From a virus (lineage: Duplodnaviria; Caudoviricetes): a DNA stretch of 64,000 bases. The stretch spans positions 32,001 to 96,000 of the IMG/VR virus record IMGVR_UViG_3300029288_005873. The stretch is one strand, 5' to 3'. The notes under the pieces were generated by a model. The model worked only from the letters and a program-made list of their open reading frames with translations, did not search any database and was not told the origin of the DNA. This document shows positions 1-64,000 of the stretch, one piece after another. A program made the position numbers and the translations under genes. Each line of letters starts with the position of its first letter. Within the stretch, counting starts at the first letter, position 1.

Positions 1-626
1 GTTTCCACTTCAACATTTAACGCCTCCCAGACCTTAGCAACCTGGTATTCGGTTTCGCTTAAACTTTTGGAGTTGTCAATCACAAAATCAGCTAGTTTTA
101 CCTTCTCCTCCTGCGACATCTGTGCTGTAATACGCGCCAAAGCTTCTTCTTTTGTTAGTGAATTTCGCCGCATAAGTCGCTCAATTCGTATTTGGTCATC
201 TGTAAAAACTACCACAAGACGGTCCATCTCATTGTAACGACCAGTTTCAACAAGCAAAGCCGACTCATATACAATATGCCTAGATGGATCTAAACGTCTC
301 ATTAGATCGATCAATTCCCGCGAATCAGAAGCCACCATTGGGTGAATCTTTTCCTCAAGGCGCTTTCGACGTTCTGTATCTCCGAACACAATTCTAGCAA
401 GTTTTTTATGGTCAAGTCTTCCAACCGAATCAGAAATTTCAGATTTTGGAACACCAATCAGATTAGATAACTCGGACCCCTTCGTTTTCTCCCAAAAGCA
501 AAAAAGCTCAGCATGAGACAGTTTATCAGAATCAATCAGGTTGCTACCAAGTTTCTCAAACATTGTAGCAACAGAACTTTTTCCTGTAGCAATTCCTCCA
601 GTAAGACCTACAACCAAACCCTTCAT
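1..626 (-). CDS. coaE: Dephospho-CoA kinase (3' end runs off the window)
   Basis: Manual translation gives MKGLVVGLTGGIATGKSSVATMF (P-loop) ... MSQEEKVKLADFVIDN; its ATG overlaps the tsf stop (ATGA). Confidence 0.93.
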   Translation of the reverse strand, partial: MKGLVVGLTGGIATGKSSVATMFEKLGSNLIDSDKLSHAELFCFWEKTKGSELSNLIGVPKSEISDSVGRLDHKKLARIVFGDTERRKRLEEKIHPMVASDSRELIDLMRRLDPSRHIVYESALLVETGRYNEMDRLVVVFTDDQIRIERLMRRNSLTKEEALARITAQMSQEEKVKLADFVIDNSKSLSETEYQVAKVWEALNVEVE

Positions 627-1255
627 TGACAGAATCCCAATATAAGACTTGCTACCAAAGCCAATAGGATAATAACCGAAAAAGCAATTTTGATTCCCTT
701 CGACTTCTCCAATGGTTGCGAGGTCTCTTCTGGGATTTCCTCCCCCGCTTCCCATCGAACAAAACGTCTCACTATACAAGGTTCGCCGATTCGGTCGGAG
801 AGCTCCGTAAGAAGTTCTCCAATAGTACGACTTGGATCTTTGATAAATGGCTGTAGCAACAAATAGCGCGCACTATCAATCTCACCACTGCCAGAATCCT
901 CCCATGGAACATCTTCTGGCGACACCCATGACGGCTTCATTGCAGCAATGTGTATTGCCAGATCATGAACAAATGTTTTGAATTCATCTGTCCTTGCCGC
1001 AAAATCTGTGCCGCACTCTACTTCAACCATTACGCCTATGCGATCCCCAATATGTACATATGAATGTACATATCCAGTCCTAGTACCTTCGGCAGTAGAT
1101 TCGGTTGGATTATCAATTCGACGTTTTCTGATTATGCCTTCAGCAACCGCCAAATCACCCCCACAACTCCTCAGAATAGAATAACAGTCAACCACTCCTG
1201 CGCCTGTTTTGCTGCGCAATTCCTTGACCATAGTGGTAGAAATCTTATCTCCCAT
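623..1255 (-). CDS. tsf: Elongation factor Ts, short form, with C-terminal hydrophobic tail
   Basis: VKELRSKTGAG.DC N-terminus, SYVH..RIGVMVEV.CGTDFAART core, QPFIKD and VRRFVRWE; AGGAGG RBS. Confidence 0.9.
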   Translation of the reverse strand: MGDKISTTMVKELRSKTGAGVVDCYSILRSCGGDLAVAEGIIRKRRIDNPTESTAEGTRTGYVHSYVHIGDRIGVMVEVECGTDFAARTDEFKTFVHDLAIHIAAMKPSWVSPEDVPWEDSGSGEIDSARYLLLQPFIKDPSRTIGELLTELSDRIGEPCIVRRFVRWEAGEEIPEETSQPLEKSKGIKIAFSVIILLALVASLILGFCQ

Positions 1256-1271
1256 ATTTTCCTCCTAGGAA

Positions 1272-1300
1272 AAAATATCCTTAGATGACGCCGATGTCAA
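1272..1300 (-). promoter_or_regulatory. Sigma70-like promoter upstream of tsf
   Basis: TTGACA-N17-TATTTT on the minus strand. Confidence 0.55.
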
Positions 1301-1639
1301 CTATAAACTCAGTAGGACAAGAGCAACTACTGCAAAAAATACCCCGATACCTTGCCAAAGCGTACATGTCTCGCCCATCAAAACAAAGGCAAAAAAATAC
1401 GACAGGCTACATATAATGTCAAAAATAGCACTTGCTACAGAAAGAGACATTTTGGTAGTATTGGCTATTATCGCCCATGTCGTTGAAGTGAGTACTGCGT
1501 TCAATGGTATCAGGAAAAAGAAGCCTTTACGCCCAGATTTTAGTTGTCTGCTGAACCAAGCACCTATGGCAGCCAAAAACGGAAGCAGAAAAAGCATCAG
1601 GATATCAATCCTCATTTTTGATCCTATTTCACAAAACAA
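1301..1639 (-). CDS. Small multi-TM membrane protein (DMT/SMR-like)
   Basis: About four hydrophobic helices; GE..TLWQGIGV pattern typical of EamA/DMT half-transporters. Confidence 0.55.
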   Translation of the reverse strand: MFCEIGSKMRIDILMLFLLPFLAAIGAWFSRQLKSGRKGFFFLIPLNAVLTSTTWAIIANTTKMSLSVASAIFDIICSLSYFFAFVLMGETCTLWQGIGVFFAVVALVLLSL

Positions 1640-1756
1640 GTAATCAGGTTTCCAGCCGCAAGCAAAACTAGACCAAAAATAAACAGAAGAACAACGACAA
1701 TCTTTTCGGGTCGCCTAAGTCTGCGCCATGTTTTCGCATAAGCTACATGACGCCTC

Positions 1757-2077
1757 TCAAGGATTTCTAGAACCTTTTTTAGAAAATCCATTAACTTTCT
1801 CCCATCTATCCCATGCTTCCAGATGGTTGTCGCAGATTGACCGCAATTTCACAACCTGGTCCTTCAGTAAAAGAACCTCATCCCAATGATTAAACCGACA
1901 CCTGTATCCAAAGATATACGTTATCCCAATCCAGATGCGTCTCCAGAAGCTGCGCGGACGATTTAACTGAAACTCGACATAGATTTCGGGACAGTCATCG
2001 GAGCTTCCGTCGTCCAAGATAAACCTAAGCATGTGTCTAGCAGATGTACAACTACATTCTAGATATTGGGTCTCCAT
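1757..2077 (-). CDS. Hypothetical phage protein
   Basis: Tiled ORF; LECSC..H and FWRRIW..I.YIFG pattern. Confidence 0.6.
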   Translation of the reverse strand: METQYLECSCTSARHMLRFILDDGSSDDCPEIYVEFQLNRPRSFWRRIWIGITYIFGYRCRFNHWDEVLLLKDQVVKLRSICDNHLEAWDRWEKVNGFSKKGSRNP

Positions 2078-2635
2078 TTAGTCTTCCTCGTCGTCTCGAT
2101 ATTTCTCACGCGATATTTTTGCCCAATCGGGTTCAGGATCATCTAAACTTACCGAAGCTGCTAACATGTGTTTGTAACAGAACCTGCCATAATCGACAAT
2201 ACGGCCCTGTCTCATCTGTGGGGGATCAATCCTTGGTTTTGACCAATCTTCTTCACCAACTTCCTTATTTACCAAAATATGAATCATGCGTCTTTCAGCA
2301 TCCACAACATATACCCACTCAGTAAATAGAGGATCTGGGGCTTCACTGGTTATGTGTAGCTTATCCTGCCAATGCTCATATTCATTGCCAAGTGCTGCTG
2401 CCAGGAACCCCGCCCAGCTCTCATGCTCTAGAAGCATTTTACAAAACTTCTCAACATTCCTTTCATGAGAAAGAATTCGCCACAGGTCAGATCCAAGACC
2501 ACCAGGATATGAATCACAATGATTATAAACGCCCTCCCATTTAAGGGGTACTCCAACTGCCACACAGCCTCGTGAACTCATTCTCAATCCTTTATAAATG
2601 TTGTGAAAGTTTTTCCACAACAATGGCAAAGCCAC
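2078..2635 (-). CDS. Hypothetical phage protein (start likely MSSRG, ~2581)
   Basis: YNHCDSYPGGLG and EWVYVVD motifs. Confidence 0.6.
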   Translation of the reverse strand: MALPLLWKNFHNIYKGLRMSSRGCVAVGVPLKWEGVYNHCDSYPGGLGSDLWRILSHERNVEKFCKMLLEHESWAGFLAAALGNEYEHWQDKLHITSEAPDPLFTEWVYVVDAERRMIHILVNKEVGEEDWSKPRIDPPQMRQGRIVDYGRFCYKHMLAASVSLDDPEPDWAKISREKYRDDEED

Positions 2636-2928
2636 TGTCCCTTTCTATATTCGAAAACAGATTCACTTTCACATTTCGGACACAATTCTATGGAGGCGGG
2701 AACATATTGTTCTAACTCCGTCTCTGGCACTGGAAAATCTGCTTGGATCTGTCCACAGTCAAGACAGAAGGAAAACTCCACATAATCCCCTCTACCAATT
2801 CCCATGTCACATGGAACATATCCATTACTTTCTTTCCTACTATCACCTACAATAGAACAACTACACATATCACTACATTTTGCAGTCATACTAACAATTC
2901 TATTGCTACTACATCTTTTACAACTCAT
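2584..2928 (-). CDS. Cys-rich zinc-ribbon hypothetical protein
   Basis: Several CxxC pairs; tiled with neighbours. Confidence 0.6.
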   Translation of the reverse strand: MSCKRCSSNRIVSMTAKCSDMCSCSIVGDSRKESNGYVPCDMGIGRGDYVEFSFCLDCGQIQADFPVPETELEQYVPASIELCPKCESESVFEYRKGQWLCHCCGKTFTTFIKD

Positions 2929-3536
2929 TCTTTTTCCCCCTCTGCCAATGGAGCCACGAGTCTAAATTCTGTGCGCAATCTATTGTAGTGCGGCTGCCAA
3001 TATTCTTTGTAGCATTGCCATGAAGTAAAGCAACGATTCCAACCAGCAACTCCATCACGTTGCTGTAGAATTGTCCGCCAGCGGTCATTGGAGGCAGAAT
3101 AGTCTACAATTTTTCCAGTATTAGCAATCTGTAGACCAAAATCCAGGATGCGAAGCGAATGAAATAATGATTTCAGACCCAAACGAAATTCATTATGTAC
3201 TTCAATCTTCTTCTTGGCCTTAACCCAAGAGTTGCTGGATTTTGCTGAAAATGATCTGCGAAGCTTGCTCAGATCTAGCTTAAATTCAAACTCACTAGAG
3301 CGGACAGCCATATCATTTGGAAGAAACCAACATTCCAAAGCAGCCGGATCGTGCTCATTAAGCAGCCACTGGAACTCGGCTGCGGTCCAAATGGTCAGGT
3401 CAACACCCGACCAGTGAATCTGGGCATCCGGTTCGTCGGCGGAATCGGCAACCAGGATTAGGTCGGTGTCCGACTTCTCGTCGGCAGTACCGTAGACGCG
3501 GCTACCGTATGGATAGATGTTCATAATCATCGCCAT
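2925..3536 (-). CDS. Pol-beta superfamily nucleotidyltransferase
   Basis: YGSRVYGT...SDTD signature. Confidence 0.8.
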   Translation of the reverse strand: MAMIMNIYPYGSRVYGTADEKSDTDLILVADSADEPDAQIHWSGVDLTIWTAAEFQWLLNEHDPAALECWFLPNDMAVRSSEFEFKLDLSKLRRSFSAKSSNSWVKAKKKIEVHNEFRLGLKSLFHSLRILDFGLQIANTGKIVDYSASNDRWRTILQQRDGVAGWNRCFTSWQCYKEYWQPHYNRLRTEFRLVAPLAEGEKE

Positions 3537-3826
3537 CTCCTATGGCAGCGGCATTGGCGCATTATCCTTTTTGCGCTCACGTTTTGGACACTCCGCCGGA
3601 GCGCCTATGCCGGTTGGCAATGTCTCGCCGGGGATCTGGATGTGAAGCAGGGCATCCAAGGCGGCACAGCGCCATTCGCGCTTCCAGAAAGCGCCATCGC
3701 CATCATCCTTGGTCTTCAAATGCTCGCACCAGCGACATTCGACATATGGCAGCTCAAACCGCCTGATCTGCTCAGGATGGCGCCCCATGATCGCGCGACG
3801 CTCCTCTTTCCTTTTCTTGTTGGTCA

Positions 3827-4567
3827 TCAATAATCCTCCACGACCACCGGCATACCAACGTAGGCGAACTGCCTGTTCAACCACCTGGCGTCTTCGACCA
3901 TCATCCTGACGCATCCATGGCTAGCATTTCGTCCAACCAACCATTTATTTCCATGTGCCCCTGTTCCGTCGCGATGGAACGGCATGTAGTACGGCATCGG
4001 ATGCCCGCATGACTTCTTGTTGGCGCAATCGACCGGATACAGGTCCGACCGTTTGCCGGCATTGTAGAGCTTCATGACAGCATGCGTTCCTGGATGCGTC
4101 TTACACTCCAGCCTGCCGGTCTCCTTACATACCTTGGCTCCGCCATTGGCGATTCCCCAGCGCACCAACCTGGCACGCAGGTTCTGCCACGGAATTGGCT
4201 CATATGCTGCCCAAGCAAGCTTGTTGAGGTCGACCACAATATGCTTGGGACCAAACCACGCCTTCTCCCGAGGAAATGGAGAATATATAAACGGATTGGA
4301 GTAAAAAACTTTAGGCAATGCAATAATATGCCCATTCCACAGAAGAGTATTGCGCCTGTTGATCAACATAGCAATTTGTCTTTTCTGCACATCAGGAAAC
4401 CTCTCATCCCACTCAACATATTGTTTCGAAGATTCTTTTGGAACTCTAATTTTTTCACAAGAATATATCTGTGGCTGGTCTCTACACAAACTTACGGCAA
4501 AATCTGAAGGTGAAGCGAGCGAGACTCCAGAAAGACAAAGAAGACACAATATGACCGCCAACCTCAT
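3827..4567 (-). CDS. L,D-transpeptidase (YkuD family) with signal peptide
   Basis: PMPYYM, AHG and ASHGCVRM catalytic motif; hydrophobic N-terminus. Confidence 0.88.
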   Translation of the reverse strand: MRLAVILCLLCLSGVSLASPSDFAVSLCRDQPQIYSCEKIRVPKESSKQYVEWDERFPDVQKRQIAMLINRRNTLLWNGHIIALPKVFYSNPFIYSPFPREKAWFGPKHIVVDLNKLAWAAYEPIPWQNLRARLVRWGIANGGAKVCKETGRLECKTHPGTHAVMKLYNAGKRSDLYPVDCANKKSCGHPMPYYMPFHRDGTGAHGNKWLVGRNASHGCVRMMVEDARWLNRQFAYVGMPVVVEDY

Positions 4568-5629
4568 TTACATTACCCTTTCACACCATGCAACAGCAAG
4601 ATCGACCACTGCTTCGGCATCATCAAGCTGTACCATTTCTACAGACGTATGCATGTACCGCATTGGAACCATCAAAGTCCCGGTTAGGACTCCACCACAG
4701 GAACGGAATATGGCATCAGCCTCGACGCATCCATCGGAGTTTGGTGTTGCTTCCCTTTGAACCATTATTCCCTTGTCATGCGCGGTGTCTAACAATTCTC
4801 GTACCATCATAGGATGCGATGAGCCCCCTATGCCAATGACGGGTCCCCCTCCAAGCCGTACAGACCCATATTTATCCTTTGATAAATCTGGTGTATCAAT
4901 AGCAAAAGTACCATCTATTCCCAGTGCTAGACGTGGGCTTAATTGTTCAACAGCCATATGTGCTCCATGAAGACCGGTCTCCTCTTGGACACTTGCTACC
5001 ATATGTACGCGAGCTTTCAGCTTGTCCGATTTAAGCAATCGCAATGCCGCCTCAGCAAGACACCAAGCGCCAATTCTATCGTCCATTCCAGGCGCGCATA
5101 CTCTATTTCCCATGAAAGACTTAAACTGTGGTGAGAAGATTATTGGAGTTCCAACCGTAACCAATTCAGCAATATCAGAAAGGTCGCATGCTCCAACATC
5201 AACTCGCAAATCATGTATTAATGGAGGTTCGTCATCATCTTCCTCAAGATGTACAGGGCGACGTCCAATTACTCCATCAATTGGTGGATCAGACATAACC
5301 ATAACATGTTGACCAATAAGCGCTAGTGGATCAAGCCCGCCGATTTCGGCGACGCATATAAGTCCATCTTCGTCCACATGCCTGACCATTAAACCAATTG
5401 TATCAATATGAGCTACAAGCATTACACTCGTCTGTCCACCTGGATTTATTGTAGTCATAGAGTTGCCGTATGTATCTGTCGATACCTGTAAACCGTATTG
5501 CTCAAGATATTTTCGCCAGCATGCGGCTGCTGAATCTTCGAAACCGGACGGACCCGGCGCCATCACAAGAGCCTTCAGAAACTCTGGCGCATCATGCGGA
5601 ACAACCTTTGTCTTCTTCTTCTTTACCAT
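4568..5629 (-). CDS. M42 family metallopeptidase
   Basis: GPSGFE, AHIDTIG, GMDDRIG, QEETG, RYMHT.VE motifs; start moved to MVKKKK. Confidence 0.92.
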   Translation of the reverse strand: MVKKKKTKVVPHDAPEFLKALVMAPGPSGFEDSAAACWRKYLEQYGLQVSTDTYGNSMTTINPGGQTSVMLVAHIDTIGLMVRHVDEDGLICVAEIGGLDPLALIGQHVMVMSDPPIDGVIGRRPVHLEEDDDEPPLIHDLRVDVGACDLSDIAELVTVGTPIIFSPQFKSFMGNRVCAPGMDDRIGAWCLAEAALRLLKSDKLKARVHMVASVQEETGLHGAHMAVEQLSPRLALGIDGTFAIDTPDLSKDKYGSVRLGGGPVIGIGGSSHPMMVRELLDTAHDKGIMVQREATPNSDGCVEADAIFRSCGGVLTGTLMVPMRYMHTSVEMVQLDDAEAVVDLAVAWCERVM

Positions 5630-5630
5630 C

Positions 5631-6877
5631 TTAGTCCTCAAAATCGCCCTGTAGGCGGAAACAAAGCCATCTAACCAGACCATTTGCAATGGCATTGACT
5701 AAGGGATCAGCTTGTCTTGTCAAGACATCAAGTCGCTTTCCTGGAATTACCTCTATAAATCGCTCTTTGCGAAATGGTGATGGGCGCACATCTTCACCCC
5801 ATTTTACCAATGGATAAGGCGCACCGGGAATGGATATAATCCATCGTCCTGCTTCCCATGTCATATCTAAGCCGAAACCGAAGAACTCTGACAAATGCTC
5901 ACCAAGCACCTTTTTTGTGGGTTTCTTCTCAAGCCACGAAATAAACCTGTCTAGTGCCATGTGTCCTCCAACTAAACTAATCTTCGTGTGAACTTCTCCA
6001 GGTCACCAAATTCAAGCTTGTTTCCACAACCTTTTGGGCATAGATCATCTACCCTTCCATCCTGTTTACCGCAATTTGGACATACAACACCAAAAACGGC
6101 AGCAATGGGTCCTCCTCCATCAGACTCTGTCCCAAAAATACCATTCAACAACCCTAAGAGCCCAACTTTTGGACCAGACTCTGACCCATAGTCACAAACC
6201 TGAACTGTTGGATGTAAAGCAAGAGCTTCATTACAATGAACTCTTGACTCAACTAATGCGTACAAAGCCGTTGGATCCACCTGAAGTAGATGATTTAAAA
6301 ACTCAATAGTATCGTCAATTGTAACAACTTCCCTTAATGCCATTGGTCACTCCTTGAATCCAAGCTTTCTCCAGAAAGCCTTCTCCTCGTCCTGTGTTAA
6401 TCTTCCCTTGTTAAAGTCTGGCGGCGGCTGATTACCATACCTGACATAATTTTCAACAGCAAAACGTTCATTGAGAAAATGGAAAACATCCTTCAAAACA
6501 ACCATCTCGGAACTACTGAAATGCTCCCCATTTTGGACAGGCTCTCGACTCAGCTTTATCGTGGGTCCGTGATTCGCCAAACCATCAATCAGCCTAGACG
6601 CAAAAGGTGAACGTGGATCTTTGGTATCAATTGCTATGAAATGCTCCTCGTCCTGAATCGGCTCCATTACAACTCTACCATCATCGTCAAGGTGTGGACG
6701 GTGCGTCTTCCACATGTCTTGAATAGCTTCCGTAGTCTTTGTGTCAAGGAAACATACGACCTCATTGGTTTTTGGGGAAACGTGCTCAATTACAACACCA
6801 CCAAACATGACTTCAAGATTTCTGCCACGACGCTCAATTCCAGTATCCCAAAGTCTAACAGTTACACCCCTGCCCAT
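5631..6877 (-). CDS. Three tiled hypothetical ORFs (5631-5960, 5972-6343, 6347-6877)
   Basis: Co-directional tiling, RBS-like sequences; no family recognised. Confidence 0.6.
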
Positions 6878-6892
6878 ATTTAACCTCCAAAA

Positions 6893-7420
6893 TTAATCCG
6901 TAAAATGAAGCTCCCATTTTTTACACCAATCATTCCATACTAGATTCCCACACGACTTTAGATGATGAAGATATACTGAAATATCATCAGATATAGCGTC
7001 ATATGTGGAATCACACATGCGTTCCCCAATGTACTTTTCCAAATACGAAGCTACTAAAATTGCCAGCATTTGGGGGACCTTGTCTCTCCATGTGAATCTC
7101 CATTTGTGCGGATCGAGAGCTTCGACAATGGCAAATTCAGGAATTACTTTTTCCATAAAAGGGGCATTTAAAAACTCACTGGAATTCAGACAAGGCTCTC
7201 CCCGTGCCTTCATTAACTCAATGGGAATAAGTTTATATGGACCAATAATATCTAAAGGTACATTTCCAAAAAGATTAAAGCTTCTGTCGACCCTAGATGT
7301 GACTTTTGTGTCAGCTTCGGGGTCACACTTTGGTATAAAATTCTTACATAGTGGATTGGAACAGTAGAACCTAAAAACAAGGTCGTCGCCGGACGAATTA
7401 CACAATGGACATTTCATCAT
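6893..7420 (-). CDS. Hypothetical protein with N-terminal Zn finger
   Basis: KCPLC...FYCSNPLCKNFIP. Confidence 0.6.
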   Translation of the reverse strand: MMKCPLCNSSGDDLVFRFYCSNPLCKNFIPKCDPEADTKVTSRVDRSFNLFGNVPLDIIGPYKLIPIELMKARGEPCLNSSEFLNAPFMEKVIPEFAIVEALDPHKWRFTWRDKVPQMLAILVASYLEKYIGERMCDSTYDAISDDISVYLHHLKSCGNLVWNDWCKKWELHFTD

Positions 7421-7434
7421 TGCCTCCTATACTA

Positions 7435-7686
7435 TTATTCAATTATGCGAAAGGAATTAATGCTCTCTGTTAACAGAGATTTAAACATCTTGGACCATTC
7501 TGCCTGGATTTGGTTCAAATAAGATTCGGGTTCCATTTTGAAAATCTTAACAATAGGCAATAAACGATCTTTCTTACTCTTATCTGGAACATAATTGGTA
7601 CATTTAATATTGTTACAACAAAATCCAACAAACAGAGCACAACCGGGCGCTCCGCAAAGAGGACATTTTTCCATAAGTGCTCCCAA
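7435..7686 (-). CDS. Hypothetical protein sharing the same N-terminal Zn finger
   Basis: KCPLC...FCCNNIKCTNYVP. Confidence 0.55.
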   Translation of the reverse strand: MGALMEKCPLCGAPGCALFVGFCCNNIKCTNYVPDKSKKDRLLPIVKIFKMEPESYLNQIQAEWSKMFKSLLTESINSFRIIE

Positions 7687-8048
7687 TCCTTATGTCATAG
7701 CTACTTTTTCCCAATTCAAAAAACATCTTGGGCATTTATGGTCTAAACCGCCGCCAGTAATATCATATTTGTAGCCACATTCTTCACAAGTATAACAAAG
7801 TACTGTTGATGAATCTCCAACACGCATACAGAAAATACTACCGCAATTACGCAATTCTCCGCCGAAAAATACCCGATATTTTGTAAGAATTGGATCTGGT
7901 AGTACAATCTTTTGACCAACAACCAATTTGGTGACAGGCATCCATGCGCCTGTCTCCGTATCGATTACAATCTGATTGGCACTTAGTGAAATATCTACAA
8001 AACCTGAATTTATAATTAACACATACGTGCCAAACTTATCATCCATTA

Positions 8049-8516
8049 TTAATACCTTATATCTCCCATTTTGAAGGTCCTGGGATTAGAAAGCTTGTCT
8101 ATAGCCATTGGTACAAGCCAACGGGCATTGCTCAGTATCCTATCTTGTACCTGTAGGGAATCGACTGAGATGATTTCTATCCGCTCATCCTTATCTTTGG
8201 TAAACTTTACAGCATGTTCAAGATCCAAATATGGAGCGATAGCACAGAATGCCACAACCATCCAATCCCCTTCATTAAAATCATACAACTGAGCAAACAT
8301 TACCCACTTGTCTACTGGTATGTCAAGCCCGGCTTCCTCAAAACATTCCCGCCGCATAGTGCTGGCAAAAGTGAGATCATCATGCTCACAATGACCGCCT
8401 ATACCATTAAGCAGACCCGATTGCCAAGCCGGTCTTGCTTTCCTAAGAAGCAAGACGTTCTTCAAATCTTCGCTAAATACGAACCCGACAGACATTAATT
8501 CACTCATGTTCATCAC
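8049..8516 (-). CDS. NUDIX hydrolase
   Basis: GGHCE...MRRECFEEAGL Nudix box. Confidence 0.88.
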   Translation of the reverse strand: MMNMSELMSVGFVFSEDLKNVLLLRKARPAWQSGLLNGIGGHCEHDDLTFASTMRRECFEEAGLDIPVDKWVMFAQLYDFNEGDWMVVAFCAIAPYLDLEHAVKFTKDKDERIEIISVDSLQVQDRILSNARWLVPMAIDKLSNPRTFKMGDIRY

Positions 8517-11068
8517 CCAAAAATCTTCCTCAGTACAGAAAGAATTCCCGACATCGCCGTGGGTTCCTTACATTTTTCTCTGTGACTCTCCTCGAAACCA
8601 AAATTTACATGCGCCCCACATATGCGACATGTATGACAACATGGAGCGATGTGACTCACAAGATCAGGCCACTTATGACAATCGCAATCGCAGATTTCCC
8701 AATCATCAAGGTACATTTTGCTCTTCCACTTTGATCTTGCGCCACATCTTTATGAGAAAAATTGCTTCAATAGTATCAGTTACAGCCATACATAAAACTA
8801 GCCAAGCATAAAGCAACCATCCCAAACCAGACAATGCTGGCGAAAGTGTTCCATGGAAACCACCTACAGACATGGAGATACACAAAATAGAAACAACAAT
8901 CCCCAATAGCGCTATAAATGTTTTCCAGAACATTCTTTTATAACTCCAAAACTTATTCATTTCAACTCTCCCTTACGCCCATGGAATATGCGCCGTTTCT
9001 CCAGTGCCTCTATGCGATCCTCAAGAACGCAAATTTTTTCGATGAGCGGACTCATCATACGACCCATCATCCATTCGATATACTCACCATCCAACCTGAC
9101 GGACGTTACCCTATCTAGATCTATACCCTGCCCACGACACCAGTGTCGAAAATCTCGCTCCAAAGAACCATCTAGGTTGTGAGCACTAATAAACAGTTTC
9201 CAAGTATCACTACAAGATACCTCATCGATTGTCTCAGAAGTTCCTTTAGCCCTGTTAACAAGCTTTATTAGCTTTTTAGCGAAGAAACTATTAATGGTTG
9301 GATCCTCTGGCTCTATATGATATCTCGTATTAGGTCGACACATTGTTTCGCGGCACGTACAGTTTGACGGGCAACAACATGTCAATGGACATTCGTTCGC
9401 ATGTTCACACATGACCGAATCCGCATCCTGATTTATAACAGACCTTCCAACAAACTGGTTTGAAACTTCTTTGGCATACTCATATATACCTTCCCTGTCA
9501 CGATCTGCCAGGAATTTTATCATATGCTTGCGGTTCGGAGGCGGATCACAAATCTTGCCACCAAGCCTGCTGGCAATATCCTCTATCTTTGACAAAGAAT
9601 GATCAATTGCCCAGATGTCACCAGGTTCAAATCCGCCATAAAGACTGCGTGAATTACCACATATCCAACATGAGTGGAGAGTCTGTGGCAAATTGCCGTA
9701 TGAGACTATTTCTACTGGGTATACTGGATCTAGCCATTCATCCATCCAACGATGAATGTCCTCTCTAATATCAGCTTCACCAATACGCACTATAGTTGGT
9801 TCACCAACTGTGTCGGGATAGAATGTGTCAGATGCGATATCATTCGCATATCCATTAATGGCACGTACCCTAACCAGACTTCCTTTTAGTCTGTGAAACT
9901 CTTCCTCCGCCAGAATCTCAAGATACTTAGGATCTAGCTTTTTTCTATCTTCCATACTATCACCCATGTAATCCTGCGTCACAAGGTTCGTCACCAATCG
10001 CTCCACATATAAAACATATTCTTGGACAAGTACCTAAACGTAAACTTTCCGCAAATTGACGCAAAGCGCGCCTAGTTGCTGAGTGCTTCTCCTCCAAATC
10101 TCGCAATCTGCTTTCTAAGCACTGTATTCTATAGTCCGCCTCATCAGCAACAGCATGAGCAGCTGGATCTTCTATTCCTCTGCTGTATAGAAGTTCTGTG
10201 ATTGATTGTTGACTCATTTCTTGTTCTTCCATTCGTGTTGAAAATTCATATACGATTTCTTTGATATTGGATGTGCTCCACCACATTTTGGACATACGTA
10301 AAACATGCCACCAGGTACGCGCTTTACAATATCCATAGCAACTGGTTTGTTCTTATCTTCACAAGTTGAGCAATATACAAAAAGCCTCTGATTATCTCGG
10401 ACTGCAGGGTTATTTTTGCTGATAGCCATGATATTATTCCTTTTTAGTTAAACATCTAATTCAAAAGTTCCTTACTCTGCGACGACATATCATCCCAGAT
10501 TTTCTGTAGGGCTCCAACAATCTCATCCTTTTGCGCACCACTCGCATGCGATAACCGACAAACCATGTTGAGAAGAGCCGTCACGGTAAGAACGCCAAAT
10601 TTCTCATTTCCCATGAGTTCCATGGGCATCTTTCCAAGTGCGCCCACAATAGCATCATAAATTTCCTGAACCAATGGTAGATCTTCCTTTGTAACACGAA
10701 CCTCATGCGTCGTTTTGTTTTCCACAAAAACCTCCATTCCCTCTGATAAACGGACACCGCACATCTGGTTTTCCGTCAACAATATCTGGTGTATCATCTA
10801 TAGCAATACATCTTTTTTTGTTGTCATACATGTCGCAAAGAAAACAGAAAGACGGTCCTTGGCATAGACTACAAGGACATTCAAAAACTTCATCTTTCCC
10901 GTTGCCCCAACCTTTCAGAAATTCTATATATTTTTTGGCTTCATTCATTATTACGGATAATCGTGGTCTCATATCCTGACTTTTGCTTCCATGAACGACC
11001 TGCGCTGCTCGATGAGACGGAAGCCAGAGCCAGAGGTTGTGTGCGGCTATCTTCTTTCCACGACTCAT
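8513..11068 (-). CDS. Run of seven tiled hypothetical ORFs (8513-8716, 8706-8960, 8957-~9956, 9960-~10215, 10214-10429, 10456-~10707, 10703-11068)
   Basis: Overlapping or adjacent start/stop codons on the minus strand; no family recognised. Confidence 0.55.
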
Positions 11069-11221
11069 TTATTTTCCTTTCAGTATTATTATCAGCACAA
11101 AATTAAGTTATAACCACTAGTTTTGAACAGTGTCGTTTACTTGGGCATTCCTTTCTTGCGCAATTCTATCAATAATCTAACATAGCTACAAATTACAATG
11201 CCACATTAGTGGAGGTTAAAT

Positions 11222-11934
11222 ATGCCTTTTTGTAGAAAATGTAATGAAAAATTCCCAAATCGAACAATTATTGATGGAAAAACTCACAACCTATCTTCCA
11301 GAAAATTCTGTTTGAATTGTTCACCTTTTGGTAAACATAACACAAGTCCATCCAATCCAAGACTTTCACCAACAAAAAAGGAGAAACGAATTTGTCTATA
11401 TTGTGGTAAAGATTTTGATGCTTTATTGAGTGAACTGAAACGAGGAAATGCCAAATTCTGTTCTCGAAACTGCTCTGGATATTATCGCACTACCACAAAA
11501 CTTAAACCACAACCAAACAGTATTTGTGCTTTCTGTGGAGCATCATTCTACCGTAAAATCTCATCCTGTAGAAAATCACGTAGTGGACTATTATTTTGTT
11601 GCCGTATTTGTAAAGATACGGCACAACAAGTAGAAAGTGGTTTTATAGCAATACAACCATCTCATTATGGAAATGGTAATTCTGACTATAGAACAAAAGC
11701 CCTTAGAAATTTGGAACTCCAATGTATAAGATGTGGCTACAAAAACATCCAGAAATTCTAGAAGTACATCATAAAGATAATAACCACAAAAATAACAATC
11801 TCGAGAATCTTGAATTCCTATGTCCCACATGCCATGAAGAACATCATTTTCTCACCAAAACAGGAAAATGGAATACGAAACACAAAATAGAACTAATAGA
11901 ACATAATTCCACAATCCCTCAAATAGAAAATTAA
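11222..11934 (+). mobile_element. HNH homing endonuclease, frameshifted near 11741-11745 (opposite strand to the rest)
   Basis: Zn-finger N-terminus with GGAGG RBS; adding one A in the A-run joins CIRCGYK to KHPEILEVHHKDNNHKNN..NL..LCPTCH..HH. Confidence 0.8.
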
Positions 11935-12063
11935 ATTGCCGATTTTTCAACCAAGAAAGCGTCGTACATTATATGGTAACCGGCACAACCATACAACATC
12001 TCATTGGCACTTAAATGGCCGCATACATAGCATGCGCTGTTGCGAGCCTAAGCTCCAACATTG

Positions 12064-12136
12064 GGCGACAGGCCAGAATTGAACTGACACCGAGTGGTTC
12101 ACGGCCACCCATGCGAACCTCTACACTACTGTCGCC
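12064..12136 (-). tRNA. tRNA-His(GUG), encoded G-1, C33
   Basis: Cloverleaf; acceptor GCGACAG/CTGTCGC, C73; anticodon loop CCGTGAA. Confidence 0.85.
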
Positions 12137-12137
12137 G

Positions 12138-12208
12138 TCCGCCGAACAGGAGTTGCGCCTGTGTTTTTCGCTCATCGGGCAAAAGTTCTTCTGTTGAACT
12201 ATCGGCGG
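12138..12208 (-). tRNA. tRNA-Ile(GAU), atypical (C33; T-loop CGCAACT)
   Basis: Acceptor CCGCCGA/TCGGCGG; anticodon loop CCGATGA. Confidence 0.65.
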
Positions 12209-12502
12209 ATGACATAAAAATATCAACTACAACATTTTTATATAAACATCAAAACAAACGCTCAAGTTTTGGCCAAATCTGACAATTTCTATAATGATTT
12301 GCCACAGATAGCACTACGCTTGTCTTTCCTGATAGGTAAATACGTTTTTGAAAATCAAAACTATTAGTGTTATTGTTCCAATCACATTTAACTTCTGCGC
12401 TAAAATGTGCCTTATATGGATTAAATATTTCCATTTTTACGTATTGTTTTTTTGGAATAGTGCCAATCCCCATAAATAATAGGCATAAAATAGTTACAAT
12501 TA

Positions 12503-13366
12503 TTAAGGTTGCTTTTTCCAATTTACACCATCTACAATTCCTTGTATACATCCTTTTGAAACACCATATTGCCTGGCAAGCATTGCCTGTGATACTTCTC
12601 CAGTATCCCAAAGTCTCCTTATTTCATCAACTTCTGTCCAAGTCAACTTTGCGTTGGCATATCTGATTTTATTTTTAGTTTCTTCAGTATGATGTCTACC
12701 AAACATACTGTTCTGTTCCCCGCGCCGTTGTTCACTAAGTTTTTGACATGTCTCTTGGGTATGATGTTTTCCGAGCATACTAAAATTTGGTGGTCTGTTA
12801 CGCAATTTCTCTTTAATTTCTGGATTACTGAAAACTTTTTTCAATGCCTCTGATATGCGAGCCCTCGTCTCCTCAGATGGTTTTCTACCATGATTGGCAT
12901 CACTTATTTTCTTCTTTGCCTCTAAAGATAGTCGACGACCAAGGGAAGCTCGACTCATTTTCTTACGAGTCTCCTGTGAAACATACCGACCCAAAACAGC
13001 TTTGCGCAATTTTTCTTTAGTTTCTTCTGTCCAATGACGCCCAAGATTACTTCCAGCTGTTGGATTAACATTATATAAATTAACCATTCCATAACCATCT
13101 ATAAATCTCTGTTCGGCTGTAATTAATTCAGATGGTTCGACTCTTTCCAATAGAGAAAATTTGAAATGGTCTTCTCCATACTTATTCCAAGCATTTTGAA
13201 GATATCTGGAATGATGGCAATTTCTACGCAGTTTTCTTAAATGTTCACACCGTCTTTTTTCGAAATCAATAGCACTTCCTATATACATCTTGCCATTATT
13301 GATATTTATTATGCCATAAATTCCAGAAGTCATGTTTTCCTCTCTGGTCCAAATATTACTGCTCAA
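12503..13366 (-). mobile_element. GIY-YIG homing endonuclease with NUMOD3 repeats and C-terminal HTH
   Basis: SGIYGIININNGKMYIGSA; repeated H(S/T)EETK.K motifs. Confidence 0.92.
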
Positions 13367-13859
13367 ACTTAATCTTCAAAGCCTCTACAACTGTAGCTGG
13401 AACTAGTTTGGATACGTCTCCTCCAAAAAGGGCAACCTCTCTCACGAGACTCGAACTGGTATACAAATGATCTTTGCCCGTCATAAGATGGACAAATTCG
13501 AGCCCAGGGCTCATATCCCTATTAGCCATGGCAAACTGGAACTCAAATTCGAAATCTGCTACCGCTCTAAGTCCACGAACAATTACCGACGACTTTTGAC
13601 TCTTTGCATAATCTGTAAGCAAACCCTCAAACAAACCAACGCTCACCTTATATGGATCATCCAACTTTGTATCAAAGAGGGAGTGACAAATAAGCTTGAC
13701 GCGTTCATCTTGCGAGAAAAGACACGTTTTACGGGGATTATGAGCTACTGCCACAACAACGTGGTCAAAAAGCCCCATAGCTCTACGTATTACGTCAATA
13801 TGACCATTGGTTATTGGATCAAACGACCCAGGATAAATAACTTTCATGCTATTCATCAT
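13356..13859 (-). CDS. coaD: Phosphopantetheine adenylyltransferase
   Basis: YPGSFDPITNGHIDV, VRGLRAVADFEFE, SSSLVREVA. Confidence 0.96.
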   Translation of the reverse strand: MMNSMKVIYPGSFDPITNGHIDVIRRAMGLFDHVVVAVAHNPRKTCLFSQDERVKLICHSLFDTKLDDPYKVSVGLFEGLLTDYAKSQKSSVIVRGLRAVADFEFEFQFAMANRDMSPGLEFVHLMTGKDHLYTSSSLVREVALFGGDVSKLVPATVVEALKIKFEQ

Positions 13860-14313
13860 CTCTGTATATTTTACATTTAACGCGTCCACCAAAACCTTCT
13901 TTAACGCGTTTCTTTGCTCCTTCTGCCCCACGCATAGTAGCAAAGCCGAAATTAAGATCTCGCTCATCACTCATAAGACAAAATCCACTTCCTTGCTCTG
14001 GACGACCAACAAGCCTAACAATACGCTTATCTTTTTCCATGCTCATATACCAGCTTTTATATGTAACAACAAGACAGAAACCGATTTTAATCTTTGTTCG
14101 CTTGGCCATCTTTATTCTCACTTTCATTATAGAGATCAACAGAAAGCTGACGAATACTCTTTTCTTCTTCTGGAGTAAGTTTATACCACCATATCTCCAT
14201 CTCGTCCCGTACTGTATCAACCTCTAATGATTCACTTTTTCCATCATCCATTAACACGGCAAGTCTACGCAATAGTTTCTCTGTCTCCATATAAGCTTTG
14301 CTTTTTTCCATAT

Positions 14314-14706
14314 CTACTTTCCGCAACTCCTACACATGTCGTACATTTCTGTAAAACCTTGAATCTTTTCTGTCTTTTTACCACACCAAAAACACTCCGA
14401 ACGACCGTTATTATTTCGTGGAATTGGCATCGTGCGTGGTCGCCAAAGACCAGCAATTGCATAGGCGCCCACGGACAGATCTACACATGGTTCAACTCGC
14501 CATACAACCAGAGATGCTCCTAGCCTATGGGCAGCGTCAAGGACCTCATTGCGCACATCTTCTTCGCTGTCGCCTGTCCACATCATTTCATGGACAGCAC
14601 CATTTTTCGATATCGGACGCCAATTCATACTTGAATCAAGCGTCTCACCATCTTCGCGCAGGACCATAAGTTCCCCAGACGCCAAAACCTTTTCCTTTGT
14701 CTCCAT
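14314..14706 (-). CDS. Hypothetical protein with C-terminal PRNNxGR..CFWCG...CxxCG Zn ribbon
   Basis: Motif shared with 14747-15178 and 31227-31496. Confidence 0.65.
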   Translation of the reverse strand: METKEKVLASGELMVLREDGETLDSSMNWRPISKNGAVHEMMWTGDSEEDVRNEVLDAAHRLGASLVVWRVEPCVDLSVGAYAIAGLWRPRTMPIPRNNNGRSECFWCGKKTEKIQGFTEMYDMCRSCGK

Positions 14707-14746
14707 AATGTCTCCTAGTAATTCGCCCCATATCTAGAGTTCTAAT

Positions 14747-15178
14747 TTACCTACCACATTTTGTACAAATGTCATAAACATTGGTTACAATACCAGGTAC
14801 TCTTTTTGTTGGAGCGCCACACCAGAAACAGGTTTTTCTGCCATCATTATTACGAGGACAAAAAGAATCATATACTTTATACATTCTTACCCAGGACCAA
14901 GCAGGATGTCTGGGAACATGGGAACCAACCATAGTTGGTCCAACTTGCCATACTACAAAATCAGCTTCCATATCTGAAGCACATTTTAGCACATTGTCCC
15001 GCAACTGAGTAATATTAGATTCTCCCCAAAACAGCATTCGCATAACTGTGCCACAAGACACAGGTTCCCATACCAACTTGCGCATGGAACCATCTTTTGT
15101 GTGTGGATATCGAAGCATTAACCCATCTTCTGGAGCTATAAACGACTCCATAGGTGTCAATGTTACTTCTCTTAACAA
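14747..15178 (-). CDS. Hypothetical protein with the same C-terminal Zn ribbon
   Basis: PRNNDGRKTCFWCG...YDICTKCGR. Confidence 0.65.
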   Translation of the reverse strand: MLREVTLTPMESFIAPEDGLMLRYPHTKDGSMRKLVWEPVSCGTVMRMLFWGESNITQLRDNVLKCASDMEADFVVWQVGPTMVGSHVPRHPAWSWVRMYKVYDSFCPRNNDGRKTCFWCGAPTKRVPGIVTNVYDICTKCGR

Positions 15179-16125
15179 TTCTTTCCCCCATGCTTAAAAG
15201 GGCGCTTTTCATTCTTCTTCATCTTGTCGGCAATTTCCGCCTCGATATCAATTCCTAGCGAAGCAGACAGATTCAGGAGCCGAATAACAGTGTCAGCAAT
15301 CTCGACACGGAATTTGGGATAATGCTCCATTCGCACTACATCATAATTTAATGGATGTTGTTCTGATGTAACTATACGTTTGCGCACATTCTCTAGGCGC
15401 TGGCGTTCAGCATCACCGAGTTCTCGGTACTCCTCCATTGCCTCGGCAAGTTCTGTAACAACTAACATTAACTTCTCTGGCACATTCCACCAATTGGTCT
15501 CCCAACCTTTAGATTCGCTCCACTCGGCAATCCTATTTGCCAGATAGTTTAGGGAACCTCCACAGCAATCCCATCTATTGTCGAGCTCCTTCTTATCTTG
15601 GTCCGATAATTCATTCCATACACTATCCATTTCGTCCAAAATTGAGTCTTCTTCATGACATACTTTATCGCATTCATAAAGCTGCCACTTGTCACGCACG
15701 CGAACTAACTCCTGCTTCAAAAATATATATCTTTCAAGCGCCAGTATTGGATTTTCAACTTTATCTCGTATCCTATAGAGTACTGTGACCGCCTCATGAC
15801 AATCGCGATCTTGGTCAAAAACAGCATCTCTCATAGTTTCAAAAGCAACAACCTTGTCTAAAATATCCTCTGGAATCTGAGCTAAAACTTCGGCAATGCT
15901 AGGCTTGAATAGAGAAGGATGTCCATAATCATGATATGTCCTGATCGACCTCAGAATTACAAGATCTTCTGCTTCTCCGTCTGGTTTTGGATCCCACAAA
16001 AAAGCAATATGACGTGGATCAACGGATTTTATATAACTAAGTTTTCCACCAAAACTAAGAACAGGGCGGATCCGCAGAAGCAATTCTTGTAGTTTTTCAT
16101 CAGTGATCTTTGGGATTTCAAACAT
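15172..16125 (-). CDS. Multidomain protein with C-terminal MazG-like NTP pyrophosphatase
   Basis: EKLMLVVTELAEAMEE ... EIADTVIRLL ... KMKKNEKRP.KHG. Confidence 0.75.
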   Translation of the reverse strand: MFEIPKITDEKLQELLLRIRPVLSFGGKLSYIKSVDPRHIAFLWDPKPDGEAEDLVILRSIRTYHDYGHPSLFKPSIAEVLAQIPEDILDKVVAFETMRDAVFDQDRDCHEAVTVLYRIRDKVENPILALERYIFLKQELVRVRDKWQLYECDKVCHEEDSILDEMDSVWNELSDQDKKELDNRWDCCGGSLNYLANRIAEWSESKGWETNWWNVPEKLMLVVTELAEAMEEYRELGDAERQRLENVRKRIVTSEQHPLNYDVVRMEHYPKFRVEIADTVIRLLNLSASLGIDIEAEIADKMKKNEKRPFKHGGKNC

Positions 16126-16128
16126 TGT

Positions 16129-17727
16129 TCATCTCCAACGAACTTCCAAATAAATTGTGGAATATCCTGGCTCAAGCTCATCCCACAAATTGAGATACGG
16201 CAATTCGTTATGCCTTATAACCTTTGCTTCTAGACCTTGAGAACGCAACCATGTAGCTACTTGTTCCATAATGGCTTCGTCTTTGTCTGGATCTCCAGTT
16301 GTACCAAAACAACCTGTTCCACAAGGCGTGCCCGTCGTCATATGTGCGGTATATGTAGAGCATCCAGACCTGGCTCGCCAGCGTAGTTCCGACTTCAAAC
16401 TATCGCATACTTGTTCAAAAGTCGGAATTCTGGATATGATCTTTTCAGAAAACGTCCATCTGGAGTAGAGATCCATAAGTTCATCATGAAGAGTTCGATC
16501 AGACATCGCTCTGTTTCCTCTGATTAATATGATCGCGGTCACGCTTTTTTAGGTAAGAAAAGGGCATCCGTCCATAAATAGCCCGTACAGACCAACCTTT
16601 GGTCCATTCACCCTTTCCGTCTTTGAGCCGAACTATGGCGCTAATGCTGGCAATTTCCTCAGGAATCCAGGAAACCATTACCTCATACCCATTCTCAACT
16701 GGTCGAACAAGCTCACATTGCCTATAGAAACTTTCGTGCTTCGACATGATTATTCCCCATCCACCAAATCTGGACCGTGCCCATCCAAAAAAGCCTTGAG
16801 TATAAGATGCCTTTCGCCATTAACCCATTCCTCGTGACAAAGGTGACCTGGTTCAATTGTTATCTCACCAATCTTCTCCTCACAGAAAAGTTCCTTTCCG
16901 TCCTTACCTCTAAACAACCAAACCTCAAGCTTTCCACACATCTTAGCCATATTCCTAACGGGTATATAACAATCCAAGGCTGGCATGGATTTTCCAGGCT
17001 CTGGTTCTGTAAACCCCCAACCGCAGGACCCAGAAGCTCCAATTATCTCACCATCGCGCCTCAAGCGATGCCAAGCATTTTCACTCATTCCTTCTCCTTG
17101 TTGTTATAGAATACGAACACACCCTACAGTCCTAGCAATAAAACTCTCAAGTCTCTTATTTGTATCAACAATTTCAGACTTCAGCTTTTCATTCTCAGCT
17201 CTAAGTCTGTCGTTATCAAATGCTAAATCATTAGCTTGACGCTGTACATCATCAAGCTCATCATCAAGCTGACTAATTTCATCCAACTTGTTATCCATAC
17301 GTTTTGATGCTTCTCTAACCTCGCGCTCATATTCATAAATCCATGAGCGTATTAAATCCCCAAGTGTAGACGTCTCATTACAATTCCCGAAACGAGACGC
17401 AGCCTCATTCATCTGATCCAATAAATTCATTTCGGTCTCCAATTATATCAAAACTTCCAACGCGTCAAGATAAAAACATCAAAGTTTAAAACCGGAATGA
17501 ATTAGCAATTTAACATCAGTGATGTCAAAAGGCTCACCTTTTTCTTTTTTGAGCGAGTTTTTGTCATCAAGGAATTTATCAAGCCAGATGGCAGGTTTAT
17601 CATTTTGGGAAATATTGACATAAACACCGTGTGCCTTCTTTACTTTCTTTAAATCCTTGCCATCGAGATCAAGTAAATAAATTGATGTGCTCTCAGGAAT
17701 TACCTCAAAAACAATCATAACTCTCAT
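16129..17727 (-). CDS. Five tiled hypothetical ORFs, including a coiled-coil protein at 17104-~17430
   Basis: Tiling on the minus strand. Confidence 0.55.
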
Positions 17728-18224
17728 CAGGCTGCCCCTTTAATAAATAGAGCTCTAGGATATCCTTTTAAACTCCTTGCCAAACGCATACTACGTTTAA
17801 TTGTCTTTACAGATACAAAACGCTGTGTTGCTCGACGGTCAAAATTGACAACTTTGTAACTTGCCTCACCAGCCTGATTTAGTTTCTCCGTAATCAAGAA
17901 CCAATGAAAACCTCCCATTGGTTCTGAAACACTTCCTAGAATTACGGCACCACCATGCTTCAAATGAGCGTCAATGTCACCTAACTTCACCTTAGGTTTT
18001 GCCTTCTTAACAAAGAGAGGAGCAAACAATCTGGCTATCTTAACTGCACGAAATAAATCACTAAAACTTGTTCCTTCTACTTTTCTTGTACGACAAATTA
18101 AACGCCAAGATGGTAACATAGCATATGATGTAGTTTTTGTAACTCCCGTCCATTTTATAGCATTCATTAGCGCCACTGGTCCACAAGAATAGTTATCTCT
18201 TTGTCTAATATACCTTGGCATCAT
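17727..18224 (-). CDS. Peptidase C39-like protein
   Basis: RQRDNYSCGPVAL (Q..C), GT motif, HW and D catalytic residues. Confidence 0.7.
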   Translation of the reverse strand: MMPRYIRQRDNYSCGPVALMNAIKWTGVTKTTSYAMLPSWRLICRTRKVEGTSFSDLFRAVKIARLFAPLFVKKAKPKVKLGDIDAHLKHGGAVILGSVSEPMGGFHWFLITEKLNQAGEASYKVVNFDRRATQRFVSVKTIKRSMRLARSLKGYPRALFIKGAA

Positions 18225-18814
18225 ATCCCCTTTCTCAACATTGCTGCCAAAACAAAAGAATGTCCCATCGTCATGGTTGGACAATTTAAAACATCCTCCA
18301 AAGACATTCCTTTTTTCTCATTATCATAACCGTCAAAATCCCAAAGAAATATATTGGCACCATTACAGTAAAGATCACGCAATTTATTATATACAACAGT
18401 GTTTAAAACAGCAGTGTAATACAATGGAGCATATACTTTCTTACGAGCTTCAATATATGATAGCTTTTCTCCATCCCACCAAGTATATTCTGGTATAGTT
18501 CCTTTGCCCATAGGGTATCGTTCTGCTCTGTGTGAATTCCAGCCAGCTTTAGCCCATTGCCAATATTCTTCAGTTGGATTCCCATTTGAATCTGTATGAC
18601 ATTTATACACTTTAGCAAATTGCCATGCATTCTCAACATTTTGTGCAATCTGCCCACCATAGAGTTCGCACGGACCAAGAATAAATGGGCTAAACCCCCG
18701 ACCCCAATCTTTAGATTGCGATGTAGTATTAATAAAAATGGCGCCATCTGGTAATGGACTACGATCTTTTGGACCAATAATAGTCACCGGCATGGTTTTC
18801 CGCTCCCAATCCAT
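18221..18814 (-). CDS. Conserved large-virus protein (DUF6939/NADAR-like)
   Basis: FSPF..GP, NVENAWQFAKVY, YIEARKKVYAPLY, GHSFVL. Confidence 0.5.
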   Translation of the reverse strand: MDWERKTMPVTIIGPKDRSPLPDGAIFINTTSQSKDWGRGFSPFILGPCELYGGQIAQNVENAWQFAKVYKCHTDSNGNPTEEYWQWAKAGWNSHRAERYPMGKGTIPEYTWWDGEKLSYIEARKKVYAPLYYTAVLNTVVYNKLRDLYCNGANIFLWDFDGYDNEKKGMSLEDVLNCPTMTMGHSFVLAAMLRKGI

Positions 18815-19045
18815 TCATTATATAAACGCTCATCTACCATATAAACCATTTCTTCTGGACGCCCATCTTCATATGCGAAATTATCAATACCACTCCAAGT
18901 AACTGCCCTTCTACGACCCCCAACTTTAAGGGTATGTCCATCACCTTCTGCGTCAGCCCAAATACCAGAATAATTTTCGGCAGACATGACCCATCTAACG
19001 ATCATATCATGTTCACTCTTGTGTACTATAATTAGTTTTTCCATG

Positions 19046-19116
19046 CGGGCCGGTAAGGAATCGGACCTTCTCGACGTCGATTTTGGAGACCGACCGGCTA
19101 CCTTAGCCTCCGACCC
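19046..19116 (-). tRNA. tRNA-Trp(CCA), somewhat degenerate
   Basis: Acceptor GGGTCGG/CCGGCCC, G73; anticodon loop CTCCAAA. Confidence 0.7.
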
Positions 19117-19139
19117 ATTCGCCTTTTGGCGAATTAATA

Positions 19140-19736
19140 TCAAATTTCAACTTCAGACTCTGTACCATGCCCATATAACTTACCGCCACACACCATTCCT
19201 CGCTGTTCATTTAAAACCTCATCCATTGGCAATACTGGATCCAAACCCAGAGTTTGGCGTTTAACAAGGCGATCATACAACACCATGTAAACAGCAGCCG
19301 ACAGATTTACGCAATGATGAGTGGGGATAACAACAAACCTATGACAATGCCTTAGATGAACTTGCGGAATACTTCCATCTTCAGGACCAAATACATATAC
19401 AGCATTTTCTGGATGAACAAACTGTGGCAATAGTTCAGAATTTGGGCGAAGCTCTACCGCTACAGGAATAGCACCACTAAAAGCATCAAATGGATAATCA
19501 AACTGGCGCAACTCCACATCTTTGTATCCCTTAAGTCTCTCTTCTCTAGGCAGTCTGCGCTTTTTCTCCAACTCCATGGCGACTCTCTCTCCAGTATACC
19601 ATACTTGTCGCACACCAAAACAAGAAGCTGCTCTAACCGCCGCTCCTACATTATGTGGAAATTTGGGATTTATAAGAATTATTGAAGGAACTACTCCGAC
19701 CTTTGTATTTGTCTTACCATAAATAGCTGAGTCCAT
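19140..19736 (-). CDS. SpoU/TrmH-family RNA methyltransferase
   Basis: PHNVGAAVRAA, YVFGPEDG, VNLSAA SPOUT motifs. Confidence 0.88.
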   Translation of the reverse strand: MDSAIYGKTNTKVGVVPSIILINPKFPHNVGAAVRAASCFGVRQVWYTGERVAMELEKKRRLPREERLKGYKDVELRQFDYPFDAFSGAIPVAVELRPNSELLPQFVHPENAVYVFGPEDGSIPQVHLRHCHRFVVIPTHHCVNLSAAVYMVLYDRLVKRQTLGLDPVLPMDEVLNEQRGMVCGGKLYGHGTESEVEI

Positions 19737-19971
19737 TACACAACCCTTAAATGTGGAAAATCTTTTCTGTTGACCTGCTTTATATATGTTTTATAAAAAT
19801 GATCCATGCGTCTTTCATGTCTCATAGCAGCTGCTAGAGCTTTTTCTTTGGTAGAAAATAGAACCTTAGAACGACTATTACAATAAGTATCATCTTCACA
19901 CCAAGAACAGCACCTATCCTGACCACAATACCAAATAAAGAAAGTACGCTTTTTTTTCATTTTTATTCCTT

Positions 19972-20844
19972 TCACTTCATACAAAGAGCGCCTTCTCTGA
20001 TCCAGGAATACGCAACGGTTCCATCCTGGAAAACTACCAACTGCCGCACGAAATCCGCATCTGGATCATGACGCGATACATAATCGGTTATGCGCAAAAT
20101 AGCCCCATCCCAGTCATAGACTCCTCCTCCCCATACGTGCCCATGACATAATTTGGCATTCCTCTTAAGCCACAATCTTATACCCATCAAACCAAACCTA
20201 GATGGAGTGAACTCATTTCTCGTTCCATCTGGATTTCCGACAGGCCATGAGGTAATATTGTCGCATCCAAGCAAACGTAGTTCGCGTATAGCAGACTCAT
20301 ACATCTTGGCGTTATCTATACCTCCTTTACGTAGGAGTAATGTACAACGCAAACCAACATGTCGATTTATATTTCGAAATATATCCTCAAGCTTAGGATA
20401 TGTTTTAAGACCATATGCGGCAGCCTGTCCCCATCTTTCTGGGTGGTGAATTGAAACAGCTACATTAGTGAGTCCAAGATGTTTCCAAAGAGGCAGCCAT
20501 TTATCAGCAAATTCCCTGTCGCCAAAAAGTATCCCGTTTGTAAATAGGTTTACATTCGGAAAAAATGCCCCATTTTTTGCGCATGAATTATATATCTCCA
20601 GAGCCTCAGTTACCTCCTCCGGATCACATGTTGGTTCACCGCTCCCAGTTAAAGATAACGACCATCCACCATAACGTGCGGATAACCTAATTGCCGCACC
20701 AAAATTGCGTTTCCATGCCTCATATGTTTTTGACTCAGCAGCCTGCTGTCGTAAATACTTTCCAGCACAGAAGGCGCAGTTACCATTACATGCTCCATTT
20801 CCAACAAGAACGGACACGCTGTATATCTTTTCGATACATGCCAT
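19972..20844 (-). CDS. Radical SAM protein
   Basis: CNGNCAFC, GSGEPT, TNG. Confidence 0.88.
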   Translation of the reverse strand: MACIEKIYSVSVLVGNGACNGNCAFCAGKYLRQQAAESKTYEAWKRNFGAAIRLSARYGGWSLSLTGSGEPTCDPEEVTEALEIYNSCAKNGAFFPNVNLFTNGILFGDREFADKWLPLWKHLGLTNVAVSIHHPERWGQAAAYGLKTYPKLEDIFRNINRHVGLRCTLLLRKGGIDNAKMYESAIRELRLLGCDNITSWPVGNPDGTRNEFTPSRFGLMGIRLWLKRNAKLCHGHVWGGGVYDWDGAILRITDYVSRHDPDADFVRQLVVFQDGTVAYSWIREGALCMK

Positions 20845-21036
20845 CTCACTCTCCAGATTGAGCTGTTACGTCACTAACTGTAGCCACAACGCATCCATCA
20901 GAGTTATACAGTTCACCGCGTATACTATGAGCAATAATTACAACATCAGAAAAAAGGGCGTGCGTACCATCATTAAACACAATATGAAGGTCTGTGCCTT
21001 CAAGCCACAAATGTTTCACTTTCTTGATATTGTCCA

Positions 21037-21417
21037 TTACTCTACCTTTATGACTTTGCCATATATAATCCCCGTCCAACCGTTGGTTCGACCGCGATTA
21101 TTCTTAATCAAAAACATGCGCCGTTTTTTAGCAAGCGCAATCCCTGCCACAAGGTGAAGAAAAATCCTACCCTTAACCTTTGCTAGCACAATGTCCCCAT
21201 TTACTATGTCTTCTGGCAAACATGGGGCAACCGTAACCAATTGACCACTCTTAATTAATCCACGCATTGAATTGCCCTTTGGGCAAATTTGAACAGTATT
21301 GCCAGCCTTAAGACCCTCAATTGCCTCATCCGCCCAGCCTTTGCGTTTTGTCTTTACTTTATTTTCTCGTTCCCAACAACAATCTACGCAACAACATGAA
21401 CGTTTGTCATGTCCCAT
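21037..21417 (-). CDS. S24/S26 peptidase-like protein
   Basis: GNSM..LI.SG, GDIVL, LHLV, IYGKV. Confidence 0.6.
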   Translation of the reverse strand: MGHDKRSCCCVDCCWERENKVKTKRKGWADEAIEGLKAGNTVQICPKGNSMRGLIKSGQLVTVAPCLPEDIVNGDIVLAKVKGRIFLHLVAGIALAKKRRMFLIKNNRGRTNGWTGIIYGKVIKVE

Positions 21418-21434
21418 CTTTTGTCTCCCTTACT

Positions 21435-22025
21435 CTATACACCCGCTGGCGCCTGGGGCTGATTTATACTACAGTGTGTGCTAATCAAATGGCATTGCCT
21501 AATAAATTCATCCTTATTAATAGTATACTTCATAGTATTACATGTATGACAACAGGATACACAGTTACCTTCAATATAACCAAGGTTATTATCTATGCGA
21601 TCAATTCCATTAAATTTTTTTCTAGTTTGACCACAATAATAACAGTTTGAAGATATCAGCGCAAAAAATTGATCATTGGACAAAGTAAAAATCAACTTGC
21701 GCCCTTTGGCATCTCCCTTGTACTTTTTGAATATTTTTAGCGGATCAAGGTAAATAGAACAATTTTTACAGATTGCCCCCTCACTACTACGCATTTGTAC
21801 GCGTCTAAGCTTACCACAAATAGAACAAAATTCAGAATGTGTTTTTTGGTTACAATTACTACATATCGATTTTCCATCGATATCACGGGTAGCAACTTGT
21901 CTTAATTTACCGCAAATAGAACAATTCTCTACATGACAAGTTTTACATATCGGTTTTCCTTCTGGATCGCGAGTAGTAACCCATCTCAATTCACCACATA
22001 TAGAACAAGGTTCTTTATTCTTCAT
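21435..22025 (-). mobile_element. HNH-type endonuclease with three tandem CSICG Zn-ribbon repeats
   Basis: CYYCG...NGIDRIDNNLGYIEGNCVSCCHTCNTMK. Confidence 0.8.
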
Positions 22026-22076
22026 GAAATCCTTTATATAATGGTACCGTGGCGGTCCATATGGAATAATTCAATG

Positions 22077-22149
22077 TGCGCGCGGCGAGAATCGAACTCG
22101 CCTCATTCCTGGGTGGAAGCCAGGTGCCATACCACTAGGCGACGCGCTC
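22077..22149 (-). tRNA. tRNA-Gly(UCC), A2:G71 mismatch
   Basis: Anticodon arm CCTGG-CTTCCAC-CCAGG; T arm GCGAG-TTCGATT-CTCGC. Confidence 0.85.
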
Positions 22150-22161
22150 TTGATAAATGCC

Positions 22162-22356
22162 TTACTCTTCGTCTAACTTAGATTCCTCACGAATAAATTT
22201 CTCCAGGAACTCCGCCCTCTCACGTACAAATACTTTGTAATCTGAATTTGTGTATATTACCATTTCTTGTCCATCATTAGCATTTGTACAATTTAGGCAT
22301 TCACCAATAACCATATACCTGTTGCCTGTTTTCTTATGGATAAATGTGCCGATCAT
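22162..22356 (-). CDS. DUF1653-like protein
   Basis: H.KTGNRY...MVIY...FVRE..EFLEKF. Confidence 0.6.
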   Translation of the reverse strand: MIGTFIHKKTGNRYMVIGECLNCTNANDGQEMVIYTNSDYKVFVRERAEFLEKFIREESKLDEE

Positions 22357-22628
22357 TCTATCTCCTAGTACTTATATTGTTACTTTGGAACTCCCCAATA
22401 ATCAACTTGACAATCCTGCCACTTCATCATTTCACTAATTGAACCGAGGAAAGTTATAGGCCAAATCTCAATAACCTCTCCCGGTTTAGTCTTCATGTGT
22501 CATTCTTCCCAATGGATAGAGATTTAGTGGTAATAGCAATTGCCTTTATTGGACCGTGCCAACCTTCTCGACGCAATAAAACAACAAATTCCTCAGATTT
22601 TTTCAAATCCATATCTGCTCCTTAGAGC

Positions 22629-23492
22629 TTATTTGCCCTCCATAATTTCAAGCATCTCGCGATCATCCGTCGGCTTCCAGACAACAGCTGGTATAGTTTT
22701 CTCAAGCGGAACAAAAATTCTTCCGGTTATCCAGTTCGAAATTTGTGTTCTAAATATAGCATGCCGTTCCTTTGCCAACTTAAGGAGTTTCGGAGAAAAC
22801 AACATTCCAGCACGAATTGAATCTTTTACCATCTCTAATTTATTAATGTCAACTTCCGATCGTTCCCGCATAGCATCATATGCTAGAAGATCATTGATTA
22901 CACTTACAATCATACTAGTGCCTCGGATGTCATATGGATCTTCTGAACACAAAATATGGGATACACATCTTTCATCTAATGGAATATACTTATCCTTAAT
23001 AACATGTAATAACACATGTTCTGGTATACCTCGTTTCAACTCATCATCAGCCGGATCAGTACTTGTGGCAATTTTACGCAGCACAGCATCTGGACGCAGA
23101 TGAAGAGTACAATTACCACTCAAAGAACGCTTTACGAACACATAATCTGGATTCAAAATCGTCAAACAACTCCAGTAATTCTGGTCAGTCCCAAACTCTA
23201 GATGTGGAAAAACTTCACCAAGTTTCCAATACTCCTTAGCCAAATCTAATAATTTGGAACCTGGCTTAAGCCACTCGTCCTCAGCCGGCTCAACCAAGTC
23301 AAGTCTGCGGAGAGCACTAAAACAAGAAGAGTCCTTTGGTATAATGCGAAATCTTGAGATGGAACAGATTGCATGGAATAAGACAGCATTATGTACAATA
23401 GGGTTCAATAAATAAAAACTCCTAATCCAAGAATTCAGGGTTAGCCTATCTCTAGGTACTTTACCATACAAAGAATCCATATAAACCTCCAA
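22629..23492 (-). CDS. Short portal-protein-like paralogue
   Basis: W.R.FY..NP.V.NA, EYWKLGEVFP, W..L.ILNPDYV resemble N-terminal motifs of large-phage portal proteins (recalled, not searched). Confidence 0.45.
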   Translation of the reverse strand: MEVYMDSLYGKVPRDRLTLNSWIRSFYLLNPIVHNAVLFHAICSISRFRIIPKDSSCFSALRRLDLVEPAEDEWLKPGSKLLDLAKEYWKLGEVFPHLEFGTDQNYWSCLTILNPDYVFVKRSLSGNCTLHLRPDAVLRKIATSTDPADDELKRGIPEHVLLHVIKDKYIPLDERCVSHILCSEDPYDIRGTSMIVSVINDLLAYDAMRERSEVDINKLEMVKDSIRAGMLFSPKLLKLAKERHAIFRTQISNWITGRIFVPLEKTIPAVVWKPTDDREMLEIMEGK

Positions 23493-23580
23493 ACAAAAAA
23501 CACGCCATCAAAACACATTCGTAAGCAAAAAATGCTGGAATGGATGGCGCATCAGGTTATAGCTACGGAAAGTGTAACTG

Positions 23581-23668
23581 TGGAAAGTAAGAGAGTTGAA
23601 CTCCTGGAGGCGTTAACCTCACTGGTTTTCAGGACCAGCACTCGGCACCGACGCGAGACGGACTTTCC
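23581..23668 (-). tRNA. tRNA-Ser(UGA), C33, atypical D arm
   Basis: Acceptor GGAAAGT/ACTTTCC; CTGGT-CCTGAAA-ACCAG; long variable arm. Confidence 0.75.
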
Positions 23669-23672
23669 AATA

Positions 23673-23743
23673 AGCGACCAGTCGGAATTGAACCGACGCG
23701 TCCTCCATGGCAAGGAGGCAGGCTACCATAACCTCTTGGTCGC
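23673..23743 (-). tRNA. tRNA-Gly(GCC)
   Basis: GCGACCA/TGGTCGC; CCTCC-TTGCCAT-GGAGG. Confidence 0.85.
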
Positions 23744-23747
23744 AAAA

Positions 23748-23830
23748 CCTGTTCCAGTGTGGGATTTGAACCCTTCGGTCAGCCGCGAACTGGAGCCGAA
23801 TTGCCACCCTCGCGGGGCATCTGAAACAGG
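23748..23830 (-). ncRNA. tRNA-like RNA with no anticodon loop
   Basis: 10-bp terminal stem CCTGTTTCAG/CTGGAACAGG, GGG-TTCAAAT-CCC T arm, two internal hairpins. Confidence 0.55.
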
Positions 23831-23838
23831 AAAACCGG

Positions 23839-25344
23839 TTATTTTACTCTCACAAATTTAGCTAATTGCTGGAAACCTTTTATATCTTTTGCCCCAGCAT
23901 AAGTGATTCCTGACCGTAAAGCCCCAATATATCTATCTATAAGTTCATCTGAGGATTCTCCAACATCCAAATATTTAATAATACCTTCAGTACAAGTGCC
24001 CTTCTTTACACCATTTCTCCATTGTTCCTGAACTTCACGACTAGCCATCCCAGCATATATTTTCTTTCTAATACCGTCAATAAGTATCGTTTCTGCTGGA
24101 CTGTCAGAACAACGAGCAAAAATGCTACCAGCCATAACAGAATTTGCTCCAGCTGCTATTGCTTTCGTAAAATCTGCAGGTTCTCTGATACTGCCATCAC
24201 TAATGATGGGTAAACCTAGCTGAACAGATATGTCCTTAAATTTCGAAACAGAAGTAAATTGTTTCTCATTACAGGCGGCTGTATTTTTTGTTTTACAAGC
24301 AAGACCGTTGGCTATACCAACTTTGACAGCATCAGCAAAATCATTAACTTCAAACATCATGTCAGTATTAATTGTATTCCCTAGTACTACTTTAACACCA
24401 GAAAATTCTTTTTTTAATTTTCTCCCCATTTCAATTACAAAATCGCTATAACCATGAGCAACGTCTATAAAAATCACATTTGCTCCAGCATCAAAAAGTT
24501 TCCTGGCTAGATCAAATTGATTGTCTCCTAGACCTACTGATGCGCACACAATTGAACACTGTGCTGCTATTTGCTTTACCGAAGATACTAATCGTTCATC
24601 CGGTAAAGCCCTATGCATAACACCTAATGCTCCGAGTTTATATAATTGTATACAAAATTCGGCATCAACAACCGCAGACATGTTAGAAGCCATTATTGGA
24701 ACGGCTAAAGAAATGCCCCTAAAAACTTCAGATGAAATATCCACATCTAGACGAGATCTACATATATTTTTATTCTGAAGTATAGCTACTTCATCAAAAC
24801 CTAAACTAATGGGTATACGATCAGATGTCAAATTATTATCAAGAAAATACATGTGAGATGTTTTATCAAACTTAATTAAACCACTTTGTACTAGTTTGAA
24901 AGCCTGCCTCTGTAAACTTCCATGTATTTTTTGATGATCAGATTCATTTTCCGCTATGACAAGATTTGATATAGAATTATTCTTCTTATCTCCATCGATA
25001 TGATGGACTATCTCATTGTCTAATAAATCGCGTCCAATGGATTTTTCCATAATAAGTCTATGTAGAAATACCCTCTTATCTCCCTTGTATTCCCTGAAAT
25101 ATCCATCAGCTAATAGCAATTTTCCTTTTCTTCTCAAAAAACCAGCGCGTTTTCTAGCACATCTCCAACAATAATCTTTGTTATCTTTATTTTTACTCCT
25201 TATGCGTCGTTTATACACATCTCTTATGACAACTTCATCTTCTGATCCACAGTCATCACAAATCCTAATCACTTTCATATGACTATGAAGTGATAGGGTA
25301 GAAATATCTATCCCATCTATAGTTTTGTCACCTTTAATACTCAT
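23839..25344 (-). CDS. HNH endonuclease fused to IMP dehydrogenase/GMP reductase (no CBS domains)
   Basis: N-term HRLIME...VHHIDGDKKNN..NL; C-term PIMASNM, IDVAHG, VKVGIANGLACKT, IISDGSI, YAGMAS, LRSGITYAG. Confidence 0.88.
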   Translation of the reverse strand: MSIKGDKTIDGIDISTLSLHSHMKVIRICDDCGSEDEVVIRDVYKRRIRSKNKDNKDYCWRCARKRAGFLRRKGKLLLADGYFREYKGDKRVFLHRLIMEKSIGRDLLDNEIVHHIDGDKKNNSISNLVIAENESDHQKIHGSLQRQAFKLVQSGLIKFDKTSHMYFLDNNLTSDRIPISLGFDEVAILQNKNICRSRLDVDISSEVFRGISLAVPIMASNMSAVVDAEFCIQLYKLGALGVMHRALPDERLVSSVKQIAAQCSIVCASVGLGDNQFDLARKLFDAGANVIFIDVAHGYSDFVIEMGRKLKKEFSGVKVVLGNTINTDMMFEVNDFADAVKVGIANGLACKTKNTAACNEKQFTSVSKFKDISVQLGLPIISDGSIREPADFTKAIAAGANSVMAGSIFARCSDSPAETILIDGIRKKIYAGMASREVQEQWRNGVKKGTCTEGIIKYLDVGESSDELIDRYIGALRSGITYAGAKDIKGFQQLAKFVRVK

Positions 25345-25368
25345 TATATTTTCCTGTATATAATATAT

Positions 25369-26379
25369 CTACCAGGGTATTTCTCTGATATCCGATCTGT
25401 CAGCACCATAAGAAACAAACTTGACACGGACCGAAGCCTCATGCATCATATGTAATAAATCAGACAGACCAAAAACCTGACGAAATTTGCCCTCAAAATA
25501 TACTACCAAAGGGTATTTGACAACATCTGTTTTCGTCAAGGCAACAAAATCAACACCGTTTACCTTAGCCGCTCTCTTTGCCTCATCAAGGTCAAGATAC
25601 CCAATCCTTCTTGGGCGCCCAGTTGTTGAGCCATATTCATTTCCTCTAGTTCTATATTCTTCGGCTTCAAGATCAGGCATTTCTAGAAAAGGTCCTTTTC
25701 CTACCCTTGTGGAATAGGGTTTACAGACTCCGCACACAATATTTATTTGTTTGGGAGACAGACCAGTATAAGCACAAATGCCACCCGTAGTACATGATGA
25801 GGATGTCACATATGGATAAGTTCCATGCCATAGATCCAATCCAAAAGCTTGTGCTCCCTCAACAATTACCCGCTCCTTATGAACAACTGAATAAAGAAAA
25901 TCGACAGTATCACAAAGATGACGCTGGATAAATGGGTATTTATCAACAAGGTCTCCCACGGTCTGTCCAATTCTGGTAACTCTATCTTCCATACATGGAC
26001 CAATTCCTCGACAAGTTGTACCGATGCGCGAACCAGTAGCTTTGTCTCGTTCCTTGTGTTCTGGAAGAACTGCTGGACAGCGCGGATCTACCATTACCTT
26101 ACTTCCATTGGCAAGAAACATACCGATTTCCGATTCCAGTTCCGCGAGATCAATAAGAACGCCTGGAGAAAGTACGGAAACTGTTCCCTCACGCAAAACT
26201 GTCGCAGGTAGGTGGTGAAGTACCGACTTTTTGCCATTGGCAACTACTGTATGCCCAGCATTTGCCCCACCATTACTCCTTACGCCAATCCTAATATTCC
26301 ACAAATGAATCAAATGATCCGCGACACGACTCTTGGCTTCGTCGCCATATTGTAGCCCAACAACCGCTATAACTGACAT
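25369..26379 (-). CDS. purA: Adenylosuccinate synthetase (short form)
   Basis: GLQYGDEAK, GGANAGHTV, EGAQ..LD..HGTYPYVTSS, YSTRVGKGP, EYGSTTGRPRR. Confidence 0.95.
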   Translation of the reverse strand: MSVIAVVGLQYGDEAKSRVADHLIHLWNIRIGVRSNGGANAGHTVVANGKKSVLHHLPATVLREGTVSVLSPGVLIDLAELESEIGMFLANGSKVMVDPRCPAVLPEHKERDKATGSRIGTTCRGIGPCMEDRVTRIGQTVGDLVDKYPFIQRHLCDTVDFLYSVVHKERVIVEGAQAFGLDLWHGTYPYVTSSSCTTGGICAYTGLSPKQINIVCGVCKPYSTRVGKGPFLEMPDLEAEEYRTRGNEYGSTTGRPRRIGYLDLDEAKRAAKVNGVDFVALTKTDVVKYPLVVYFEGKFRQVFGLSDLLHMMHEASVRVKFVSYGADRSDIREIPW

Positions 26380-26394
26380 GGCTTTCCTTTCATA

Positions 26395-28084
26395 CTACTT
26401 CTTCGGTCTATCAAATCTGATGACTAATTCACCTTTGCCAGAAAATCCTTCATCACCAACTTCTTTATGTCTAACTTCTGTTTTGATACGCACCTCATAC
26501 TCGATTCCCTTGGTGCGATACTCGTACATACTAGAAGTAAGTGAAGAGACCAATGTCAGCATCTCTTCTTCAGTAATATACAAACGCATCTCAACATGCG
26601 GTAGTTCCTGATCAAGAGCTTTTGCTGGATAGACAACAGTTTCTGTCTTCATGGCTACACCTTGGGTTCAAAAACTTTGTGTTTGAAATATGGGCACCGT
26701 TTCGCAATTACACACAAGATTTCTTTAAGGACAAGTGACTGAAGCAATGGAATATCTTCGAATTCAGTATGAGTCCAAAGATGATCAAATTCCTCAATAA
26801 ATCTGGCAGCTCTTGCCTGAATAGCACATTTTTCATTACTAGTACACAATTCACAAATACGACAATAGCATCTTTTATCTTGGCAAGGATAAATTGGATC
26901 TCTAACCCCATTTAAGCTGTCACCACATACTCCAATTGGTCCATTACCATTTTCATCATCCTTATATGCTATTTCTTCTTCTAAACTAGTAAACTTTAGA
27001 AAATCTGGACATTGATCGCATTCCCAATCGGTAACATAACGACAACCTTGCCAATTTTGAAGCCTTTCCTGTGATGTAAGTTTCCTCATTCATTTCTCAC
27101 TTCTAAAAAACTGGACATTATTTTACTTCCAAGGGCTTCACCAAAACTGACCATCTATCTGTCACAAGGTCAAATGGTGAAATATACCACATGTCGATTT
27201 TGTAATCGGCATAATTAACTATCCTTTTCTGGAAATATACCTTCACAAAGGATTCATCAGTTGACCGAAATTCCCAATAATAACAGCGCCTTTTTGGATC
27301 TGGTTGGAGCCAATGAAGCCGCCAAAGCTGATCTTTGGGAATTTCCAGGCTGTCGTGGACAATTTGGTCTTCACTAAACTCGACATACGGACCACGGTCC
27401 CCTATAACAACCCGTTCATATCCCTTTGCAACAATGAGATTACTTTTGGTATAAAAACTCACCAACTCGCCTTCAGGTGGAAACTCGGGCAAAATCAGTC
27501 GTTGCCTGTAACCTTCCCTTATATCATCGCTAGATTTGGGCATCGCTAACACACCAAAACAAATTTTTATGAGGATATTCGCAATTAAAACCTATTTCGA
27601 ATAGACCTTCGCGTTCCTCTGTGGATGTGATACAAAGAAGAAACGTCTGTGATGTAAAATCTACACTATGAGACATATGTAGACTATCTGGCATCTTATT
27701 TATATCTATATTGGCATATCTACCAACAATAAAGTGTATAGCATCAATTTCTGATATCCCTAGAGCCGTTTGAACACGATATATTGCCACCTTTGGAATT
27801 CTTAGAATTACGCCCCAAAAAGGCTTGCGAATAATCCTATCTAGTTTGGACAATTTGTCCTCCATCGGTTCTTTACTCATTCACCACCTCGTGGTAATTG
27901 CTTCTAGCCTACCAATAAGCGTGGCAAGCCTTAGCCTAAGATGGATGTTTGATTCCATCAAATTTTGTAAAGCCTTGGGATCGCCATAGTTTAGAAGAAC
28001 TCTGTTACCAGATTCTACAGCATCCTTGTACACGGACTCAACATATTCCCTAAGTGCCGCAATTTCTTTTCTATTTATCCACAT
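26395..28084 (-). CDS. Five hypothetical ORFs (26395-26652, 26655-27089, 27118-27552, 27530-27880, 27881-28084)
   Basis: Tiling; 27118-27552 carries GYERVVIGDRGPYVEF / YADYK / WYISP. Confidence 0.55.
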
Positions 28085-28095
28085 AATTATCCTTG

Positions 28096-28166
28096 AAGCG
28101 GGAATCAGAATCGAACTGATGTATCCAGGTTATGAGCCTGGAACCTGACCACTAGGCTATCCCGCA
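28096..28166 (-). tRNA. tRNA-Met(CAU), U1:U72 mismatch
   Basis: CCAGG-CTCATAA-CCTGG; TGCGGGA/TCCCGCT. Confidence 0.85.
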
Positions 28167-28167
28167 G

Positions 28168-28238
28168 TTGCAGGACCAGGAGTTAAACCTGGAACTCTGG
28201 GACTTGGGCCCAGTATGATGTCGTTTCACCATCCTGCG
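28168..28238 (-). tRNA. Initiator-like tRNA body with CAA anticodon and C33
   Basis: CGCAGGA/TCCTGCA (C1:A72), CTGGG-CCCAAGT-CCCAG, short variable loop. Confidence 0.7.
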
Positions 28239-29346
28239 AAAAAACTTTATCGTACTACATTTTCTCTTCCTAACTTTGTTAACTTAGCAGCCCAATCAGT
28301 CTTGTGGAATCTGATCATTTTGTAATCCAGCAACTCCAACCAACAACGTCTAATGGTACAAACTGTGGCTCTTAACTCCTTGGCTAGTTCAAAATCATTT
28401 ATCCATTTTGAACAATCATATTTACTCATGACATTCAATACCCGCTCTTTATTTATTCTACCTCGTTTAGGACGTCTCCTTTTTGCCACTTTACGTTTGC
28501 GTATTATCTCTTGAATTACTCTAATACAATAATCAAAATTTACCGAGGCAACACGACTAATACCATCAATAGCTTCCAAAGCATCCAAATCGGAGATAGG
28601 GTTCTTAATCTTTTCGATCAGTGACCTCATGATTAAACCTTTCACAATTACAACAAAGAGAACACCTTTTACACATATTACAGAAATCATGAGCGGCTAA
28701 ACAGCAATGCGCACAAACTCTCCTAGTAAGAATCCAGACAAGCAATTTCAAAAATGCGATAAATGCCAGAATGAAACCAACCGTGCCAAACAAATATACA
28801 AGCGAAAAACCCAACGATATCCTTAGAGATTCTCCCACACTATGTGTAATATTAATCATCCCTGTTTACCTCCTTGCGAAGCTTTAAAGTTTCAGCATAA
28901 AATTCAACTAAAATCTTTGCTTCCTCAGGAGTATCTGCCCTCTTTTTGTCTAAAAAAGCAAGAAATTCGACAACAGCTTTGCGCATCCACTTAAGGCGAT
29001 AATAATTGTCGTTAGCTATCTCAGAATTGCGCTGATTTGCCATCTCATCATTGACACTCATTATTAGTCCCTCAAATATTTATTACAAAGAATATTAAGT
29101 GATTCTCTAGCAGTAGCTAGTGCTTTATCCAATTCTTTTAATACAATCGCTTCGCTTGAGAAACCTCTGGAAAACACATCTAATGCCTTTTGGACATCGG
29201 GACACCATCTCAGCATATCAAACGCTTTATATTTTCCAGCCATATCCATGTCACATATCCAATATGTTAATACCTTATCTACAATTGGTTGTCCGATACG
29301 ATATTTTGGCCACTCAACCCCATCATCTTTCATATCTTCCTCCAAA

Positions 29347-29418
29347 AGCTAGCTGGCAGAATCGAACTGCAAAAGGCGCTGTACAAGGGCGCTGAGGAGC
29401 CTTTCCCCAACAGCTAGC
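29347..29418 (-). tRNA. tRNA-Thr(UGU)
   Basis: GCTAGCT/AGCTAGC; anticodon loop CTTGTAC. Confidence 0.7.
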
Positions 29419-29878
29419 AATCCTTTTTTCTATCTACTCTTATTAATGCATGACAATTAGCGCAGAGTATACTCAAATTCTCAAAACTGTTGTTCTTAGA
29501 ATTTTGATCATTATGATGTAGCTCTAGAGGAGCTGGTTGTCCGCACCAGACTGTTAATCCGCACATCTCGCATCGTTTTTCTTTGAGACCGCTGTGCCAT
29601 AACTTTTCTTTCAGTTTAGTTGTAGAGATATATGGTCCATTCAGGACAAGATATTTATCTAGACGTCTAGCAATCTGTTGCGGAAACCTTTGTTCTTTAT
29701 TCCAAGTTTTACCTCGAAAATGACTTGAATCAAAACCAAGTTTATTGGCAAGTCTCTGAATATGAACATAGGTTCCACCGGCTGCGCATAGTCCGAGTTT
29801 ACGAATAACGGAGCCCCAAGAAAAAGAGTTTCTAATAGCTTCTGCCAGTTCTTGATCTGTATAACGTCTTATTCTCAT
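29414..29878 (-). mobile_element. HNH homing endonuclease between tRNA genes
   Basis: CEMCG...PLELHH...NNSFENL.ILCANCH. Confidence 0.88.
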
Positions 29879-29892
29879 GCCATATTACCTAA

Positions 29893-29966
29893 TGCCCCTA
29901 ATCGGATTCGAACCGATACTGTCCAGTTTTTGAAACTGGTGCCTATACCTGTTTGGCTACAGGGGC
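29893..29966 (-). tRNA. tRNA-Leu(CAA) with short variable loop
   Basis: GCCCCTG/TAGGGGC, A73; CCAGT-TTCAAAA-ACTGG. Confidence 0.85.
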
Positions 29967-29971
29967 AATAA

Positions 29972-30053
29972 TACAGAGGGAGGGAATCGAACCCTCACGT
30001 CCGAGGACACAGGATTTTAAGTCCTACGCGTCTACCTGTTTCGCCACCCCTGC
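29972..30053 (-). tRNA. tRNA-Leu(UAA)
   Basis: Class II cloverleaf; anticodon loop CTTAAAA. Confidence 0.92.
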
Positions 30054-30059
30054 ATCTTA

Positions 30060-31223
30060 TTATTTCTCATTCAGTCTTATGTCTATCCCGCGCATGGACA
30101 GACCATCAATCATCCTCTTAAAAAATACATCATTACTACCAAGTAGTTCGGGCGGAACAACACCAAGCTGTACAAGCTCGCCCTTAGCCAGCATTCTGGC
30201 AATAATAGCACAAGGAAAACCTGTAGTGCGCGCCATAGATGAAAAACCTGTCAGTGGATCATATTCATCATATAGGTCCCATACATATGACTTCTTAATT
30301 CCTCCGTTTGTCCCCTCAACTATGACACGCATAACTGTAAAATCTTCTTCGTCCTTGGGCATTTTCCAAGCATCAAAAAGCAATTTTGTAGTAACATCAA
30401 AAGGTCTAATATTCTGTCCACCAATGTTAATTGAATCAGTCGAAAAAAATCCAGTTTCCCTGAGCATCCGCATTTTTTCCGCATGACCAGGAAAGCGTAA
30501 TGTTTTCTCTTTCATAAAAGGAGCATTGAGATTATCTCCTATTGAACGAAGTCCGTCCGTATTAAATGCTTCTAATGTTCCAACCCCTGGTAGATCTATA
30601 AGTTCTACATCAGTCAATGCAGGCTTATTAACCCATTGACCTCCTTCAATCCACCTAGCTGGACGCGTATATTCTTCTATTACATCAGCAGGAGAAAAAA
30701 CAATCCGATACTCAAATGGCCACACTCGCCTCTTTGGAAGACCACCGACAAGTATAAGCATACGCTCAACATGGTCTAGCATATGTGTCGCTCGACCACA
30801 AAACAGATTCGATAAACCTGGTGCGACACCACAATCAACAATTGCTGTAACACCATTCTGTTTTGCTAACCCATCAAGCTCCATAGCATTCTCTGGCATG
30901 AAGGAAATGTCGGCAAAAGATTTTCTAGCTTCAATAACTGTACGCAATGTACGATAGCCAAGAAAACCTGGCATAGCGCCAATAACAACATCTGCGTTTT
31001 TGATCACATCACGAAGAACATCCTGATCTGAAAGATCATCACAAATAGTGTCCAAGCTACAATAAACCGTGGGCTCCAAAACTAATGTAATATCCTGTTT
31101 CAGCTTATGTAATGCGCTAGCATTACAATCGGCAACAGTTACATTCATACCCTTATCACGGATAAGGTCCAATGCCATAATCCTACCAACTAAACCTGCG
31201 CCGAGAACAGTTATGTTTGGCAT
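30060..31223 (-). CDS. Saccharopine dehydrogenase-like (lysine 6-dehydrogenase family) oxidoreductase
   Basis: GAGLVG Rossmann motif, DCGVAPGLSN, LEAFNTDGL, EKTLRFPGH, SMARTTG. Confidence 0.9.
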   Translation of the reverse strand: MPNITVLGAGLVGRIMALDLIRDKGMNVTVADCNASALHKLKQDITLVLEPTVYCSLDTICDDLSDQDVLRDVIKNADVVIGAMPGFLGYRTLRTVIEARKSFADISFMPENAMELDGLAKQNGVTAIVDCGVAPGLSNLFCGRATHMLDHVERMLILVGGLPKRRVWPFEYRIVFSPADVIEEYTRPARWIEGGQWVNKPALTDVELIDLPGVGTLEAFNTDGLRSIGDNLNAPFMKEKTLRFPGHAEKMRMLRETGFFSTDSINIGGQNIRPFDVTTKLLFDAWKMPKDEEDFTVMRVIVEGTNGGIKKSYVWDLYDEYDPLTGFSSMARTTGFPCAIIARMLAKGELVQLGVVPPELLGSNDVFFKRMIDGLSMRGIDIRLNEK

Positions 31224-31226
31224 TTA

Positions 31227-31496
31227 CTATCTCCCACATTTTGTACAAATATCATACATACTTGTTATTCCAAGTACTCTTTTTGTCATTGCCCCGCACC
31301 AGAAACATTCCGCACGCCCATCGTTGTTTTTTGGTTCTAATTTTGGTTCTTGAGTCGATATTTCCTGAAACCTATATCTCTCATAACCTCCGTCTACTTG
31401 TCCAAAACGTCTATTATCTTTGCGGTCCCATACAACCCATATAAAACCACTAAATGAATTCCAACGGTCAGGAAAATACTTCTTACCATCTACCAC
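31227..31496 (-). CDS. Third PxNNDGR..CFWCG Zn-ribbon family member; 5' part probably frameshifted (RBS and ATG near 31608)
   Basis: PKNNDGRAECFWCG...YDICTKCGR. Confidence 0.55.
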   Translation of the reverse strand: MVDGKKYFPDRWNSFSGFIWVVWDRKDNRRFGQVDGGYERYRFQEISTQEPKLEPKNNDGRAECFWCGAMTKRVLGITSMYDICTKCGR

Positions 31497-31678
31497 AGTA
31501 GCTCTAGTACCAAGCTGTGCAGACAGGCTAGCACAATCTATAAGTTCCTGGAGGCAATTGTATTAATGGCTCACCGCTCGGCATAAAATAATAGTTTATG
31601 AAATTCATCTAAACTCCAAAGATCATTGTATTGTACGTTATATGGTTATAGGAACATTTTATAATACCATATGATACA

Positions 31679-32155
31679 TTAAGCATGCACTGATATGGCG
31701 CGTTCCGCCAGATCAGAGAGAAAAACAATTACCTTGTCCGTCTCCGACTTCTTCAAAGGTTTTGCTTTGTAGAATGTAACTTTATATCCACCAAACGTCC
31801 CATTGTTCTGAATCAGAATGTCATAATGATCTAGCCGCCTTGGTTGTCTCCTCGGCACACCAATAGAAAACGAATACAAAGGATGACCTGTTGTGAACTC
31901 GATAATTTCAGACATTATCTGTGCTCCAACTTCTAACAGTTTCGCCTCACCATCTTCCATGTCGATTACGCCAAGTGTCCACCTAGTTTGTGGACGACTA
32001 TCAGCACAATTTTCACAGCCGTGACCAGAACAAGAAGTGCGCCTAAAACGACCATCGTCATTGACCCAATGGACTTCACTATCTCCTAACCTAGCAAAAA
32101 CCCTAACTGTCTTTGACGAACTCCTACCAATCGTAAGCCGTTTTATATCATTCAT
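31679..32155 (-). CDS. Possible OB-fold ssDNA-binding protein fragment
   Basis: HW...C....C..C, VID, LLEVG, YDI.I pattern resembles gp32-like SSBs. Confidence 0.35.
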   Translation of the reverse strand: MNDIKRLTIGRSSSKTVRVFARLGDSEVHWVNDDGRFRRTSCSGHGCENCADSRPQTRWTLGVIDMEDGEAKLLEVGAQIMSEIIEFTTGHPLYSFSIGVPRRQPRRLDHYDILIQNNGTFGGYKVTFYKAKPLKKSETDKVIVFLSDLAERAISVHA

Positions 32156-32168
32156 AATCTTCCCCTTA

Positions 32169-32242
32169 TACCCCTGGTAGGATTTGAACCTACAATTTCT
32201 CGGTTCGTAGCCGAATGTCCTGATCCGTTAGACGACAGGGGC
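32169..32242 (-). tRNA. tRNA-Arg(ACG)
   Basis: Cloverleaf; anticodon loop CTACGAA. Confidence 0.92.
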
Positions 32243-33207
32243 GTACAACTATTATCTTTTCCCAATTAACCAGTCTATCTGTTCATCGGTGATACTTACG
32301 CCAGTAGAAACTTCAAAAATATCAAAACAACCCCAAGCCAACGAATTGAAGAAAAGGCTCTGAGCCTCTCCGTGCTTTAATTCGCTTTCCTCATCTAGCC
32401 AGCTGAAAATATCCTGAAAAGAATGCGCACTTCGTTGAAGACTCTTAACTACTCCATAGCCAATTGCTGAGTACCATTCTTTTATGAGCCTTTTTTGTTT
32501 CGGATTCAATTCATTCTTGCGCATCCGTAGGAGCGTCACTTTTGCTGGTTTCTTCCACTCTTCTCCAAACTCATGCCATGAACCATTTGGTAGCTCGATC
32601 CCAACTGATCCCTCACCAAACATTGAAGCAGCAATATCGAGAGCTTCAGAAAGAGTGCCGCATTCAGCGTCTGGCTTTCTACACCCTTGCCCTTGTGTCA
32701 TCCAAACTTTGTACGTTGGCTCTGTAATCTCAGTAAACATATGATTACTAAAACCTGAATGCTTGGACAGCTCATCACCGCAAAAGCACATTGGATCGTC
32801 TTTCTCGCTCATTTCCACTCCACGGCAAAAGCCTTGCCAAATAGCACAGCCAAGGCATCAGTGATGCGTCCAAAAATATCCTTTAACCAAGGTCCTGGCA
32901 AAGGCTTAGATATGTACCACTCATAGTTTCCATTACATCCCCAGTTGTTCAATACAATATCAATATCACTCTTGCGTCTCAACATATTCTACCTATTTGC
33001 GAAAACTATCCCAATCAGGGCAACCCGACCAGAGTTTTATCAGCGTACGTTGATGACCATTTGGACCGAGTTTTTTAAGATTACCATGAATGTCATATTC
33101 CTTCTCAATTCCACGCTCCTGCTCAGAGGAACAGTTTTCCCCCTTAAATTCCTGTGTAAAAACTTCACCATTGTCATCAACAATAGTTATATGTATCAAC
33201 ACTTTCA

Positions 33208-34075
33208 TTATTCGACCTCCGTCAAAGTTTTCACGAACATCTCGTGATCATAACCCACTATGATTAACGTCCCAGATCCTGGCTTTAGCCTACTTCCCCA
33301 TTGTCCAACTTTACGAAATAGTTCAACTTCTGCCCATTCACCAATCTCTGGAGCCAGCGCACAACAAGCTGCTAATGGATCATGGAACTTCTTTCCGCCA
33401 GGATGCTTAGCTAAATATGCCTCGGTTCCCCTATGAATAAGCTCCATATGCGGTGCCTTAGCCAGGCCAATTCTAGCACTTAAACCCTTGTCGCAGAAAA
33501 CACCGTGGCAAACATTCTTAGATACAAACCTACGATGTCCAATTCCCTCATATTCAAGAGCCCGTAAAGCCGCCTTTGGATCACCATTTAGATTGTAAGT
33601 TGGACAGATTTCCTTACCTCGGAACTTCTCTAGTTGCTTTTCCGTTGGTACAACACCCTCACCAGCAAATCCGCCCTGTGCCACCCATCGACCAACTTTG
33701 AACCCCAGATCCATCGCAACACCAACATTCCTCAGCGGCGCACCAGTTACCAAAGTAGTATTCTCATCACAACATCGCCTAAGTACGAAACCTCCACGAT
33801 CATCTGGATCCTTGGGCGGAATTTGCCCGTAAACCTCGTAATGCCACTGTGAGACACAGTTCTTATCTCGTGTGGGATCGAAAAGCTCCAACTGGAATAT
33901 ACCGCCCAGGAGCTAACTGTTGACATGCCCATCTTACAAAACCTACTTGTTCTCTTGTACCCGGTGTCACTGTCACAGCCTTTAGATTAGACCTAGGATG
34001 TCCAAGCAGTAGTAGAAGCGTCAGGAAATCGTCAGGATCGCCTGTCTCCATATCCAGAACAATATCAATTTTCAT
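33208..34075 (-). pseudogene. Inosine/uridine-preferring nucleoside hydrolase split by a 1-nt frameshift near 33881-33884
   Basis: DMETGDPDD N-terminus in one frame; TYNLNGDP and HDPLA in the other; removing one T from the TTTT run joins PVGAF-DPTRDK. Confidence 0.8.
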
Positions 34076-34491
34076 TCATCCTCCGGAAATGGATCATCAC
34101 CATCCCAAGGCTCCAATTGTGCGTCAAAAAGATTCACTTTCAAAACCCCTGGACGCGATAGAAGCCATTTCTCAAAATCTTCACGCCTAAAACCAAACCC
34201 GTTACGGTCATGTAGAACGACGCCGTGAATATACATACCAGTCATCTCCGTGACTGATTGTCCGTTCCTCTGGGCTCTGTCTTTCTTCTCATTAGCAATT
34301 AAGTCAGCACTGTGTCTAAAAGTATTGATTTTAATGTTAATGTCTGAAATGGACTTCCTTAGGTTATCAATTTCTTGCTTAGAATGCTGTTCTTCTTCAT
34401 TCAATTCCTCGTCGGACATTTCTCTGATTTCATCAATAAAATTTTGATCTATTTTCGAAATTATTACCATCTTCTTTTACAACGCTGCGCT

Positions 34492-34899
34492 TTACTTTTG
34501 CTTTCTCCATGGTCGCTCCATATCGCACTTGTCACACAAAGTAAACAACCATCCGGTATTGCGCAATTTGCCTGGCTGTCCGCAGTATTCACACGTAATG
34601 GTGCTGACCTTTTCTGCTTCACCAATAAGCTTATCCATCTCGTCGGTCTCAGCTGTCATGTAAAAGCGTAAAGTTCCATACTTTTCCTTAACTTGCGCAG
34701 CTTTATATTTTGTCCGCTCCGCCTCTGGTAAAGAGGAAATTATAGCCTCAAGCTTCAGAGATAGATCCCATATTATCGGAAACCAGCCCTTCATACAATC
34801 AAACCCCCAAGCCATACAACTTTCCATTATGGAGAGGTTTCTATCAGCATATAGGTTTGGGCATTTTTGGCACAACTGTTCGTCAAGTTCCTTGTCCAT
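34492..34899 (-). CDS. Conserved phage protein
   Basis: GWFPII...QVKEKYGTLRFY...CEYCG motif. Confidence 0.6.
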   Translation of the reverse strand: MDKELDEQLCQKCPNLYADRNLSIMESCMAWGFDCMKGWFPIIWDLSLKLEAIISSLPEAERTKYKAAQVKEKYGTLRFYMTAETDEMDKLIGEAEKVSTITCEYCGQPGKLRNTGWLFTLCDKCDMERPWRKQK

Positions 34900-35428
34900 G
34901 ATCTATCTCTTTTTTAGCAAACCATTTGTCACCATGTCTTGTGACAATCATCTTCTCAGCAACCCAATCTGGAGGCTCACGTCGTGTCCACACCATCAGA
35001 TGACTCTTGTTTTCAATATAGTATTGCCTATATGTCGCTACCGAATCACCAGCGTGTATATTACCTGTTGCTTCAGCAAATGGCGTCAGACCTATGTCAG
35101 CAATTGCTGGACAAAATAAAGCAAGTTTAGAAATCATTCCATCTGCTTCTAGCTTGTGTGTCTTACCATATCTGTGTCGATATTCGGCACATAAACCATT
35201 AACATGTTTAAGCAACCAATGATAGTTAGATATGGAGGCGACCGTCCATTTCGCACATGGGTGGTGCCGCCACCCCAAACTGCTCCAGATCCCCTCTGGA
35301 ACTAATCCATTAACAGCATGAGCAACACACAATAATTGAACTGACTCCAGAATCATCTTTACCACATGTCGATCAACAAGTGATTTGGCGGAAACTACAG
35401 GATCAAAATCGACAACGAAAATGTTCAC
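34883..35428 (-). CDS. Pyrimidine-dimer DNA glycosylase (DenV-like)
   Basis: MNIF..D, DRHVVKMILES.QLL, HHPC..W, EY..RYGK.H, YRQYY. Confidence 0.85.
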   Translation of the reverse strand: MNIFVVDFDPVVSAKSLVDRHVVKMILESVQLLCVAHAVNGLVPEGIWSSLGWRHHPCAKWTVASISNYHWLLKHVNGLCAEYRHRYGKTHKLEADGMISKLALFCPAIADIGLTPFAEATGNIHAGDSVATYRQYYIENKSHLMVWTRREPPDWVAEKMIVTRHGDKWFAKKEIDHGQGT

Positions 35429-35440
35429 ATTATCTCCTTG

Positions 35441-35488
35441 TCCGCCCGCCTGGATTTGAACCAGGAGTCATTCGTTTTATTATAGGGC
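35441..35488 (-). pseudogene. tRNA remnant (T arm plus 3' acceptor strand)
   Basis: CCTGG-TTCAAAT-CCAGG-CGGGCGGA with no D or anticodon arm. Confidence 0.5.
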
Positions 35489-35976
35489 AAAGGTATTACC
35501 AATTGATTCTCACTTATGCCAATCCTTGCCAAACTTCTTATCCAGTTCCCTAAATTTTTGAGCCGTCTCCGGATCACAAGACGACCATTGATCACATTTA
35601 TTATAGTCTAAAATCGAATTGTTGCTAAGAGAGCATGTACCCATATTACTACGTCTATCGCCTTCCCAATATTTACACGATAAACATTCACCCCAACCCA
35701 GACTATGCCACATACCAGTTGTTGTTCTACAAAGTTCTCCGATAGCTTCTATATATGCCTCTTCTCTCTCAGCTGCTTCACGTTCATCTTTTTCCCAGGT
35801 CACAACAACTTTTCCACCACATCTTTCAAACTCTTCACGATGAGCGCCTTCATGCCCTTTGGGCAATTGGTACCGCATTGTGGCAGAATTGTCGCCAAAA
35901 TCATCAGCTATATAGAAGTGACTGTTACACTCGCCATCGACGTCCTGAGGTTTTCCAAACATGTCACACCTCCTAG

Positions 35977-36049
35977 TGAGCTGTATAGGAGTTGAACCTA
36001 TATTATTCCTCCTTGTAAAAGAGGTACCATTCCGTTAGGTGAACAGCCC
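35977..36049 (-). tRNA. tRNA-Val(UAC)
   Basis: CCTCT-TTTACAA-GGAGG. Confidence 0.85.
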
Positions 36050-36135
36050 CATATAAAACTACAGCGCCTGCCGATCCTATCCTAATCGGCAGGCATCTGC
36101 GGAGAAAAAGGAAGGATAGCCTACTTCCCGCATCG

Positions 36136-36207
36136 TACTCCCAAGGGGAATCGAACCCCTGTTTCCTGAGTGAAAGTCAGGTTGCCTGGCCGCTGGCAGA
36201 TGGGAGC
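36136..36207 (-). tRNA. tRNA-Glu(UUC)
   Basis: CCTGA-CTTTCAC-TCAGG. Confidence 0.9.
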
Positions 36208-36212
36208 AGAAG

Positions 36213-36329
36213 CCGCGCTTTGTTTATCCATGCGCGCGACGCACATGGTATGGGCGATTGGCGAGGATCGCCCTTCTGTCCGCCTTTCCAAAACCCTGGC
36301 GACAAGGGTCTCGCGCCTCTGGGGCGCGG
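36213..36329 (-). ncRNA. Candidate GC-rich multi-hairpin ncRNA
   Basis: Intergenic, four hairpins, directly 5' of tRNA-Glu. Confidence 0.45.
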
Positions 36330-36759
36330 AAGAGTCAATTAACCGAATCGTCCTTTATAACCTGTGCCTTTTCTTGGAATGCTTTCCTGATCGCAGCTTT
36401 CATAACATCCATGGCATCCTGGATACGCATTCTTCCAGAGGCTACCGATTCCCTCAGCTCCTTGGCAAGCTCGCCGAGGTTTGCGTCAAAAACAAATGTC
36501 TTACCCACGGCTTCTCCTTAATCCGAAAAGTTGTAAACATCTATAGCAAGACTTATATCATATATGATTTAAGTCTTGCTCTTTTCATCATTATTAAGAT
36601 TAAAAAGAGTCTCTATACCATTAAGAGCTTCGTTAACCAGGTTTGTACCTTCGCTATTATTAGATTTTATATATTCTTCTTTTAATCGCAACAATGTACG
36701 TTTACATTTTTCCAACGTATTAGTTTTATTGATCTTTTTATTTGCCATAGTCCCTCGCT

Positions 36760-37341
36760 TTAGGTTAACCTAAGAATACCAACAGGAGTTACCTGAAGGC
36801 TCTGCTTTATTCCATCCTTAAGAAATCTTTGGGCGGTTACGGCAATTTGTGCAGCTGTAAGGGCAAACATCGGAAGCTGTTCGCCGTCCTCACATGTTGC
36901 CTGTCCTTCTTTGCCCTCATCATCGAGAACAAAATATTCGTCCCAAACAACCCGACCAAATATTCCATCAGCAGATAGAGCTCCATGGAGGCATGGAATC
37001 TTGTGCTTCCGCACATAGTCTTGTATTGTCCTTCGAGCTTTTGCGTTATCTGTACAGTCTAGGACAAGTGCGGCACCGCCTAGGATGGCATCGGCGTTGT
37101 CTTCTGTAAGTCTATACGGAGTAGCATCAACCTTAGTCCCGAAAAGACCATTTAGAGCTTGCTGAATTGCCTTAGCCTTGTTTTGGCGCAAACCCATTTT
37201 GCTGTGGAATTGCGACTGGACGTTTTTAGTTTCAATATAATCATGGTCAACCACACGCGTAGAGTTTTTCCAGTTGCGCGCCAAAAGCGCCACATGTGAA
37301 CCGAGGGCGCCAACGCCAACAATAACTACCTTGCCTTCCAT
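36760..37341 (-). CDS. ThiF/E1-like adenylyltransferase
   Basis: GVGALG, DHD.IE..N..Q, K, DCTDN..AR; candidate catalytic Cys150 (ATCEDG). Confidence 0.9.
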   Translation of the reverse strand: MEGKVVIVGVGALGSHVALLARNWKNSTRVVDHDYIETKNVQSQFHSKMGLRQNKAKAIQQALNGLFGTKVDATPYRLTEDNADAILGGAALVLDCTDNAKARRTIQDYVRKHKIPCLHGALSADGIFGRVVWDEYFVLDDEGKEGQATCEDGEQLPMFALTAAQIAVTAQRFLKDGIKQSLQVTPVGILRLT

Positions 37342-37350
37342 GATTATTTA

Positions 37351-37617
37351 TTACTTTCTGCCAAAAGGCGTCTTTGGTCGCAGCATAATTCGTCCAGGAA
37401 GCTCAGCTGTTGCCGCGAACCTATCAACTACGAAGTCAGTGAAATCCACATTTTCATTAGCTGGAATTCCAGCCACATAGCCTGTGCGTACGGCCTCGAT
37501 TGCCATCTGCTTGATTACTTCGTCGGACGAATCATACGACACTGGGTCGTTTAGGTCCCCGTTATACCCACCAAATGTAATGTTCAGTCTAGCCATTCTA
37601 GCATTGATCTCTTCCAT
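37351..37617 (-). CDS. Ubiquitin-like (beta-grasp) protein, C-terminus KTPFG-RK
   Basis: 88 aa, beta-beta-alpha-beta-beta pattern, Gly near the C-terminus, lies between JAB and E1 genes. Confidence 0.7.
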   Translation of the reverse strand: MEEINARMARLNITFGGYNGDLNDPVSYDSSDEVIKQMAIEAVRTGYVAGIPANENVDFTDFVVDRFAATAELPGRIMLRPKTPFGRK

Positions 37618-37618
37618 G

Positions 37619-37993
37619 TTATTCCTCCTTTTGCGACAGCCTACGCAGATCGTGGATGTCGTCCGATTTTAAGAACGGTATTCTCCGGTAATCATGTTTT
37701 CCTGGACCGCTCCAAATAAATGTTGCCACTTCACTCATAGTCACAATAGGCCACACAAGCCTTCGTCCAAGTGCGGCTTCGCACGCCGCAAACGTCGTAA
37801 TATCAGTCCCAGATGGGCTTGCGGATCCATTCCAAGGATGCGTATGAGCAACTCCACCCAATCGTTCGCGATTTTCCCACAGGATATCCCACAGATTTCT
37901 AGAATCTGGTATCCAGCCTCCAGATCGACCTGGGGGGAGGTGCCAATGTATGACATTTCCATCCAAATCAAAAACTAAAGCTGTCTCAATCAT
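37619..37993 (-). CDS. JAB/MPN+ metallopeptidase
   Basis: N-terminal Glu (MIETAL) and HTHP......SGTD JAMM motif. Confidence 0.88.
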   Translation of the reverse strand: MIETALVFDLDGNVIHWHLPPGRSGGWIPDSRNLWDILWENRERLGGVAHTHPWNGSASPSGTDITTFAACEAALGRRLVWPIVTMSEVATFIWSGPGKHDYRRIPFLKSDDIHDLRRLSQKEE

Positions 37994-37994
37994 A

Positions 37995-38969
37995 TTAATC
38001 ATCCCAATCGTCATCGTCACGATCGCCATCTGCATGTCTGTAGACTACCAATTTACCTGTATTCATGGCCTCTCCCACAACAGCGGGAAGGCTTTCTAGC
38101 GTGAATCGTGCATCGCCTTTTACACCAGTGTGGTGATCGGTTAAACATATTCCTGAGTCGATTACACGTAATGTATCTTTGTCTACCACGCATTCAAGAC
38201 GACGGTTTCGGAATCTATACTGTACGACCATTTCCTTCTTATTACGCGATGGTCTAGCATCAAGTAGTTCGGCACCGCTTAGCCTTAGGGCAGCTTTTGC
38301 TGCCGCACCAAAATCCCTTTGTGCCAATGCGCGCCGTCCGGCTCCAGTTCCAGCATCTTTTAACGCTTGTCTGAACCGTTCTGCCTCAGCCCGTTTTTTC
38401 TCTTCTTCGAGTCTAATGCGTTCCATCTCTCGTTCGCGTTCCTCAGCAAGAATCCTCTGACGCGACACCCAACGAAAAGCTAAATCCAGAGCTGGGGTAA
38501 CTCCAATTACGTGGTCGACAGATCCTCTGCGATCCTGGTAAGCCATCTGTACAGCTGCCTCAGGACCTTGTGGAAACTCCTGCCTTACATATACCAGTCC
38601 TCCGCGTGTATTGGCGGCGACAGCTCTAGCAAATCTGTCAAGACCTGGCTCGACAACGAACACTGGAATGGTCTGGTCAACTAGTTTTTCTGGATCGGGA
38701 TCAATCCTTACATCATCAGGAATTAGCCTATCACCAACAACATATCCCTTGATAAGTTTATGACCATTCTCAAAATCTGGATTTGGATCAGCAGGACCCT
38801 CTAACTCTGCTTTACGACCTCCAGAGATTTTGAAAATGTACCATCCATGTTCATTGGGCAACTTTCCTTCAATCGTTAAAGTGCGCTCCCTATCATGAAT
38901 TTGTCTACCTCCGGTCCATGGAAGTGTTCTTTTGTCGCCTTCTAATGCCAATAAATCCTGCCAACCCAT
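37995..38969 (-). CDS. Multidomain protein with coiled coil and C-terminal divergent E2/UBC-like domain
   Basis: VIDSGICL (Cys275) followed by FTLESLPAVV resembles the UBC G.ICL...TL.S.L motif; gene context. Confidence 0.55.
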   Translation of the reverse strand: MGWQDLLALEGDKRTLPWTGGRQIHDRERTLTIEGKLPNEHGWYIFKISGGRKAELEGPADPNPDFENGHKLIKGYVVGDRLIPDDVRIDPDPEKLVDQTIPVFVVEPGLDRFARAVAANTRGGLVYVRQEFPQGPEAAVQMAYQDRRGSVDHVIGVTPALDLAFRWVSRQRILAEEREREMERIRLEEEKKRAEAERFRQALKDAGTGAGRRALAQRDFGAAAKAALRLSGAELLDARPSRNKKEMVVQYRFRNRRLECVVDKDTLRVIDSGICLTDHHTGVKGDARFTLESLPAVVGEAMNTGKLVVYRHADGDRDDDDWDD

Positions 38970-38987
38970 ATATTCTCCTAAACAGAT

Positions 38988-39254
38988 TCAACCTGGTAGA
39001 ACTAATTCATCATCTGACGCCACAACACATACAAGATCATATTTCGAAAGCTCACACTTGCTGCCATCGTCAAACACAACTTGGCGTACAGAATCTTTGT
39101 CACATATACTTGTAATTGTCTTGCTTTCTATGACTCTACCAAGCCATCCATATTGCGAATTACCAACAACATCTGTTTCCCAAGCAATCTTGGATCCAAT
39201 ATGTAATAGCAATACTTGTATCATTTTCCCTTGTTTTGGTGAACAATACCTCAT
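38988..39254 (-). CDS. Hypothetical protein
   Basis: AGGAG RBS before MRYCSPK. Confidence 0.5.
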   Translation of the reverse strand: MRYCSPKQGKMIQVLLLHIGSKIAWETDVVGNSQYGWLGRVIESKTITSICDKDSVRQVVFDDGSKCELSKYDLVCVVASDDELVLPG

Positions 39255-39278
39255 TTTTTCTCCTATGGATTTACACCC

Positions 39279-39345
39279 GAGTGCGACTCCGAATCGAACG
39301 AAGATAGTGGGTTCCCCCACTGTTTTGCCATTAAACTATCGCACA
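39279..39345 (-). ncRNA. Anticodon-less tRNA mimic (GGAA tetraloop)
   Basis: GTGCGA/TCGCAC acceptor, canonical D arm, AGTGGG-GGAA-CCCACT, CTTCG-TTCGATT-CGGAG. Confidence 0.75.
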
Positions 39346-39392
39346 CGTCCCGTTTTACTTGGTGGACAACGCCCAAATCATTGTTTCCTATT

Positions 39393-39680
39393 TCAACGTT
39401 CTATTACGAAAACCTTTCTACGACTTCGCCGTCCACTTCGAATAGAAACATTTGACTTAGGAACACCAAACCACTTTGCAACAAGCTTAATTGCCTCCTT
39501 GTTAGCTTTTCCATCCACGGCTGGAGATGAAACAAATACCTTCAGGCTACCATCATCCTGTTGTACAATCCCACTCCTTGAAGCTTTTGGAGAGACAAGG
39601 ACGCTAACCAGCTGTCCCACTTTTTTAACACAAGCGACAACCTTTTCTCCTTGTTTGATCACAAAACATGAATCAAACAT
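39393..39680 (-). CDS. DUF167/YggU family protein
   Basis: V.PKASRS...LKV.V.SPAVDGKAN..I...A...GVPKS.V.I.SG..SR.K. Confidence 0.88.
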   Translation of the reverse strand: MFDSCFVIKQGEKVVACVKKVGQLVSVLVSPKASRSGIVQQDDGSLKVFVSSPAVDGKANKEAIKLVAKWFGVPKSNVSIRSGRRSRRKVFVIER

Positions 39681-39939
39681 CGCCGCATCCCTTTCTCTTC
39701 TGTTTCTTACAAGCATTAATGAAGGCTGCCCTACCCTCGCCCATTGTATTTAGTAGGGCAGCCATTTTACCACCCCGCTTTACTGCTTCCTCCTTTGTTA
39801 TTTCCTTAATGTTGTTTCCTTTACACCAAGGACATACATCGACCCTGCTTGGATGTGTCCAATGAAGTTTTAGACAATCCTCACATAGGTATGGAGTTGT
39901 ACAAGGTTTATATCCCTCATCTCCCGTGCTCATGCCCAC
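39673..39939 (-). CDS. Small Zn-ribbon hypothetical protein
   Basis: CEDC...CPWC; overlaps the stop of the vWA gene. Confidence 0.5.
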   Translation of the reverse strand: MGMSTGDEGYKPCTTPYLCEDCLKLHWTHPSRVDVCPWCKGNNIKEITKEEAVKRGGKMAALLNTMGEGRAAFINACKKQKRKGCGDV

Positions 39940-41807
39940 ACCGGCTTCTTCAGCAGATCAGTCTTGAGAACCTCCTCAACCAGGGTAACCTTTGTAGCCT
40001 TACGTACTTGAGCCACAATTGGCGTTGTAGCAATCAGATTACGAATCACACGAGTTACAGCATATGGGTCGGCAAAAATGCCTTCCTCAATCGCAAAACA
40101 GGGGATTCCAAGTCTTACTGCGGCATCCCTAACAATCGAGCCACTGCCATACTGCCCGCTTACAACCCTCAGAAGACCGAAAGCCACTGGGTTAATTCCC
40201 GATTCCTGGACAGCCACCAGTAACTGAGCTAATCCAGTATCGAGCTCATCGCCCACAAACAACATAATAGCATCCTCACCATCCTTCGGTCTACGATGAG
40301 CAAGAGCGCGAACACCTTGCGCATAACTTGTTCCACCACCAGCAAAATGTCCCCTAAAAGCCGCCTCAATACCCTTGGCAGATGGATGTTTGATCTGTAC
40401 CTCACCACCCATCGTATTGAAGACGCTAACATGTAGCCTTTCAAGTGGAAATCCAACAAGGAGCTTGGACAAGTACATCTTCGCCTGTTCTATCGCACCC
40501 TGCATAGATCCGGACTTATCCACAATGGCATAAATCCTCAGGTCCTTGGTCACCTCTTCCATAGCTTTCTTGGTAGCTGTGTCGGCAGCATCCTGTAGAG
40601 CTTCCCTTGTCTCCTGAGACTTAACGCGTCGCGCAACATTCGCGGCACGCTGATTCTCAGCAGTCTCAGTTGCCCTCTTCCAGCGGTCGGATACATCCTT
40701 CACCTTAAGAAGCCCAAGCTCTTCTAAAGTTGGTGTAAGGATAATCATATCCGTATTGGAAACGGACCCCGCTTCAATAGCTGCTGCCATAACAGCTCTG
40801 GTAAGACCTACTTCGGACGGAAGCAAACCAACAATACGCTTATAGTTTGGCTTTGTCTCCACAATGCGTTCACAGATTTGCCTTTCGGTCAGACCCTTCC
40901 AACTTTCCGCTTTCTTGACCTCAGCGCCGATGGCAATCTCCCTCCGACCATCTTCGGCCTGCTTCTGCTTCCAGCGCAGGATTTCGAAGAACTTCGGCGA
41001 AGAAGGCTTGTATCCCACCCTTCGAGCAAGCTCCATTACGGATGTACGAAAACCTGCCTTGACAAGACCCTCAAGCATCTTAGGGTTGTCTTCACGATAA
41101 CGCAGATACTTCTCAACTACTTTGGTATACCTACCCTTAGCTGGAGTGCGGGCTGATTTGCCAAAACCAAGTTCGCGATTAATCGCAGCCACGCCTGGAA
41201 GAGCAAGGATATCGCCAATCCTAAGAAGCAACTTCGGATCAATGTCATCCTTGGCTCGAATGAGACACATGGCCTCACCGACGTCCCTGTAGTCCTCATC
41301 ATGGAAAAGGACCTTGCCATCTTCCATAATAGGTTCTCCGCATCTGCCCTGAACAAGCATGAAAGCCGCAAGCACAACCTTCATATCGCGATGTTCCTTA
41401 GAAAATGCCCAGGATGCCCACCTTGCGGCAAACTCATTATCCAGTTTATAAACATCAGCAACCTGCCTGTACATCCAAGTCGCAACCTCCGGAAAAAGAC
41501 CAGGCTTTCTGTACTCAGCAACCTGCCTAGCGCCATCCATAATAGCATTGCCGTTTAGGATGCCAAGGCGAATCCTTCTTTGCTTGTTGCCGACCTTCTC
41601 AAGCCTGTAAACGACCTTCTGACCGCCTTCCTCCTTCCAAGTTACGGGTTCCCAACGCACGCCGGTCTTGGCGTTCCTGTCCACAAATAGAGCACCTGGT
41701 CTACCATGATATAGATGATCAAGATAACCTGTAAGAGTCTGAATAATTTTTTCAGCTGGACCGAGAGCTTCAATACGTTGCCTATCTGCTTGCTGATTAA
41801 CTACCAT
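39930..41807 (-). CDS. vWA-domain protein with helical N-terminal region, divergent Ro60/TROVE-like
   Basis: MIDAS DKSGS, GGT, VGDE; DNEFAARWASWA, VMELARRVGYKP and ALQDAA..A resemble TROVE segments. Confidence 0.65.
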   Translation of the reverse strand: MVVNQQADRQRIEALGPAEKIIQTLTGYLDHLYHGRPGALFVDRNAKTGVRWEPVTWKEEGGQKVVYRLEKVGNKQRRIRLGILNGNAIMDGARQVAEYRKPGLFPEVATWMYRQVADVYKLDNEFAARWASWAFSKEHRDMKVVLAAFMLVQGRCGEPIMEDGKVLFHDEDYRDVGEAMCLIRAKDDIDPKLLLRIGDILALPGVAAINRELGFGKSARTPAKGRYTKVVEKYLRYREDNPKMLEGLVKAGFRTSVMELARRVGYKPSSPKFFEILRWKQKQAEDGRREIAIGAEVKKAESWKGLTERQICERIVETKPNYKRIVGLLPSEVGLTRAVMAAAIEAGSVSNTDMIILTPTLEELGLLKVKDVSDRWKRATETAENQRAANVARRVKSQETREALQDAADTATKKAMEEVTKDLRIYAIVDKSGSMQGAIEQAKMYLSKLLVGFPLERLHVSVFNTMGGEVQIKHPSAKGIEAAFRGHFAGGGTSYAQGVRALAHRRPKDGEDAIMLFVGDELDTGLAQLLVAVQESGINPVAFGLLRVVSGQYGSGSIVRDAAVRLGIPCFAIEEGIFADPYAVTRVIRNLIATTPIVAQVRKATKVTLVEEVLKTDLLKKPVWA

Positions 41808-41854
41808 TGTCGTTCTCCTTCATGTTTTTGAGCCATAGGCTCGAGTTTATTGGA

Positions 41855-42211
41855 TTAACCCCAACTACAATGCTCTTCTTCTATACTCTCCATACCGTCG
41901 TAGTCATGGATATACCAACCCTCACAATCTTCAAATGGAATATCCACTACCTTAAGATAGGAGAAATTGCTATTTGCTTCATTACCAAGCTGTTCCACTA
42001 CTTGTACCAAACGAAGATCGCAACGAAATTTCTTATCATTTTCAGAATAAATATAATAATTACACCCAAAACCAGCCTTTTTACGCCTAATAAAATCTTT
42101 GTTTTCGATATCACCCTCGTTCCCAACCGTCATTCCCAACGCTATACATGCTTCGACCGCTTTGTCCGAAAGACCAAACCCACCAAAACACTTATTAATC
42201 ACAACTTTCAT
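41855..42211 (-). CDS. Conserved phage protein
   Basis: MKVVINKCFGGFGLS...R.D..LV.VVE.LG...YDG.E. Confidence 0.7.
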   Translation of the reverse strand: MKVVINKCFGGFGLSDKAVEACIALGMTVGNEGDIENKDFIRRKKAGFGCNYYIYSENDKKFRCDLRLVQVVEQLGNEANSNFSYLKVVDIPFEDCEGWYIHDYDGMESIEEEHCSWG

Positions 42212-42519
42212 TGTCTTTCTCCTAACAGATTTTTCCACATCGCCAGCAAACACCACTACCACTTGGATAATATACAGCACTACATTTTGGGCATTCGCTG
42301 GGCTCACCCATTGGCACATATGGTCCATGACCCTGCCGAAGATTGAAAATAGCTGAAGCTTCCTCTGGCGTATGTGCGTCGAACTCGTAAGATGGAAATT
42401 CTGATTTCGAAATCAGACCGTGCGTTATTAGAATTAAAGAATTCTCTTCAGTAGTAAGAAGAAAACCGTCATCCTGTTTATACACTAGATATCTTGTTAA
42501 CACGTTTCTCCTTACAGAG

Positions 42520-42672
42520 CGCCCCAGGAAGGACTCGAACCTTCAATTGCGTGTGAGCTTGTACCGGATGGCTCCTAAATCGTAGAACTCCTTAGGAGCC
42601 GAGAAGAGAAGCTAATTGCTTTTGTATCGCAGCTCCAAATGCTGTTGCCTTTTCCAATTTGGCTACTGACCC
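42520..42672 (-). ncRNA. Expanded tRNA-like RNA, copy A
   Basis: D arm, loop ATTTGGA, ~80-nt insert, GAAGG-TTCGAGT-CCTTC T arm. Confidence 0.75.
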
Positions 42673-42682
42673 GAACTGATAA

Positions 42683-42710
42683 AACATATCCTCCTGAAGA
42701 AAATTGTCAA
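42683..42710 (-). promoter_or_regulatory. Sigma70-like promoter for RNA A
   Basis: TTGACA-N16-TATGTT about 10 nt upstream of the RNA. Confidence 0.5.
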
Positions 42711-43777
42711 GCCTCATTTTCGGGAAACAGTCCAAGCTTCACGTTCTGGAGGTTTTTCTGCTTAGCGTCGATCTCACGCTCCAATTTCCCTAAATTTCTT
42801 CAACTTCATTACTTAGCCTCACGAAGTTTATTTCCATGGTTTCCTTGTAGTTCATATCCGATTTCTTTTGCAGCAAATCGCAACGGATCCCAATGGTGAT
42901 GATTGTCACAATTGTCCCAAAGCGCTTGTATTCTTGCTGCTATAACTTCATTTGGCTCATCTATAAGTTCTACCGTAATGCGATATTTTCGCACTTCAAC
43001 TATGCCATTAAAACATGATGGGCAATCCTGTTTCATGTTTTTAATGGCATACTGATGAGGCTCAGAAAAAGTTTCCATTACAATAGGTTCAAAACGGATT
43101 GCTTTTCTCTTATCTTTACGCATCATATTTCCCTTACTGGTGAAGAAGACTAAGTGCTTGTTTTCGCTCAAGATTAAGAATTTGCCCTCCTTCAAAAAGG
43201 AGTATCCAACGAACTTTTCCCTTGTCCGAAAAACCAATCAAATCAGTACCGCACGCTACCTTCCAAAACCTCTCTCCAATATTCCGTCGTACTATTTTTC
43301 CTATTCCAGGAGTTATACCAATCCAATCTTTTCGACAATGGATTCCTTCACGCTTTGCAATGCGTACTTCCCAAGATTCCAACTTCATATTGTCCTCATA
43401 TCCTAAAAACTAGATTATATCTTGCCAGACTTTATTTGTTTTGATCTCTCCATGGCCATATTGAATATATCAGTTCTATCATCATCTGACAAATTACGTA
43501 GAATCTCGAACACACTATTATCAATGCCATCAAATGTTGGATCAAGTTCCAAATTTGTCCCCTTTAGCCCACTGGAGCGCACAACAATAACATCTCCATC
43601 ATATATATTACAGGCACATAGGTTCATCCACCTAACCATTGGTCCACCATGTGCGTCTTTTTCCTCAAATACGACGCCCATAGTTCCGGGGATAACATCA
43701 GCAGCATATAATCTCTTGGCTGCCACGACAACATCTCCTCTCCTAAGTTTGCTTATATCCATTATTTTCCTTTCTTG

Positions 43778-43852
43778 TCGGGATAGCAAGATTTGAACTT
43801 GCGACCTCTCGGGCCCAGGCCGAGCGCTCTAACCAGGCTGAGCTACATCCCG
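43778..43852 (-). tRNA. tRNA-Pro(UGG), C33
   Basis: CGGGATG/TATCCCG; CTCGG-CCTGGGC-CCGAG. Confidence 0.9.
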
Positions 43853-44832
43853 CCCTTACAAAACTGACTATTCCAATGGACAACCTTCTTCAGCTAGTTG
43901 CCTATCACATTCGTATGAACAACACCACTCTCCATCATAGCATGCAGAACCAACAATACATCCCTTCGCAAATTTTGCCTCAATACCGCAGTTTGCGCAT
44001 CGACCCCCTGGGTCGTCTGTCGGCCATGACGAGCGCTGCATCCATCTCCAGAATGAACGCATCTCGTCCTCCATAACCTCCGCATAACATTCTGCCTCAA
44101 AAGCTTTCTGTTCCTCTGTATATTCATGTTCAAACTGAATGCTGGTATCGGAGATTTCCCTACACATGTTGCCCCCTTTCCGCGAAAACGTCCGCGGATT
44201 TTTTTCGCTGCATCAACGCGCGATCCTTGTGACTGGGCTAGTTATGCTAGCTTTTATGTATGTTTCTCGGAACTGCGATGACGCAGCCCTGCTAACCAGG
44301 CCTTCCACATAAGTTCTATTGTTCTGTCATCCAGTGCGCAAAATGGCACTCCTGTTTGCGCATATAACCAACCGTCCATCCATGCTATAAAATCGCTGTC
44401 GTTTTTCCAATCATCCGTCATTTTTTATCCCAATACGATGCCAGCCACCACTTGGGCTCGCCGCAAAGATTTACACCATGATCTTCACAGATTTTCCTTA
44501 TTTTTAGTATAACTTTATAATCAATTTCCATATCATCAATTTCAACTACACCTTTTCTACCAGTTAATAATACCTTTGCCGCTAAGGCGTATATTGGACG
44601 ACCCATAGAATAATAATTTCCTACCACAAATGGAATTGGATTCCCACTTCTCCATTTCATCCTATAATGATACTGTGTATCTTCATCAATATTATCAGGT
44701 AATTTGTACCCATTAATTTTCATCCACCACTTATCAACATCCTCTCCCCAAGGGAGATTATAACCTTCCTCAAATAACCAACCATAAAACAAAACACCAT
44801 CAGCGGATATTCCCATTACTTTTTCTCCTTTG

Positions 44833-44904
44833 TGGAGCCGTCCCGAGGTGCGCGGGAACTCTAAATTCTTCAGATTTATGTGCTACTGATTACACCACGG
44901 CTCC
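44833..44904 (-). tRNA. tRNA-Phe(GAA), atypical T-loop CGCACCT
   Basis: GGAGCCG/CGGCTCC; TAAAT-CTGAAGA-ATTTA. Confidence 0.7.
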
Positions 44905-44992
44905 TTATTGGTACTATAATTTTACACTATAGTACCACAGATAATAATCTGTAACAATTGCAACTATTCTATTGTCAACGAACATACTACAT

Positions 44993-45063
44993 TGACCCTA
45001 AGGGGAATTGAACCCCTGTTTCATGACTGAGAATCACGCGGCCTACCATTAGCCGATAGGGTC
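44993..45063 (-). tRNA. tRNA-Glu(CUC)
   Basis: GACCCTA/TAGGGTC; anticodon loop TTCTCAG. Confidence 0.9.
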
Positions 45064-45655
45064 TTTTGTTTCGTTTGGACTACTTTTCCAATCTGGCATT
45101 CTAGCTATAGCCGAATCTCTTGTAGGACGAAATGCCCATATCCAACTAGCTGGCCATTCTTCGTCCTCACAAATTATTGGCTTCTCCGAAAAAGCTGTAA
45201 TTACCACAAAAGCTTCTTTTGTGTCCACTAATGCAAAGAACACTTTGTTGATCGCAAGATCAACTATTACAATATTAGCGCGCTTTCCAATACTATGACG
45301 TGGATCGTTTTTATACCACATTTTATTTACCATGCTTTTCTTTGTCACATTCTTGTTCCGCTGCTGCGTGACAAATTGGACACCAGCCGCGAAAACATTT
45401 CACGGCATTCGAGGTGTATGGCCAACCGATACGACTAGCATCTCTCATAAGCTCCTCGCAAAGGTCTATCCTACCTTGCCAATAATCTGCCGATCTACCA
45501 ACTCGCTCACGATTGCGCTTCAAATTTTTGGCTTCCCAAAGCAAATACGCAAAGTGCTTAGTAAGACCTTTTGTATATGGATGGTTAAGCCAATCCACCG
45601 TTTGTTGCTTGTCTCCAAAAAATCTTGCGAAAATGCCCATCCTTTTTCTCCTTTA

Positions 45656-45728
45656 TTCCGGAGCTAGGATTCGAACCTAGATCAGCAACATCCAAGGTGT
45701 TGTGCCCTTGCCATTGGACCACTCCGGA
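45656..45728 (-). tRNA. tRNA-Gln(UUG), C33
   Basis: TCCGGAG/CTCCGGA; CAACA-CCTTGGA-TGTTG. Confidence 0.88.
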
Positions 45729-45730
45729 GT

Positions 45731-45870
45731 GGTGCTGTCTCTCCAGCTGTCACGCCTCATACGTTGAGTTGCGCCTCCCATCAGTGTTCTCCAACACGTG
45801 AGATAACAGATTGCTGGCGTTCACAACCGAATGACCGCCCCAATTTGTTGGGCGTGTACATTTCACTACA
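45731..45870 (-). ncRNA. Candidate structured ncRNA abutting tRNA-Gln
   Basis: Intergenic, several hairpins including two with purine-rich GGAGA loops. Confidence 0.45.
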
Positions 45871-45969
45871 AAAAAGATTATCTACAACAGGTTTAACTAG
45901 TCTAGATATATGTCATTAAAATAATCAACCAAATGTAATAATTTTAACAATCATGTTATCAAAATTCTA

Positions 45970-46347
45970 TTATGTTACCTCGTATTTGGATCCAACACAT
46001 ACTGTCACTGATCGATTTGGGCATTCATGCGAAGGAATAAGGAATTTCCTACCATCGTCGGTGACTATAAATACCAGATCCACTTTTGTCGAATCAAAAA
46101 ATTTAACCGTATTTCCTGTTTTGTTTCCGCCCTTTGTACGCATTTCGACTTGATAACTACTGCCGCTCCTCTTGTATCGAGATGTACGAACTTGTACTTT
46201 CTTGAGAGTGCCGTCGTCTATTACTAAGTCATACTCTTGACTATCAGTAAGTGGTACGCATACAGTACAACCTTGTACAGAAAACCATCCGATAGCAATC
46301 CCGAGACCAACATCTCCCTGCTTTTTGCTATTTCTTTGTTTTAGCAT
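45970..46347 (-). mobile_element. PD-(D/E)XK homing endonuclease
   Basis: QGDVG, P..D..YDLVID, KVQVRT. Confidence 0.8.
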
Positions 46348-46537
46348 AACGTTATTAAATCGCAGCCTGTGCCCACAGATACACCATCAGTGCCGTAAAA
46401 GCAACAATCGCCAAAATACCAATACCGATACGCACATATGTGTACACTGGAGCCCTTAGCTGTGGAACTTCACAACATTCTTGTTCATTCTTCTTCTCAG
46501 CACATTTGCCAGAACATTCACACATTATCGCCACCTT

Positions 46538-47356
46538 TCAGATGTCAAGCCCAATATCATCGGGGGTTTTGATTCCGACAACTTTCTTTATACTCTCCTT
46601 CCACTTAACTTTTGGTGCTAGAACGGGATCTGACATAACTCTATCATAAAGTCTAATAATTGCTGCGTCGCTTTGAGATTCTTCCAAAGCAAGAATCATA
46701 TCACTCGTATGCTGATCCATATAACCACCGGCATTTATTAAACAGCGCTGACTTAGCTTATTAGCCTTCCCAATCCAAATTGCGTCAGTTACATATGGCA
46801 CTACAGTCTTAACTAGCCTAATAACATTATCGTGATTGGTATCCAGCATTGGCTCCATTGATACGCTGGTCTGCCAGCCGTTATCATGCGCCCACATGAG
46901 AGAATATAGTCTTTCAGCAAATGTGGGAGCCTTTGGCTCCCAAAAACGCAACGTACTAGGATCCATTGATCCAATTGTGAAACGAAATAAGATATTTCCC
47001 TTTACCCAAGGCATATCTCCACACAATTGTTTAATAATATACGGACTCGGCTTAGATACTACAAGAACTTTATTTCCAGCCTCCAAGAGCTTCCATAACA
47101 TCTCACGACAGTACTTAAAATTACTGGTCGTAATATCGTGAGATGTTGGAAACATTACTGTTCCTTGTCTCTTTCCAAACCTTTTTGCTATCTCCCTTGG
47201 TCGTTCTATTTCCCAACTCTTTGCTGTTTCCTTGCCAAACCTAATAGCTTGTGCCTTTGCATAACAATAAAGACAACCGTTGGTACAACCATCCATACAA
47301 TTTGCAGAACTAGCAGCCCATTCTCTTGTACCAGTTGGAGTTTTCTTACTACTCAT
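46538..47356 (-). CDS. Radical SAM protein
   Basis: GCTNGCLYCYA; SVSMEP. Confidence 0.85.
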   Translation of the reverse strand: MSSKKTPTGTREWAASSANCMDGCTNGCLYCYAKAQAIRFGKETAKSWEIERPREIAKRFGKRQGTVMFPTSHDITTSNFKYCREMLWKLLEAGNKVLVVSKPSPYIIKQLCGDMPWVKGNILFRFTIGSMDPSTLRFWEPKAPTFAERLYSLMWAHDNGWQTSVSMEPMLDTNHDNVIRLVKTVVPYVTDAIWIGKANKLSQRCLINAGGYMDQHTSDMILALEESQSDAAIIRLYDRVMSDPVLAPKVKWKESIKKVVGIKTPDDIGLDI

Positions 47357-47862
47357 CTATTTATCTTCTCTCAGTGAATTAGCTAAATTAGTCGCATATG
47401 TAAACAGTGGACCTTTACAAATTTGACGAGGATAAGGATACGTATTAATATTGCCAATTAGGTTTTCGATAACTCCAATTGGCAAATGATTTTGTATAAG
47501 ATCATATAGAAACAAAACCAACGCATCGTTACACCAAGATGTGTTTTCTTTGCACGACTTCTCTAACTCCCCAATTTTCTTCTTTTTTGCCATATTAGTC
47601 TCTTTTTCTCAACCGTTCTGCCAGGTCTTTGGCATAGTTGGCTAGCCAGCCTTTTTGTGAAACGGCTTGGCTGCTTTTCAACTTCGCCCATCATATCCTC
47701 AACCATGCCTATGGTCATATGGTCGCGCATAAGCTGATATAGGAAAGACACAAGCGGATCATCGGACCCAACATTACCACTTCGCTCACGCAACGCATCC
47801 ATACGATATGCTGTCTCCGTCAAAGAAACATGGCATTCCCTAAGCTCGTTATCTTGCGCCAT
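47357..47862 (-). CDS. Two paralogous small proteins; the upstream one is frameshifted in an A-run near 47652-47656
   Basis: Shared D.LV.FLY.L...H..IG motif; removing one A restores FTKGWLANYAKDLAERL, matching KGPLFTYATNLANSL. Confidence 0.6.
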
Positions 47863-47874
47863 TCTATTCCCCTT

Positions 47875-47908
47875 AAAAACAAAAACGCCCAAGCTTTTAA
47901 CTTGGGCG
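47875..47908 (-). terminator. Intrinsic terminator of an attenuator
   Basis: CGCCCAAG-TTAAAAG-CTTGGGCG followed by TTTTTGTTTTT. Confidence 0.8.
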
Positions 47909-47938
47909 CCGGTTTTGCTGTTTATTTTCCGCTTTGGT

Positions 47939-48103
47939 TTATGCGCCCAAGTCTCCTATTAAGTTACTACCAAAGCGGACGTTTCCATTAAAAGAATAAG
48001 AACGCTCGGGCAGAATACTGGATGGCTGATTCCACACACACGTATCCAGTAGCCCATTTTGGGCTTTCTGGAAAGCTACTTTGTGTGTTAATGAACGCAT
48101 CAT
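47939..48103 (-). CDS. 54-aa putative leader peptide
   Basis: GGAG RBS; MMRSLTHKVAFQKAQ...GSNLIGDLGA*; last codons form the antiterminator strand. Confidence 0.55.
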   Translation of the reverse strand: MMRSLTHKVAFQKAQNGLLDTCVWNQPSSILPERSYSFNGNVRFGSNLIGDLGA

Positions 48104-48175
48104 TTTTTATATCTCCAAAAACAGCACCAGAGGGTTTAGTTGCTTTAATGGCATACTAGACCTAGTCTGGCGCGG

Positions 48176-48299
48176 CGGGGAGTTTCCGATTCGAACGGAA
48201 AGCTTGTGGGCTTCACAGGAGTTGGTCGTTTACGACCGAGAAATGAAGCAGGTTATTCTGGTTTGGCTCCAGTTGGCACCCCAGGTGCCAAAACTCCCC
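48176..48299 (-). ncRNA. Expanded tRNA-like RNA, copy D
   Basis: GGGGAGT/ACTCCCC acceptor, TTCCG-TTCGAAT-CGGAA T arm, GCTTCA...CTCGGTCG-TAAA-CGACC...TGAAGC insert. Confidence 0.75.
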
Positions 48300-48336
48300 A
48301 AAATTAGGAATGCGCGAGCGAGGAAGTCTTTTGTGT

Positions 48337-48408
48337 TAGCGGATGAGGGGATTGAACCCTCAACCTTCTGATTATAGGTCAGACGCTCTACCATTGAGCT
48401 GATTCGCT
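48337..48408 (-). tRNA. tRNA-Ile(UAU), C33
   Basis: TCTGA-CCTATAA-TCAGA; A73. Confidence 0.85.
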
Positions 48409-48437
48409 TGTGGACTTCTTTCCTTTGCGCATACCCG

Positions 48438-48574
48438 TCTGCCCGCTGGGATTCGAACCCAGATGATTTTCGCGTGTAGGTTCAGTATATTAGCTCCAAA
48501 GGAGCCGAGTAAAGGAACTAGATGCTTTTTGAAAGCTCCAAATGCTTTTGCCGCTCCAATTCGGCCACGGGCAG
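48438..48574 (-). ncRNA. Expanded tRNA-like RNA, copy B
   Basis: CTGCCCG/CGGGCAG acceptor, AAAGC-ATTTGGA-GCTTT, insert, CTGGG-TTCGAAT-CCCAG. Confidence 0.8.
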
Positions 48575-48645
48575 ATAAAAAACAAACTAGCCTAATCTAT
48601 CAATTTTACAGCATAATAATTAAACTAGTTAAGGAGGAACTTAGT

Positions 48646-49161
48646 ATGCTAATTTGTCGTAACTGTAACCAACCTTTTCCCTACAGCATTATCGTAAATG
48701 GGAAAGTGCGAAACCTACAACACAGAAAATTCTGTCTCAAATGCTCTACTTTCGGGAAGCATAATACCTGCGCAGATATAAAACAAAAACTCTCTGATCA
48801 GAAAATTTGCGCTAAGTATCACAATCTTTTTAGCAAAGACGATTTCTACAAACGGGCAAACGGTAGTCCTATTTCATATTGTAGAGAATGCGCCCGAAAA
48901 TGGTTCCTTGATTGGCAACATTCCATCAAAAAACAGTGCGTTGATTACAAAGGAGGCTGCTGTATCTTATGTGGATACAACAAATACTTCGGCTCGCTGG
49001 AATTTCACCACTTGGATAGGAGTCAAAAAGATTTCACCATATCAAGTCACAGAAGTCTTTCTTTCGACCAACTCAAAGAAGAACTAGATAAATGTATCCT
49101 TCTTTGTGCCAACTGTCATCGTGAGGTACATGGTGGAATTACTGAATTCCCAGCTGATTAG
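48646..49161 (+). mobile_element. HNH homing endonuclease (opposite strand)
   Basis: AAGGAGG RBS; YKGG.C..CGY...LEFHH.D..K...ELDKC.LLCANCHRE.H. Confidence 0.9.
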
Positions 49162-49263
49162 TATTCCGTTTATGCTTACAAATTTCTACAGAACCAAACT
49201 ACTATTTTCACAAAACTACAGACTTTACATATTACAATTCGGCTACAATTTAATCTTCTTCCG

Positions 49264-49400
49264 TGCTCCCGGATGGACTCGAACCATCATTTGCTTGTTC
49301 GCTTGTTCCGGGTGACTCCTAAAAGTCGAGAGGTCAAGCTGGGTTGCTTTTTGTGATCAGATTTAATGTCTGTTGGCTTTTCCAGTTTGCCCACGGGAGC
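49264..49400 (-). ncRNA. Expanded tRNA-like RNA, copy C
   Basis: GCTCCCG/CGGGAGC acceptor, CAGA-CATTAAA-TCTG, insert, GATGG-TTCGAGT-CCATC. Confidence 0.8.
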
Positions 49401-49420
49401 AAGTTCTTCCTCTCAGAAGA

Positions 49421-49487
49421 ACAATATTATCCAAAATCCAACATGTCGACTTTTTATGTCATTATCTAGACAACATGTTGGATTTTG
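49421..49487 (-). promoter_or_regulatory. Promoter overlapped by a 15-bp inverted repeat
   Basis: TCGACA-N17-TATTGT; CAAAATCCAACATGT (49432-49446) and ACATGTTGGATTTTG (49473-49487). Confidence 0.5.
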
Positions 49488-49665
49488 TAACATTTTTCCT
49501 ATAACGCTATCTTACTCTACCGAACCAAACTTCTCCTTGAGCTTCTTGTACCCAAGCTTAACGAAATACACCACAACTGGACCTCCAACAAGACCGATTC
49601 CAAGACCAACCAAAAATGTCGTCACTTTTTTCTCCTCCACATTGAAATGGCGGTTACCGCCGCAG

Positions 49666-50568
49666 TTACTCAACAGCTCCAGCGTTTACAAGTGTTATTC
49701 TGGAAACATGAGGGGGCACGCATGCCTTGTGTCTACTTGACCTCTCAAGCTTTCTAAGAGCCATGATGACGGCTGAGTCTACAGAATCATACCCAAGCGA
49801 CTCTGGCGGAACATCATTGAGAACACATCCATTCTTCTCATTTTCCCTACTTGCCCATTCTATAGATCCCATAGATTTACCTGGAAGGGTATATGTTAGG
49901 CGAGTTCCGGTAAGATTGAGAAGCTCCGATTCGTCAGTATGATTTTCTCCTCCCCATAGATCTGGAGTTGGTGATGCATCAATAACTTCCTGTGGAACAC
50001 CGAGATTTGCGGCAAGCTCCCATATTTCACCTTTGAATAAACCTTCAACCCAATTACTGTCTACTTCACCATCTCCGCCCTTCTGATAAAAACGTATGAG
50101 TTCGTCTTCGTCTCTATTGCCCGTTCCTTCTCGTATACCTCCTCCAAATGCTCTATTCACAAAACGCCCCACCGGAGCGCGTAAACAACTACGCAATCCT
50201 CCAAATATTGTTCTATTACAGGGCTTTTCTACATCAGGAAATTGAATCCCAAGCCTTACAAATTCAGACGACACAGCTCTAACTATTTCCCTATAGACTC
50301 CAGATAGGTCAAGTTCAACAAGTCTAAAACCAAACCTGTCTGAAACAAGCTTTGCTAATCTAGAAGACTCTTTAGAAGAATCTATTGAACTATAGACTCC
50401 AATCACATTTTCTTTACCAAATGCTAGACAAGCTAGTGCCGCAACGACAGCGCTATCTACTCCTCCAGAAATATCAACTTCAGCTTTTGAGGTTTTAGCT
50501 TCAGAAGCCTGTTCAAGCATGGCATTTACAAGAATGCCCTTAAGAAGGTCAAAATCCCTTACAGTCAT
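49666..50568 (-). CDS. nadE: NH3-dependent NAD+ synthetase
   Basis: SGGVDSAV, GTGNRDE, F..KGGDG, L.K.E, PTPDLW...TDE.E. Confidence 0.88.
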   Translation of the reverse strand: MTVRDFDLLKGILVNAMLEQASEAKTSKAEVDISGGVDSAVVAALACLAFGKENVIGVYSSIDSSKESSRLAKLVSDRFGFRLVELDLSGVYREIVRAVSSEFVRLGIQFPDVEKPCNRTIFGGLRSCLRAPVGRFVNRAFGGGIREGTGNRDEDELIRFYQKGGDGEVDSNWVEGLFKGEIWELAANLGVPQEVIDASPTPDLWGGENHTDESELLNLTGTRLTYTLPGKSMGSIEWASRENEKNGCVLNDVPPESLGYDSVDSAVIMALRKLERSSRHKACVPPHVSRITLVNAGAVE

Positions 50569-50898
50569 TATCCACTCCTTCCTCTTCTACGACTCCTACG
50601 AGACCGACAAGCTTTTATAGTAGCACCAAATGGACGTCTAGATACCCAAATTACAAAACGCGCAAAAGCCTCATCAGCAAGTAGGGAATCTACGGTGCTA
50701 AATTCCTCAAGTTTTTTATTACTATACATCGCGTGTATTTGACGATGACAGTCCACACATATTGCTTCGGTCTCTTTACCGCCACGACACCTTGGTATAA
50801 GATGATGGTCTGATATTAGATTCTTATCTAGAACCTGACGCCCACAAAGTGGGCATGTTGGAAAATCTGAAATTTTTTCGCCGCTGCGTTTTTTTCAT
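50568..50898 (-). CDS. Small HNH protein with a frameshift in the A7 run right after ATG
   Basis: CPLCGR...DHHLIPRCRGGKETEAICVDCHRQIH. Confidence 0.7.
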
Positions 50899-51014
50899 TT
50901 GACATTGAAACGACCGAAGGATATTTTTTCAAGGGCACAAAAGGAAGGGAAGATGCAATAGCATAACACTATTTATATATACTATTATAATTTATTATGT
51001 GCCATAATAATATA

Positions 51015-51665
51015 TTATCTACCTCTACGCATAATCCTACGTTCAATAATTGCTTCGGCAGAAATAGAGAATAGGACTAATGCAACCCAGAAATATCCAA
51101 TAGCAAATGATAGAATGCCGAGCGAGGCACCAACAACAATCGTAATTGTAGACGATATGGTTGTTGCCTTCTCCATACCAACTGCTACCGATAAAACTGC
51201 CCTGAGGATTCTGCCTCCATCCATGGGGAAGAGTGGAAGCATATTAAAAACCCCTAGCATTGCGTTAACCGTGGCAAAAAAACAAATACCCCAAGGCGGA
51301 TTACTAAATTGTTGGGAAACTAGAAAACCAAACAGTGCGAGTGCCAATGATGACGCTGGTCCAGCAAATGCTATGGGGATCTCATGTTTTTGATCGGCAT
51401 CTGGCAAACCAAAAATCCTAGCTACTCCCCTAGCTACTCCACCAAACATATACAATGTTATGGACTGTGTCAAATACCCAAGCTTTTTTGCCACAAGAGC
51501 ATGTGAAAATTCATGTACAAGAAGGGAAATAACCATCGTCATAATAAAGCATGTTCCCTTCCATATCCCCATTGGCAATACAAATAGTGTCCATAGTAAA
51601 AATGACCAGTTTATTAGTATTGGTATCCCAAAGGGACTAATCCCTATATACCACGTTCCTCGCAT
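51015..51665 (-). CDS. Site-2 protease (M50 family)
   Basis: HEFSH, AGP, NMLPLFPMDGG; multiple TM helices. Confidence 0.93.
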   Translation of the reverse strand: MRGTWYIGISPFGIPILINWSFLLWTLFVLPMGIWKGTCFIMTMVISLLVHEFSHALVAKKLGYLTQSITLYMFGGVARGVARIFGLPDADQKHEIPIAFAGPASSLALALFGFLVSQQFSNPPWGICFFATVNAMLGVFNMLPLFPMDGGRILRAVLSVAVGMEKATTISSTITIVVGASLGILSFAIGYFWVALVLFSISAEAIIERRIMRRGR

Positions 51666-53476
51666 ATCTTTTTGTCTTTCTGCTTATCTGTATTGTCAAT
51701 AAATTCCAAAAGTTCAAGTTCTTTTTTCAAAGCATCTATATTTCCATCTACTAAGGGGCAAACTGCTGCAAACCTGTGTCCGCCACCATTAAAAATCTTA
51801 GCGACTTTGGATACATCACATTGAGAATGCTCAGGTACTCTCAACTTTACTGTACGCTTTTCGATTTTTCCATATATTAAACAAATATATGGATTTAATT
51901 TATTTAATATATGTATTGCATAATCAATAATTACTAAGCTATCCTCATCCGTTTCAACTATAACAAAACCATTCGGTAACCTGGAAACTTTGGAGTTCCT
52001 AATAACTCTCCATACAAGTTCCATCGGAAGATTGTTTATAGAATCAAGCAACCGACGAAATTTCTCTTCAGAAATACCTAATTCTATTATAGAATTAAAC
52101 ACTTCTTTCATCCTTCTAGATAGTAATGTGTCTGTATACATTCCAATTGCTAAAATGTCATCTTTGATTCCAAATTTCCACAATAATACACTTGCCGTAC
52201 TACACATATCATATATAAATATCTTATTTTTTGGATCATGTTTACTAAGTCTACTTATATGATGGTCTATATTTACAATATTTATTCCATTAGGAATATT
52301 CCATCCTATTCTTTCATACGAGAATCCACTATCTAAAACTATTACCTGTTCAGCCCATTCGGGAAACTCGTCAAGTTTTTCTACGCCCTCAATAATCCAC
52401 AACAGGTTCTCAGGAACATCGCCCTTAATGATGATGGCAGACTTTACACCAATATTAATCATATGTCTGTACATTGCTACTATTGATGATAAGGCATCTC
52501 CATCTGGACAAATATGGGCAGTTATGATTGAATCTTTCTTTGGAATTGTTGAATCTTCCGTCGCTTCGCAAATGGAAGATTCAATCTGATCTGGATCAGT
52601 AACTACGCAATATATGTAGCCCATCTCTTTATAGAATGTTAATTTCTCAAAAAATTGTTCACTTTTTTTTCTTTTTTTTCCAAGCCCATCTGCTTCAACC
52701 CACAGTTTTGATCCAGATGTTAACAATACTACAAAATCACATGTCCAATCTCTATGATTTGTAACAATAGATTGCGGTTTGTAATCTAATATAATGTTTC
52801 TATTTTTTAGTTCGAAAAGTTTATTTGCAACAAGACATTCTAGTTGTGAACAATATATACGACCGTCGCATGATAGCGAAGGTTTAGCCCAACCTTTGTT
52901 TTTCATAATATGATTGTAATCAAATCCAGCAGCTTGAACAGCCCCCCCCCATGACCCAAAGAAAAATTTTGCCCTTTTTAGTAGTCTTGAATGGTGTTTA
53001 TGTATAAATTTGAAATTCAAAGGTTGTCCTTCAAAATGTAAACGTTGTATTTCACTTTCGATCGTTTCTTTTGTCCAAGGTTTGGAGATCAAGGAATCGT
53101 TTATTAAACCAGCTACATTAAGTGCGGCGCGTCTAGACCCAAAAAGACGCATTATTGCTGTCCACAACCCGTAATGATTTTTCTTTAGATTAACATCAAA
53201 GAGATCCTCATGCGGAATCTTTTTCAATTCTGTAATGATATCATCTTTTGTCCATTTTCGCCTTTTTAGAATTATAGATGGATCTAATCCAGCTGCTATG
53301 ATAGCTTTACGTAGACTTCCAAACATATTATAGCAAGCGTTATACAAACTAGCATCGTCGGCAGACAATGATGATGAATCGAGTCCTTTACTATCTGAAT
53401 ATCTTTTTTTTAGAATATCAATTATAAGACTCTTTGGATATTTTGGTTTTTTTGACATAAGGATCGACCTAATCAA
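51644..53476 (-). CDS. Endonuclease-like region fused to a DHH/DHHA1 phosphoesterase (NrnA-like)
   Basis: FGSW..A..AAG repeats; S.LE..CDF...VEADG; then H..PDGDA, IDHH, GMYTDT, GGGHRFAA. Confidence 0.85.
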   Translation of the reverse strand: MIRSILMSKKPKYPKSLIIDILKKRYSDSKGLDSSSLSADDASLYNACYNMFGSLRKAIIAAGLDPSIILKRRKWTKDDIITELKKIPHEDLFDVNLKKNHYGLWTAIMRLFGSRRAALNVAGLINDSLISKPWTKETIESEIQRLHFEGQPLNFKFIHKHHSRLLKRAKFFFGSWGGAVQAAGFDYNHIMKNKGWAKPSLSCDGRIYCSQLECLVANKLFELKNRNIILDYKPQSIVTNHRDWTCDFVVLLTSGSKLWVEADGLGKKRKKSEQFFEKLTFYKEMGYIYCVVTDPDQIESSICEATEDSTIPKKDSIITAHICPDGDALSSIVAMYRHMINIGVKSAIIIKGDVPENLLWIIEGVEKLDEFPEWAEQVIVLDSGFSYERIGWNIPNGINIVNIDHHISRLSKHDPKNKIFIYDMCSTASVLLWKFGIKDDILAIGMYTDTLLSRRMKEVFNSIIELGISEEKFRRLLDSINNLPMELVWRVIRNSKVSRLPNGFVIVETDEDSLVIIDYAIHILNKLNPYICLIYGKIEKRTVKLRVPEHSQCDVSKVAKIFNGGGHRFAAVCPLVDGNIDALKKELELLEFIDNTDKQKDKKICEERGI

Positions 53477-53504
53477 ATATTTCTACAACAATATATTATT
53501 CCTT

Positions 53505-53762
53505 CTAACTAGAGAGGAATGCCTCAATCTCCTCCTGGGAATGTGCGCCAACAAGGCGCCCAACCGCTTCTCCATCCTTGATTAGGATTAAAGTGGGTAT
53601 CGATCGGACATTCATTACGGCAGCCCTATTAGGATCTTGATCAATGTTTACATTCTCAAGTTTTATATCGCCAAATCCCTTCAAAGCCGATTCTAGAGCC
53701 GGAGCCATGGCTTTACAAGGGCTACACCAGGGCGCAAAAAAACGCACAAGAATAGTATCCAT
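53505..53762 (-). CDS. Thioredoxin
   Basis: WCSPC; VRSIPTL. Confidence 0.92.
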   Translation of the reverse strand: MDTILVRFFAPWCSPCKAMAPALESALKGFGDIKLENVNIDQDPNRAAVMNVRSIPTLILIKDGEAVGRLVGAHSQEEIEAFLSS

Positions 53763-54318
53763 TTTATATAGCCTCCAATCGTCCCGTGAATATACTTGGG
53801 ACAGGAGATATGTTTGTTTATTGATAGTCGGTTCTAATCATCTAGCTTGAGCCAGATTGTATCCGCACAAATATTAGCTACCTTATACGACCTGTATGGA
53901 AGTGTATCCTGAGAACCGTCTAGAATCCTATTAACATTGACACCTTTAATATGTGTATCAGAAACCTCTGACACACGAAGAAGGATCTCTTGGATTGACT
54001 GCCCCTTGCTTGAGTTGTCAATGCGGGCGATAAACTTCACAACCTGTCCAGGTTTAATATCGGTAATTTTCATTTCCGTCCCCTTTTCTAGCCGACGTAT
54101 GTCTTTTCTTTTTCGGTGTGTTCACTTTTTCTTTTTCTGTCCGAGCGGTCCTTTTTTCTTTTTGCTTCAGTCATACCTCTTAGTCGACATGCCCTACATT
54201 CCTCCATATCGCGTTCACATGGAACCAATGGGCAAGTTTTGAATATGAAACCCCAATCCCAAGCTACCTGATATGCAACTGGACATGAGAACGAACATTT
54301 TCTTCCCTTCGCCATCTT

Positions 54319-54822
54319 TTACCTCCCATGACATCTTTTGAACTTAGGAACTTTTCCGTCAATTTTTCGACCACATGGGCACGGACTATTTCTACCAATA
54401 CGACTTGATAATATTCTATCAGTCATTAGGATTCCGCCAAGATGGTCTATCTCATGTTGTATAGCTATAGCTTCAAGCCCCGTGGCTACAATCCCAGACG
54501 GATTCTTGTCGCATTTTACAAAAACCTCTCCAAATCTAAGTGTGTCGATGGAAACATTTGGGATGCTTAAGCATCCCTCTCCCCTTGCTATTATGGGATT
54601 ATCCATCTCTAATATAGTTGGATTAACAAGGTCTATGGAATGTTCTTTAGTTCTTATTATTGCTACTTGTTTCAATATTCCTATTTGTGGTGCAGCTAGA
54701 CCAACACCATGTCTATCAAATAACAAAAGCTCTTTTTCAAGCAGTTTAAGTATTTCTTCGACTTCAAAATCTGAAACTTGTGTACTTGGAAGTCTTAGAA
54801 TTGAAACATCTGTGACTATCAT
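54319..54822 (-). CDS. def: Peptide deformylase with C-terminal SEC-C motif
   Basis: GVGLAAPQIG, EGCLS, QHEIDHL; GRNSPCPCG...KFKRCHG. Confidence 0.95.
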   Translation of the reverse strand: MIVTDVSILRLPSTQVSDFEVEEILKLLEKELLLFDRHGVGLAAPQIGILKQVAIIRTKEHSIDLVNPTILEMDNPIIARGEGCLSIPNVSIDTLRFGEVFVKCDKNPSGIVATGLEAIAIQHEIDHLGGILMTDRILSSRIGRNSPCPCGRKIDGKVPKFKRCHGR

Positions 54823-54828
54823 TATTTG

Positions 54829-55362
54829 TCACTTTGCTGGAACAAGCATGATTGATATGTCCTTATCGCCTATTTCAGCTGCTTTTTCGACTTTATATTT
54901 TGTTTCGTCAAGCAGTTTGACAAATCTTTCAAGAACATCTCTGCCCGTTTCGGTCATATGATTTTTTTCCCTACCCTTAAATCTCACAACGATTTTTACG
55001 CGATCGCCCTCTCCTATGAACTCGAGTGCTTGTTTTGCCCTATACTCAAGATCATGATCATCTGTATTTGGGCGGATCTTAATTTCTTTTGTCAACTGTT
55101 GTGTAGCTTTTGAAGCCTTATGCCTTTTCGACTGTTCATATTTCCATTTGCCTAGGTCCATAATTTTACATGTAGGAATACCATTTTTTCCTTCCCCAAC
55201 CTGAACAAGATCAAGACCAGACGATTCAGCCATTCGGTATGCATCCAATGTGTCTAGCACACCAAGATTGGATCCATCCTTATCAATTAGAAGAACAGTC
55301 CTTGACTTTATTGCACGCTCCGTTCTTTGGTTTCTATTACCAAAATCTCGCATTCTTCTCAC
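54829..55362 (-). CDS. infC: Translation initiation factor IF3
   Basis: LID..G.NLG, LDLV, CKIMD.GK.KYE, KEIK.RP....HD, VK....F.GRE. Confidence 0.93.
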   Translation of the reverse strand: MRRMRDFGNRNQRTERAIKSRTVLLIDKDGSNLGVLDTLDAYRMAESSGLDLVQVGEGKNGIPTCKIMDLGKWKYEQSKRHKASKATQQLTKEIKIRPNTDDHDLEYRAKQALEFIGEGDRVKIVVRFKGREKNHMTETGRDVLERFVKLLDETKYKVEKAAEIGDKDISIMLVPAK

Positions 55363-56340
55363 TTTCCAAAATTGCGGGGACCCGCACTGCTGTCAAAATG
55401 TTTCTTCGCCAATACCACTGGAATCATATGTACTTGAAAAGGTTCATCTGGTTCTTGGAAACATGAGGCAACAAAAGCGTTCGGATCTCCACAGGTTTCC
55501 TTTGCCTTATTGATGATATCCTCAGGCATAACCTCATGTGGATTCATATAAACCCTGAACATGCCATCATCATATGGTACATAATATATCAAAACGTCAG
55601 CGCAACTTGGATCTGATTTTGTTCCAAGAAGTACCGATCCAATTTTTCTCCTCAGTCCTTCCTTAACTAGAAGAAAGCCTACATCAAGCTCTCCTCTTTG
55701 TTTTCTTATCACTGGTATTATGGAAAGAATGTCAGGAGTCCTATGCTCACAAATTTTACATCCATCTTTGTGTGGAACTATTGTACCACCCCTACCATCT
55801 CCTTTAAGATTGACCCAATGCGCATTGAATAAGAGGGAAGGTCCTATAATCCTTACAATTGTTGGACCATCACAGCTTGGTAGGAAAAGCTGCGGCTTAC
55901 TTAGTACAGATTTTACAGCTATGAGTCGAACCGGATTTACTAATATATCATGGATCATCTCTAGGATATTGTTGTCAATTGATCCTATGATATCAAATAT
56001 CTTTTCATTCTTATCCAGGACATAAGGCATAACGCATATTGAAGAGTCATTTAAGTTTGTCGACACAACAAACGTCAGATGACCATTCAGACCGGCTTTC
56101 TTAAGCATGGACATCGGCACACGTAACCTGCCCGCACTAATAGAGACCTTGCCTATTGGATTCTTACACGATTCAGATAGCACCAATGAGCAGGTGTCAC
56201 AACAAACTGTAATCACCTGTTTATCTTTCCACCCCATAAGTCGCACAATCCTATGTGGAATCTCTATGCGACCATCTCCTTTTACATGTACGGGTGTTCC
56301 AGACCTTCGTGTGATAAGGTTGGATAGTATTCCCGCCACG

Positions 56341-56351
<11 letters not shown>
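55359..56351 (-). CDS. Hypothetical protein with AbrB-like N-terminal repeats
   Basis: DGRIEIP and GRLRVP motifs. Confidence 0.45.
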
Positions 56352-60778
<4,427 letters not shown>

Positions 60779-60814
60779 TTCTCCACAATTGTGCGTACAT
60801 ACAAGCTGACAGCT

Positions 60815-61717
60815 TTAGTATGACATATGGACTGTAAGAAACACTTGGGCTTTGCGGTCAATTCCAACACTTCGAGCTATACTCTCGGCATCCTCTATTT
60901 TTACAAGGATAAATTCAGGAGAAATAGGCAATATACTATTTCCACACCCGTGGCAGGCATCACTAGTTTGAGCAACGCGGAATCCTAAGGCTAGATTACT
61001 ACTACCGTTTTCACTCGATGATATCGAATCAATACAAAATATACCACTGGAATCTGAATCAGAACCATATGGATATTGATCCCTCAATGAGTGCCACAAG
61101 TCATCAGCCGAAATTTCAAGTTCGTCAGCCCATGCTTTGAACTCTGAAGTGGGCTTCTCGATAGGCTTTAGACAAAGTTCTGATCCACATTGGTCACAGA
61201 ATTTGACAGCTAATTTCCCAGTCTTTTTAATTTTGACATGACCGTTCTTACATCCATAGGAAGAACCCATCTCTATGAAAAAGTCCTCCCGTGCTACAGG
61301 CACGCCAATTATGATGTTTCCATACACATTCAACCCCATGGGATTACTCGCAGATTCCCTTTTCCTGTTCGCGCTCTAGAGAGGCAAGGGCAGCTCCCAT
61401 TTCTTTCTTGGATACTTCGATGTCAACTTCTTGCTTTGTCATGTTGCCAAGTTCTTTTTTAATTTCCTCGATAAGTGCTTTCCCGGCCAGGAAATGGGCA
61501 CCAATCCTCTCTTGGAGAGAGCCGGTCTTCTTCGACTTTTCTTTGCGCGGTCTCGGCGTCACAAGTGTTAGAGCACTCACAAGTGTTGCGTGTTCAACAT
61601 CACTGCGACCACGAAGCTTGATGCCAAGAGTCTTTGCCTTTAGAACTACCGTTGCCGTAGAGCAACCAAAAAAGTTTGCAATCTCCGCAATTGTAGATTT
61701 CTCAGTAATAATCGTCA
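60815..61717 (-). CDS. Two hypothetical ORFs (60815-61339; 61344-~61717 with HTH and coiled coil)
   Basis: Tiling on the minus strand. Confidence 0.5.
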
Positions 61718-63817
61718 TTTTTCTTCCTCCTTCGGCAATAGACCAATTTTCCTGCCGAGTGTTTGCCATGCCATAGCCGCAGTAAGAGGCACTACGGCAT
61801 TCCCCAATGTTCTTAATCTATCACTTCTAGAGCACATATGTGGTAGGCTAGTCGTTATTTTTCCCGTCCCTTTTCCTGTTTTACAGGTTGACTGCCAGTT
61901 TCTGAATGCTGACATACGCATGTCCAGTGTGGGGGCAGACCCATTAGCATTTCCACGAATAGCGGGTTTAGCATCATCCGACATCCGCGCCCACCCTTCT
62001 GCGTCGCCAGGCGTTGGAGGGAAGGGCGAATCCGACCAACCCTCCCCGCCGAACCGCCTTGGTTCGATCCGTACTGAGCTGCCGATGGAGTCGGCCAAAA
62101 TTCTGCCACATCTGGTAGCGTCCTGTCCGATTCTGGTCTCGGCTTCCCATCCCTCGTTCTTTTCCTCCAGTCCGCACCGCCCTTGTGATCCCTGCTTGCT
62201 GGCGTCGGCCATTGTGCAGCCGCAGATGGAAGTGTCAGATCTCCCTTCGTTCCGTGCTGATTCGGACCCCCTTTTGTTCCATCTGTCGCTCTCGCGGTTG
62301 GCCATGATGAAGAGTCGTTTTCTGAGATGAGGAGCACCGACTTCTGCCGCGCTGAATATTCCCGCTTCAATTCGGTAATCCATTCCCCAAAGGTCTTCAC
62401 ATACGTCTCTGAACATTGTGTTGAGCAGGTTTGGGACATTTTCGAAGAAGCATACAGTAGGTGACACTTCTCCGACAATCCTTGCGAACTGCGGCCAGAG
62501 GTTTCGGTCGTCTTCTTTTCCGCGCCGTTTTCCTGCAACAGAGTGAGGGGTACAATTGTGTACCGCCATTCCTTCGGCAATGTATGATTCATCTTCCAAT
62601 ACAGAAATGTTCCATACAGTGCCGAAACCACACTGTTCCATGTATCTGACCGGCTTCCATCCGTATATTCCGTCGATAAAAGGTTCACGGTTTCTTGAGC
62701 GGATGTTGAGTTTCCAGGCATCACGCTGTCGGACTGTTCTTCCTTCAATAATACAGGTGTCACTTTTTCTATGACTTTTGATAACAGAACAGACAACTCC
62801 TCTAACGCTTTGTGCGATAAGCGACATTCCCATAGATAGTGCCCTACTGGTGCTACTTGACTCGCGCAACTTGTACGAGTCGTATCCATCTCCAGACAAA
62901 TAGCCTTGCAACAAGGCATTTGCTTTGCGCCAAGGAAGTTCCAAAGCACACCTTGGAATCCGTTTTCCATGGGCCAATCTCCCAAAAGGAAGAAGGAATT
63001 TATACAAGGATGTATCTGTAATATGGAATTTTGTTGCTGTTCGCCCTTCTTCACGATAGGCATGAAAACCTGCGAACGCGATTCTGGAGGCAAGATCATC
63101 AGCTTCCTTATGCCCACAGGTAATGATTGTGCGTCCCATCGGCTTCCTAGTTTTGCGCAATCCTTTCCTGTCGCAAAGATATCCATCGGCGATATATCTT
63201 CCAACAACCCACCAAAATTCAACACTGTGGTTGTCATCGATAATGGCTTCAGGAACAACCTGGCACACCATCTTCCCGCACAAAGATTCTGCGGAAACGA
63301 ATCCCGGTTTGCTGTATATTTTTCTATACTTTCTGGTTGTATTGTCCCATATTTTAGACACATCTCTTGCGTAGAAGGGATGCTCATGTGTTGTGATGAC
63401 ATCTGAACCCTGTGCCCGCACACGCATGAGTTGGGCGTTTTCTCTACACATAATGGATGTAATGGGTTTCCATCTTCCCAGATGTGTAAGGACACAATCT
63501 CCCACACACAATTCTTCAATAGGTCTATACCCAGATTCGGTAAGCACCAATGTTCCAGCAGCGAAGCAGGGGAACCCTCCAGTGATACAATCCACTTTTC
63601 CACGCCAAGGGCGGCCATCGAAGGTGAACACGCTATCCCAGATAGGCGCTTCATCCAAGATCTTTTCTTCCATCCTGGCCACGAGGACCGATGCGGCGTA
63701 AGTTTCAAGCTCGACATAACAAACAGTTCTGGATCTGGGCTCGGCGAGCTTAAGTCCGAGTTCGAGCCCTCCAATTCCTGAGCAGAGGGACAAAATCCTT
63801 GGGGAATATGTAGCCAC
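61715..63817 (-). CDS. C5 cytosine DNA methyltransferase, large subunit, intein-containing
   Basis: Motif I LCSGIGG, IV GGFP|C, VI FFENV, VIII H.RKRLF, X RLRTLGNAVVP; probable GTG start at 63817. Confidence 0.92.
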   Translation of the reverse strand: MATYSPRILSLCSGIGGLELGLKLAEPRSRTVCYVELETYAASVLVARMEEKILDEAPIWDSVFTFDGRPWRGKVDCITGGFPCFAAGTLVLTESGYRPIEELCVGDCVLTHLGRWKPITSIMCRENAQLMRVRAQGSDVITTHEHPFYARDVSKIWDNTTRKYRKIYSKPGFVSAESLCGKMVCQVVPEAIIDDNHSVEFWWVVGRYIADGYLCDRKGLRKTRKPMGRTIITCGHKEADDLASRIAFAGFHAYREEGRTATKFHITDTSLYKFLLPFGRLAHGKRIPRCALELPWRKANALLQGYLSGDGYDSYKLRESSSTSRALSMGMSLIAQSVRGVVCSVIKSHRKSDTCIIEGRTVRQRDAWKLNIRSRNREPFIDGIYGWKPVRYMEQCGFGTVWNISVLEDESYIAEGMAVHNCTPHSVAGKRRGKEDDRNLWPQFARIVGEVSPTVCFFENVPNLLNTMFRDVCEDLWGMDYRIEAGIFSAAEVGAPHLRKRLFIMANRESDRWNKRGSESARNEGRSDTSICGCTMADASKQGSQGRCGLEEKNEGWEAETRIGQDATRCGRILADSIGSSVRIEPRRFGGEGWSDSPFPPTPGDAEGWARMSDDAKPAIRGNANGSAPTLDMRMSAFRNWQSTCKTGKGTGKITTSLPHMCSRSDRLRTLGNAVVPLTAAMAWQTLGRKIGLLPKEEEK

Positions 63818-63819
63818 AT
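61855..63819 (-). CDS. Overlapping alternative-frame MTase subunit (carries motif IX and WPTP repeats)
   Basis: 654-codon open frame; WPTAR/WPTPAS/WPTPS repeats and LNPLFVEMLMGLPPHWT. Confidence 0.75.
   Translation of the reverse strand: MWLHIPQGFCPSAQELEGSNSDLSSPSPDPELFVMSSLKLTPHRSSWPGWKKRSWMKRLSGIACSPSMAALGVEKWIVSLEGSPASLLEHWCLPNLGIDLLKNCVWEIVSLHIWEDGNPLHPLCVEKTPNSCVCGHRVQMSSQHMSIPSTQEMCLKYGTIQPESIEKYTANRDSFPQNLCAGRWCARLFLKPLSMTTTVLNFGGLLEDISPMDIFATGKDCAKLGSRWDAQSLPVGIRKLMILPPESRSQVFMPIVKKGEQQQNSILQIHPCINSFFLLGDWPMENGFQGVLWNFLGAKQMPCCKAICLEMDTTRTSCASQVAPVGHYLWECRLSHKALEELSVLLSKVIEKVTPVLLKEEQSDSVMPGNSTSAQETVNLLSTEYTDGSRSDTWNSVVSALYGTFLYWKMNHTLPKEWRYTIVPLTLLQENGAEKKTTETSGRSSQGLSEKCHLLYASSKMSQTCSTQCSETYVKTFGEWITELKREYSARQKSVLLISENDSSSWPTARATDGTKGGPNQHGTKGDLTLPSAAAQWPTPASRDHKGGADWRKRTRDGKPRPESDRTLPDVAEFWPTPSAAQYGSNQGGSAGRVGRIRPSLQRLATQKGGRGCRMMLNPLFVEMLMGLPPHWTCVCQHSETGSQPVKQEKGREK
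62555..63568 (-). mobile_element. Intein (338 aa) with LAGLIDADG endonuclease
   Basis: Starts CFAAGTLV, block B TTHEHPF, GRYIADG and LQGYLSGDG, ends VHN before the +1 Cys. Confidence 0.95.
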
Positions 63820-63830
63820 GGTTCTCCAGT

Positions 63831-63932
63831 TTATGACATGGCACCAAGAATCAGTGCGAAGCCGAATGCTACCAAACATATGACGCCAAGGACCAGTGAG
63901 GTCCTAACGTTACTTTCTTCTGTCTTTTCCAT
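63831..63932 (-). CDS. 33-aa single-TM peptide
   Basis: MEKTEESNVRTSLVLGVICLVAFGFALILGAMS fills the dut-MTase gap. Confidence 0.45.
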   Translation of the reverse strand: MEKTEESNVRTSLVLGVICLVAFGFALILGAMS

Positions 63933-63940
63933 TACAACCT

Positions 63941-64000
63941 TTACTTTCCAGTCGATCCAAATCCACCGCTTCCGCGACCAGTGCCGTCCGACAAGGAAGG
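63941..64000 (-). CDS. dut: dUTPase C-terminus (partial)
   Basis: RGSGGFGSTGK* (motif V). Confidence 0.85.
   Translation of the reverse strand, partial: PSLSDGTGRGSGGFGSTGK

What the first reader, a model, noticed from the sequence alone, without database searches (positions are those of the whole stretch)
36760..49400. Candidate new system: Ro60/TROVE-like RNP, tRNA-mimic RNAs and ubiquitin-like conjugation in one phage locus
Seen: in transcription order on one strand are expanded tRNA-like RNAs C, B and D, an attenuator, RNA A with its own promoter, a helical+vWA protein, YggU, an anticodon-less tRNA mimic, then E2-like, JAB, Ubl and E1 genes. Known: bacterial Ro60 orthologues (Rsr) are encoded next to tRNA-mimicking Y RNAs (YrlA) that tether effector proteins; bacterial E1/E2/JAB/Ubl sets (Bil, Bub, CBASS Cap2/Cap3) act in phage conflict. 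Inference: an RNA-scaffolded or RNA-gated Ubl ligation pathway, in which the TROVE-vWA RNP is the target or an E3-like adaptor, possibly responding to tRNA damage or countering host defence. I know of no described link between Ro/Y RNA and ubiquitination, but unrelated ORFs interrupt the region, so linkage is not proven.
Basis: partly seen in the sequence, partly recalled or inferred. Interest (0 to 1): 0.93.

Follow-up and report, generated by a model that had tools for sequence, protein, structure and literature searches.

The report
Ro60-like RNP joined to ubiquitin-like module
This huge phage carries a widely conserved gene set, not found in any paper I could search, that joins a Ro60-like RNA-binding protein and tRNA-shaped small RNAs to a small ubiquitin-like protein with its activating and trimming enzymes, which suggests an unexplored link between RNA surveillance and protein tagging.

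Summary
On the minus strand lie four 124-156 nt tRNA-shaped RNAs (C, B, D, A), a 625-aa helical+vWA protein, YggU, a tRNA mimic with a GGAA tetraloop, a 324-aa cysteine protein, a JAB peptidase, an 88-aa protein ending RPKTPFG-RK, and a 193-aa ThiF/E1.

The order vWA, p324, JAB, Ubl, ThiF is kept in every one of 70 huge-phage loci with enough downstream DNA. It also occurs in bacterial chromosomes (Cystobacter, Myxococcus, Verrucomicrobiota, Leptonemataceae). YggU and the other ORFs are insertions.

The same RNA family lies within 1.5 kb of the module in 44 of 53 non-identical loci, including loci without ordinary tRNAs.

The vWA protein resembles Ro60 only by fold; Pfam TROVE does not match. 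In Myxococcus the RNA upstream of its homologue matches Rfam YrlA below threshold. The phage RNAs are circular permutations of such RNAs.

The "E2-like" call is not supported. p324 has tandem S1/OB-like barrels and one invariant cysteine.

The mechanism is inferred: an RNA-scaffolded Ubl conjugation, with sulfur transfer as the main rival. This scan has noted the system in at least 32 other genomes. No searchable paper describes it.

The parts
49264..49400 (-). RNA C: tRNA-scaffold RNA, 137 nt. Acceptor, 3-bp D stem, 4-bp stem with loop CAUUAAA, giant variable arm, T arm.
   Evidence: CM R1 123 bits.
48438..48574 (-). RNA B: same family, 137 nt, anticodon-like loop AUUUGGA.
   Evidence: CM R1 108 bits.
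48337..48408 (-). Ordinary tRNA-Ile(UAU) lying 29 nt after B and 37 nt before D. It shows the RNAs sit in a tRNA-type processing array.
48176..48299 (-). RNA D: divergent member, 124 nt, with a 7-bp D-type stem and loop AGCCAAA.
   Evidence: CM R1 48 bits.
47884..47910 (-). Terminator-like hairpin (12 bp plus T run) between the RNA C/B/D array and the downstream genes.
   Evidence: consensus match only.
42683..42710 (-). Sigma-70-like promoter match (TTGACA-16-TATGTT) a few bases upstream of RNA A.
   Evidence: consensus match only.
42520..42675 (-). RNA A: same family, about 153 nt, 713 nt upstream of the vWA gene, loop AUUUGGA.
   Evidence: CM R1 108 bits.
39930..41807 (-). Ro60-like protein, 625 aa. 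N-terminal beta domain, helical repeat domain and C-terminal vWA domain with an invariant MIDAS motif (D430, S432, S434, T493, D520).
39393..39716 (-). YggU/DUF167 protein. An insertion shared only with the closest relative (L002); not part of the conserved module.
39280..39344 (-). tRNA mimic with acceptor, D and T arms and a 6-bp stem closed by a GGAA tetraloop instead of an anticodon loop.
   Evidence: L002 has a homologue with a 6-nt loop at the same place.
38988..39254 (-). Small ORF (88 aa) with no homologue in the other loci; probably an insertion.
37995..38969 (-). p324, a new family. Tandem S1/OB-like beta barrels (residues 12-130), a long coiled coil (159-207) and a C-terminal alpha/beta domain. 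Cys275, in the motif D-x-G-x-C-L, is the only invariant cysteine.
37619..38035 (-). JAB/MPN+ metallopeptidase with E17, H64, H66, S75 and D78 invariant.
37351..37617 (-). Ubiquitin-like protein, 88 aa. Its C-terminus is LRPKTPFG followed by RK.
36760..37341 (-). Minimal E1-like ThiF adenylation domain, 193 aa. Carries GxGxxG, D32, the D95-C-x-D-N motif, R103 and conserved Cys150.

Best explanation
The locus is one copy of a conserved six-part system. Its parts are a Ro60-like ring protein (helical domain plus vWA), its own Y-RNA-like partners, a cysteine protein with S1/OB-like RNA-binding barrels (p324), a JAB peptidase, a small ubiquitin-like protein and a minimal E1.

Shown:
- The five genes keep their order in huge phages and in bacterial chromosomes.
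- The RNA family flanks them.
- The Ubl has an invariant ...RPKTPFG end followed by variable tails or whole fused domains.
- The JAB and E1 catalytic motifs are intact.
- The phage RNAs are circular permutations of the YrlA-order RNAs found beside cellular and other homologues. The giant variable arm therefore corresponds to the Y RNA stem, here closed by a loop. The open acceptor end lets the RNAs be cut out of tRNA arrays.

Inferred:
1. JAB trims the Ubl to expose Gly86.
2. ThiF adenylates that glycine.
3. The Ubl passes as a thioester to Cys150 of ThiF and/or Cys275 of p324.
4. The RNA binds the Ro60-like protein through its variable arm and p324 through its tRNA-like part, by analogy with Ro60-Y RNA-PNPase.
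5. Ubl conjugation is thereby directed to a protein held by the particle, or to the particle itself.

In phages the likely role is protection of the tRNA supply or translation against host attack.
For: Synteny:
- vWA, p324, JAB, Ubl and ThiF lie on the same strand in the same order in all phage loci with enough downstream DNA. The five genes are found in 59-64 of 70 loci. Every locus lacking p324, JAB and Ubl is truncated just after the vWA gene or early in p324.
- The same module is present in Cystobacter fuscus, Myxococcus dinghuensis, a Myxococcaceae chromosome, a Leptonemataceae chromosome and Verrucomicrobiota contigs. In Cystobacter it sits among ordinary chromosomal genes.

Ro60 likeness:
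- The top 11 Foldseek PDB hits are all Ro60/TROVE (E 9e-8 to 3e-5, 540-575 aligned columns).
- The top BFVD hits include named phage Ro-like and TROVE proteins.
- The vWA domain scores Z 14.9.

RNA:
- Helix P_a covaries: 5 of 5 pairs show double changes and 90% of cells are paired.
- 44 of 53 loci have a member within 1.5 kb of the module, and 26 within 300 nt.
- All four members in the 442-kb genome lie within 8 kb of the vWA gene.
- Five other phage genomes each have one within about 0.1-0.4 kb of a module end.
- RNA-first searches found no complete genome that has the RNA but lacks the protein.
- The M. dinghuensis RNA upstream of the homologue matches Rfam YrlA full length at 44.1 bits, E 1e-8.
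- Permuted L100 units match the phage RNA profile end to end (54 and 40 bits). Native units match in two swapped halves.

Ubl:
- The invariant R80, P81, K82, F85 and G86 are followed by 0 to about 20 variable residues, or by unrelated 70-120-aa domains.
- One such fused domain is 54% identical to the free-standing window ORF 43415-43762.

Enzymes: JAMM and E1 motifs are invariant.

p324: the barrels resemble S1/CSD/TRAM folds, and Cys275 is invariant in phages and bacteria.
Against: - Pfam TROVE matches none of 23 family members, nor the module protein in five bacterial genomes.
- A profile of the family finds no Ro60 among PDB sequences.
- The Foldseek TM-scores are only 0.20-0.28 and the full-length model has pTM 0.49.
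- No E2/UBC fold or Prok-E2 family is detectable in p324. The S1/OB matches are weak, Z 4-5.
- The beta-grasp fold of the Ubl rests only on TM of about 0.55 to PB1 and DUF348 models.
- The window RNAs do not match Rfam YrlA, and neither do the L100 units.
- In one phage genome, seven family RNAs lie 230 kb from the module.
- No expression, binding or conjugation data could be obtained.
Confidence: 0.55

Rival explanations
1. Sulfur-carrier pathway. The small protein would be a ThiS/MoaD/TtuB-like carrier that ThiF converts to a thiocarboxylate after JAB trimming. The sulfur would thiolate phage tRNAs or the tRNA-like RNAs held by the Ro60-like/OB proteins. Cys275 of p324 would act as a persulfide relay.
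For: - The module sits in tRNA arrays.
- The best NCBIfam hits of the E1 are ThiF and MoeB.
- No E2 or E3 is detectable.
- From my own knowledge, JAB-trimmed sulfur carriers exist (CysO/Mec+, QbsE/QbsD), and TtuB and Urm1 serve tRNA thiolation. The reviews listed were not read.
Against: - The C-terminus is an invariant Phe-Gly, not Gly-Gly.
- The conserved module has no PP-loop thiolase, rhodanese or cysteine desulfurase.
- The nearby NAD-synthase-like PP-loop gene is not conserved.
- The Ubl is fused to diverse cargo domains, like ubiquitin precursors.
Confidence: 0.2
2. Bait model, a specific version of the main reading. The RNAs carry different anticodon-like loops and would act as decoys. 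They would capture host tRNA-targeting defence enzymes, which the particle then tags with the Ubl or sequesters.
For: - 70 of 74 family RNAs have a perfect hairpin in the anticodon position, and 41 have a 7-nt loop.
- Many different triplets occur, with position 37-38 mostly AA or GA. Position 33 is often not U.
- Phage tRNAs are proposed to evade anticodon nucleases through loop changes (PMC10264068, title and abstract only).
- A structural Ro60 look-alike of phage Bas63, encoded next to its tRNA genes, counters the ppl defence (PMC11482910).
Against: - The module also lies in bacterial chromosomes with only one or two YrlA-like RNAs, which argues for a general cellular role.
- No host target is known.
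Confidence: 0.15
3. The expanded RNAs would be simply unusual decoding tRNAs (class II scaffold with a very long variable arm). They would lie near the module only because both sit in the phage tRNA region.
For: - Acceptor and D arms resemble class II tRNA-Leu (my reading of the sequences).
- A and B have U33 and a plausible UUG anticodon loop.
- The phage encodes a CCA-adding enzyme homologue.
- One genome has seven copies far from the module.
Against: - Loci with no ordinary tRNA at all still have these RNAs next to the module: L031, L038, L039, L046 and L053.
- Bacterial homologues have tRNA-like RNAs directly upstream although no tRNA array is present.
- Many loops lack U33 or have 4-9 nt.
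- The variable arm carries conserved motifs shared with YrlA-order RNAs.
Confidence: 0.07
4. Chance clustering of unrelated genes in a hypervariable region.
For: Unrelated ORFs and homing-type genes interrupt the region in this window.
Against: The order is conserved across phages at 41-78% identity and bacteria at 38-41% identity.
Confidence: 0.02

Closest known systems
Ro60 (Rsr)-Y RNA particles of bacteria and phages: Deinococcus Rsr-Yrn1-PNPase, Salmonella and M. smegmatis YrlA/YrlB, Thermus phage phiLo Ro60-Yrl1/2
   Same: - A helical domain plus a C-terminal vWA domain with MIDAS.
- Small tRNA-like RNAs encoded beside the gene.
- Known Y RNAs tether an S1/KH-domain effector (PNPase). Here the neighbour p324 has S1/OB-like barrels.
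- Sources: PMC4201824, PMC12135203.
   Different: - No Pfam TROVE match, and an extra N-terminal beta domain.
- The phage RNAs have the tRNA order (D arm before T arm, open acceptor) instead of the YrlA order.
- The constant partners are a Ubl, an E1, a JAB peptidase and a cysteine protein, which no described Ro60 locus has.
Prokaryotic ubiquitin-like conjugation operons (Bil, Bub, CBASS Cap2/Cap3, Caldiarchaeum-type E1/E2/RING/JAB)
   Same: An E1 adenylation domain, an intact JAB peptidase, and a small protein with a conserved C-terminal glycine made with removable tails.
   Different: - No recognisable E2 or E3.
- The E1 is only 193 aa.
- The Ubl ends Phe-Gly.
- The operon is fused to an RNA-binding particle and to RNA genes.
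E2-less Ubl systems with dual roles: archaeal SAMP/UbaA/HvJAMM1, Thermus TtuB/TtuC, eukaryotic Urm1/Uba4
   Same: A minimal set of Ubl, E1-like enzyme and JAMM peptidase with a link to tRNA biology.
   Different: - Those carriers end Gly-Gly and work with PP-loop thiolases.
- None is linked to a Ro60-like protein or to dedicated RNAs.
Phage Bas63 gp130, a structural Ro60 look-alike encoded upstream of tRNA genes that counters the ppl defence (PMC11482910)
   Same: A phage Ro60-like gene placed beside a tRNA array, with the suggestion that some of the 'tRNAs' are Y RNAs.
   Different: - It is not a detectable sequence relative: tblastn of the phage collection found only Rctr197k.
- No Ubl module is reported there.

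Membership tests
Ro60/Rsr (TROVE + vWA) | Match to the Pfam TROVE domain PF05731 | tested here: not met
   No TROVE hit at E<=5 in any of 23 family members. The TROVE model does not hit the module protein in five bacterial genomes. A profile of the family finds no Ro60 chain in PDB sequences.
Ro60/Rsr (TROVE + vWA) | Fold: alpha-helical repeat ring followed by a vWA domain with MIDAS | tested here: inconclusive
   The top 11 Foldseek PDB hits are Ro60/TROVE (E 9e-8 to 3e-5, 540-575 columns), but TM is only 0.20-0.28 and model pTM is 0.49. BFVD gives Ro-like phage proteins. The vWA domain is clear (Z 14.9) and the MIDAS residues are invariant. Ring closure could not be judged.
Ro60/Rsr (TROVE + vWA) | Y RNA genes encoded next to the protein gene | tested here: met
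   RNA A lies 713 nt upstream. Family RNAs lie within 1.5 kb of the module in 44 of 53 loci. A YrlA-like RNA lies directly upstream of the M. dinghuensis homologue.
Ro60/Rsr (TROVE + vWA) | Binds Y RNA and misfolded RNA | not testable with these tools
   Needs RIP-seq or EMSA.
YrlA (Rfam RF02553) | Reaches the Rfam gathering score (69 bits) | tested here: not met
   No YrlA match at E<=1 in window 36000-50000. The Myxococcus relative reaches 44.1 bits. The L100 units give no match.
YrlA (Rfam RF02553) | Topology: 5'/3' ends form the Ro-binding stem, the T arm precedes the D arm, and the acceptor is closed by a loop | tested here: not met
   The window RNAs have tRNA order with an open acceptor. 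They are circular permutations of YrlA-order units. The topology of YrlA is taken from PMC4201824.
YrlA (Rfam RF02553) | tRNA-like D and T arms | tested here: met
   A canonical GGUUCGA T loop and a GG-containing D loop in A, B and C. Helices are 98% paired with covariation.
tRNA (RF00005) | Reaches the Rfam gathering score (29 bits), with a 7-nt anticodon loop carrying U33 | tested here: not met
   RNA A scores 24.9 bits. B, C and D are not reported. C and D lack U33. The tetraloop mimic has no anticodon loop.
Ubl conjugation system (E1/E2/JAB/Ubl) | E1 adenylation domain with nucleotide-binding and Mg-binding motifs | tested here: met
   Pfam ThiF E 4e-23. PADLOC E1-E2 models match the E1 part at E 7e-13. 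GxGxxG, the D-C-x-D-N motif, R103 and C150 are conserved.
Ubl conjugation system (E1/E2/JAB/Ubl) | JAB/MPN+ peptidase with an intact JAMM motif | tested here: met
   E17, H64, H66, S75 and D78 are at least 95% conserved in 58 sequences. The Pfam Prok-JAB match itself is below its cut-off (22.5 against 25 bits).
Ubl conjugation system (E1/E2/JAB/Ubl) | Small beta-grasp protein with a C-terminal glycine exposed by processing | tested here: inconclusive
   Gly86 is invariant and followed by variable tails or fused domains. The fold evidence is only TM 0.52-0.56 to PB1 and DUF348 models.
Ubl conjugation system (E1/E2/JAB/Ubl) | E2 with a UBC fold and catalytic cysteine | tested here: inconclusive
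   No UQ_con or Prok-E2 Pfam hit in 32 p324 members. No UBC chain appears in Foldseek or VIA-align. The best hint is an RWD-type chain at Z 4.0. One invariant cysteine, C275, exists.
Sulfur-carrier systems (ThiS/MoaD/TtuB type) | Carrier ends Gly-Gly | tested here: not met
   Invariant Phe-Gly in 57 phage and 20 bacterial sequences.
Sulfur-carrier systems (ThiS/MoaD/TtuB type) | A conserved partner that uses the thiocarboxylate (PP-loop thiolase, ThiG, MoaE) or a rhodanese domain | tested here: not met
   Only five genes are conserved and none is of these kinds.

The most novel reading that the evidence does not exclude
RNA-programmed protein tagging. Each tRNA-shaped RNA, with its own anticodon-like loop, would act as a bait that brings a particular tRNA-binding protein to a Ro60-anchored Ubl-transfer enzyme (p324 Cys275). 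Examples of such proteins are a host anticodon nuclease, a synthetase or a modification enzyme. The choice of target would then be encoded in RNA rather than in an E3 protein.

An even stranger variant is not excluded: the E1-activated glycine could be esterified to the CCA end of the RNA itself.
Probability: 0.12. Interest if true: 0.95.

Novelty: new variant of a known kind. Interest (0 to 1): 0.82.

Why it matters
Ro60 and Y RNAs are conserved from bacteria to humans, yet few effectors tethered by Y RNAs are known, with PNPase the best studied. The role of the Ro60 vWA/MIDAS site is also unknown.

Here a Ro60-like particle is tied to a ubiquitin-like protein, its E1 and its peptidase. The tie holds across hundreds of huge phages and in cultivable Myxococcota. 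That gives a testable link between RNA surveillance and protein tagging. It also gives a second example of what a Y RNA may recruit.

The RNAs show that a Y RNA module can be grafted into a tRNA as its variable arm. It can then be matured by tRNA processing. This means phage 'tRNA arrays' hide non-decoding RNAs.

Cystobacter and Myxococcus strains that carry the module natively make experiments feasible.

Tried and rejected
- **Intron-containing tRNAs.** ARAGORN with introns gives mismatched anticodon stems and unpaired 25-nt variable loops. Rejected.
- **tmRNA.** The genome has a normal tmRNA elsewhere.
- **Known Rfam families.** Only sub-threshold tRNA matches for the window RNAs.
- **Close phage relatives in GenBank.** No nucleotide match. 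Only Rctr197k by protein.
- **CobT or MoxR-type vWA readings.** No such Pfam or NCBIfam hits.
- **Defence-system models (PADLOC).** Only the E1 part of Cap2-like models matches ThiF.
- **p324 as an E2.**
  - Not found by Pfam, Foldseek, VIA-align or the ESM Atlas.
  - A profile search of 1.8 billion representatives found 554 clusters at E<=0.001; most of the 150 listed are full-length or near-full-length ~300-aa proteins, and none is joined to a larger architecture.
Not seen in this subfamily.
- **RNA-first searches with two DNA patterns.** They mostly hit ordinary tRNA-Val anticodon loops (CUUACAAGC) and had to be filtered.
- **Rfam YrlA on the Verrucomicrobial units.** No match.
- **In-silico permutation of the Myxococcus RNA.** No full-length match to the phage profile.
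- **RtcB in the genome.** None.
- **Literature gap.** Burroughs and Aravind 2016 (NAR 44:8525), which treats Rot/TROVE systems, is not held and could not be checked.

Full report
**Setting.** The window is bases 32001-96000 of a single 441,904-bp virus contig, a huge phage. Genes in the finding run on the minus strand. The genome has 24 ARAGORN tRNAs in two regions and a tmRNA. It has a CCA-adding enzyme homologue and no RtcB. Megablast found no nucleotide match in the held phage collection. The only GenBank relative by protein is Virus Rctr197k.

**What is there.**
- Pfam confirms ThiF (36760-37341, E 4e-23), a weak Prok-JAB (37619-38035) and DUF167/YggU (39393-39716). It gives weak vWA hits for the 625-aa protein (39930-41807).
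- The 88-aa ORF (37351-37617) and the 324-aa ORF (37995-38969) have no family match.
- JAB, the Ubl and ThiF are separated by 1 and 9 nt.
- Four RNAs share a 7-bp acceptor stem, a D arm and a canonical T arm, with about 60-85 extra nucleotides between them. They are C 49264-49400, B 48438-48574, D 48176-48299 and A 42520-42675.
- B, tRNA-Ile and D are spaced 29 and 37 nt apart, like members of one tRNA precursor.
- Between YggU and a small ORF lies a 65-nt tRNA mimic (39280-39344). Its anticodon loop is replaced by a GGAA tetraloop.
- A promoter-like site precedes RNA A, and a strong terminator-like hairpin lies at 47910-47884.

**Are the parts linked?**
- The vWA protein has about 2000 relatives among the 8000 candidates scored.
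- A scan of IMG/VR gave 69 loci, mostly from contigs of 130-620 kb.
- Window proteins were searched against six-frame ORFs of these loci and of Rctr197k. Only five have homologues throughout: vWA in 70 loci, p324 in 64, JAB in 63, Ubl in 63 and ThiF in 59.
- Their order and strand are the same in every locus. All loci lacking p324, JAB and Ubl are cut just after the vWA gene or early in p324.
- YggU, the 88-aa ORF and everything between RNA D and RNA A are not conserved. In most loci p324 follows the vWA gene directly.
- The same five genes occur at 38-41% identity in complete bacterial chromosomes and other genome contigs. These include Cystobacter fuscus, a Myxococcaceae strain, a Leptonemataceae MAG, Myxococcus dinghuensis, Haliangiales, Kofleriaceae and Verrucomicrobiota.
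- In Cystobacter the neighbours are phytochrome kinases, a GH31 glycosidase and ATP-grasp genes. That is not a prophage context.

**The RNA family.**
- A profile of A, B and C found full-length relatives in other loci.
- A covariance model built from 13 of them found more than 70 RNAs of 105-210 nt.
- All share the motif ACUCG followed by a hairpin, often capped by GNRA or UUCG. All share the motif YACA(A/C)GC just before the T arm.
- The helix that closes the variable arm covaries. Five of five pairs have changes on both sides and 90% of cells are paired, against 41-55% when the partner is slid.
- 70 of 74 RNAs also have a perfect 4-7-bp hairpin in the anticodon position. 41 have a 7-nt loop.
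- The loops differ widely and look like anticodon loops of many identities, but position 33 is often not U.

**Position of the RNAs.**
- A motif scan found a member in 47 of 53 non-identical complete-module loci. It lay within 1.5 kb of a module end in 44, within 300 nt in 26, and never inside the module.
- Loci with no ordinary tRNA still have these RNAs beside the module: L031, L038, L039, L046 and L053.
- In the window's own genome the four RNAs are the only members. All lie within 8 kb of the vWA gene, and none is near the second tRNA region.
- Whole-genome scans of five other phages each found a member about 0.1-0.4 kb from a module end. One genome also has seven copies 230 kb away, and another has two about 20 kb away.
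- Searching by RNA motif alone mostly hit tRNA-Val anticodon loops. It did yield five new contigs with bona fide members. Three encode the vWA protein, and the two that do not are only 14% and 27% complete.

**Relation to Y RNAs.**
- In M. dinghuensis the RNA directly upstream of the vWA homologue matches Rfam YrlA over the whole model at 44.1 bits. That is E 1e-8 in a 501-nt search, below the 69-bit cut-off. It carries the same CCUACACGC and ACUCGG motifs.
- On a Verrucomicrobial contig, units between the vWA and p324 genes have the YrlA order. That order is terminal stem, YACAAGC, T arm, closed acceptor hairpin, D arm, anticodon-like hairpin, ACUCG, terminal stem.
- I cut these units in the acceptor loop and joined their ends. 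The result is a single end-to-end match to the phage RNA profile (54 and 40 bits). The native order matches in two swapped halves.
- So the giant variable arm of the phage RNAs is the Y RNA stem closed by a loop. The phage form has tRNA-like free ends.
- YrlA topology and its tRNA mimicry are described in PMC4201824.

**The proteins.**
- The AlphaFold model of the vWA protein has pLDDT 78.7 and pTM 0.49. It shows a small beta domain, a long helical domain and a vWA domain.
- The 11 best Foldseek PDB hits are all Ro60/TROVE, led by the Thermus phage phiLo protein. Alignments span 540-575 columns but TM is low.
- BFVD gives named phage Ro-like proteins.
- Sequence methods do not see TROVE. I therefore call the protein Ro60-like, not a TROVE family member.
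- The p324 model has pLDDT 89. It has two beta barrels that weakly resemble S1, cold-shock and TRAM domains (Z 4-5). It also has a 50-residue coiled coil and a C-terminal alpha/beta domain.
- No E2 is detectable in p324. Cys275, in the motif D-x-G-x-C-L, is the only cysteine kept in both phages and bacteria. The family has 554 clusters at 50% identity, and no listed member is joined to a larger architecture.
- The Ubl ends in the invariant motif RPK(T/V)PFG. In eight phage loci it stops exactly at Gly. Elsewhere it carries 1 to about 20 extra residues or an unrelated 70-120-aa domain.
- One such fused domain is 54% identical to the free-standing ORF 43415-43762 of this window.
- The JAMM motif and the E1 adenylation motifs are invariant.

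**Mechanism.** The steps from JAB trimming to E1 adenylation of Gly86 follow from the established chemistry of E1 and JAB enzymes and from the C-terminal pattern. Three steps are inference: transfer to Cys275, RNA-mediated tethering of p324 to the Ro60-like protein, and the target. The tethering idea rests on analogy with Ro60-Y RNA-PNPase, where S1/KH domains bind the Y RNA (PMC4201824, PMC12135203). The main rival is a sulfur-carrier role. The Phe-Gly end and the lack of any thiolase in the module make it less likely. A bait role against host tRNA-targeting defences is attractive for phages (PMC10264068, PMC11482910), but it does not explain the chromosomal copies.

**Novelty.** Full-text searches combining Ro60, TROVE or Y RNA with ubiquitin-like, E1, JAB or ThiF found no description. 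The jumbo-phage survey mentions Rot/TROVE only as an RNA-repair scaffold. One relevant paper (NAR 2016, 44:8525) could not be read. Earlier notes of this scan describe the same system in at least 32 other genomes. One such report was later marked 'part of it fell', with no detail given.

Noticed in passing
window 44833-44904 (-): tRNA-Phe(GAA) with a non-canonical T loop (CGCACCU). Rfam tRNA scores it 46 bits in the sensitive search. ARAGORN and the default Rfam run missed it.
   Followed up: partly
window 12138-12208 (-): A tRNA found by Rfam (48.6 bits) directly beside tRNA-His but not reported by ARAGORN.
   Followed up: no
window 43415-43762 (-): The first 62 residues of this free-standing 115-aa ORF are 54% identical to the domain fused behind the Ubl (...RPKTPFG) in protein P0121. 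It may be a cargo or partner of the Ubl.
   Followed up: partly
window 48463-49161 (+): A 232-aa ORF on the opposite strand, wedged between RNA C and RNA B. Homologues occur in 26 related loci but there is no Pfam match. It is possibly a mobile (homing-type) gene.
   Followed up: no
protein P0009 (homologue of window 39930-41807): One relative of the vWA protein is 1043 aa long and carries intein/homing-endonuclease domains (PF14528, PF14890). That marks the host protein as strongly conserved.
   Followed up: no
L071-L092 (genome contigs): The closest relatives (55-63% identity) lie on contigs binned mostly into Myxococcota MAGs, and true Myxococcota chromosomes carry the module at about 40% identity. 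This hints that these huge phages infect Myxococcota.
   Followed up: no
L100 11830-12500: An array between the vWA and p324 genes joins the same Y-type stem to tRNA-like cores in different ways. Some units have YrlA order. One has the stem in place of the acceptor (Rfam tRNA positions 5-66).
   Followed up: partly
G001 (genome of L031) 99210-100636: A cluster of seven family RNAs lies 230 kb from the module, inside the main tRNA array of that phage.
   Followed up: no
window 45970-47356 and 49666-50568 (-): A PD-(D/E)XK nuclease, a radical SAM protein and an NAD-synthase-like PP-loop protein lie among the RNAs. Each has homologues in at most two related loci.
   Followed up: partly
L164, L182, L183: Huge phages without the vWA protein carry other long tRNA-like genes (112-151 nt). 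These lack the ACUCG and YACAAGC motifs, so they are a different kind of insert-bearing tRNA.
   Followed up: no

What the first reader, a model, noticed from the sequence alone, without database searches (positions are those of the whole stretch)
36760..38969. Phage-encoded four-gene ubiquitin-like cassette (E2-like, JAB, Ubl, E1)
The four genes are separated by only 1-9 nt. E1 has the nucleotide-binding motifs and a candidate Cys150. JAB has an intact HxH..SxxD motif. The 88-aa protein ends KTPFG-RK, so JAB removal of RK would expose Gly86. No ThiG/MoaE or other sulfur-transfer gene is nearby, which favours protein conjugation. Described bacterial Ubl systems are mostly host anti-phage systems, so a virus-borne set is unusual.
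Basis: partly seen in the sequence, partly recalled or inferred. Interest (0 to 1): 0.85.

Follow-up and report, generated by a model that had tools for sequence, protein, structure and literature searches.

The report
Huge-phage ubiquitin-like tagging module
A 442-kb phage carries a small ubiquitin-like protein with its activating enzyme and trimming protease, but the supposed E2 is a new cysteine-bearing protein. These four genes are part of a five-gene module that is common in huge phages, present in some bacterial chromosomes, and absent from every paper I could search.

Summary
Four co-oriented minus-strand genes lie at 36760-38969, separated by 1, 1 and 9 nt.

- **Confirmed identities (three).** One gene is a minimal ThiF-type E1 of 193 aa whose only universally conserved Cys is C150. 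One is a JAB/JAMM peptidase with intact E..HxH..S..D. One is an 88-aa beta-grasp protein whose last conserved residue is Gly86 (invariant RPKTPFG), followed in relatives by unconserved tails of 0-70 aa.
- **The 'E2-like' call is not confirmed.** The 324-aa protein models as two OB barrels, a long helix and a small alpha/beta domain carrying the universally conserved Cys275. No sequence or fold search returned an E2. A control-checked complex prediction does dock the Ubl on that domain, and residues 276-279, next to Cys275, are in the predicted interface.
- **The cassette is part of a five-gene module.** The order vWA protein, p324, JAB, Ubl, E1 is kept in 59-62 of 62 huge-phage loci, in 10 MAG contigs, and in compact form on high-GC bacterial contigs of up to 3.2 Mb. 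It usually lies beside tRNA arrays.
- **Most likely function.** A Ubl activation and transfer system with a non-UBC cysteine carrier. The target is unknown.

This scan has already met the module on other DNA. I found no paper describing it.

The parts
36760..37341 (-). Minimal E1-like adenylyltransferase, 193 aa, ThiF/MoeB type. It has no Zn-binding CxxC pairs, no rhodanese domain and no UFD.
   Evidence: Pfam ThiF scores 82.2 bits against a cut-off of 28.1. The best solved relatives are MoeB 1jw9 (E 5e-8), ThiF and Uba4. GxGxxGS, D32, K55 and D95-C-T-D-N are conserved. C150, in the motif GQATCE, is kept in 53 viral and 4 bacterial homologues, while C96 and C117 are not. The position aligned to MoeB's NLQRQ arginine is Ser or Ala.
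37351..37617 (-). Ubiquitin-like protein, 88 aa, a new sequence family. Gly86 is the last conserved residue, followed here by an RK tail.
37619..37993 (-). JAB/JAMM metallopeptidase, 124 aa from the ATG at 37993. The open frame reaches back to 38035.
   Evidence: Pfam Prok-JAB scores E 1e-4 and 22.5 bits, just under the 25-bit cut-off. E17, H64xH66, S74 and D77 (numbering of the 138-aa frame) are conserved in 50 viral and 4 bacterial homologues.
37995..38969 (-). p324, 324 aa: two N-terminal OB-type barrels (about 5-63 and 70-142), a long charged helix (159-207) and a conserved C-terminal alpha/beta domain (209-311) carrying Cys275 in the motif D-x-G-I-C-L. It is the candidate Ubl carrier and does not show a UBC fold.
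39930..41807 (-). vWA protein, 625 aa, the fifth conserved member of the module. About 420 residues are helical, followed by a vWA domain with a MIDAS motif.
   Evidence: It lies upstream of p324 on the same strand in 60/62 viral loci, 10/10 MAG loci and 5 bacterial contigs. The vWA domain (420-547) is confirmed by profile. Pfam TROVE is not detected in any of 54 members. hhalign against canonical Ro60 gives 12% probability, E 0.0025, and is colinear.
39393..39716 (-). YggU/DUF167 gene inserted between the vWA gene and p324. It is an accessory gene, not part of the conserved module.
   Evidence: Pfam DUF167 E 5e-24. Among the 62 viral loci only the closest relative, L006, has it.

Best explanation
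The four genes are the downstream part of a conserved five-gene module: vWA protein, p324, JAB, Ubl, E1. The module most likely activates a small ubiquitin-like protein and hands it on covalently.

Shown by sequence and comparison:
- a ThiF-type adenylating enzyme with one universally conserved Cys (C150);
- a JAMM peptidase with a complete metal site;
- a beta-grasp-type protein whose invariant C-terminal Gly86 is followed by disposable tails;
- a fourth protein whose only universally conserved Cys (C275) sits in its most conserved domain.

Inferred steps:
1. JAB removes the residues after Gly86 (RK here), and probably also reverses conjugates.
2. E1 adenylates Gly86 and takes the Ubl onto Cys150.
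3. The Ubl docks on the C-terminal domain of p324, which brings its tail close to Cys275. Cys275 accepts the Ubl as a thioester, so p324 acts as an E2 analogue without a recognisable UBC fold.
4. The two OB barrels of p324 and the vWA/MIDAS protein choose the acceptor. Because the module lies beside tRNA and tRNA-like genes, the acceptor is probably part of an RNA-protein particle. It is unknown.
For: **Conservation and linkage.**
- p324 has 1007 relatives among 90%-identity clusters and 425 clusters at 50% identity.
- Gene order and strand are kept in 59-62 of 62 IMG/VR loci at 40-80% identity, with only HNH endonucleases and unrelated ORFs inserted.
- A search seeded independently with the Ubl recovered 10 MAG contigs, all carrying vWA, p324, Ubl and E1; JAB was found in 9 of the 10.

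**Catalytic residues survive deep divergence.** In bacterial copies E1 C150, p324 C275, the JAB E..HxH..S..D motif and the Ubl ending RPKVPFG are all kept, while other cysteines are lost.

**Ubl precursor pattern.** Gly86 is invariant in 120/120 relatives. Tails are 0-70 aa and unconserved, and 13/120 relatives end at the Gly. In L072, the one locus where no JAB was detected between p324 and the Ubl, the Ubl ends ...RPKTPFG followed by the stop codon.

**Fold.** The Ubl model has pLDDT 86.8 and beta-beta-alpha-beta-beta topology.

**Docking.** The model supports binding but does not show it.
- Score 0.67, best of 3 controls 0.00. The three runs scored 0.67, 0.68 and 0.00.
- This mark was reached by 58 of 80 solved complexes and 2 of 110 mismatched pairs. 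Those counts hold only roughly here, because my own alignments were used.
- The runs agree in at least 0% of contacts, and the partner's pLDDT is at least 72.
- The interface joins Ubl strands 10-21, residues 63-81 and tail 83-86 to p324 residues 207-213, 229-232, 266-269, 276-279 and 283-306. That puts residues next to C275 in the interface; which p324 residues the tail touches was not listed.

**No sulfur partner.** No rhodanese was found in the genome. The only ATP_bind_3 PP-loop gene is TilS, and no conserved sulfur-acceptor gene occurs in 73 loci.
Against: - No search places p324 among E2/UBC proteins. The thioester at C275 is therefore pure inference.
- By sequence the E1 is closest to the sulfur-carrier activators ThiF, MoeB and Uba4. 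It also lacks the arginine aligned to MoeB's NLQRQ motif. I take that arginine to be the conserved ATP-contacting Arg73 of MoeB; this is from memory and was not checked.
- JAB-trimmed Ubls also occur in sulfur pathways (QbsE/QbsD and CysO/Mec+; established knowledge, not tested here).
- The constant neighbourhood of tRNA arrays would also fit a Urm1/TtuB-type tRNA-thiolation role.
- The phage has an IscS/DndA-like cysteine desulfurase about 62 kb away.
- One of the three complex runs scored 0.00.
- There is no experimental data on any member of the module.
Confidence: 0.5

Rival explanations
1. E2-independent tagging of the SAMP/UbaA or TtuB/TtuC type. The E1 alone both activates the Ubl and passes it to lysines. 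In this reading p324 is a main substrate, or an adaptor that holds the Ubl on an RNA-protein particle, and not a thioester carrier. JAB matures the Ubl and removes it from targets.
For: The E1 is a minimal ThiF-type enzyme with a conserved crossover-type Cys150. No E2 fold was found in p324. The predicted Ubl-p324 interface fits a stable partner as well as it fits a carrier.
Against: An adaptor or substrate would not need a Cys that is invariant from phages to bacteria, in a D-x-G-I-C-L loop whose neighbouring residues 276-279 lie in the predicted Ubl interface.
Confidence: 0.2
2. Sulfur carrier. The Ubl is converted to a C-terminal thiocarboxylate and donates sulfur, for example to thiolate the phage's many tRNAs or tRNA-like RNAs. 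p324 would bind the RNA through its OB barrels and relay sulfur through Cys275.
For: - The best E1 matches are ThiF, MoeB and Uba4.
- The module sits in or beside tRNA arrays: 54 of 60 viral loci have tRNAs, averaging 13.7 per 20 kb, and the bacterial locus L089 has 17.
- The N-terminal half of p324 resembles S1/CSD/IF1-type barrels.
- A cysteine desulfurase is encoded elsewhere in the genome.
Against: - The Ubl ends in a single Gly after Phe. It lacks the Gly-Gly that I recall as usual for ThiS, MoaD, TtuB, Urm1 and SAMP (from memory, not tested).
- The genome has no rhodanese.
- The only ATP_bind_3 PP-loop gene is TilS, and the weak tRNA_Me_trans hit is NadE. Only Pfam PF01171 and PF03054 were searched.
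- No acceptor enzyme is conserved in 73 loci.
Confidence: 0.15
3. Counter-defence. The phage uses JAB to strip host Ubl-type marks (as in CBASS type II, Bil or Bub), or tags host defence proteins with its own Ubl to disable them.
For: Described bacterial Ubl conjugation systems act in antiphage immunity (PMC11601603). The E1 weakly matches the E1 part of PADLOC E1-E2 (Cap2) models.
Against: The same compact module lies on high-GC bacterial contigs of up to 3.2 Mb, with the GC content of its flanks and with its own tRNA genes. It always brings its own Ubl, E1, p324 and vWA partner. Only the E1 matches any PADLOC model.
Confidence: 0.07

Closest known systems
Bacterial Ubl-conjugation operons: type II CBASS (Cap2 E2-E1 fusion with Cap3 JAB), Bil (BilA-D) and Bub (PMC11601603, PMC11601596, PMC10097602)
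   Same: They combine an E1-like adenylating enzyme, a peptidase that exposes or removes the modifier, and a modifier with a reactive C-terminus. The window's E1 matches the E1 part of PADLOC Cap2 models at E 7e-13.
   Different: Those systems use a recognisable UBC-type E2 and are cellular antiphage systems. Here the Cys protein shows no E2 fold or sequence signal, none of JAB, Ubl or p324 matches any PADLOC model, a vWA protein is an obligate neighbour, and most copies are in huge phages.
E2-independent prokaryotic Ubl systems: archaeal SAMP1-3/UbaA/HvJAMM1 and Thermus TtuB/TtuC with a JAMM peptidase (PMC4443979, and my own knowledge)
   Same: A small ThiF-type E1, a beta-grasp modifier, a JAMM peptidase and a link to tRNA biology.
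   Different: As I recall, those modifiers end in Gly-Gly and double as sulfur donors to PP-loop thiolases (NcsA, TtuA). Here the end is Pro-Phe-Gly and no thiolase or rhodanese was found. There is also an extra conserved Cys protein that is predicted to hold the Ubl.
PRTRC cassette (Prok-E2_D/PRTRC_B, PRTRC_A JAB, PRTRC_ThiF)
   Same: It is an E1 plus JAB set on a mobile element. The same phage carries such a set at G000 positions 111,130-113,397, i.e. L120 3130-5398.
   Different: The window's E1 scores only 38.9 bits against the PRTRC_ThiF cut-off of 144.75. p324 has no similarity to the phage's own Prok-E2_D protein (hhalign probability 0.2%).
JAB-processed sulfur carriers: QbsE/QbsD/QbsC and CysO/Mec+/MoeZ (my own knowledge; class discussed in PMC1779556)
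   Same: A Ubl with extra C-terminal residues that a JAB peptidase removes before E1 activation.
   Different: Those sit in biosynthetic operons with rhodanese-fused E1s and sulfur-acceptor enzymes. Neither is present here.
Ro60 (Rsr)-Y RNA particles, including phage Ro60 of Thermus phage phiLo (PMC12135203)
   Same: A helical-repeat plus vWA protein encoded directly downstream of small structured or tRNA-like RNA genes.
   Different: Pfam TROVE is not detected in any of 54 members. The profile-profile match to canonical Ro60 is only 12% probability. No Ro60 locus in the papers I read is reported with Ubl, E1 or JAB genes.

Membership tests
E1-like / ThiF-MoeB adenylyltransferase superfamily | Rossmann-type nucleotide-binding fold with GxGxxG, and a family HMM score above threshold | tested here: met
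   Pfam ThiF scores 82.2 bits against a cut-off of 28.1. G9-x-G11-A-L-G14-S is conserved.
E1-like / ThiF-MoeB adenylyltransferase superfamily | Mg/ATP-site residues: the Asp of the DxxD(N) motif, the Lys equivalent to MoeB K86, and the Arg of the NLQRQ motif | tested here: inconclusive
   D95-C-T-D98-N aligns with the DCTDN motif of MoeB, and K55 is kept. The Arg position is Ser43 here and Ser/Ala in homologues. Activity cannot be judged from sequence.
E1-like / ThiF-MoeB adenylyltransferase superfamily | Cysteine after the adenylation core (crossover loop) able to take the Ubl | tested here: met
   C150 is conserved in 53/53 viral and 4/4 bacterial homologues. That it is the structural equivalent of ThiF C184 is inferred from its spacing of 52 residues after D98. 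It was not aligned.
JAB/JAMM (MPN+) metallopeptidases | The catalytic motif E ... HxH ... S ... D | tested here: met
   E17, H64, H66, S74 and D77 are conserved. The Pfam Prok-JAB score is 22.5 bits, just below the 25-bit cut-off.
Ubiquitin-like beta-grasp modifiers | Beta-grasp fold | tested here: inconclusive
Ubiquitin-like beta-grasp modifiers | A conserved C-terminal Gly that ends the conserved region, with dispensable residues after it | tested here: met
   G86 is invariant in 120/120 relatives. Tails are 0-70 aa and unconserved. The same holds in bacterial copies.
E2 / UBC-like conjugating enzymes (including Prok-E2_A to E) | UBC fold, or a match to an E2 family model | tested here: inconclusive
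E2 / UBC-like conjugating enzymes (including Prok-E2_A to E) | An invariant catalytic Cys in a loop after the beta-meander | tested here: met
   C275 is invariant in 116 sequences and in 5 bacterial copies. It lies 4 residues after the fourth strand.
Ubl sulfur-carrier pathways (ThiS/ThiF, MoaD/MoeB, TtuB/TtuC, Urm1/Uba4) | A linked sulfur-acceptor or sulfur-relay enzyme (ThiG, MoaE, a PP-loop thiolase or rhodanese) | tested here: not met
   Only five families recur across 73 loci. The phage genome has no rhodanese, its ATP_bind_3 hit is TilS, and its weak tRNA_Me_trans hit is NadE. A host-supplied partner cannot be excluded.
Ro60/TROVE proteins (for the linked vWA gene) | A TROVE helical-repeat ring followed by a vWA domain | tested here: inconclusive
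   The vWA domain with MIDAS is confirmed. TROVE is not detected in 54 members. hhalign against 16 canonical Ro60 sequences gives 12% probability and E 0.0025, and is colinear over 276 columns. No structure was predicted here.

The most novel reading that the evidence does not exclude
The module is a previously undescribed RNA-linked ubiquitin-like system. An OB-fold protein with no detectable E2 ancestry carries the Ubl on Cys275. Together with a Ro60-like vWA protein and tRNA-shaped RNAs, it tags a component of an RNA-protein particle. The tagged component could conceivably be the RNA 3' end itself, because E1 chemistry parallels aminoacyl-adenylate formation. The effect would be to control tRNA or RNA surveillance during huge-phage infection and in some myxobacteria.
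Probability: 0.2. Interest if true: 0.9.

Novelty: new variant of a known kind. Interest (0 to 1): 0.75.

Why it matters
Prokaryotic ubiquitin-like conjugation has so far been described as cellular antiphage machinery built on recognisable E1 and E2 enzymes. This module would add three things:
- A widespread set carried mainly by viruses. p324 alone has 425 clusters at 50% identity, mostly on contigs of 100-600 kb.
- A Ubl family and a candidate carrier protein that current family libraries do not recognise.
- A fixed genetic link between Ubl machinery, a vWA protein and tRNA arrays, which points to a connection between protein tagging and RNA biology.

All five proteins are small, and the predictions are directly testable in vitro.

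Tried and rejected
- **Sequence libraries.** Pfam, PHROGs, PADLOC, NCBIfam and PDB sequence searches gave nothing for p324 or the Ubl.
- **Atlas.** The ESM Atlas feature search for p324 gave no usable hit. The Atlas shape search gave only TM 0.19-0.29 rows, such as DsbC_N, YbjN and PepSY-like.
- **Fold searches.** Foldseek against PDB gave no match at E 0.001 or better for either model. No E2/UBC chain was listed by VIA, wide or second-look. The C-terminal domain was never searched alone, so an E2-like fold is not excluded.
- **Fusions.** A search for longer fused forms of p324 found none, which is weak evidence.
- **Nucleotide search.** megablast of the region against GenBank phages found nothing. 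Only Virus Rctr197k carries p324 and the Ubl at protein level, with the genes spread over about 8 kb.
- **Genome scan.** A1 was used instead.
- **Rfam.** On 35000-50000 it returned only ordinary tRNAs.
- **Extra partners.** A fifth or sixth conserved protein partner was rejected. The next recurrent ORF families are alternate-frame artefacts inside the vWA gene and HNH homing endonucleases.
- **The 110-aa ORF at 38988-39320.** It is not conserved in any related locus.
- **Literature.** Five searches found no description of this gene combination. The nearest is a preprint noting, without connecting them, that Nidhogg archaeal viruses encode both Ro60 and ThiF-like proteins (10.1101/2021.07.29.454249).
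Full report
**1. What is there**

On the minus strand of the window lie four tightly packed ORFs:
- a 324-aa protein, here called p324, at 38969..37995;
- a JAB-type protein whose open frame runs 38035..37619;
- an 88-aa protein at 37617..37351;
- a 193-aa protein at 37341..36760.

Relatives support this, because they align only from that residue onward. The gaps are then 1, 1 and 9 nt. A strong AAGGAGG sits 7 nt before the Ubl start.

The window is bases 32001-96000 of a 441,904-bp virus record that CheckV rates 100% complete. It carries 15 tRNA genes, and also genes for GroEL, a helicase and a methyltransferase.

**2. The three recognisable proteins**

*E1.*
- The 193-aa protein is a ThiF-family adenylyltransferase: Pfam 82.2 bits against a cut-off of 28.1.
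- Its closest solved relatives are MoeB, ThiF and Uba4.
- It is a bare adenylation domain with no rhodanese and no CxxC zinc site.
- Across 53 viral and 4 bacterial homologues, GxGxxGS, D32, K55, DCTDN and a single cysteine, C150 (GQATCE), are conserved. C96 and C117 are not.
- One expected ATP-site arginine (the R of MoeB's NLQRQ) is Ser or Ala throughout the family.

*JAB.* The protein scores just under Pfam's Prok-JAB threshold, but it has the full E..HxH..S..D motif, conserved in all homologues.

*Ubl.*
- The 88-aa protein matches no family library and no PDB sequence.
- Its 255 relatives share an invariant RPKTPFG. Gly86 is the last conserved position. After it come 0-70 residues with no conservation, and 13 of 120 relatives end at the Gly.
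- AlphaFold gives a confident beta-beta-alpha-beta-beta model (pLDDT 86.8).
- Taken together this is a new Ubl family with the classic precursor signature.
- L072 is the one related locus where no JAB was detected between p324 and the Ubl. There the Ubl ends exactly at the Gly. This is a single case, but it fits JAB as the tail-trimming enzyme.

**3. The supposed E2**

- p324 has a large family: 1007 hits among 90% clusters and 425 clusters at 50% identity. It matches no known domain, and nor do 116 of its relatives.
- Its model is very confident (pLDDT 93.9). It shows two N-terminal OB-type barrels, a 49-residue charged helix, and a C-terminal alpha/beta domain.
- The phage's own Prok-E2_D protein, from a second cassette described in section 7, has no profile similarity to p324 (0.2%).
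- I therefore do not file p324 as an E2.
- The C-terminal domain is nevertheless the most conserved part of the protein. G273 and C275 are invariant in 116 sequences. C275 is the only cysteine that survives in the distant bacterial copies.
- A complex prediction of full-length p324 with Ubl(1-86) reached ipSAE 0.67, against 0.00 for the best of 3 controls. The three runs scored 0.67, 0.68 and 0.00. This mark was reached by 58 of 80 solved complexes and 2 of 110 mismatched pairs, counts that hold only roughly because my own alignments were used. The runs agree in at least 0% of contacts, and the partner's pLDDT is at least 72.
- The predicted interface uses only the C-terminal domain of p324. 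It includes residues 276-279, next to C275, and the Ubl tail residues 83-86. The output does not say which p324 residues the tail touches. This supports binding but does not show it.

**4. The real unit is five genes**

- Sixty-two IMG/VR loci encode a p324 relative, mostly on contigs of 100-620 kb.
- JAB, Ubl and E1 follow p324 on the same strand and in the same order in 62, 61 and 59 of them.
- A 625-aa vWA protein precedes p324 in 60 of them.
- Clustering every plus-strand ORF of 73 loci gave exactly these five families, in 69-73 loci each. The next families are alternate-frame artefacts and HNH endonucleases.
- A scan of 185,579 species genomes seeded with the Ubl returned 10 MAG contigs. 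All carry vWA, p324, Ubl and E1, and JAB was found in 9 of the 10.
- I sampled 401 genomes of the phylum of one such MAG, titled Sorangium sp. Ten have p324, and five of these hits lie on contigs of 0.14-3.2 Mb.
- Four of those five loci carry the whole module compactly; in the fifth no JAB or Ubl was detected. For L089, the only locus profiled, the module's GC (66-71%) matches its flanks. tRNA genes lie just upstream in three loci.
- The module is therefore mainly viral but not exclusively so.
- The vWA domain with MIDAS is certain. Earlier notes of this scan call the protein Ro60-like. In my hands TROVE is undetectable in 54 members, and hhalign against 16 canonical Ro60 sequences gives a colinear match at only 12% probability. 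I leave that question open.

**5. Context**

- tRNA genes surround the module. Fifty-four of 60 viral loci have them, with a mean of 13.7 per 20 kb.
- Forty of 60 viral loci have same-strand tRNAs within 4 kb upstream of the vWA gene.
- The bacterial locus L089 has 17 tRNAs.
- Shared descent explains part of this association. Its recurrence in bacterial chromosomes suggests a functional tie to tRNA or RNA biology.

**6. Mechanism and rivals**

The best reading (confidence 0.5) is a Ubl activation and transfer system: JAB trims the tail, E1 adenylates Gly86 and probably holds the Ubl on C150, and p324 takes it on C275 as a non-UBC carrier. The OB barrels of p324 and the vWA protein would choose a still unknown acceptor.

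The rivals are:
- E2-independent SAMP/TtuB-like tagging, with p324 as adaptor or substrate (0.2);
- a sulfur-carrier role in RNA thiolation (0.15);
- counter-defence (0.07).

The evidence on the sulfur reading is as follows.
- Against it:
  - The Ubl ends Pro-Phe-Gly.
  - The genome has no rhodanese.
  - The PP-loop hits are TilS and NadE.
  - No acceptor enzyme occurs in 73 loci.
- In its favour:
  - The E1 is ThiF/MoeB-like.
  - tRNA arrays neighbour the module.
  - A distant IscS/DndA-like desulfurase is encoded in the genome.

**7. Comparison with known systems, and novelty**

- The module is not a member of CBASS type II, Bil, Bub, 6A-MBL or PRTRC. Only its E1 touches any of their models, and well below threshold.
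- The same phage carries a separate PRTRC-like set of Prok-E2_D, JAB and ThiF at about 111-113 kb. This serves as an internal control, showing that a known E2 type is detectable in this genome.
- Five literature searches found no description of the vWA-p324-JAB-Ubl-E1 combination.
- This scan has already reported the same module from at least eight other genomes. It is new to the literature I could search, but not new to the scan.
- I rate it a new variant of a known kind, namely prokaryotic Ubl systems. It has an unrecognised Ubl family, a candidate non-UBC carrier, and a fixed link to a vWA protein and tRNA arrays.

Noticed in passing
Outside the window: G000:C1 about 111,130-113,397 (locus L120 3130-5398, minus strand): The same phage carries a second, separate Ubl-type cassette: Prok-E2_D (PRTRC_B-like, 222 aa), JAB (PRTRC_A-like, 261 aa) and PRTRC_ThiF-like E1 (276 aa). 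Small unassigned ORFs of 187, 82 and 89 aa lie upstream, and one of them could be its Ubl.
   Followed up: partly
window 25369-26379 (-): This ORF matches phrog_1211, '2-aminooxy adenylosuccinate synthetase', at E 6e-75. I recall this as the PurZ-like family; if so, the phage may replace adenine with 2-aminoadenine in its DNA.
   Followed up: no
window 36760-37341 (-), residue 43: Throughout this E1 family the arginine of the MoeB/ThiF NLQRQ motif is replaced by Ser or Ala, while the rest of the ATP/Mg site is kept. R22 is conserved and might compensate.
   Followed up: partly
window 38988-39320 (-): This 110-aa ORF between YggU and p324 is not conserved in any of 72 related loci, so it is probably not a gene. 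Earlier notes place a tRNA-like element with a GNRA tetraloop at 39279-39345, and a terminator-like hairpin was flagged at 39321-39306.
   Followed up: no
window 39393-39716 (-): A YggU/DUF167 gene is inserted between the vWA gene and p324. Among the 62 viral loci only the closest relative, L006, has it.
   Followed up: partly
G000:C1 7094-8161 and 218280-218849; window 49666-50568: The phage encodes an IscS/DndA-like cysteine desulfurase, a TilS N-domain lysidine synthetase and a NadE-like NAD synthase. A NAPRTase lies next to the second Ubl cassette (L120 971-2317).
   Followed up: partly
L089 13824-15209 (bacterial contig of 3.2 Mb): An SPFH/Band-7 gene lies just beyond the 14-gene tRNA array that follows the chromosomal copy of the module.
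   Followed up: no
window 23839-25344 (-) and 57162-58841 (-): One ORF is an HNH endonuclease fused to a dehydrogenase-like domain (501 aa). The other is a full-length GroEL-type chaperonin (E 2.5e-162).
   Followed up: no
L073 8001-8611: In one MAG contig the Ubl gene precedes JAB, so the order of these two genes is swapped. This is the only order change seen among 72 related loci.
   Followed up: no

What the first reader, a model, noticed from the sequence alone, without database searches (positions are those of the whole stretch)
42520..49400. Family of four tRNA-scaffolded ncRNAs with a conserved insert replacing the variable arm
Copies A (42520-42672), D (48176-48299), B (48438-48574) and C (49264-49400) each have an acceptor stem (imperfect in A), a D-like arm, an anticodon-like arm and a perfect TTCGA T arm. 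Between the last two sits a ~50-80 nt insert: A-rich AAAAGC (A, B, C), a GCTT/AAGC-type stem, an internal loop with invariant CTC, an apical stem that covaries (GGCTCC/GGAGCC, GGCTCC/GGAGCT, GACTTT/GGAGTC, GGTCG/CGACC), then ACA(C/A)GC. Anticodon-like loops differ and are non-canonical (ATTTGGA twice, CATTAAA, AGCCAAA), so decoding is unlikely. The layout resembles a non-permuted YrlA-type Y RNA, although the canonical GNCGAAN0-1G Ro box is absent.
Basis: partly seen in the sequence, partly recalled or inferred. Interest (0 to 1): 0.88.

Follow-up and report, generated by a model that had tools for sequence, protein, structure and literature searches.

The report
Phage tRNA-shaped Y-like RNAs
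The four oversized "tRNAs" are real: with a fifth overlooked copy they belong to a widespread, uncatalogued family of tRNA look-alikes whose shared folded arm travels with a cryptic Ro60-like ring protein in giant phages and bacteria, so they are probably a new kind of Y RNA and not decoding tRNAs.

Summary
All four elements lie on the minus strand of a 442-kb phage genome. Each is a cloverleaf-like body with a 55-85 nt arm at the variable-arm position.

The arm is one conserved module: helix, NCUC / A-rich internal loop, distal helix starting with G, then YACA(A/C)GC. A covariance model built only from other phages' copies finds exactly these four in the whole genome (41-53 bits; next best in the window 17).

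I found a fifth member. The same module, opened, clasps the "tRNA-Ile" at 48337-48408.

The module covaries strongly and occurs in three layouts. One is a YrlA-like permuted form with a capped acceptor stem.

The 625-aa gene beside copy A has a Ro60 fold plus a vWA domain, although Pfam TROVE does not detect it. Of 63 related phage loci, 57 carry these RNAs within 10 kb on the gene's strand. Myxococcota, Verrucomicrobiota and Terriglobales genomes carry open-form arrays within a few hundred bases of a 38-43% identical gene.

Anticodon loops are often non-canonical and are not conserved between orthologues. The phage encodes no RtcB or splicing endonuclease.

Verdict: Y-RNA-like partners of a divergent Ro60, a new variant of a known kind. 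Binding is inferred, not shown. This scan noted the same family earlier on other phage DNA.

The parts
49264..49400 (-). Copy C: closed-form tRNA-shaped RNA, 137 nt. Acceptor GCTCCCG/CGGGAGC; anticodon-like loop CATTAAA (A33). Module plus T arm at 49272-49343.
   Evidence: Hand parse; R1 52.6 bits, E 2e-13; the MFE fold forms the module, z -2.5.
48438..48574 (-). Copy B: closed-form RNA, 137 nt. Acceptor CTGCCCG/CGGGCAG; loop ATTTGGA. Module plus T arm at 48446-48522.
   Evidence: R1 40.9 bits; fold z -2.7.
48306..48436 (-). Fifth member, open form. Distal helix AUGCGC/GCGCAU and helix GAAGUC/GACUUC are formed by sequences on either side of a whole tRNA-like cloverleaf (48337-48408, called tRNA-Ile UAU, with C33). 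CACA|AGC overlaps its 5' end, and CUC precedes the 3' strand of the distal helix.
   Evidence: Descriptor scan; the MFE fold reproduces both clasping helices. The L006 orthologue is 79% identical, has a compensatory U-A to C-G change in the distal helix and a different anticodon loop (CUAUGGA against CCUAUAA). The closed unit followed directly by an open unit recurs in more than 20 loci.
48176..48299 (-). Copy D: closed-form RNA, 124 nt. Acceptor GGGGAGT/ACTCCCC; loop AGCCAAA (G33). Module plus T arm at 48184-48253.
   Evidence: R1 47.9 bits. The MFE fold equals the proposed structure, z -4.7, 0 of 200 shuffles as stable.
42520..42672 (-). Copy A: closed-form RNA, 153 nt, with a 10-bp distal helix, an imperfect acceptor stem and loop ATTTGGA. 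Module plus T arm at 42528-42614. It lies 713 nt upstream of the Ro60-like gene on the same strand.
   Evidence: R1 41.5 bits; Rfam tRNA 24.9 bits, below the 29-bit threshold; weak overall fold, z -0.8.
39930..41807 (-). 625-aa Ro60-like protein: N-terminal beta domain, helical TROVE-like ring region, C-terminal vWA domain. Proposed protein partner.
   Evidence: Pfam gives only weak vWA hits. Foldseek's top 10 hits are all Ro60/TROVE chains over 526-572 columns. The helical region alone, against 48,161 chains, has Ro60 entries as its top 3 (Z 9.1, 9.1, 7.8; next 6.1).
42683..42710 (-). Promoter-like site TTGACA-16-TATGTT immediately upstream of copy A.
   Evidence: Consensus scan, 10 of 12 matches. 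This is a pattern match only.
48603..48632 (-). Promoter-like site upstream of the run B, open unit, D.
   Evidence: Consensus scan, 9 of 12 matches. This is a pattern match only.
49421..49449 (-). Promoter-like site upstream of copy C.
   Evidence: Consensus scan, 9 of 12 matches. This is a pattern match only.
47884..47910 (-). Intrinsic-terminator-like hairpin (12 bp plus a T run) downstream of D. It probably ends the B, open unit, D transcript.

Best explanation
The five RNAs are unspliced, non-decoding tRNA mimics of a Y-RNA type. Each joins two modules. The first is a tRNA-like L-shaped body with conserved T loop, D-loop GG and acceptor stem, which can engage tRNA-recognising factors. The second is a conserved helix / internal loop / helix module (NCUC opposite an A-rich strand, distal helix starting with G, then YACA(A/C)GC), which most likely docks on the Ro60-like ring protein encoded next to copy A. 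In bacteria and in some phage copies the module is formed by the RNA's own 5' and 3' ends, as in a classical Y RNA. In the window's copies A to D it is closed by a loop and sits at the variable-arm position of an otherwise ordinary cloverleaf. By analogy with Ro60-Y RNA particles, the RNA would gate the ring or tether it to a tRNA-binding effector during infection. Shown here: family membership, structure and covariation, three topologies, the protein's Ro60 fold, and RNA-gene linkage in phages and bacteria. Inferred: physical binding, which effector is involved, and the biological role.
For: (1) Family and structure. On a MAFFT alignment of 35 modules, 84.8% of cells pair against 57.6% in shuffles. 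The covariation score is 0.77 against 0.23 (0 of 500 shuffles reach it), slid controls are at most 0.25, and 19 of 20 pairs change on both sides. The same holds on 143 distinct sequences. Distal loops are often GNRA or UUCG.
(2) The module is independent of the tRNA frame. It occurs in the variable-arm position, clasping a whole cloverleaf, or as the terminal stem of a permuted T arm / capped acceptor / D arm / anticodon arm RNA. The permuted form gives partial YrlA matches of 28.1 and 22.8 bits.
(3) Partner fold. Ro60 structures are the top hits for the whole protein and for its helical part alone.
(4) Linkage in phages. Descriptor hits number 116 closed and 99 open on the gene's strand against 0 and 4 on the other strand in 1.26 Mb. 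57 of 63 loci are positive. R1 gives 170 hits. The three loci I checked that lacked nearby hits carry the RNAs 12-16 kb away.
(5) RNA-first search. 34 of 67 contigs were already known to carry the gene. Of 10 new contigs tested, 6 have it; the 4 without are 27-68% complete fragments.
(6) Bacteria. All 37 R1 hits are on the gene strand, mostly within about 1 kb. Inspection shows arrays of open units ending in U runs. 58 descriptor hits fall within 500 nt of the gene where about 7.5 are expected, and 42 of 55 loci are positive within 1.5 kb.
(7) Not decoders. U33 occurs in 52% of closed units against 94% of ordinary tRNAs from the same DNA. 12 of 35 clasped tRNA-likes have A34 anticodons. Loops differ between orthologues in a phage whose Ro60-like protein is 78% identical.
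Against: No binding, expression or RNA-end data exist. The protein has no sequence-level TROVE match, and the fold match is moderate (Z 9.1, TM 0.3-0.5). The module lacks the known Ro-binding motif GNCGAAN0-1G. The phage genomes are related to each other, so co-occurrence within phages is partly shared ancestry. In phages the RNAs also sit in tRNA arrays, and one complete genome has a second cluster of seven units 232 kb from its only Ro60-like gene. A ubiquitin-like conjugation cassette is equally linked, so the direct partner could be one of its proteins. Copies A and B and many relatives keep formally canonical anticodon loops and 7-bp acceptor stems, so charging or decoding is not excluded for them.
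Confidence: 0.68

Rival explanations
1. They are functional decoding tRNAs with an extreme, class II-like variable arm, perhaps charged through recognition of that arm.
For: They have 7-bp acceptor stems, a discriminator base, D-loop GG and a TTCGA T loop. A and B have U33/G37 loops reading UUG. They lie within a tRNA array. About 43% of family members have U33 plus a purine at 37.
Against: C has A33 and D has G33. Family-wide, U33 is 52% against 94% in ordinary tRNAs. Anticodon loops are not conserved between close orthologues. A canonical tRNA-Gln(UUG) already exists at 45656-45728. The same module occurs in capped-acceptor permuted RNAs and in bacterial RNAs that cannot be charged. Rfam tRNA fails on all four.
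Confidence: 0.09
2. The insert is an intron or mobile insertion that is excised, by protein enzymes or by itself, to give normal tRNAs. The permuted forms would mature through circular intermediates, as in permuted algal tRNA genes.
For: The three topologies (insert, permuted, leader-trailer clasp) mirror the uses of bulge-helix-bulge elements in archaea and Cyanidioschyzon. Lak megaphages were reported to have enigmatic tRNA introns (PMC6784885). The genome encodes one Rnl2-type RNA ligase.
Against: The phage genome has no RtcB and no tRNA splicing endonuclease. The lengths flanking the module vary widely: 2-21 nt on the 5' side, and 0-11 nt between the ACA(A/C)GC motif and the T arm on the 3' side, so no fixed junction would leave a 4-5 nt variable loop. 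The module is under strong structural selection with stable tetraloops. In bacteria it forms the RNA's terminal stem and terminator next to the Ro60-like gene, which an intron cannot explain. The bodies are not conserved decoders.
Confidence: 0.06
3. They are real structured tRNA mimics, but the module's direct partner or role is something else. Options: a protein of the linked ubiquitin-like cassette, a processing or punctuation signal for RNase P/Z in the tRNA operon, or decoys for host anticodon nucleases acting without the Ro60-like protein.
For: The E2-like, JAB, Ubl and E1 genes co-occur with the Ro60-like gene in 54-59 of 63 phage loci and in 23-40 of 56 bacterial loci (JAB and ThiF confirmed in L185). 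Anticodon-like loops diversify quickly, as expected for decoys. One genome has a cluster far from the Ro60-like gene.
Against: In bacteria the tightest and most consistent neighbour is the Ro60-like gene itself, often within 50-300 nt on the same strand. That is the known Ro60-Y RNA arrangement (PMC4201824). A pure processing signal would not need a conserved internal-loop sequence across phyla.
Confidence: 0.15

Closest known systems
YrlA-class bacterial and phage Y RNAs bound by Ro60/Rsr (Rfam RF02553; Chen et al. 2014, PMC4201824; Wang et al. 2018, bioRxiv 10.1101/312249)
   Same: Two-module logic: a stem with an internal loop plus a tRNA-like domain with conserved T and D arms. Encoded in one or several copies next to a Ro60-type gene on the same strand, and present in phages. 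Relatives of the window's RNAs (type ii) share YrlA's permuted order T arm / capped acceptor / D arm and give partial RF02553 matches.
   Different: No GNCGAAN0-1G motif. All scores are below the RF02553 threshold. The module attaches at the variable-arm position and an anticodon-like arm is kept, whereas in YrlA the Ro module continues the anticodon stem. The window's copies are not permuted and have free 7-bp acceptor stems. The partner protein is not recognised by Pfam TROVE.
Thermus phage phiLo Ro60 with Yrl1/Yrl2 (PMC12135203; PDB 9KOP, 9L5Y)
   Same: A phage-encoded Ro60-fold protein with phage-encoded stem-bulge-stem RNAs beside the gene. 9KOP and 9L5Y are among the best structural matches of the window's protein.
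   Different: The phiLo Yrl RNAs carry the CGAA motif and are not tRNA cloverleaves. The proteins share only about 15-16% identity with the window's protein.
Class II tRNAs (Leu, Ser, bacterial Tyr) and allo-tRNAs with long variable arms
   Same: A cloverleaf with an extra helix emerging between the anticodon and T arms.
   Different: Here the arm is 55-85 nt with a conserved internal loop and flanking motif, against roughly 10-24 nt in class II tRNAs (from my own knowledge). Anticodon loops are often non-canonical and not conserved.
'Enigmatic' tRNA introns of Lak megaphages (Devoto et al. 2019, PMC6784885)
   Same: Oversized tRNA genes in very large phage genomes.
   Different: The Lak inserts were predicted as introns with eukaryote tRNAscan settings, and one may itself encode a tRNA. 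No shared module or Ro60 link is described. I did not compare sequences.

Membership tests
YrlA (Rfam RF02553) | Match to the family covariance model at the gathering score (69 bits) | tested here: not met
   No YrlA hit in the window at E up to 10. The best hits in related permuted units are 28.1 and 22.8 bits, covering model positions 29-81 only.
YrlA (Rfam RF02553) | GNCGAAN0-1G motif near the 5' end (putative Ro60 contact) | tested here: not met
   A regex over all five window units finds none.
YrlA (Rfam RF02553) | tRNA-like domain with conserved T and D arms | tested here: met
   TTCGA T loops, an invariant G53-C61-type pair and D-loop GG are present.
YrlA (Rfam RF02553) | Circularly permuted order with a loop-capped acceptor stem, and the Ro module continuing the anticodon stem | tested here: not met
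   Window units are unpermuted, with the module at the variable-arm position. Related type ii units are permuted, but there too the module sits at the variable-arm position.
Y RNA (functional class: Ro60-bound RNA) | Encoded beside a Ro60-type gene on the same strand | tested here: met
   A lies 713 nt upstream of the Ro60-like gene. 57 of 63 phage loci are positive. Bacterial arrays lie within 50-1500 nt.
Y RNA (functional class: Ro60-bound RNA) | Physical binding to the Ro60 protein | not testable with these tools
   This needs RIP, EMSA or a structure.
tRNA (Rfam RF00005) | Cloverleaf match at the gathering score (29 bits) and a canonical 7-nt anticodon loop with U33 | tested here: not met
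   A scores 24.9 bits; B, C and D give no hit. C has A33 and D has G33. ARAGORN calls none of the four.
Intron-containing or permuted tRNA genes (bulge-helix-bulge type) | Splicing endonuclease and ligase available, and a fixed junction that restores a normal tRNA | tested here: not met
   No PF01974 or RtcB in the 442-kb genome, with controls positive. Flank lengths vary. Host enzymes were not examined, and I did not scan formally for a bulge-helix-bulge motif.
Ro60/TROVE proteins (for the 625-aa neighbour) | Pfam TROVE (PF05731) sequence match | tested here: not met
   No hit in the protein, in the genome or in the bacterial homologues. No sequence hit to Ro60 chains in the PDB.
Ro60/TROVE proteins (for the 625-aa neighbour) | Helical-repeat ring domain followed by a vWA domain, by structure | tested here: met
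   Foldseek's top 10 hits are all Ro60/TROVE, E 4e-7 to 3.5e-5, over 526-572 columns. The helical part alone has Ro60 entries 1yvp, 2nvo and 9l5y as its top 3 of 48,161 chains (Z 9.1, 9.1, 7.8). The vWA domain scores Z 15.6.

The most novel reading that the evidence does not exclude
The RNAs are the RNA arm of an undescribed conserved system shared by giant phages and bacteria (at least Myxococcota and Verrucomicrobiota). In it, a cryptic Ro60-like ring, several tRNA-mimic Y-like RNAs and a complete E2-like/JAB/Ubl/E1 cassette act together. One possibility is that RNA or tRNA damage sensed by the Ro60-like particle is coupled to ubiquitin-like tagging of proteins. The phage-specific closed forms, with free acceptor ends and fast-changing anticodon loops, would then serve as baits for tRNA-targeting host factors.
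Probability: 0.17. Interest if true: 0.9.

Novelty: new variant of a known kind. Interest (0 to 1): 0.72.

Why it matters
Ro60-Y RNA particles are conserved from bacteria to humans, yet their bacterial and viral roles remain poorly understood. This family points to a large, hidden branch. The protein escapes TROVE sequence models: at least 1,983 database proteins match it at E 1e-5 or better. Its RNAs are missing from Rfam and are missed or mis-called by tRNA finders.

The family shows that a Ro-type docking module can be grafted onto a tRNA body at three different positions, which helps define what each module must do. It also corrects annotation: some "tRNAs" in phage arrays, such as the tRNA-Ile here, are parts of these RNAs.

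Homologous loci occur in cultured myxobacteria (Cystobacter fuscus, Myxococcus species), so the proposed binding and function can be tested at the bench.

Tried and rejected
- Rfam at gathering and E-value thresholds gave no family for the four units.
- BLAST against GenBank phages matched only ordinary tRNA-Pro and an HNH gene.
- MAFFT alignments of the whole units (A1, A2, A4, A6) put the distal helix out of register and could not be used for pair counts. I switched to a geometry-matched seed, A7.
- My first descriptor scan, without a T-arm requirement, was not specific: 300 against 140 hits on the two strands. The relaxed open-form scan on GC-rich bacterial DNA also has a high background, 299 against 174, so I used only the enrichment near the gene.
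- VIA-align on the full-length model listed only vWA domains, so I folded the helical part separately. Foldseek on that part alone gave no hit at E 0.001 or better, although Ro60 entries ranked 2, 3, 5 and 6.
- The anticodon-less tRNA-like RNA at 39279-39345 has no flanking module and is not a member.
- Known self-cleaving ribozymes: none detected by Rfam in the region.
- Literature searches found no description of this RNA family or of a Ro60-like/Ubl system. The library is incomplete, so this is not proof of novelty.

Full report
**What is there**

The window is part of a 441,904-bp phage record. All 15 ARAGORN tRNAs are on the minus strand. Read on that strand, the four reported elements are tRNA-shaped.
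- B, C and D have perfect 7-bp acceptor stems.
- A has two mismatches, but its orthologue in the closest relative has a perfect stem.
- Each has U8, a D arm with GG, a 4-5 bp anticodon-like stem with a 7-nt loop, and a TTCGA T arm.
- Between the anticodon-like and T arms lie 55-85 nt.

Rfam's tRNA model reaches only 24.9 bits on A (threshold 29) and misses the others. No YrlA, tmRNA or ribozyme model matches.

**The insert is one conserved module**

I fetched loci around homologues of the neighbouring 625-aa protein. They contain many homologous units. The consensus runs as follows:
- a helix of 4-9 bp;
- a 5' loop strand ending NCUC;
- a distal helix that starts with G in 75 of 87 units and is often capped by GNRA or UUCG;
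- a 3' loop strand that usually starts with A;
- the return strand of the first helix;
- then YACA(A/C)GC, followed 0-11 nt later by the T arm.

On a plain MAFFT alignment of 35 such modules from other phages, 84.8% of cells pair against 57.6% in shuffles. The covariation score is 0.77 against 0.23 (0 of 500 shuffles reach it). Sliding the partners by one to three columns drops it to 0.25 or less, and 19 of 20 pairs change on both sides. The result holds on 143 distinct sequences.

These seeds were picked by a scanner that required at least 4 bp per helix, so the pairing percentage is partly built in. The strand asymmetry and the next test are not.

A covariance model (R1) built from that alignment contains no window sequence. 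It finds C, D, A and B at 52.6, 47.9, 41.5 and 40.9 bits, with the next window hit at 17. These are the only hits in the whole genome.

**Three topologies and a fifth member**

The same module occurs in three layouts.
- (i) Closed by a loop, in the variable-arm position. This is the layout of A to D.
- (ii) Open, with the distal helix made by the RNA's 5' and 3' ends. It surrounds a permuted T arm / loop-capped acceptor / D arm / anticodon arm. One example, L001 15552-15698, folds exactly this way (z -5.2). Such units give partial YrlA matches of 28.1 and 22.8 bits.
- (iii) Open, clasping a complete cloverleaf.

The window has one type iii unit at 48306-48436. Helices AUGCGC/GCGCAU and GAAGUC/GACUUC flank the "tRNA-Ile(UAU)" at 48337-48408, and ACA|AGC overlaps its 5' end. 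A closed unit followed directly by a type iii unit (here B, then this unit) recurs in more than 20 loci.

**These RNAs do not look like decoders**
- U33 is present in 781 of 832 ordinary tRNAs from the same DNA, but in only 44 of 84 closed units. A33 occurs in 23 of the 84. My parse of the anticodon arm is heuristic.
- Of 35 clasped tRNA-likes, 12 carry A34 anticodons such as AUC, AAU and AAA.
- In the closest relative, L006 (Ro60-like protein 78% identical), the orthologues keep stems and module but change the loop. D has AGCCAAA against CCGTAAA. The type iii unit has CCUAUAA against CUAUGGA. The A/B-like unit has ATTTGGA against an 8-nt ATTTTGGA.
- A canonical tRNA-Gln(UUG) already exists in the window.

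**Splicing is unlikely**
- The genome has no RtcB and no tRNA splicing endonuclease, with positive controls. It does have one Rnl2-type ligase elsewhere.
- Flank lengths vary too much to leave a normal variable loop.
- In the open forms the module is the end of the RNA, not an insert.

**The neighbouring protein**

ORF 39930-41807 (minus strand) shows only weak vWA matches in Pfam and no sequence match to solved Ro60 structures.

An AlphaFold model (pLDDT 79.7) has Ro60/TROVE chains as its ten best Foldseek hits, over 526-572 columns. The helical part was folded alone and compared with 48,161 representative chains. Its top three are the three Ro60 entries (Z 9.1, 9.1, 7.8; aligned 238-259 residues), and the next is Z 6.1.

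I therefore treat it as a divergent Ro60-like protein by fold, not as a demonstrated TROVE family member. At least 1,983 database proteins match it at E 1e-5 or better.

**Linkage in phages**
- In 1.26 Mb around the gene in 63 loci, the descriptor finds 116 closed and 99 open units on the gene's strand, against 0 and 4 on the other. 57 of 63 loci are positive.
- R1 gives 170 hits at E 0.001 or better.
- Units lie upstream in some genomes, as here, and downstream in others.
- The three loci I checked that lacked nearby hits carry the RNAs 12-16 kb away. One complete genome has an extra cluster 232 kb from its single Ro60-like gene.
- An RNA-first pattern search returned 67 contigs, of which 34 were already known to carry the gene. 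Of 10 further contigs tested, 6 have it. The 4 without are 27-68% complete fragments.

These phages are related to one another, so this co-occurrence alone is weak evidence.

**Linkage in bacteria**

This is the strongest evidence. Genes 38-43% identical to the phage gene occur in Myxococcota (including Cystobacter fuscus and Myxococcus species), Verrucomicrobiota and Terriglobales. They too lack a TROVE match.

All 37 R1 hits in these loci are on the gene's strand, mostly within about 1 kb. Reading the DNA shows arrays of one to six open units right beside the gene. Each has the same CACUC and YACAAGC elements, a terminal helix followed by a U run, and usually a permuted tRNA-like domain.

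Descriptor hits within 500 nt of the gene number 58, where about 7.5 are expected. 42 of 55 loci are positive within 1.5 kb. This is the arrangement by which YrlA RNAs were originally assigned to Ro60 (PMC4201824).

**Comparison with known systems**

The system works like Ro60-Y RNA, and specifically like the tRNA-mimicking YrlA class. It fails YrlA's membership tests:
- no GNCGAAN0-1G motif;
- scores below the Rfam threshold;
- a different attachment point;
- an anticodon-like arm is retained;
- in the window's copies, no permutation.

Ro60 homologues and Y-like RNAs are known in phages (PMC4201824; PMC12135203; PMC7824862). I found no paper describing this module, these closed tRNA-shaped forms, or this protein family. 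This scan had already noted the same family in other phage genomes, including the shared ...ACAA|G motif. I reached the same reading independently and added the bacterial evidence.

**Verdict**

These are most likely Y-RNA-like partners of a cryptic Ro60-like protein (confidence about 0.68). Binding and function remain to be shown.

Noticed in passing
window 36760-38969 (-); L185 13550-14890: The four-gene cassette next to the Ro60-like gene (324-aa E2-like, 138-aa JAB, 88-aa Ubl, 193-aa E1) is found by tblastn within 10 kb of the Ro60-like gene in 54-59 of 63 phage loci and in 23-40 of 56 bacterial loci. Prok-JAB and ThiF were confirmed by Pfam in a Verrucomicrobia locus.
   Followed up: partly
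window 44833-44904 (-): A tRNA-Phe(GAA)-like gene with a non-canonical T loop (CGCACCT in place of TTCGA). Rfam scores it 46 bits in E-value mode, but the gathering run and ARAGORN missed it.
   Followed up: no
window 12138-12208 (-): An Rfam tRNA hit (48.6 bits) directly beside tRNA-His that ARAGORN does not call.
   Followed up: no
window 39279-39345 (-): A tRNA-like RNA whose anticodon arm is a 6-bp stem capped by GGAA. It has normal acceptor, D and T arms and no Y-like module around it.
   Followed up: partly
window 48646-49161 (+): An HNH endonuclease-like gene on the opposite strand, between copies C and B. It resembles HNH genes of Klebsiella jumbo phages at the DNA level (about 69% identity over 200 nt).
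   Followed up: no
L001 15907-15999 (+): A bacterial-type small SRP RNA (Rfam 57.7 bits) is encoded by a 497-kb phage contig right after its array of Y-like RNAs.
   Followed up: no
L154-L177 (genome contigs): Contigs binned into Myxococcota, Kofleriaceae, Polyangia and similar MAGs carry the Ro60-like gene at 54-63% identity to the phage gene. They are probably mis-binned huge-phage DNA, which hints at Myxococcota as hosts.
   Followed up: no
G005 (contig of L032) 97934-100445: A complete 436-kb phage genome has a second cluster of seven Y-like units 232 kb from its only Ro60-like gene.
   Followed up: partly
P0009 (homologue of the 625-aa protein): One homologue is 1043 aa long and carries intein/homing-endonuclease domains (PF14528, PF14890), so an intein sits in the Ro60-like gene of a related phage.
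   Followed up: no
window 46538-47356 (-): A 272-aa radical SAM-like protein (27.8 bits, just below Pfam's 29.5 cut-off) lies inside the tRNA/Y-like RNA region.
   Followed up: no

Follow-up and report, generated by a model that had tools for sequence, protein, structure and literature searches.

An intein open in the second reading frame of a two-frame viral cytosine methyltransferase gene

Inteins are kept harmless by splicing, yet splicing rescues one reading frame only. How an intein can persist in DNA that encodes two proteins is the question raised by a C5 cytosine methyltransferase gene on the minus strand of a 441,904-base (442-kb) virus record. The gene lies in the window, i.e., the whole 64,000-nucleotide stretch of DNA that was analysed; positions below are those of the window, and all features named lie on its minus strand.

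The two-frame gene and its intein

The gene opens with two overlapping starts, ATGTG (63815 to 63819). The ATG at 63819 begins the second chain, beta, in the +1 frame, two bases ahead of the GTG at 63817 that begins the first chain, alpha, and the start is identical in the intein-less relatives L241 and L242. A Shine-Dalgarno (SD)-like GGAGA (63823 to 63827) is probably common to both starts, with GGAG placed 4 nt before the ATG and 6 nt before the GTG; SD-like purine runs also precede the dual start in relatives. A further in-frame +1 ATG lies upstream of the beta start, at 63879. The database protein P0002 begins at alpha's GTG, and annotation of such genes lists alpha alone, so that beta and its insert are overlooked.

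Alpha (61715 to 63817; Pfam DNA_methylase, 7e-30) is a precursor of 700 aa, or 362 aa after predicted splicing. A motif scan identified the catalytic body of a C5 methyltransferase and motif X (core GNAV, 61793 to 61804), without an in-frame motif IX. Beta (61855 to 63819, 654 aa) consists of 83 conserved N-terminal residues, a 338-aa intein-derived insert and a 232-aa C-terminal part; its intein-less orthologs have 298 to 350 aa and 54 to 66% identity. Within the C-terminal part are three WPTx repeats (62086 to 62304), a putative target-recognition part that is kept in beta homologs, and the putative motif IX equivalent LNPLFVEMLMGLP (61933 to 61971), with an invariant L-N-P and P. The general form of this motif, LNPxFVExLMG, is taken as motif IX on the basis of motif likeness and of its place in the fused relatives P0263 and P0266, in which motif X comes next in the same frame. 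The region itself had no Pfam or PDB match. The beta profile gave a sole match against the PDB, a short one to MS2 coat protein, which was judged spurious.

In all 76 distinct intein-less viral alleles the insertion site is preceded by an open +1 stretch of 78 codons or more, and motif IX lies in +1 in 62 of the 76 and in alpha in none. As this layout is shared by the intein-less relatives, the intein falls within beta, at codon 84. The first-pass annotation had described an open reading frame that starts upstream of the intein and crosses all of it to reach motif IX, and its coordinates (63819 to 61855) agree with those of beta. Genes for IF-3, a Thg1-like tRNA-His guanylyltransferase, GroEL and a DinG-like helicase lie downstream (54829 to 60778), and in L241 and L242 as well the methylase is followed by the helicase. 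Compared to L241, both the window (at about 61930 to 61800) and L242 contain additional sequence ahead of alpha motif X and differ in the beta tail.

The arrangement resembles that of M.EcoHK31I, a two-chain C5 methyltransferase in which the catalytic motifs and motif X belong to alpha and motif IX to beta, encoded in a different frame of the same DNA (PMC2836561). The M.EcoHK31I beta lies wholly inside alpha, with no intein described, whereas beta of the window begins 2 nt ahead of alpha, extends across motif IV, has the WPTx repeats and is interrupted by the intein, and thus represents a fully overlapping variant. Enzymes of the M.EcoHK31I type are further characterized by activity that depends on association of the two chains and by recognition of YGGCCR in a restriction-modification system. 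Association of the two chains was modelled for the intein-less L242. The complex scored 0.82 (best control, 0.07), passing a mark that 58 of 80 solved complexes and 2 of 110 mismatched pairs also attain; runs agreed in at least 62% of contacts, and the partner pLDDT was at least 57. Beta contacts include residues 1 to 6, 53 to 59 and 72 to 84, all upstream of the insertion point, and residues 310 to 334 at motif IX, where contacts are tightest. The model supports binding of alpha to beta in this intein-less relative, and its pass may be due to likeness to solved monomeric methylases.

The intein (62555 to 63568, 338 codons) is inserted into motif IV, after the Pro and directly before the catalytic Cys; its place next to the Cys had been noted at first reading. 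It runs from CFAAG to VHN, with Cys1, block B TxxH, the terminal His-Asn and Cys+1 all present. A HINT domain was matched by Pfam Hint_2 (7e-10), and the NCBIfam intein N- and C-terminal models were slightly below cut-off. Both LAGLIDADG motifs, GRYIADG (63182 to 63202) and GYLSGDG (62885 to 62905), keep the acidic residue; Pfam LAGLIDADG_3 matches close homologs and not the window protein itself. The junctions are clean against L241 and L242, and the 76 empty alleles indicate an in-frame insertion at a conserved site, at which inteins are also carried by phage Dmt and methylase matches. The element has the features of a class 1 intein with a LAGLIDADG endonuclease and is predicted to splice; it may also be capable of homing. 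In these respects it is like the canonical LAGLIDADG inteins of C5 methylases, which are class 1, lie just before the catalytic Cys and have an in-frame endonuclease, as given in a PhagesDB survey (10.1101/2025.01.02.630785). Unlike those, the window intein has a +1 frame that is open throughout, across the splicing domains as well, and that would be read as host protein; no comparable case is described in the passages of the survey that were covered.

Stops in the second frame of the window and its relatives

Four lines of evidence set the open +1 reading of the intein (62554 to 63567, 338 aa) apart from expectation. First, the intein has no stop in frame 0 or in +1, 24 in +2, and 5, 5 and 23 in the antisense frames, which bears out the initial observation that all 338 codons are stop-free in the overlapping frame. 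Second, synonymous recoding with the codon usage of the genome gives 15.6 ± 3.2 expected +1 stops and an exact probability of zero stops of 2.9e-9. Third, none of 20,000 codon shufflings of the intein was stop-free in +1, and the probability remains 1.8e-6 when the intein's own, already biased codon usage is the null. Fourth, the +1 open run is 663 codons here, compared to 148 for the next longest among all genes of the genome.

Two more inteins with endonucleases are present in the same genome (G000:C1:407045-408214, minus strand, 390 aa, and 421088-422506, minus strand, 473 aa), in hosts that appear by eye to be portal protein-like and nucleotide-sugar dehydrogenase-like. They have 16 (390 codons) and 45 (473 codons) +1 stops, which are ordinary counts.

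Chance, base composition or the amino acid sequence of the intein could in principle keep +1 open, as GC-rich inteins go as low as 3 to 4 +1 stops. We give this explanation practically no credence: the GC content of the window intein is 0.45, its equally close homologs have 8 to 21 stops, its +2 frame is far from open, and the intein of L096, with a GC content of 0.34, is also stop-free when about 30 stops are expected. Splicing at the RNA level was ruled out by argument, since neither frame would then need to stay open.

Related inteins were collected by alignment-based scans, a scan of viral contigs with a single protein having given no matches. The scans gave 240 loci, and 8 more were fetched by protein; 207 were parsed, 33 of the 240 scan loci being omitted as not parsed by the intein pattern, and 155 were left below 85% identity. 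No +1 stop was found in 21 of the 155 (7 of these 21 being chosen fetches), which represent 19 lineages with 39 to 52% identity to the window and GC contents of 0.34 to 0.67; the other 134 have 3 to 43. Every one of the 21 stop-free inteins has a host with an upstream +1 start and a frame that remains open for at least 89 codons downstream. In a prediction test set before the DNA was seen, all 7 hosts judged dual-start from protein N termini had inteins with 0 stops, and the single host judged non-dual had 13 +1 stops in its intein. A count of forced-stop dipeptides (Met before I, K, M, N or T) was also tried, and its signal was too weak per protein.

Frequent stops in homologous inteins at this site had been named beforehand as evidence against read-through, and taken literally they are frequent. 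This is not fatal to the reading, because most hosts of stop-bearing inteins have no need of read-through, and the six stop-bearing cases with an upstream +1 ATG and a downstream beta apparently restart beta later. The host association likewise favors the earlier suggestion that stops are purged to keep the second subunit translatable, with the correction that the purge did not take place in this phage. The stop-free trait is common to the 19 lineages and not peculiar to this phage, and it is probably old, inherited and maintained.

Stop-free and stop-bearing inteins are interleaved in the intein tree, with 9 changes, at least 4 of them forced. Grouping of all stop-free inteins in one clade is rejected (AU p 3e-6), which fits either several origins or one origin with losses. 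In the host tree the window belongs to a well supported 9-host group in which 9/9 are stop-free, and stop-free inteins are also found in distant hosts. Because stops are easily gained and 15 are hard to lose at once, we favor an old origin with repeated decay, as read from trees that are not reliably rooted. Conflict between host and intein trees (L092, gut phages) suggests past homing only. In the inteins of L082 and L083 the first LAGLIDADG motif has Cys for Asp, suggesting a weakened nuclease, and +1 is still open.

Motif IX lies in the alpha frame in L002, L005, L016, L098 and their relatives, yet a short beta with a conserved SLSDILE is retained and the intein is stop-free. As motif IX is already in alpha there, beta of these hosts would provide something other than motif IX.

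Composition and constraint of the second-frame product

The +1 readings of stop-free inteins are also distinguished by their composition. Their net charge is −1.3%, compared to +10.3% for stop-bearing inteins, with 10.6% versus 4.8% Asp plus Glu and 4.3% versus 8.5% Arg, and the shift is found in 19 of 19 stop-free lineages after GC correction. Under a synonymous null conditioned on zero stops, the near-neutral +1 reading of the window has 33 Asp plus Glu where 19.6 are expected (P 0.0005) and a net charge of −4 where +12.7 is expected (P 0.001). The source of the shift is synonymous choice: GGA for Gly, AGA or CGA for Arg, and avoidance of NCG. Contrasts between stop-free and stop-bearing sisters have the same direction of net charge (L085, −2.3, and L116, +7.3; L002, −1.5, and L115, +10.0; L097, −3.8, and L095, +7.2). 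In independent-pair tests, underpowered at just 4 to 5 pairs (p 0.25) among lineages that share ancestry, the mean was never in the wrong direction. This neutralization of charge points to translation of the +1 product.

If it is translated, the +1 reading could be a functional domain (a folded or binding module), or it could be excised from beta by a protease, rather than a tolerated loop. Third positions of codons that are unable to form stops show a site-specific excess of likeness in stop-free inteins (0.350, versus 0.290 expected; 0.268 versus 0.253 in stop-bearing inteins), and some +1 residues are present in at least 60% of that group only. In addition, divergence at four-fold sites among gut-phage alleles is lower in the intein (0.27 to 0.39) than in the non-overlapped N terminus (0.53 to 0.71, from only 15 to 17 sites). 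Nevertheless, constraint on the insert is weak, falling between that of non-overlapped DNA and that of the beta core, where divergence is far lower still (0.04 to 0.14), and +1 identity between lineages is 24%, compared to 21% for controls. AlphaFold2 with 19 sequences predicted no fold for the insert (mean pLDDT 34, pTM 0.17), and searches for a family gave no Pfam, NCBIfam or Atlas match (Atlas best 0.86, no lead). We therefore regard a functional or excised domain as quite unlikely; weak constraint with neither family nor predicted fold fits a tolerated, soluble loop. The first-pass annotation had described the insert as 338 aa of de novo sequence without splicing motifs. The splicing motifs are indeed in the alpha frame; the description has to be amended in that the composition of the sequence is shifted.

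The start of beta, the proposed mechanism and known systems

The association between open frame and host has exceptions. About 13 stop-bearing inteins are in hosts with a recognizable downstream beta, a count that is approximate since the beta-motif pattern missed 3 of the 21 stop-free hosts. Six of these (L250, L095, L121, L153, L064 and L217) also have an upstream +1 ATG and yet have 6 to 20 stops in the intein, so that not every host depends on read-through. Among stop-bearing inteins, those in beta hosts have 3′ tails that are open for longer than in other hosts (Mann-Whitney p 0.003), and several stop-bearing inteins have an SD-like run and an ATG about 30 to 50 codons before the intein end. 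Some of them seem to restart beta in their own 3′ end, as a second solution. Open +1 tails over the last 30 to 50 codons were noted in L250, L088, L093, L095, L064, L217 and L222, often with an SD and ATG and a short Gln/Leu/Phe motif like the beta N terminus.

These longer tails are compatible with a start of beta after or near the intein end in the window also (e.g., ATG at 62439, ENV motif), in which case the open +1 frame would be a relic of an earlier host and unneeded now. Precedent is provided by M.EcoHK31I, in which beta does not require its first 42 residues in vitro and starts at internal Met codons yielded partial activity (PMC2836561); the equivalent ATG here is that at 62439. We consider such a late start unlikely. 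The ATG at 62439, the first past the intein, has no SD match, and the 83 N-terminal residues of beta are conserved with intein-less alleles. Moreover, the terminal branch of the window intein is long (0.65 changes per site), and at that length unselected relatives gather many stops (19 in L095, 27 in L116). The charge shift is still intact in the window, and neither it nor stop-freedom would persist over such a branch without selection.

A tract of 6 to 9 G bases is found about 200 nt past the intein in L003, L004, L016, L017, L019, L099, L110 and L111. Its length varies among gut-phage alleles, and in several of them the variation switches the reading from alpha to beta or from beta to alpha, a pattern suggestive of either phase variation of the methylase or an assembly error. 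Such switches downstream of the intein could indicate that the frame is open for another translational reason, namely, a programmed frameshift between alpha and beta, and protection of the mRNA would be a further reason of this kind. Both have very little credence here: the ATG with its SD opens +1 directly, no G tract of this kind is present in the window, a frameshift ahead of the intein would need read-through all the same, and ribosomes translating alpha already cover the whole stretch.

We consider it highly probable that alpha is spliced, that translation from the upstream ATG yields a beta chain retaining the near-neutral +1 reading as an unstructured loop, and that selection holds this reading open. 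One stretch of DNA would then give rise to a two-chain cytosine methyltransferase. Initiation at the GTG would give alpha, from which the intein would splice itself, restoring the catalytic Pro-Cys. Initiation at the ATG, two bases earlier, would give beta, in which the N-terminal 83 residues and the C-terminal motif IX would be needed in one chain. The +1 frame would be open because translation of this second subunit begins ahead of the intein and has to continue to motif IX; beta, being unable to splice, would retain an unstructured loop of 338 residues, the intein read in +1. Both the phage and the intein, which depends on a working host gene, would be under purifying selection that clears +1 stops. 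Synonymous codons that lower the basic and raise the acidic character of the loop (fewer Arg, more Asp and Glu) would also be favored, presumably keeping it soluble and off DNA. The trait would have arisen long ago, moving with the intein between two-frame hosts and decaying in those without a need for read-through.

The ingredients of this mechanism are known separately: methylases encoded in two frames, inteins inserted at this site, HNH insertions free of stops, and inteins whose nuclease lies out of frame. The ShiLan domain and the Pacc40 insertion are out-of-frame HNH genes in phage methylases (PMC11855218). As in the window, a mobile nuclease element is read through stop-free by a methylase chain, as a loop of low confidence that is presumed to be tolerated (PMC11855218). 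However, ShiLan involves no splicing and a single host frame, whereas the window element would leave one chain and stay in the other, the frame being that of the host's second gene. ShiLan-type elements are defined by a shifted-frame nuclease and the lack of a splicing domain; both the splicing motifs and the nuclease of the window element are in the alpha frame. Inteins with out-of-frame or antisense homing endonucleases, including a cyanobacterial dnaX intein, are described in two sources (10.1101/2025.01.02.630785; 10.64898/2026.09.14.751524). Their DNA likewise codes in two frames, but the second frame described there is that of the element's own nuclease, mid-element, whereas in the window it is that of the host, crosses both junctions and has no predicted fold. 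A literature search, with most subscription journals outside its scope, found no description of a host gene whose second frame runs through an entire canonical intein.

The case illustrates the way in which a selfish element deals with a target coding for two proteins. We lean towards the broader view that a widespread intein lineage is specialized for overlapping-gene targets. It would be spliced from one chain and kept in +1 in the second as a selection-tuned insert of 320 to 350 residues (no stops, neutral charge), while sisters would build a new beta start in their 3′ end, and the insert may have a role of its own. One intein family with and without a translated second frame, sister pairs included, would constitute a natural experiment in overprinting. 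It would make measurable the first demands of selection on a new sequence of 340 residues: absence of stops, followed by a fall in Arg and a rise in Asp and Glu, with no fold.
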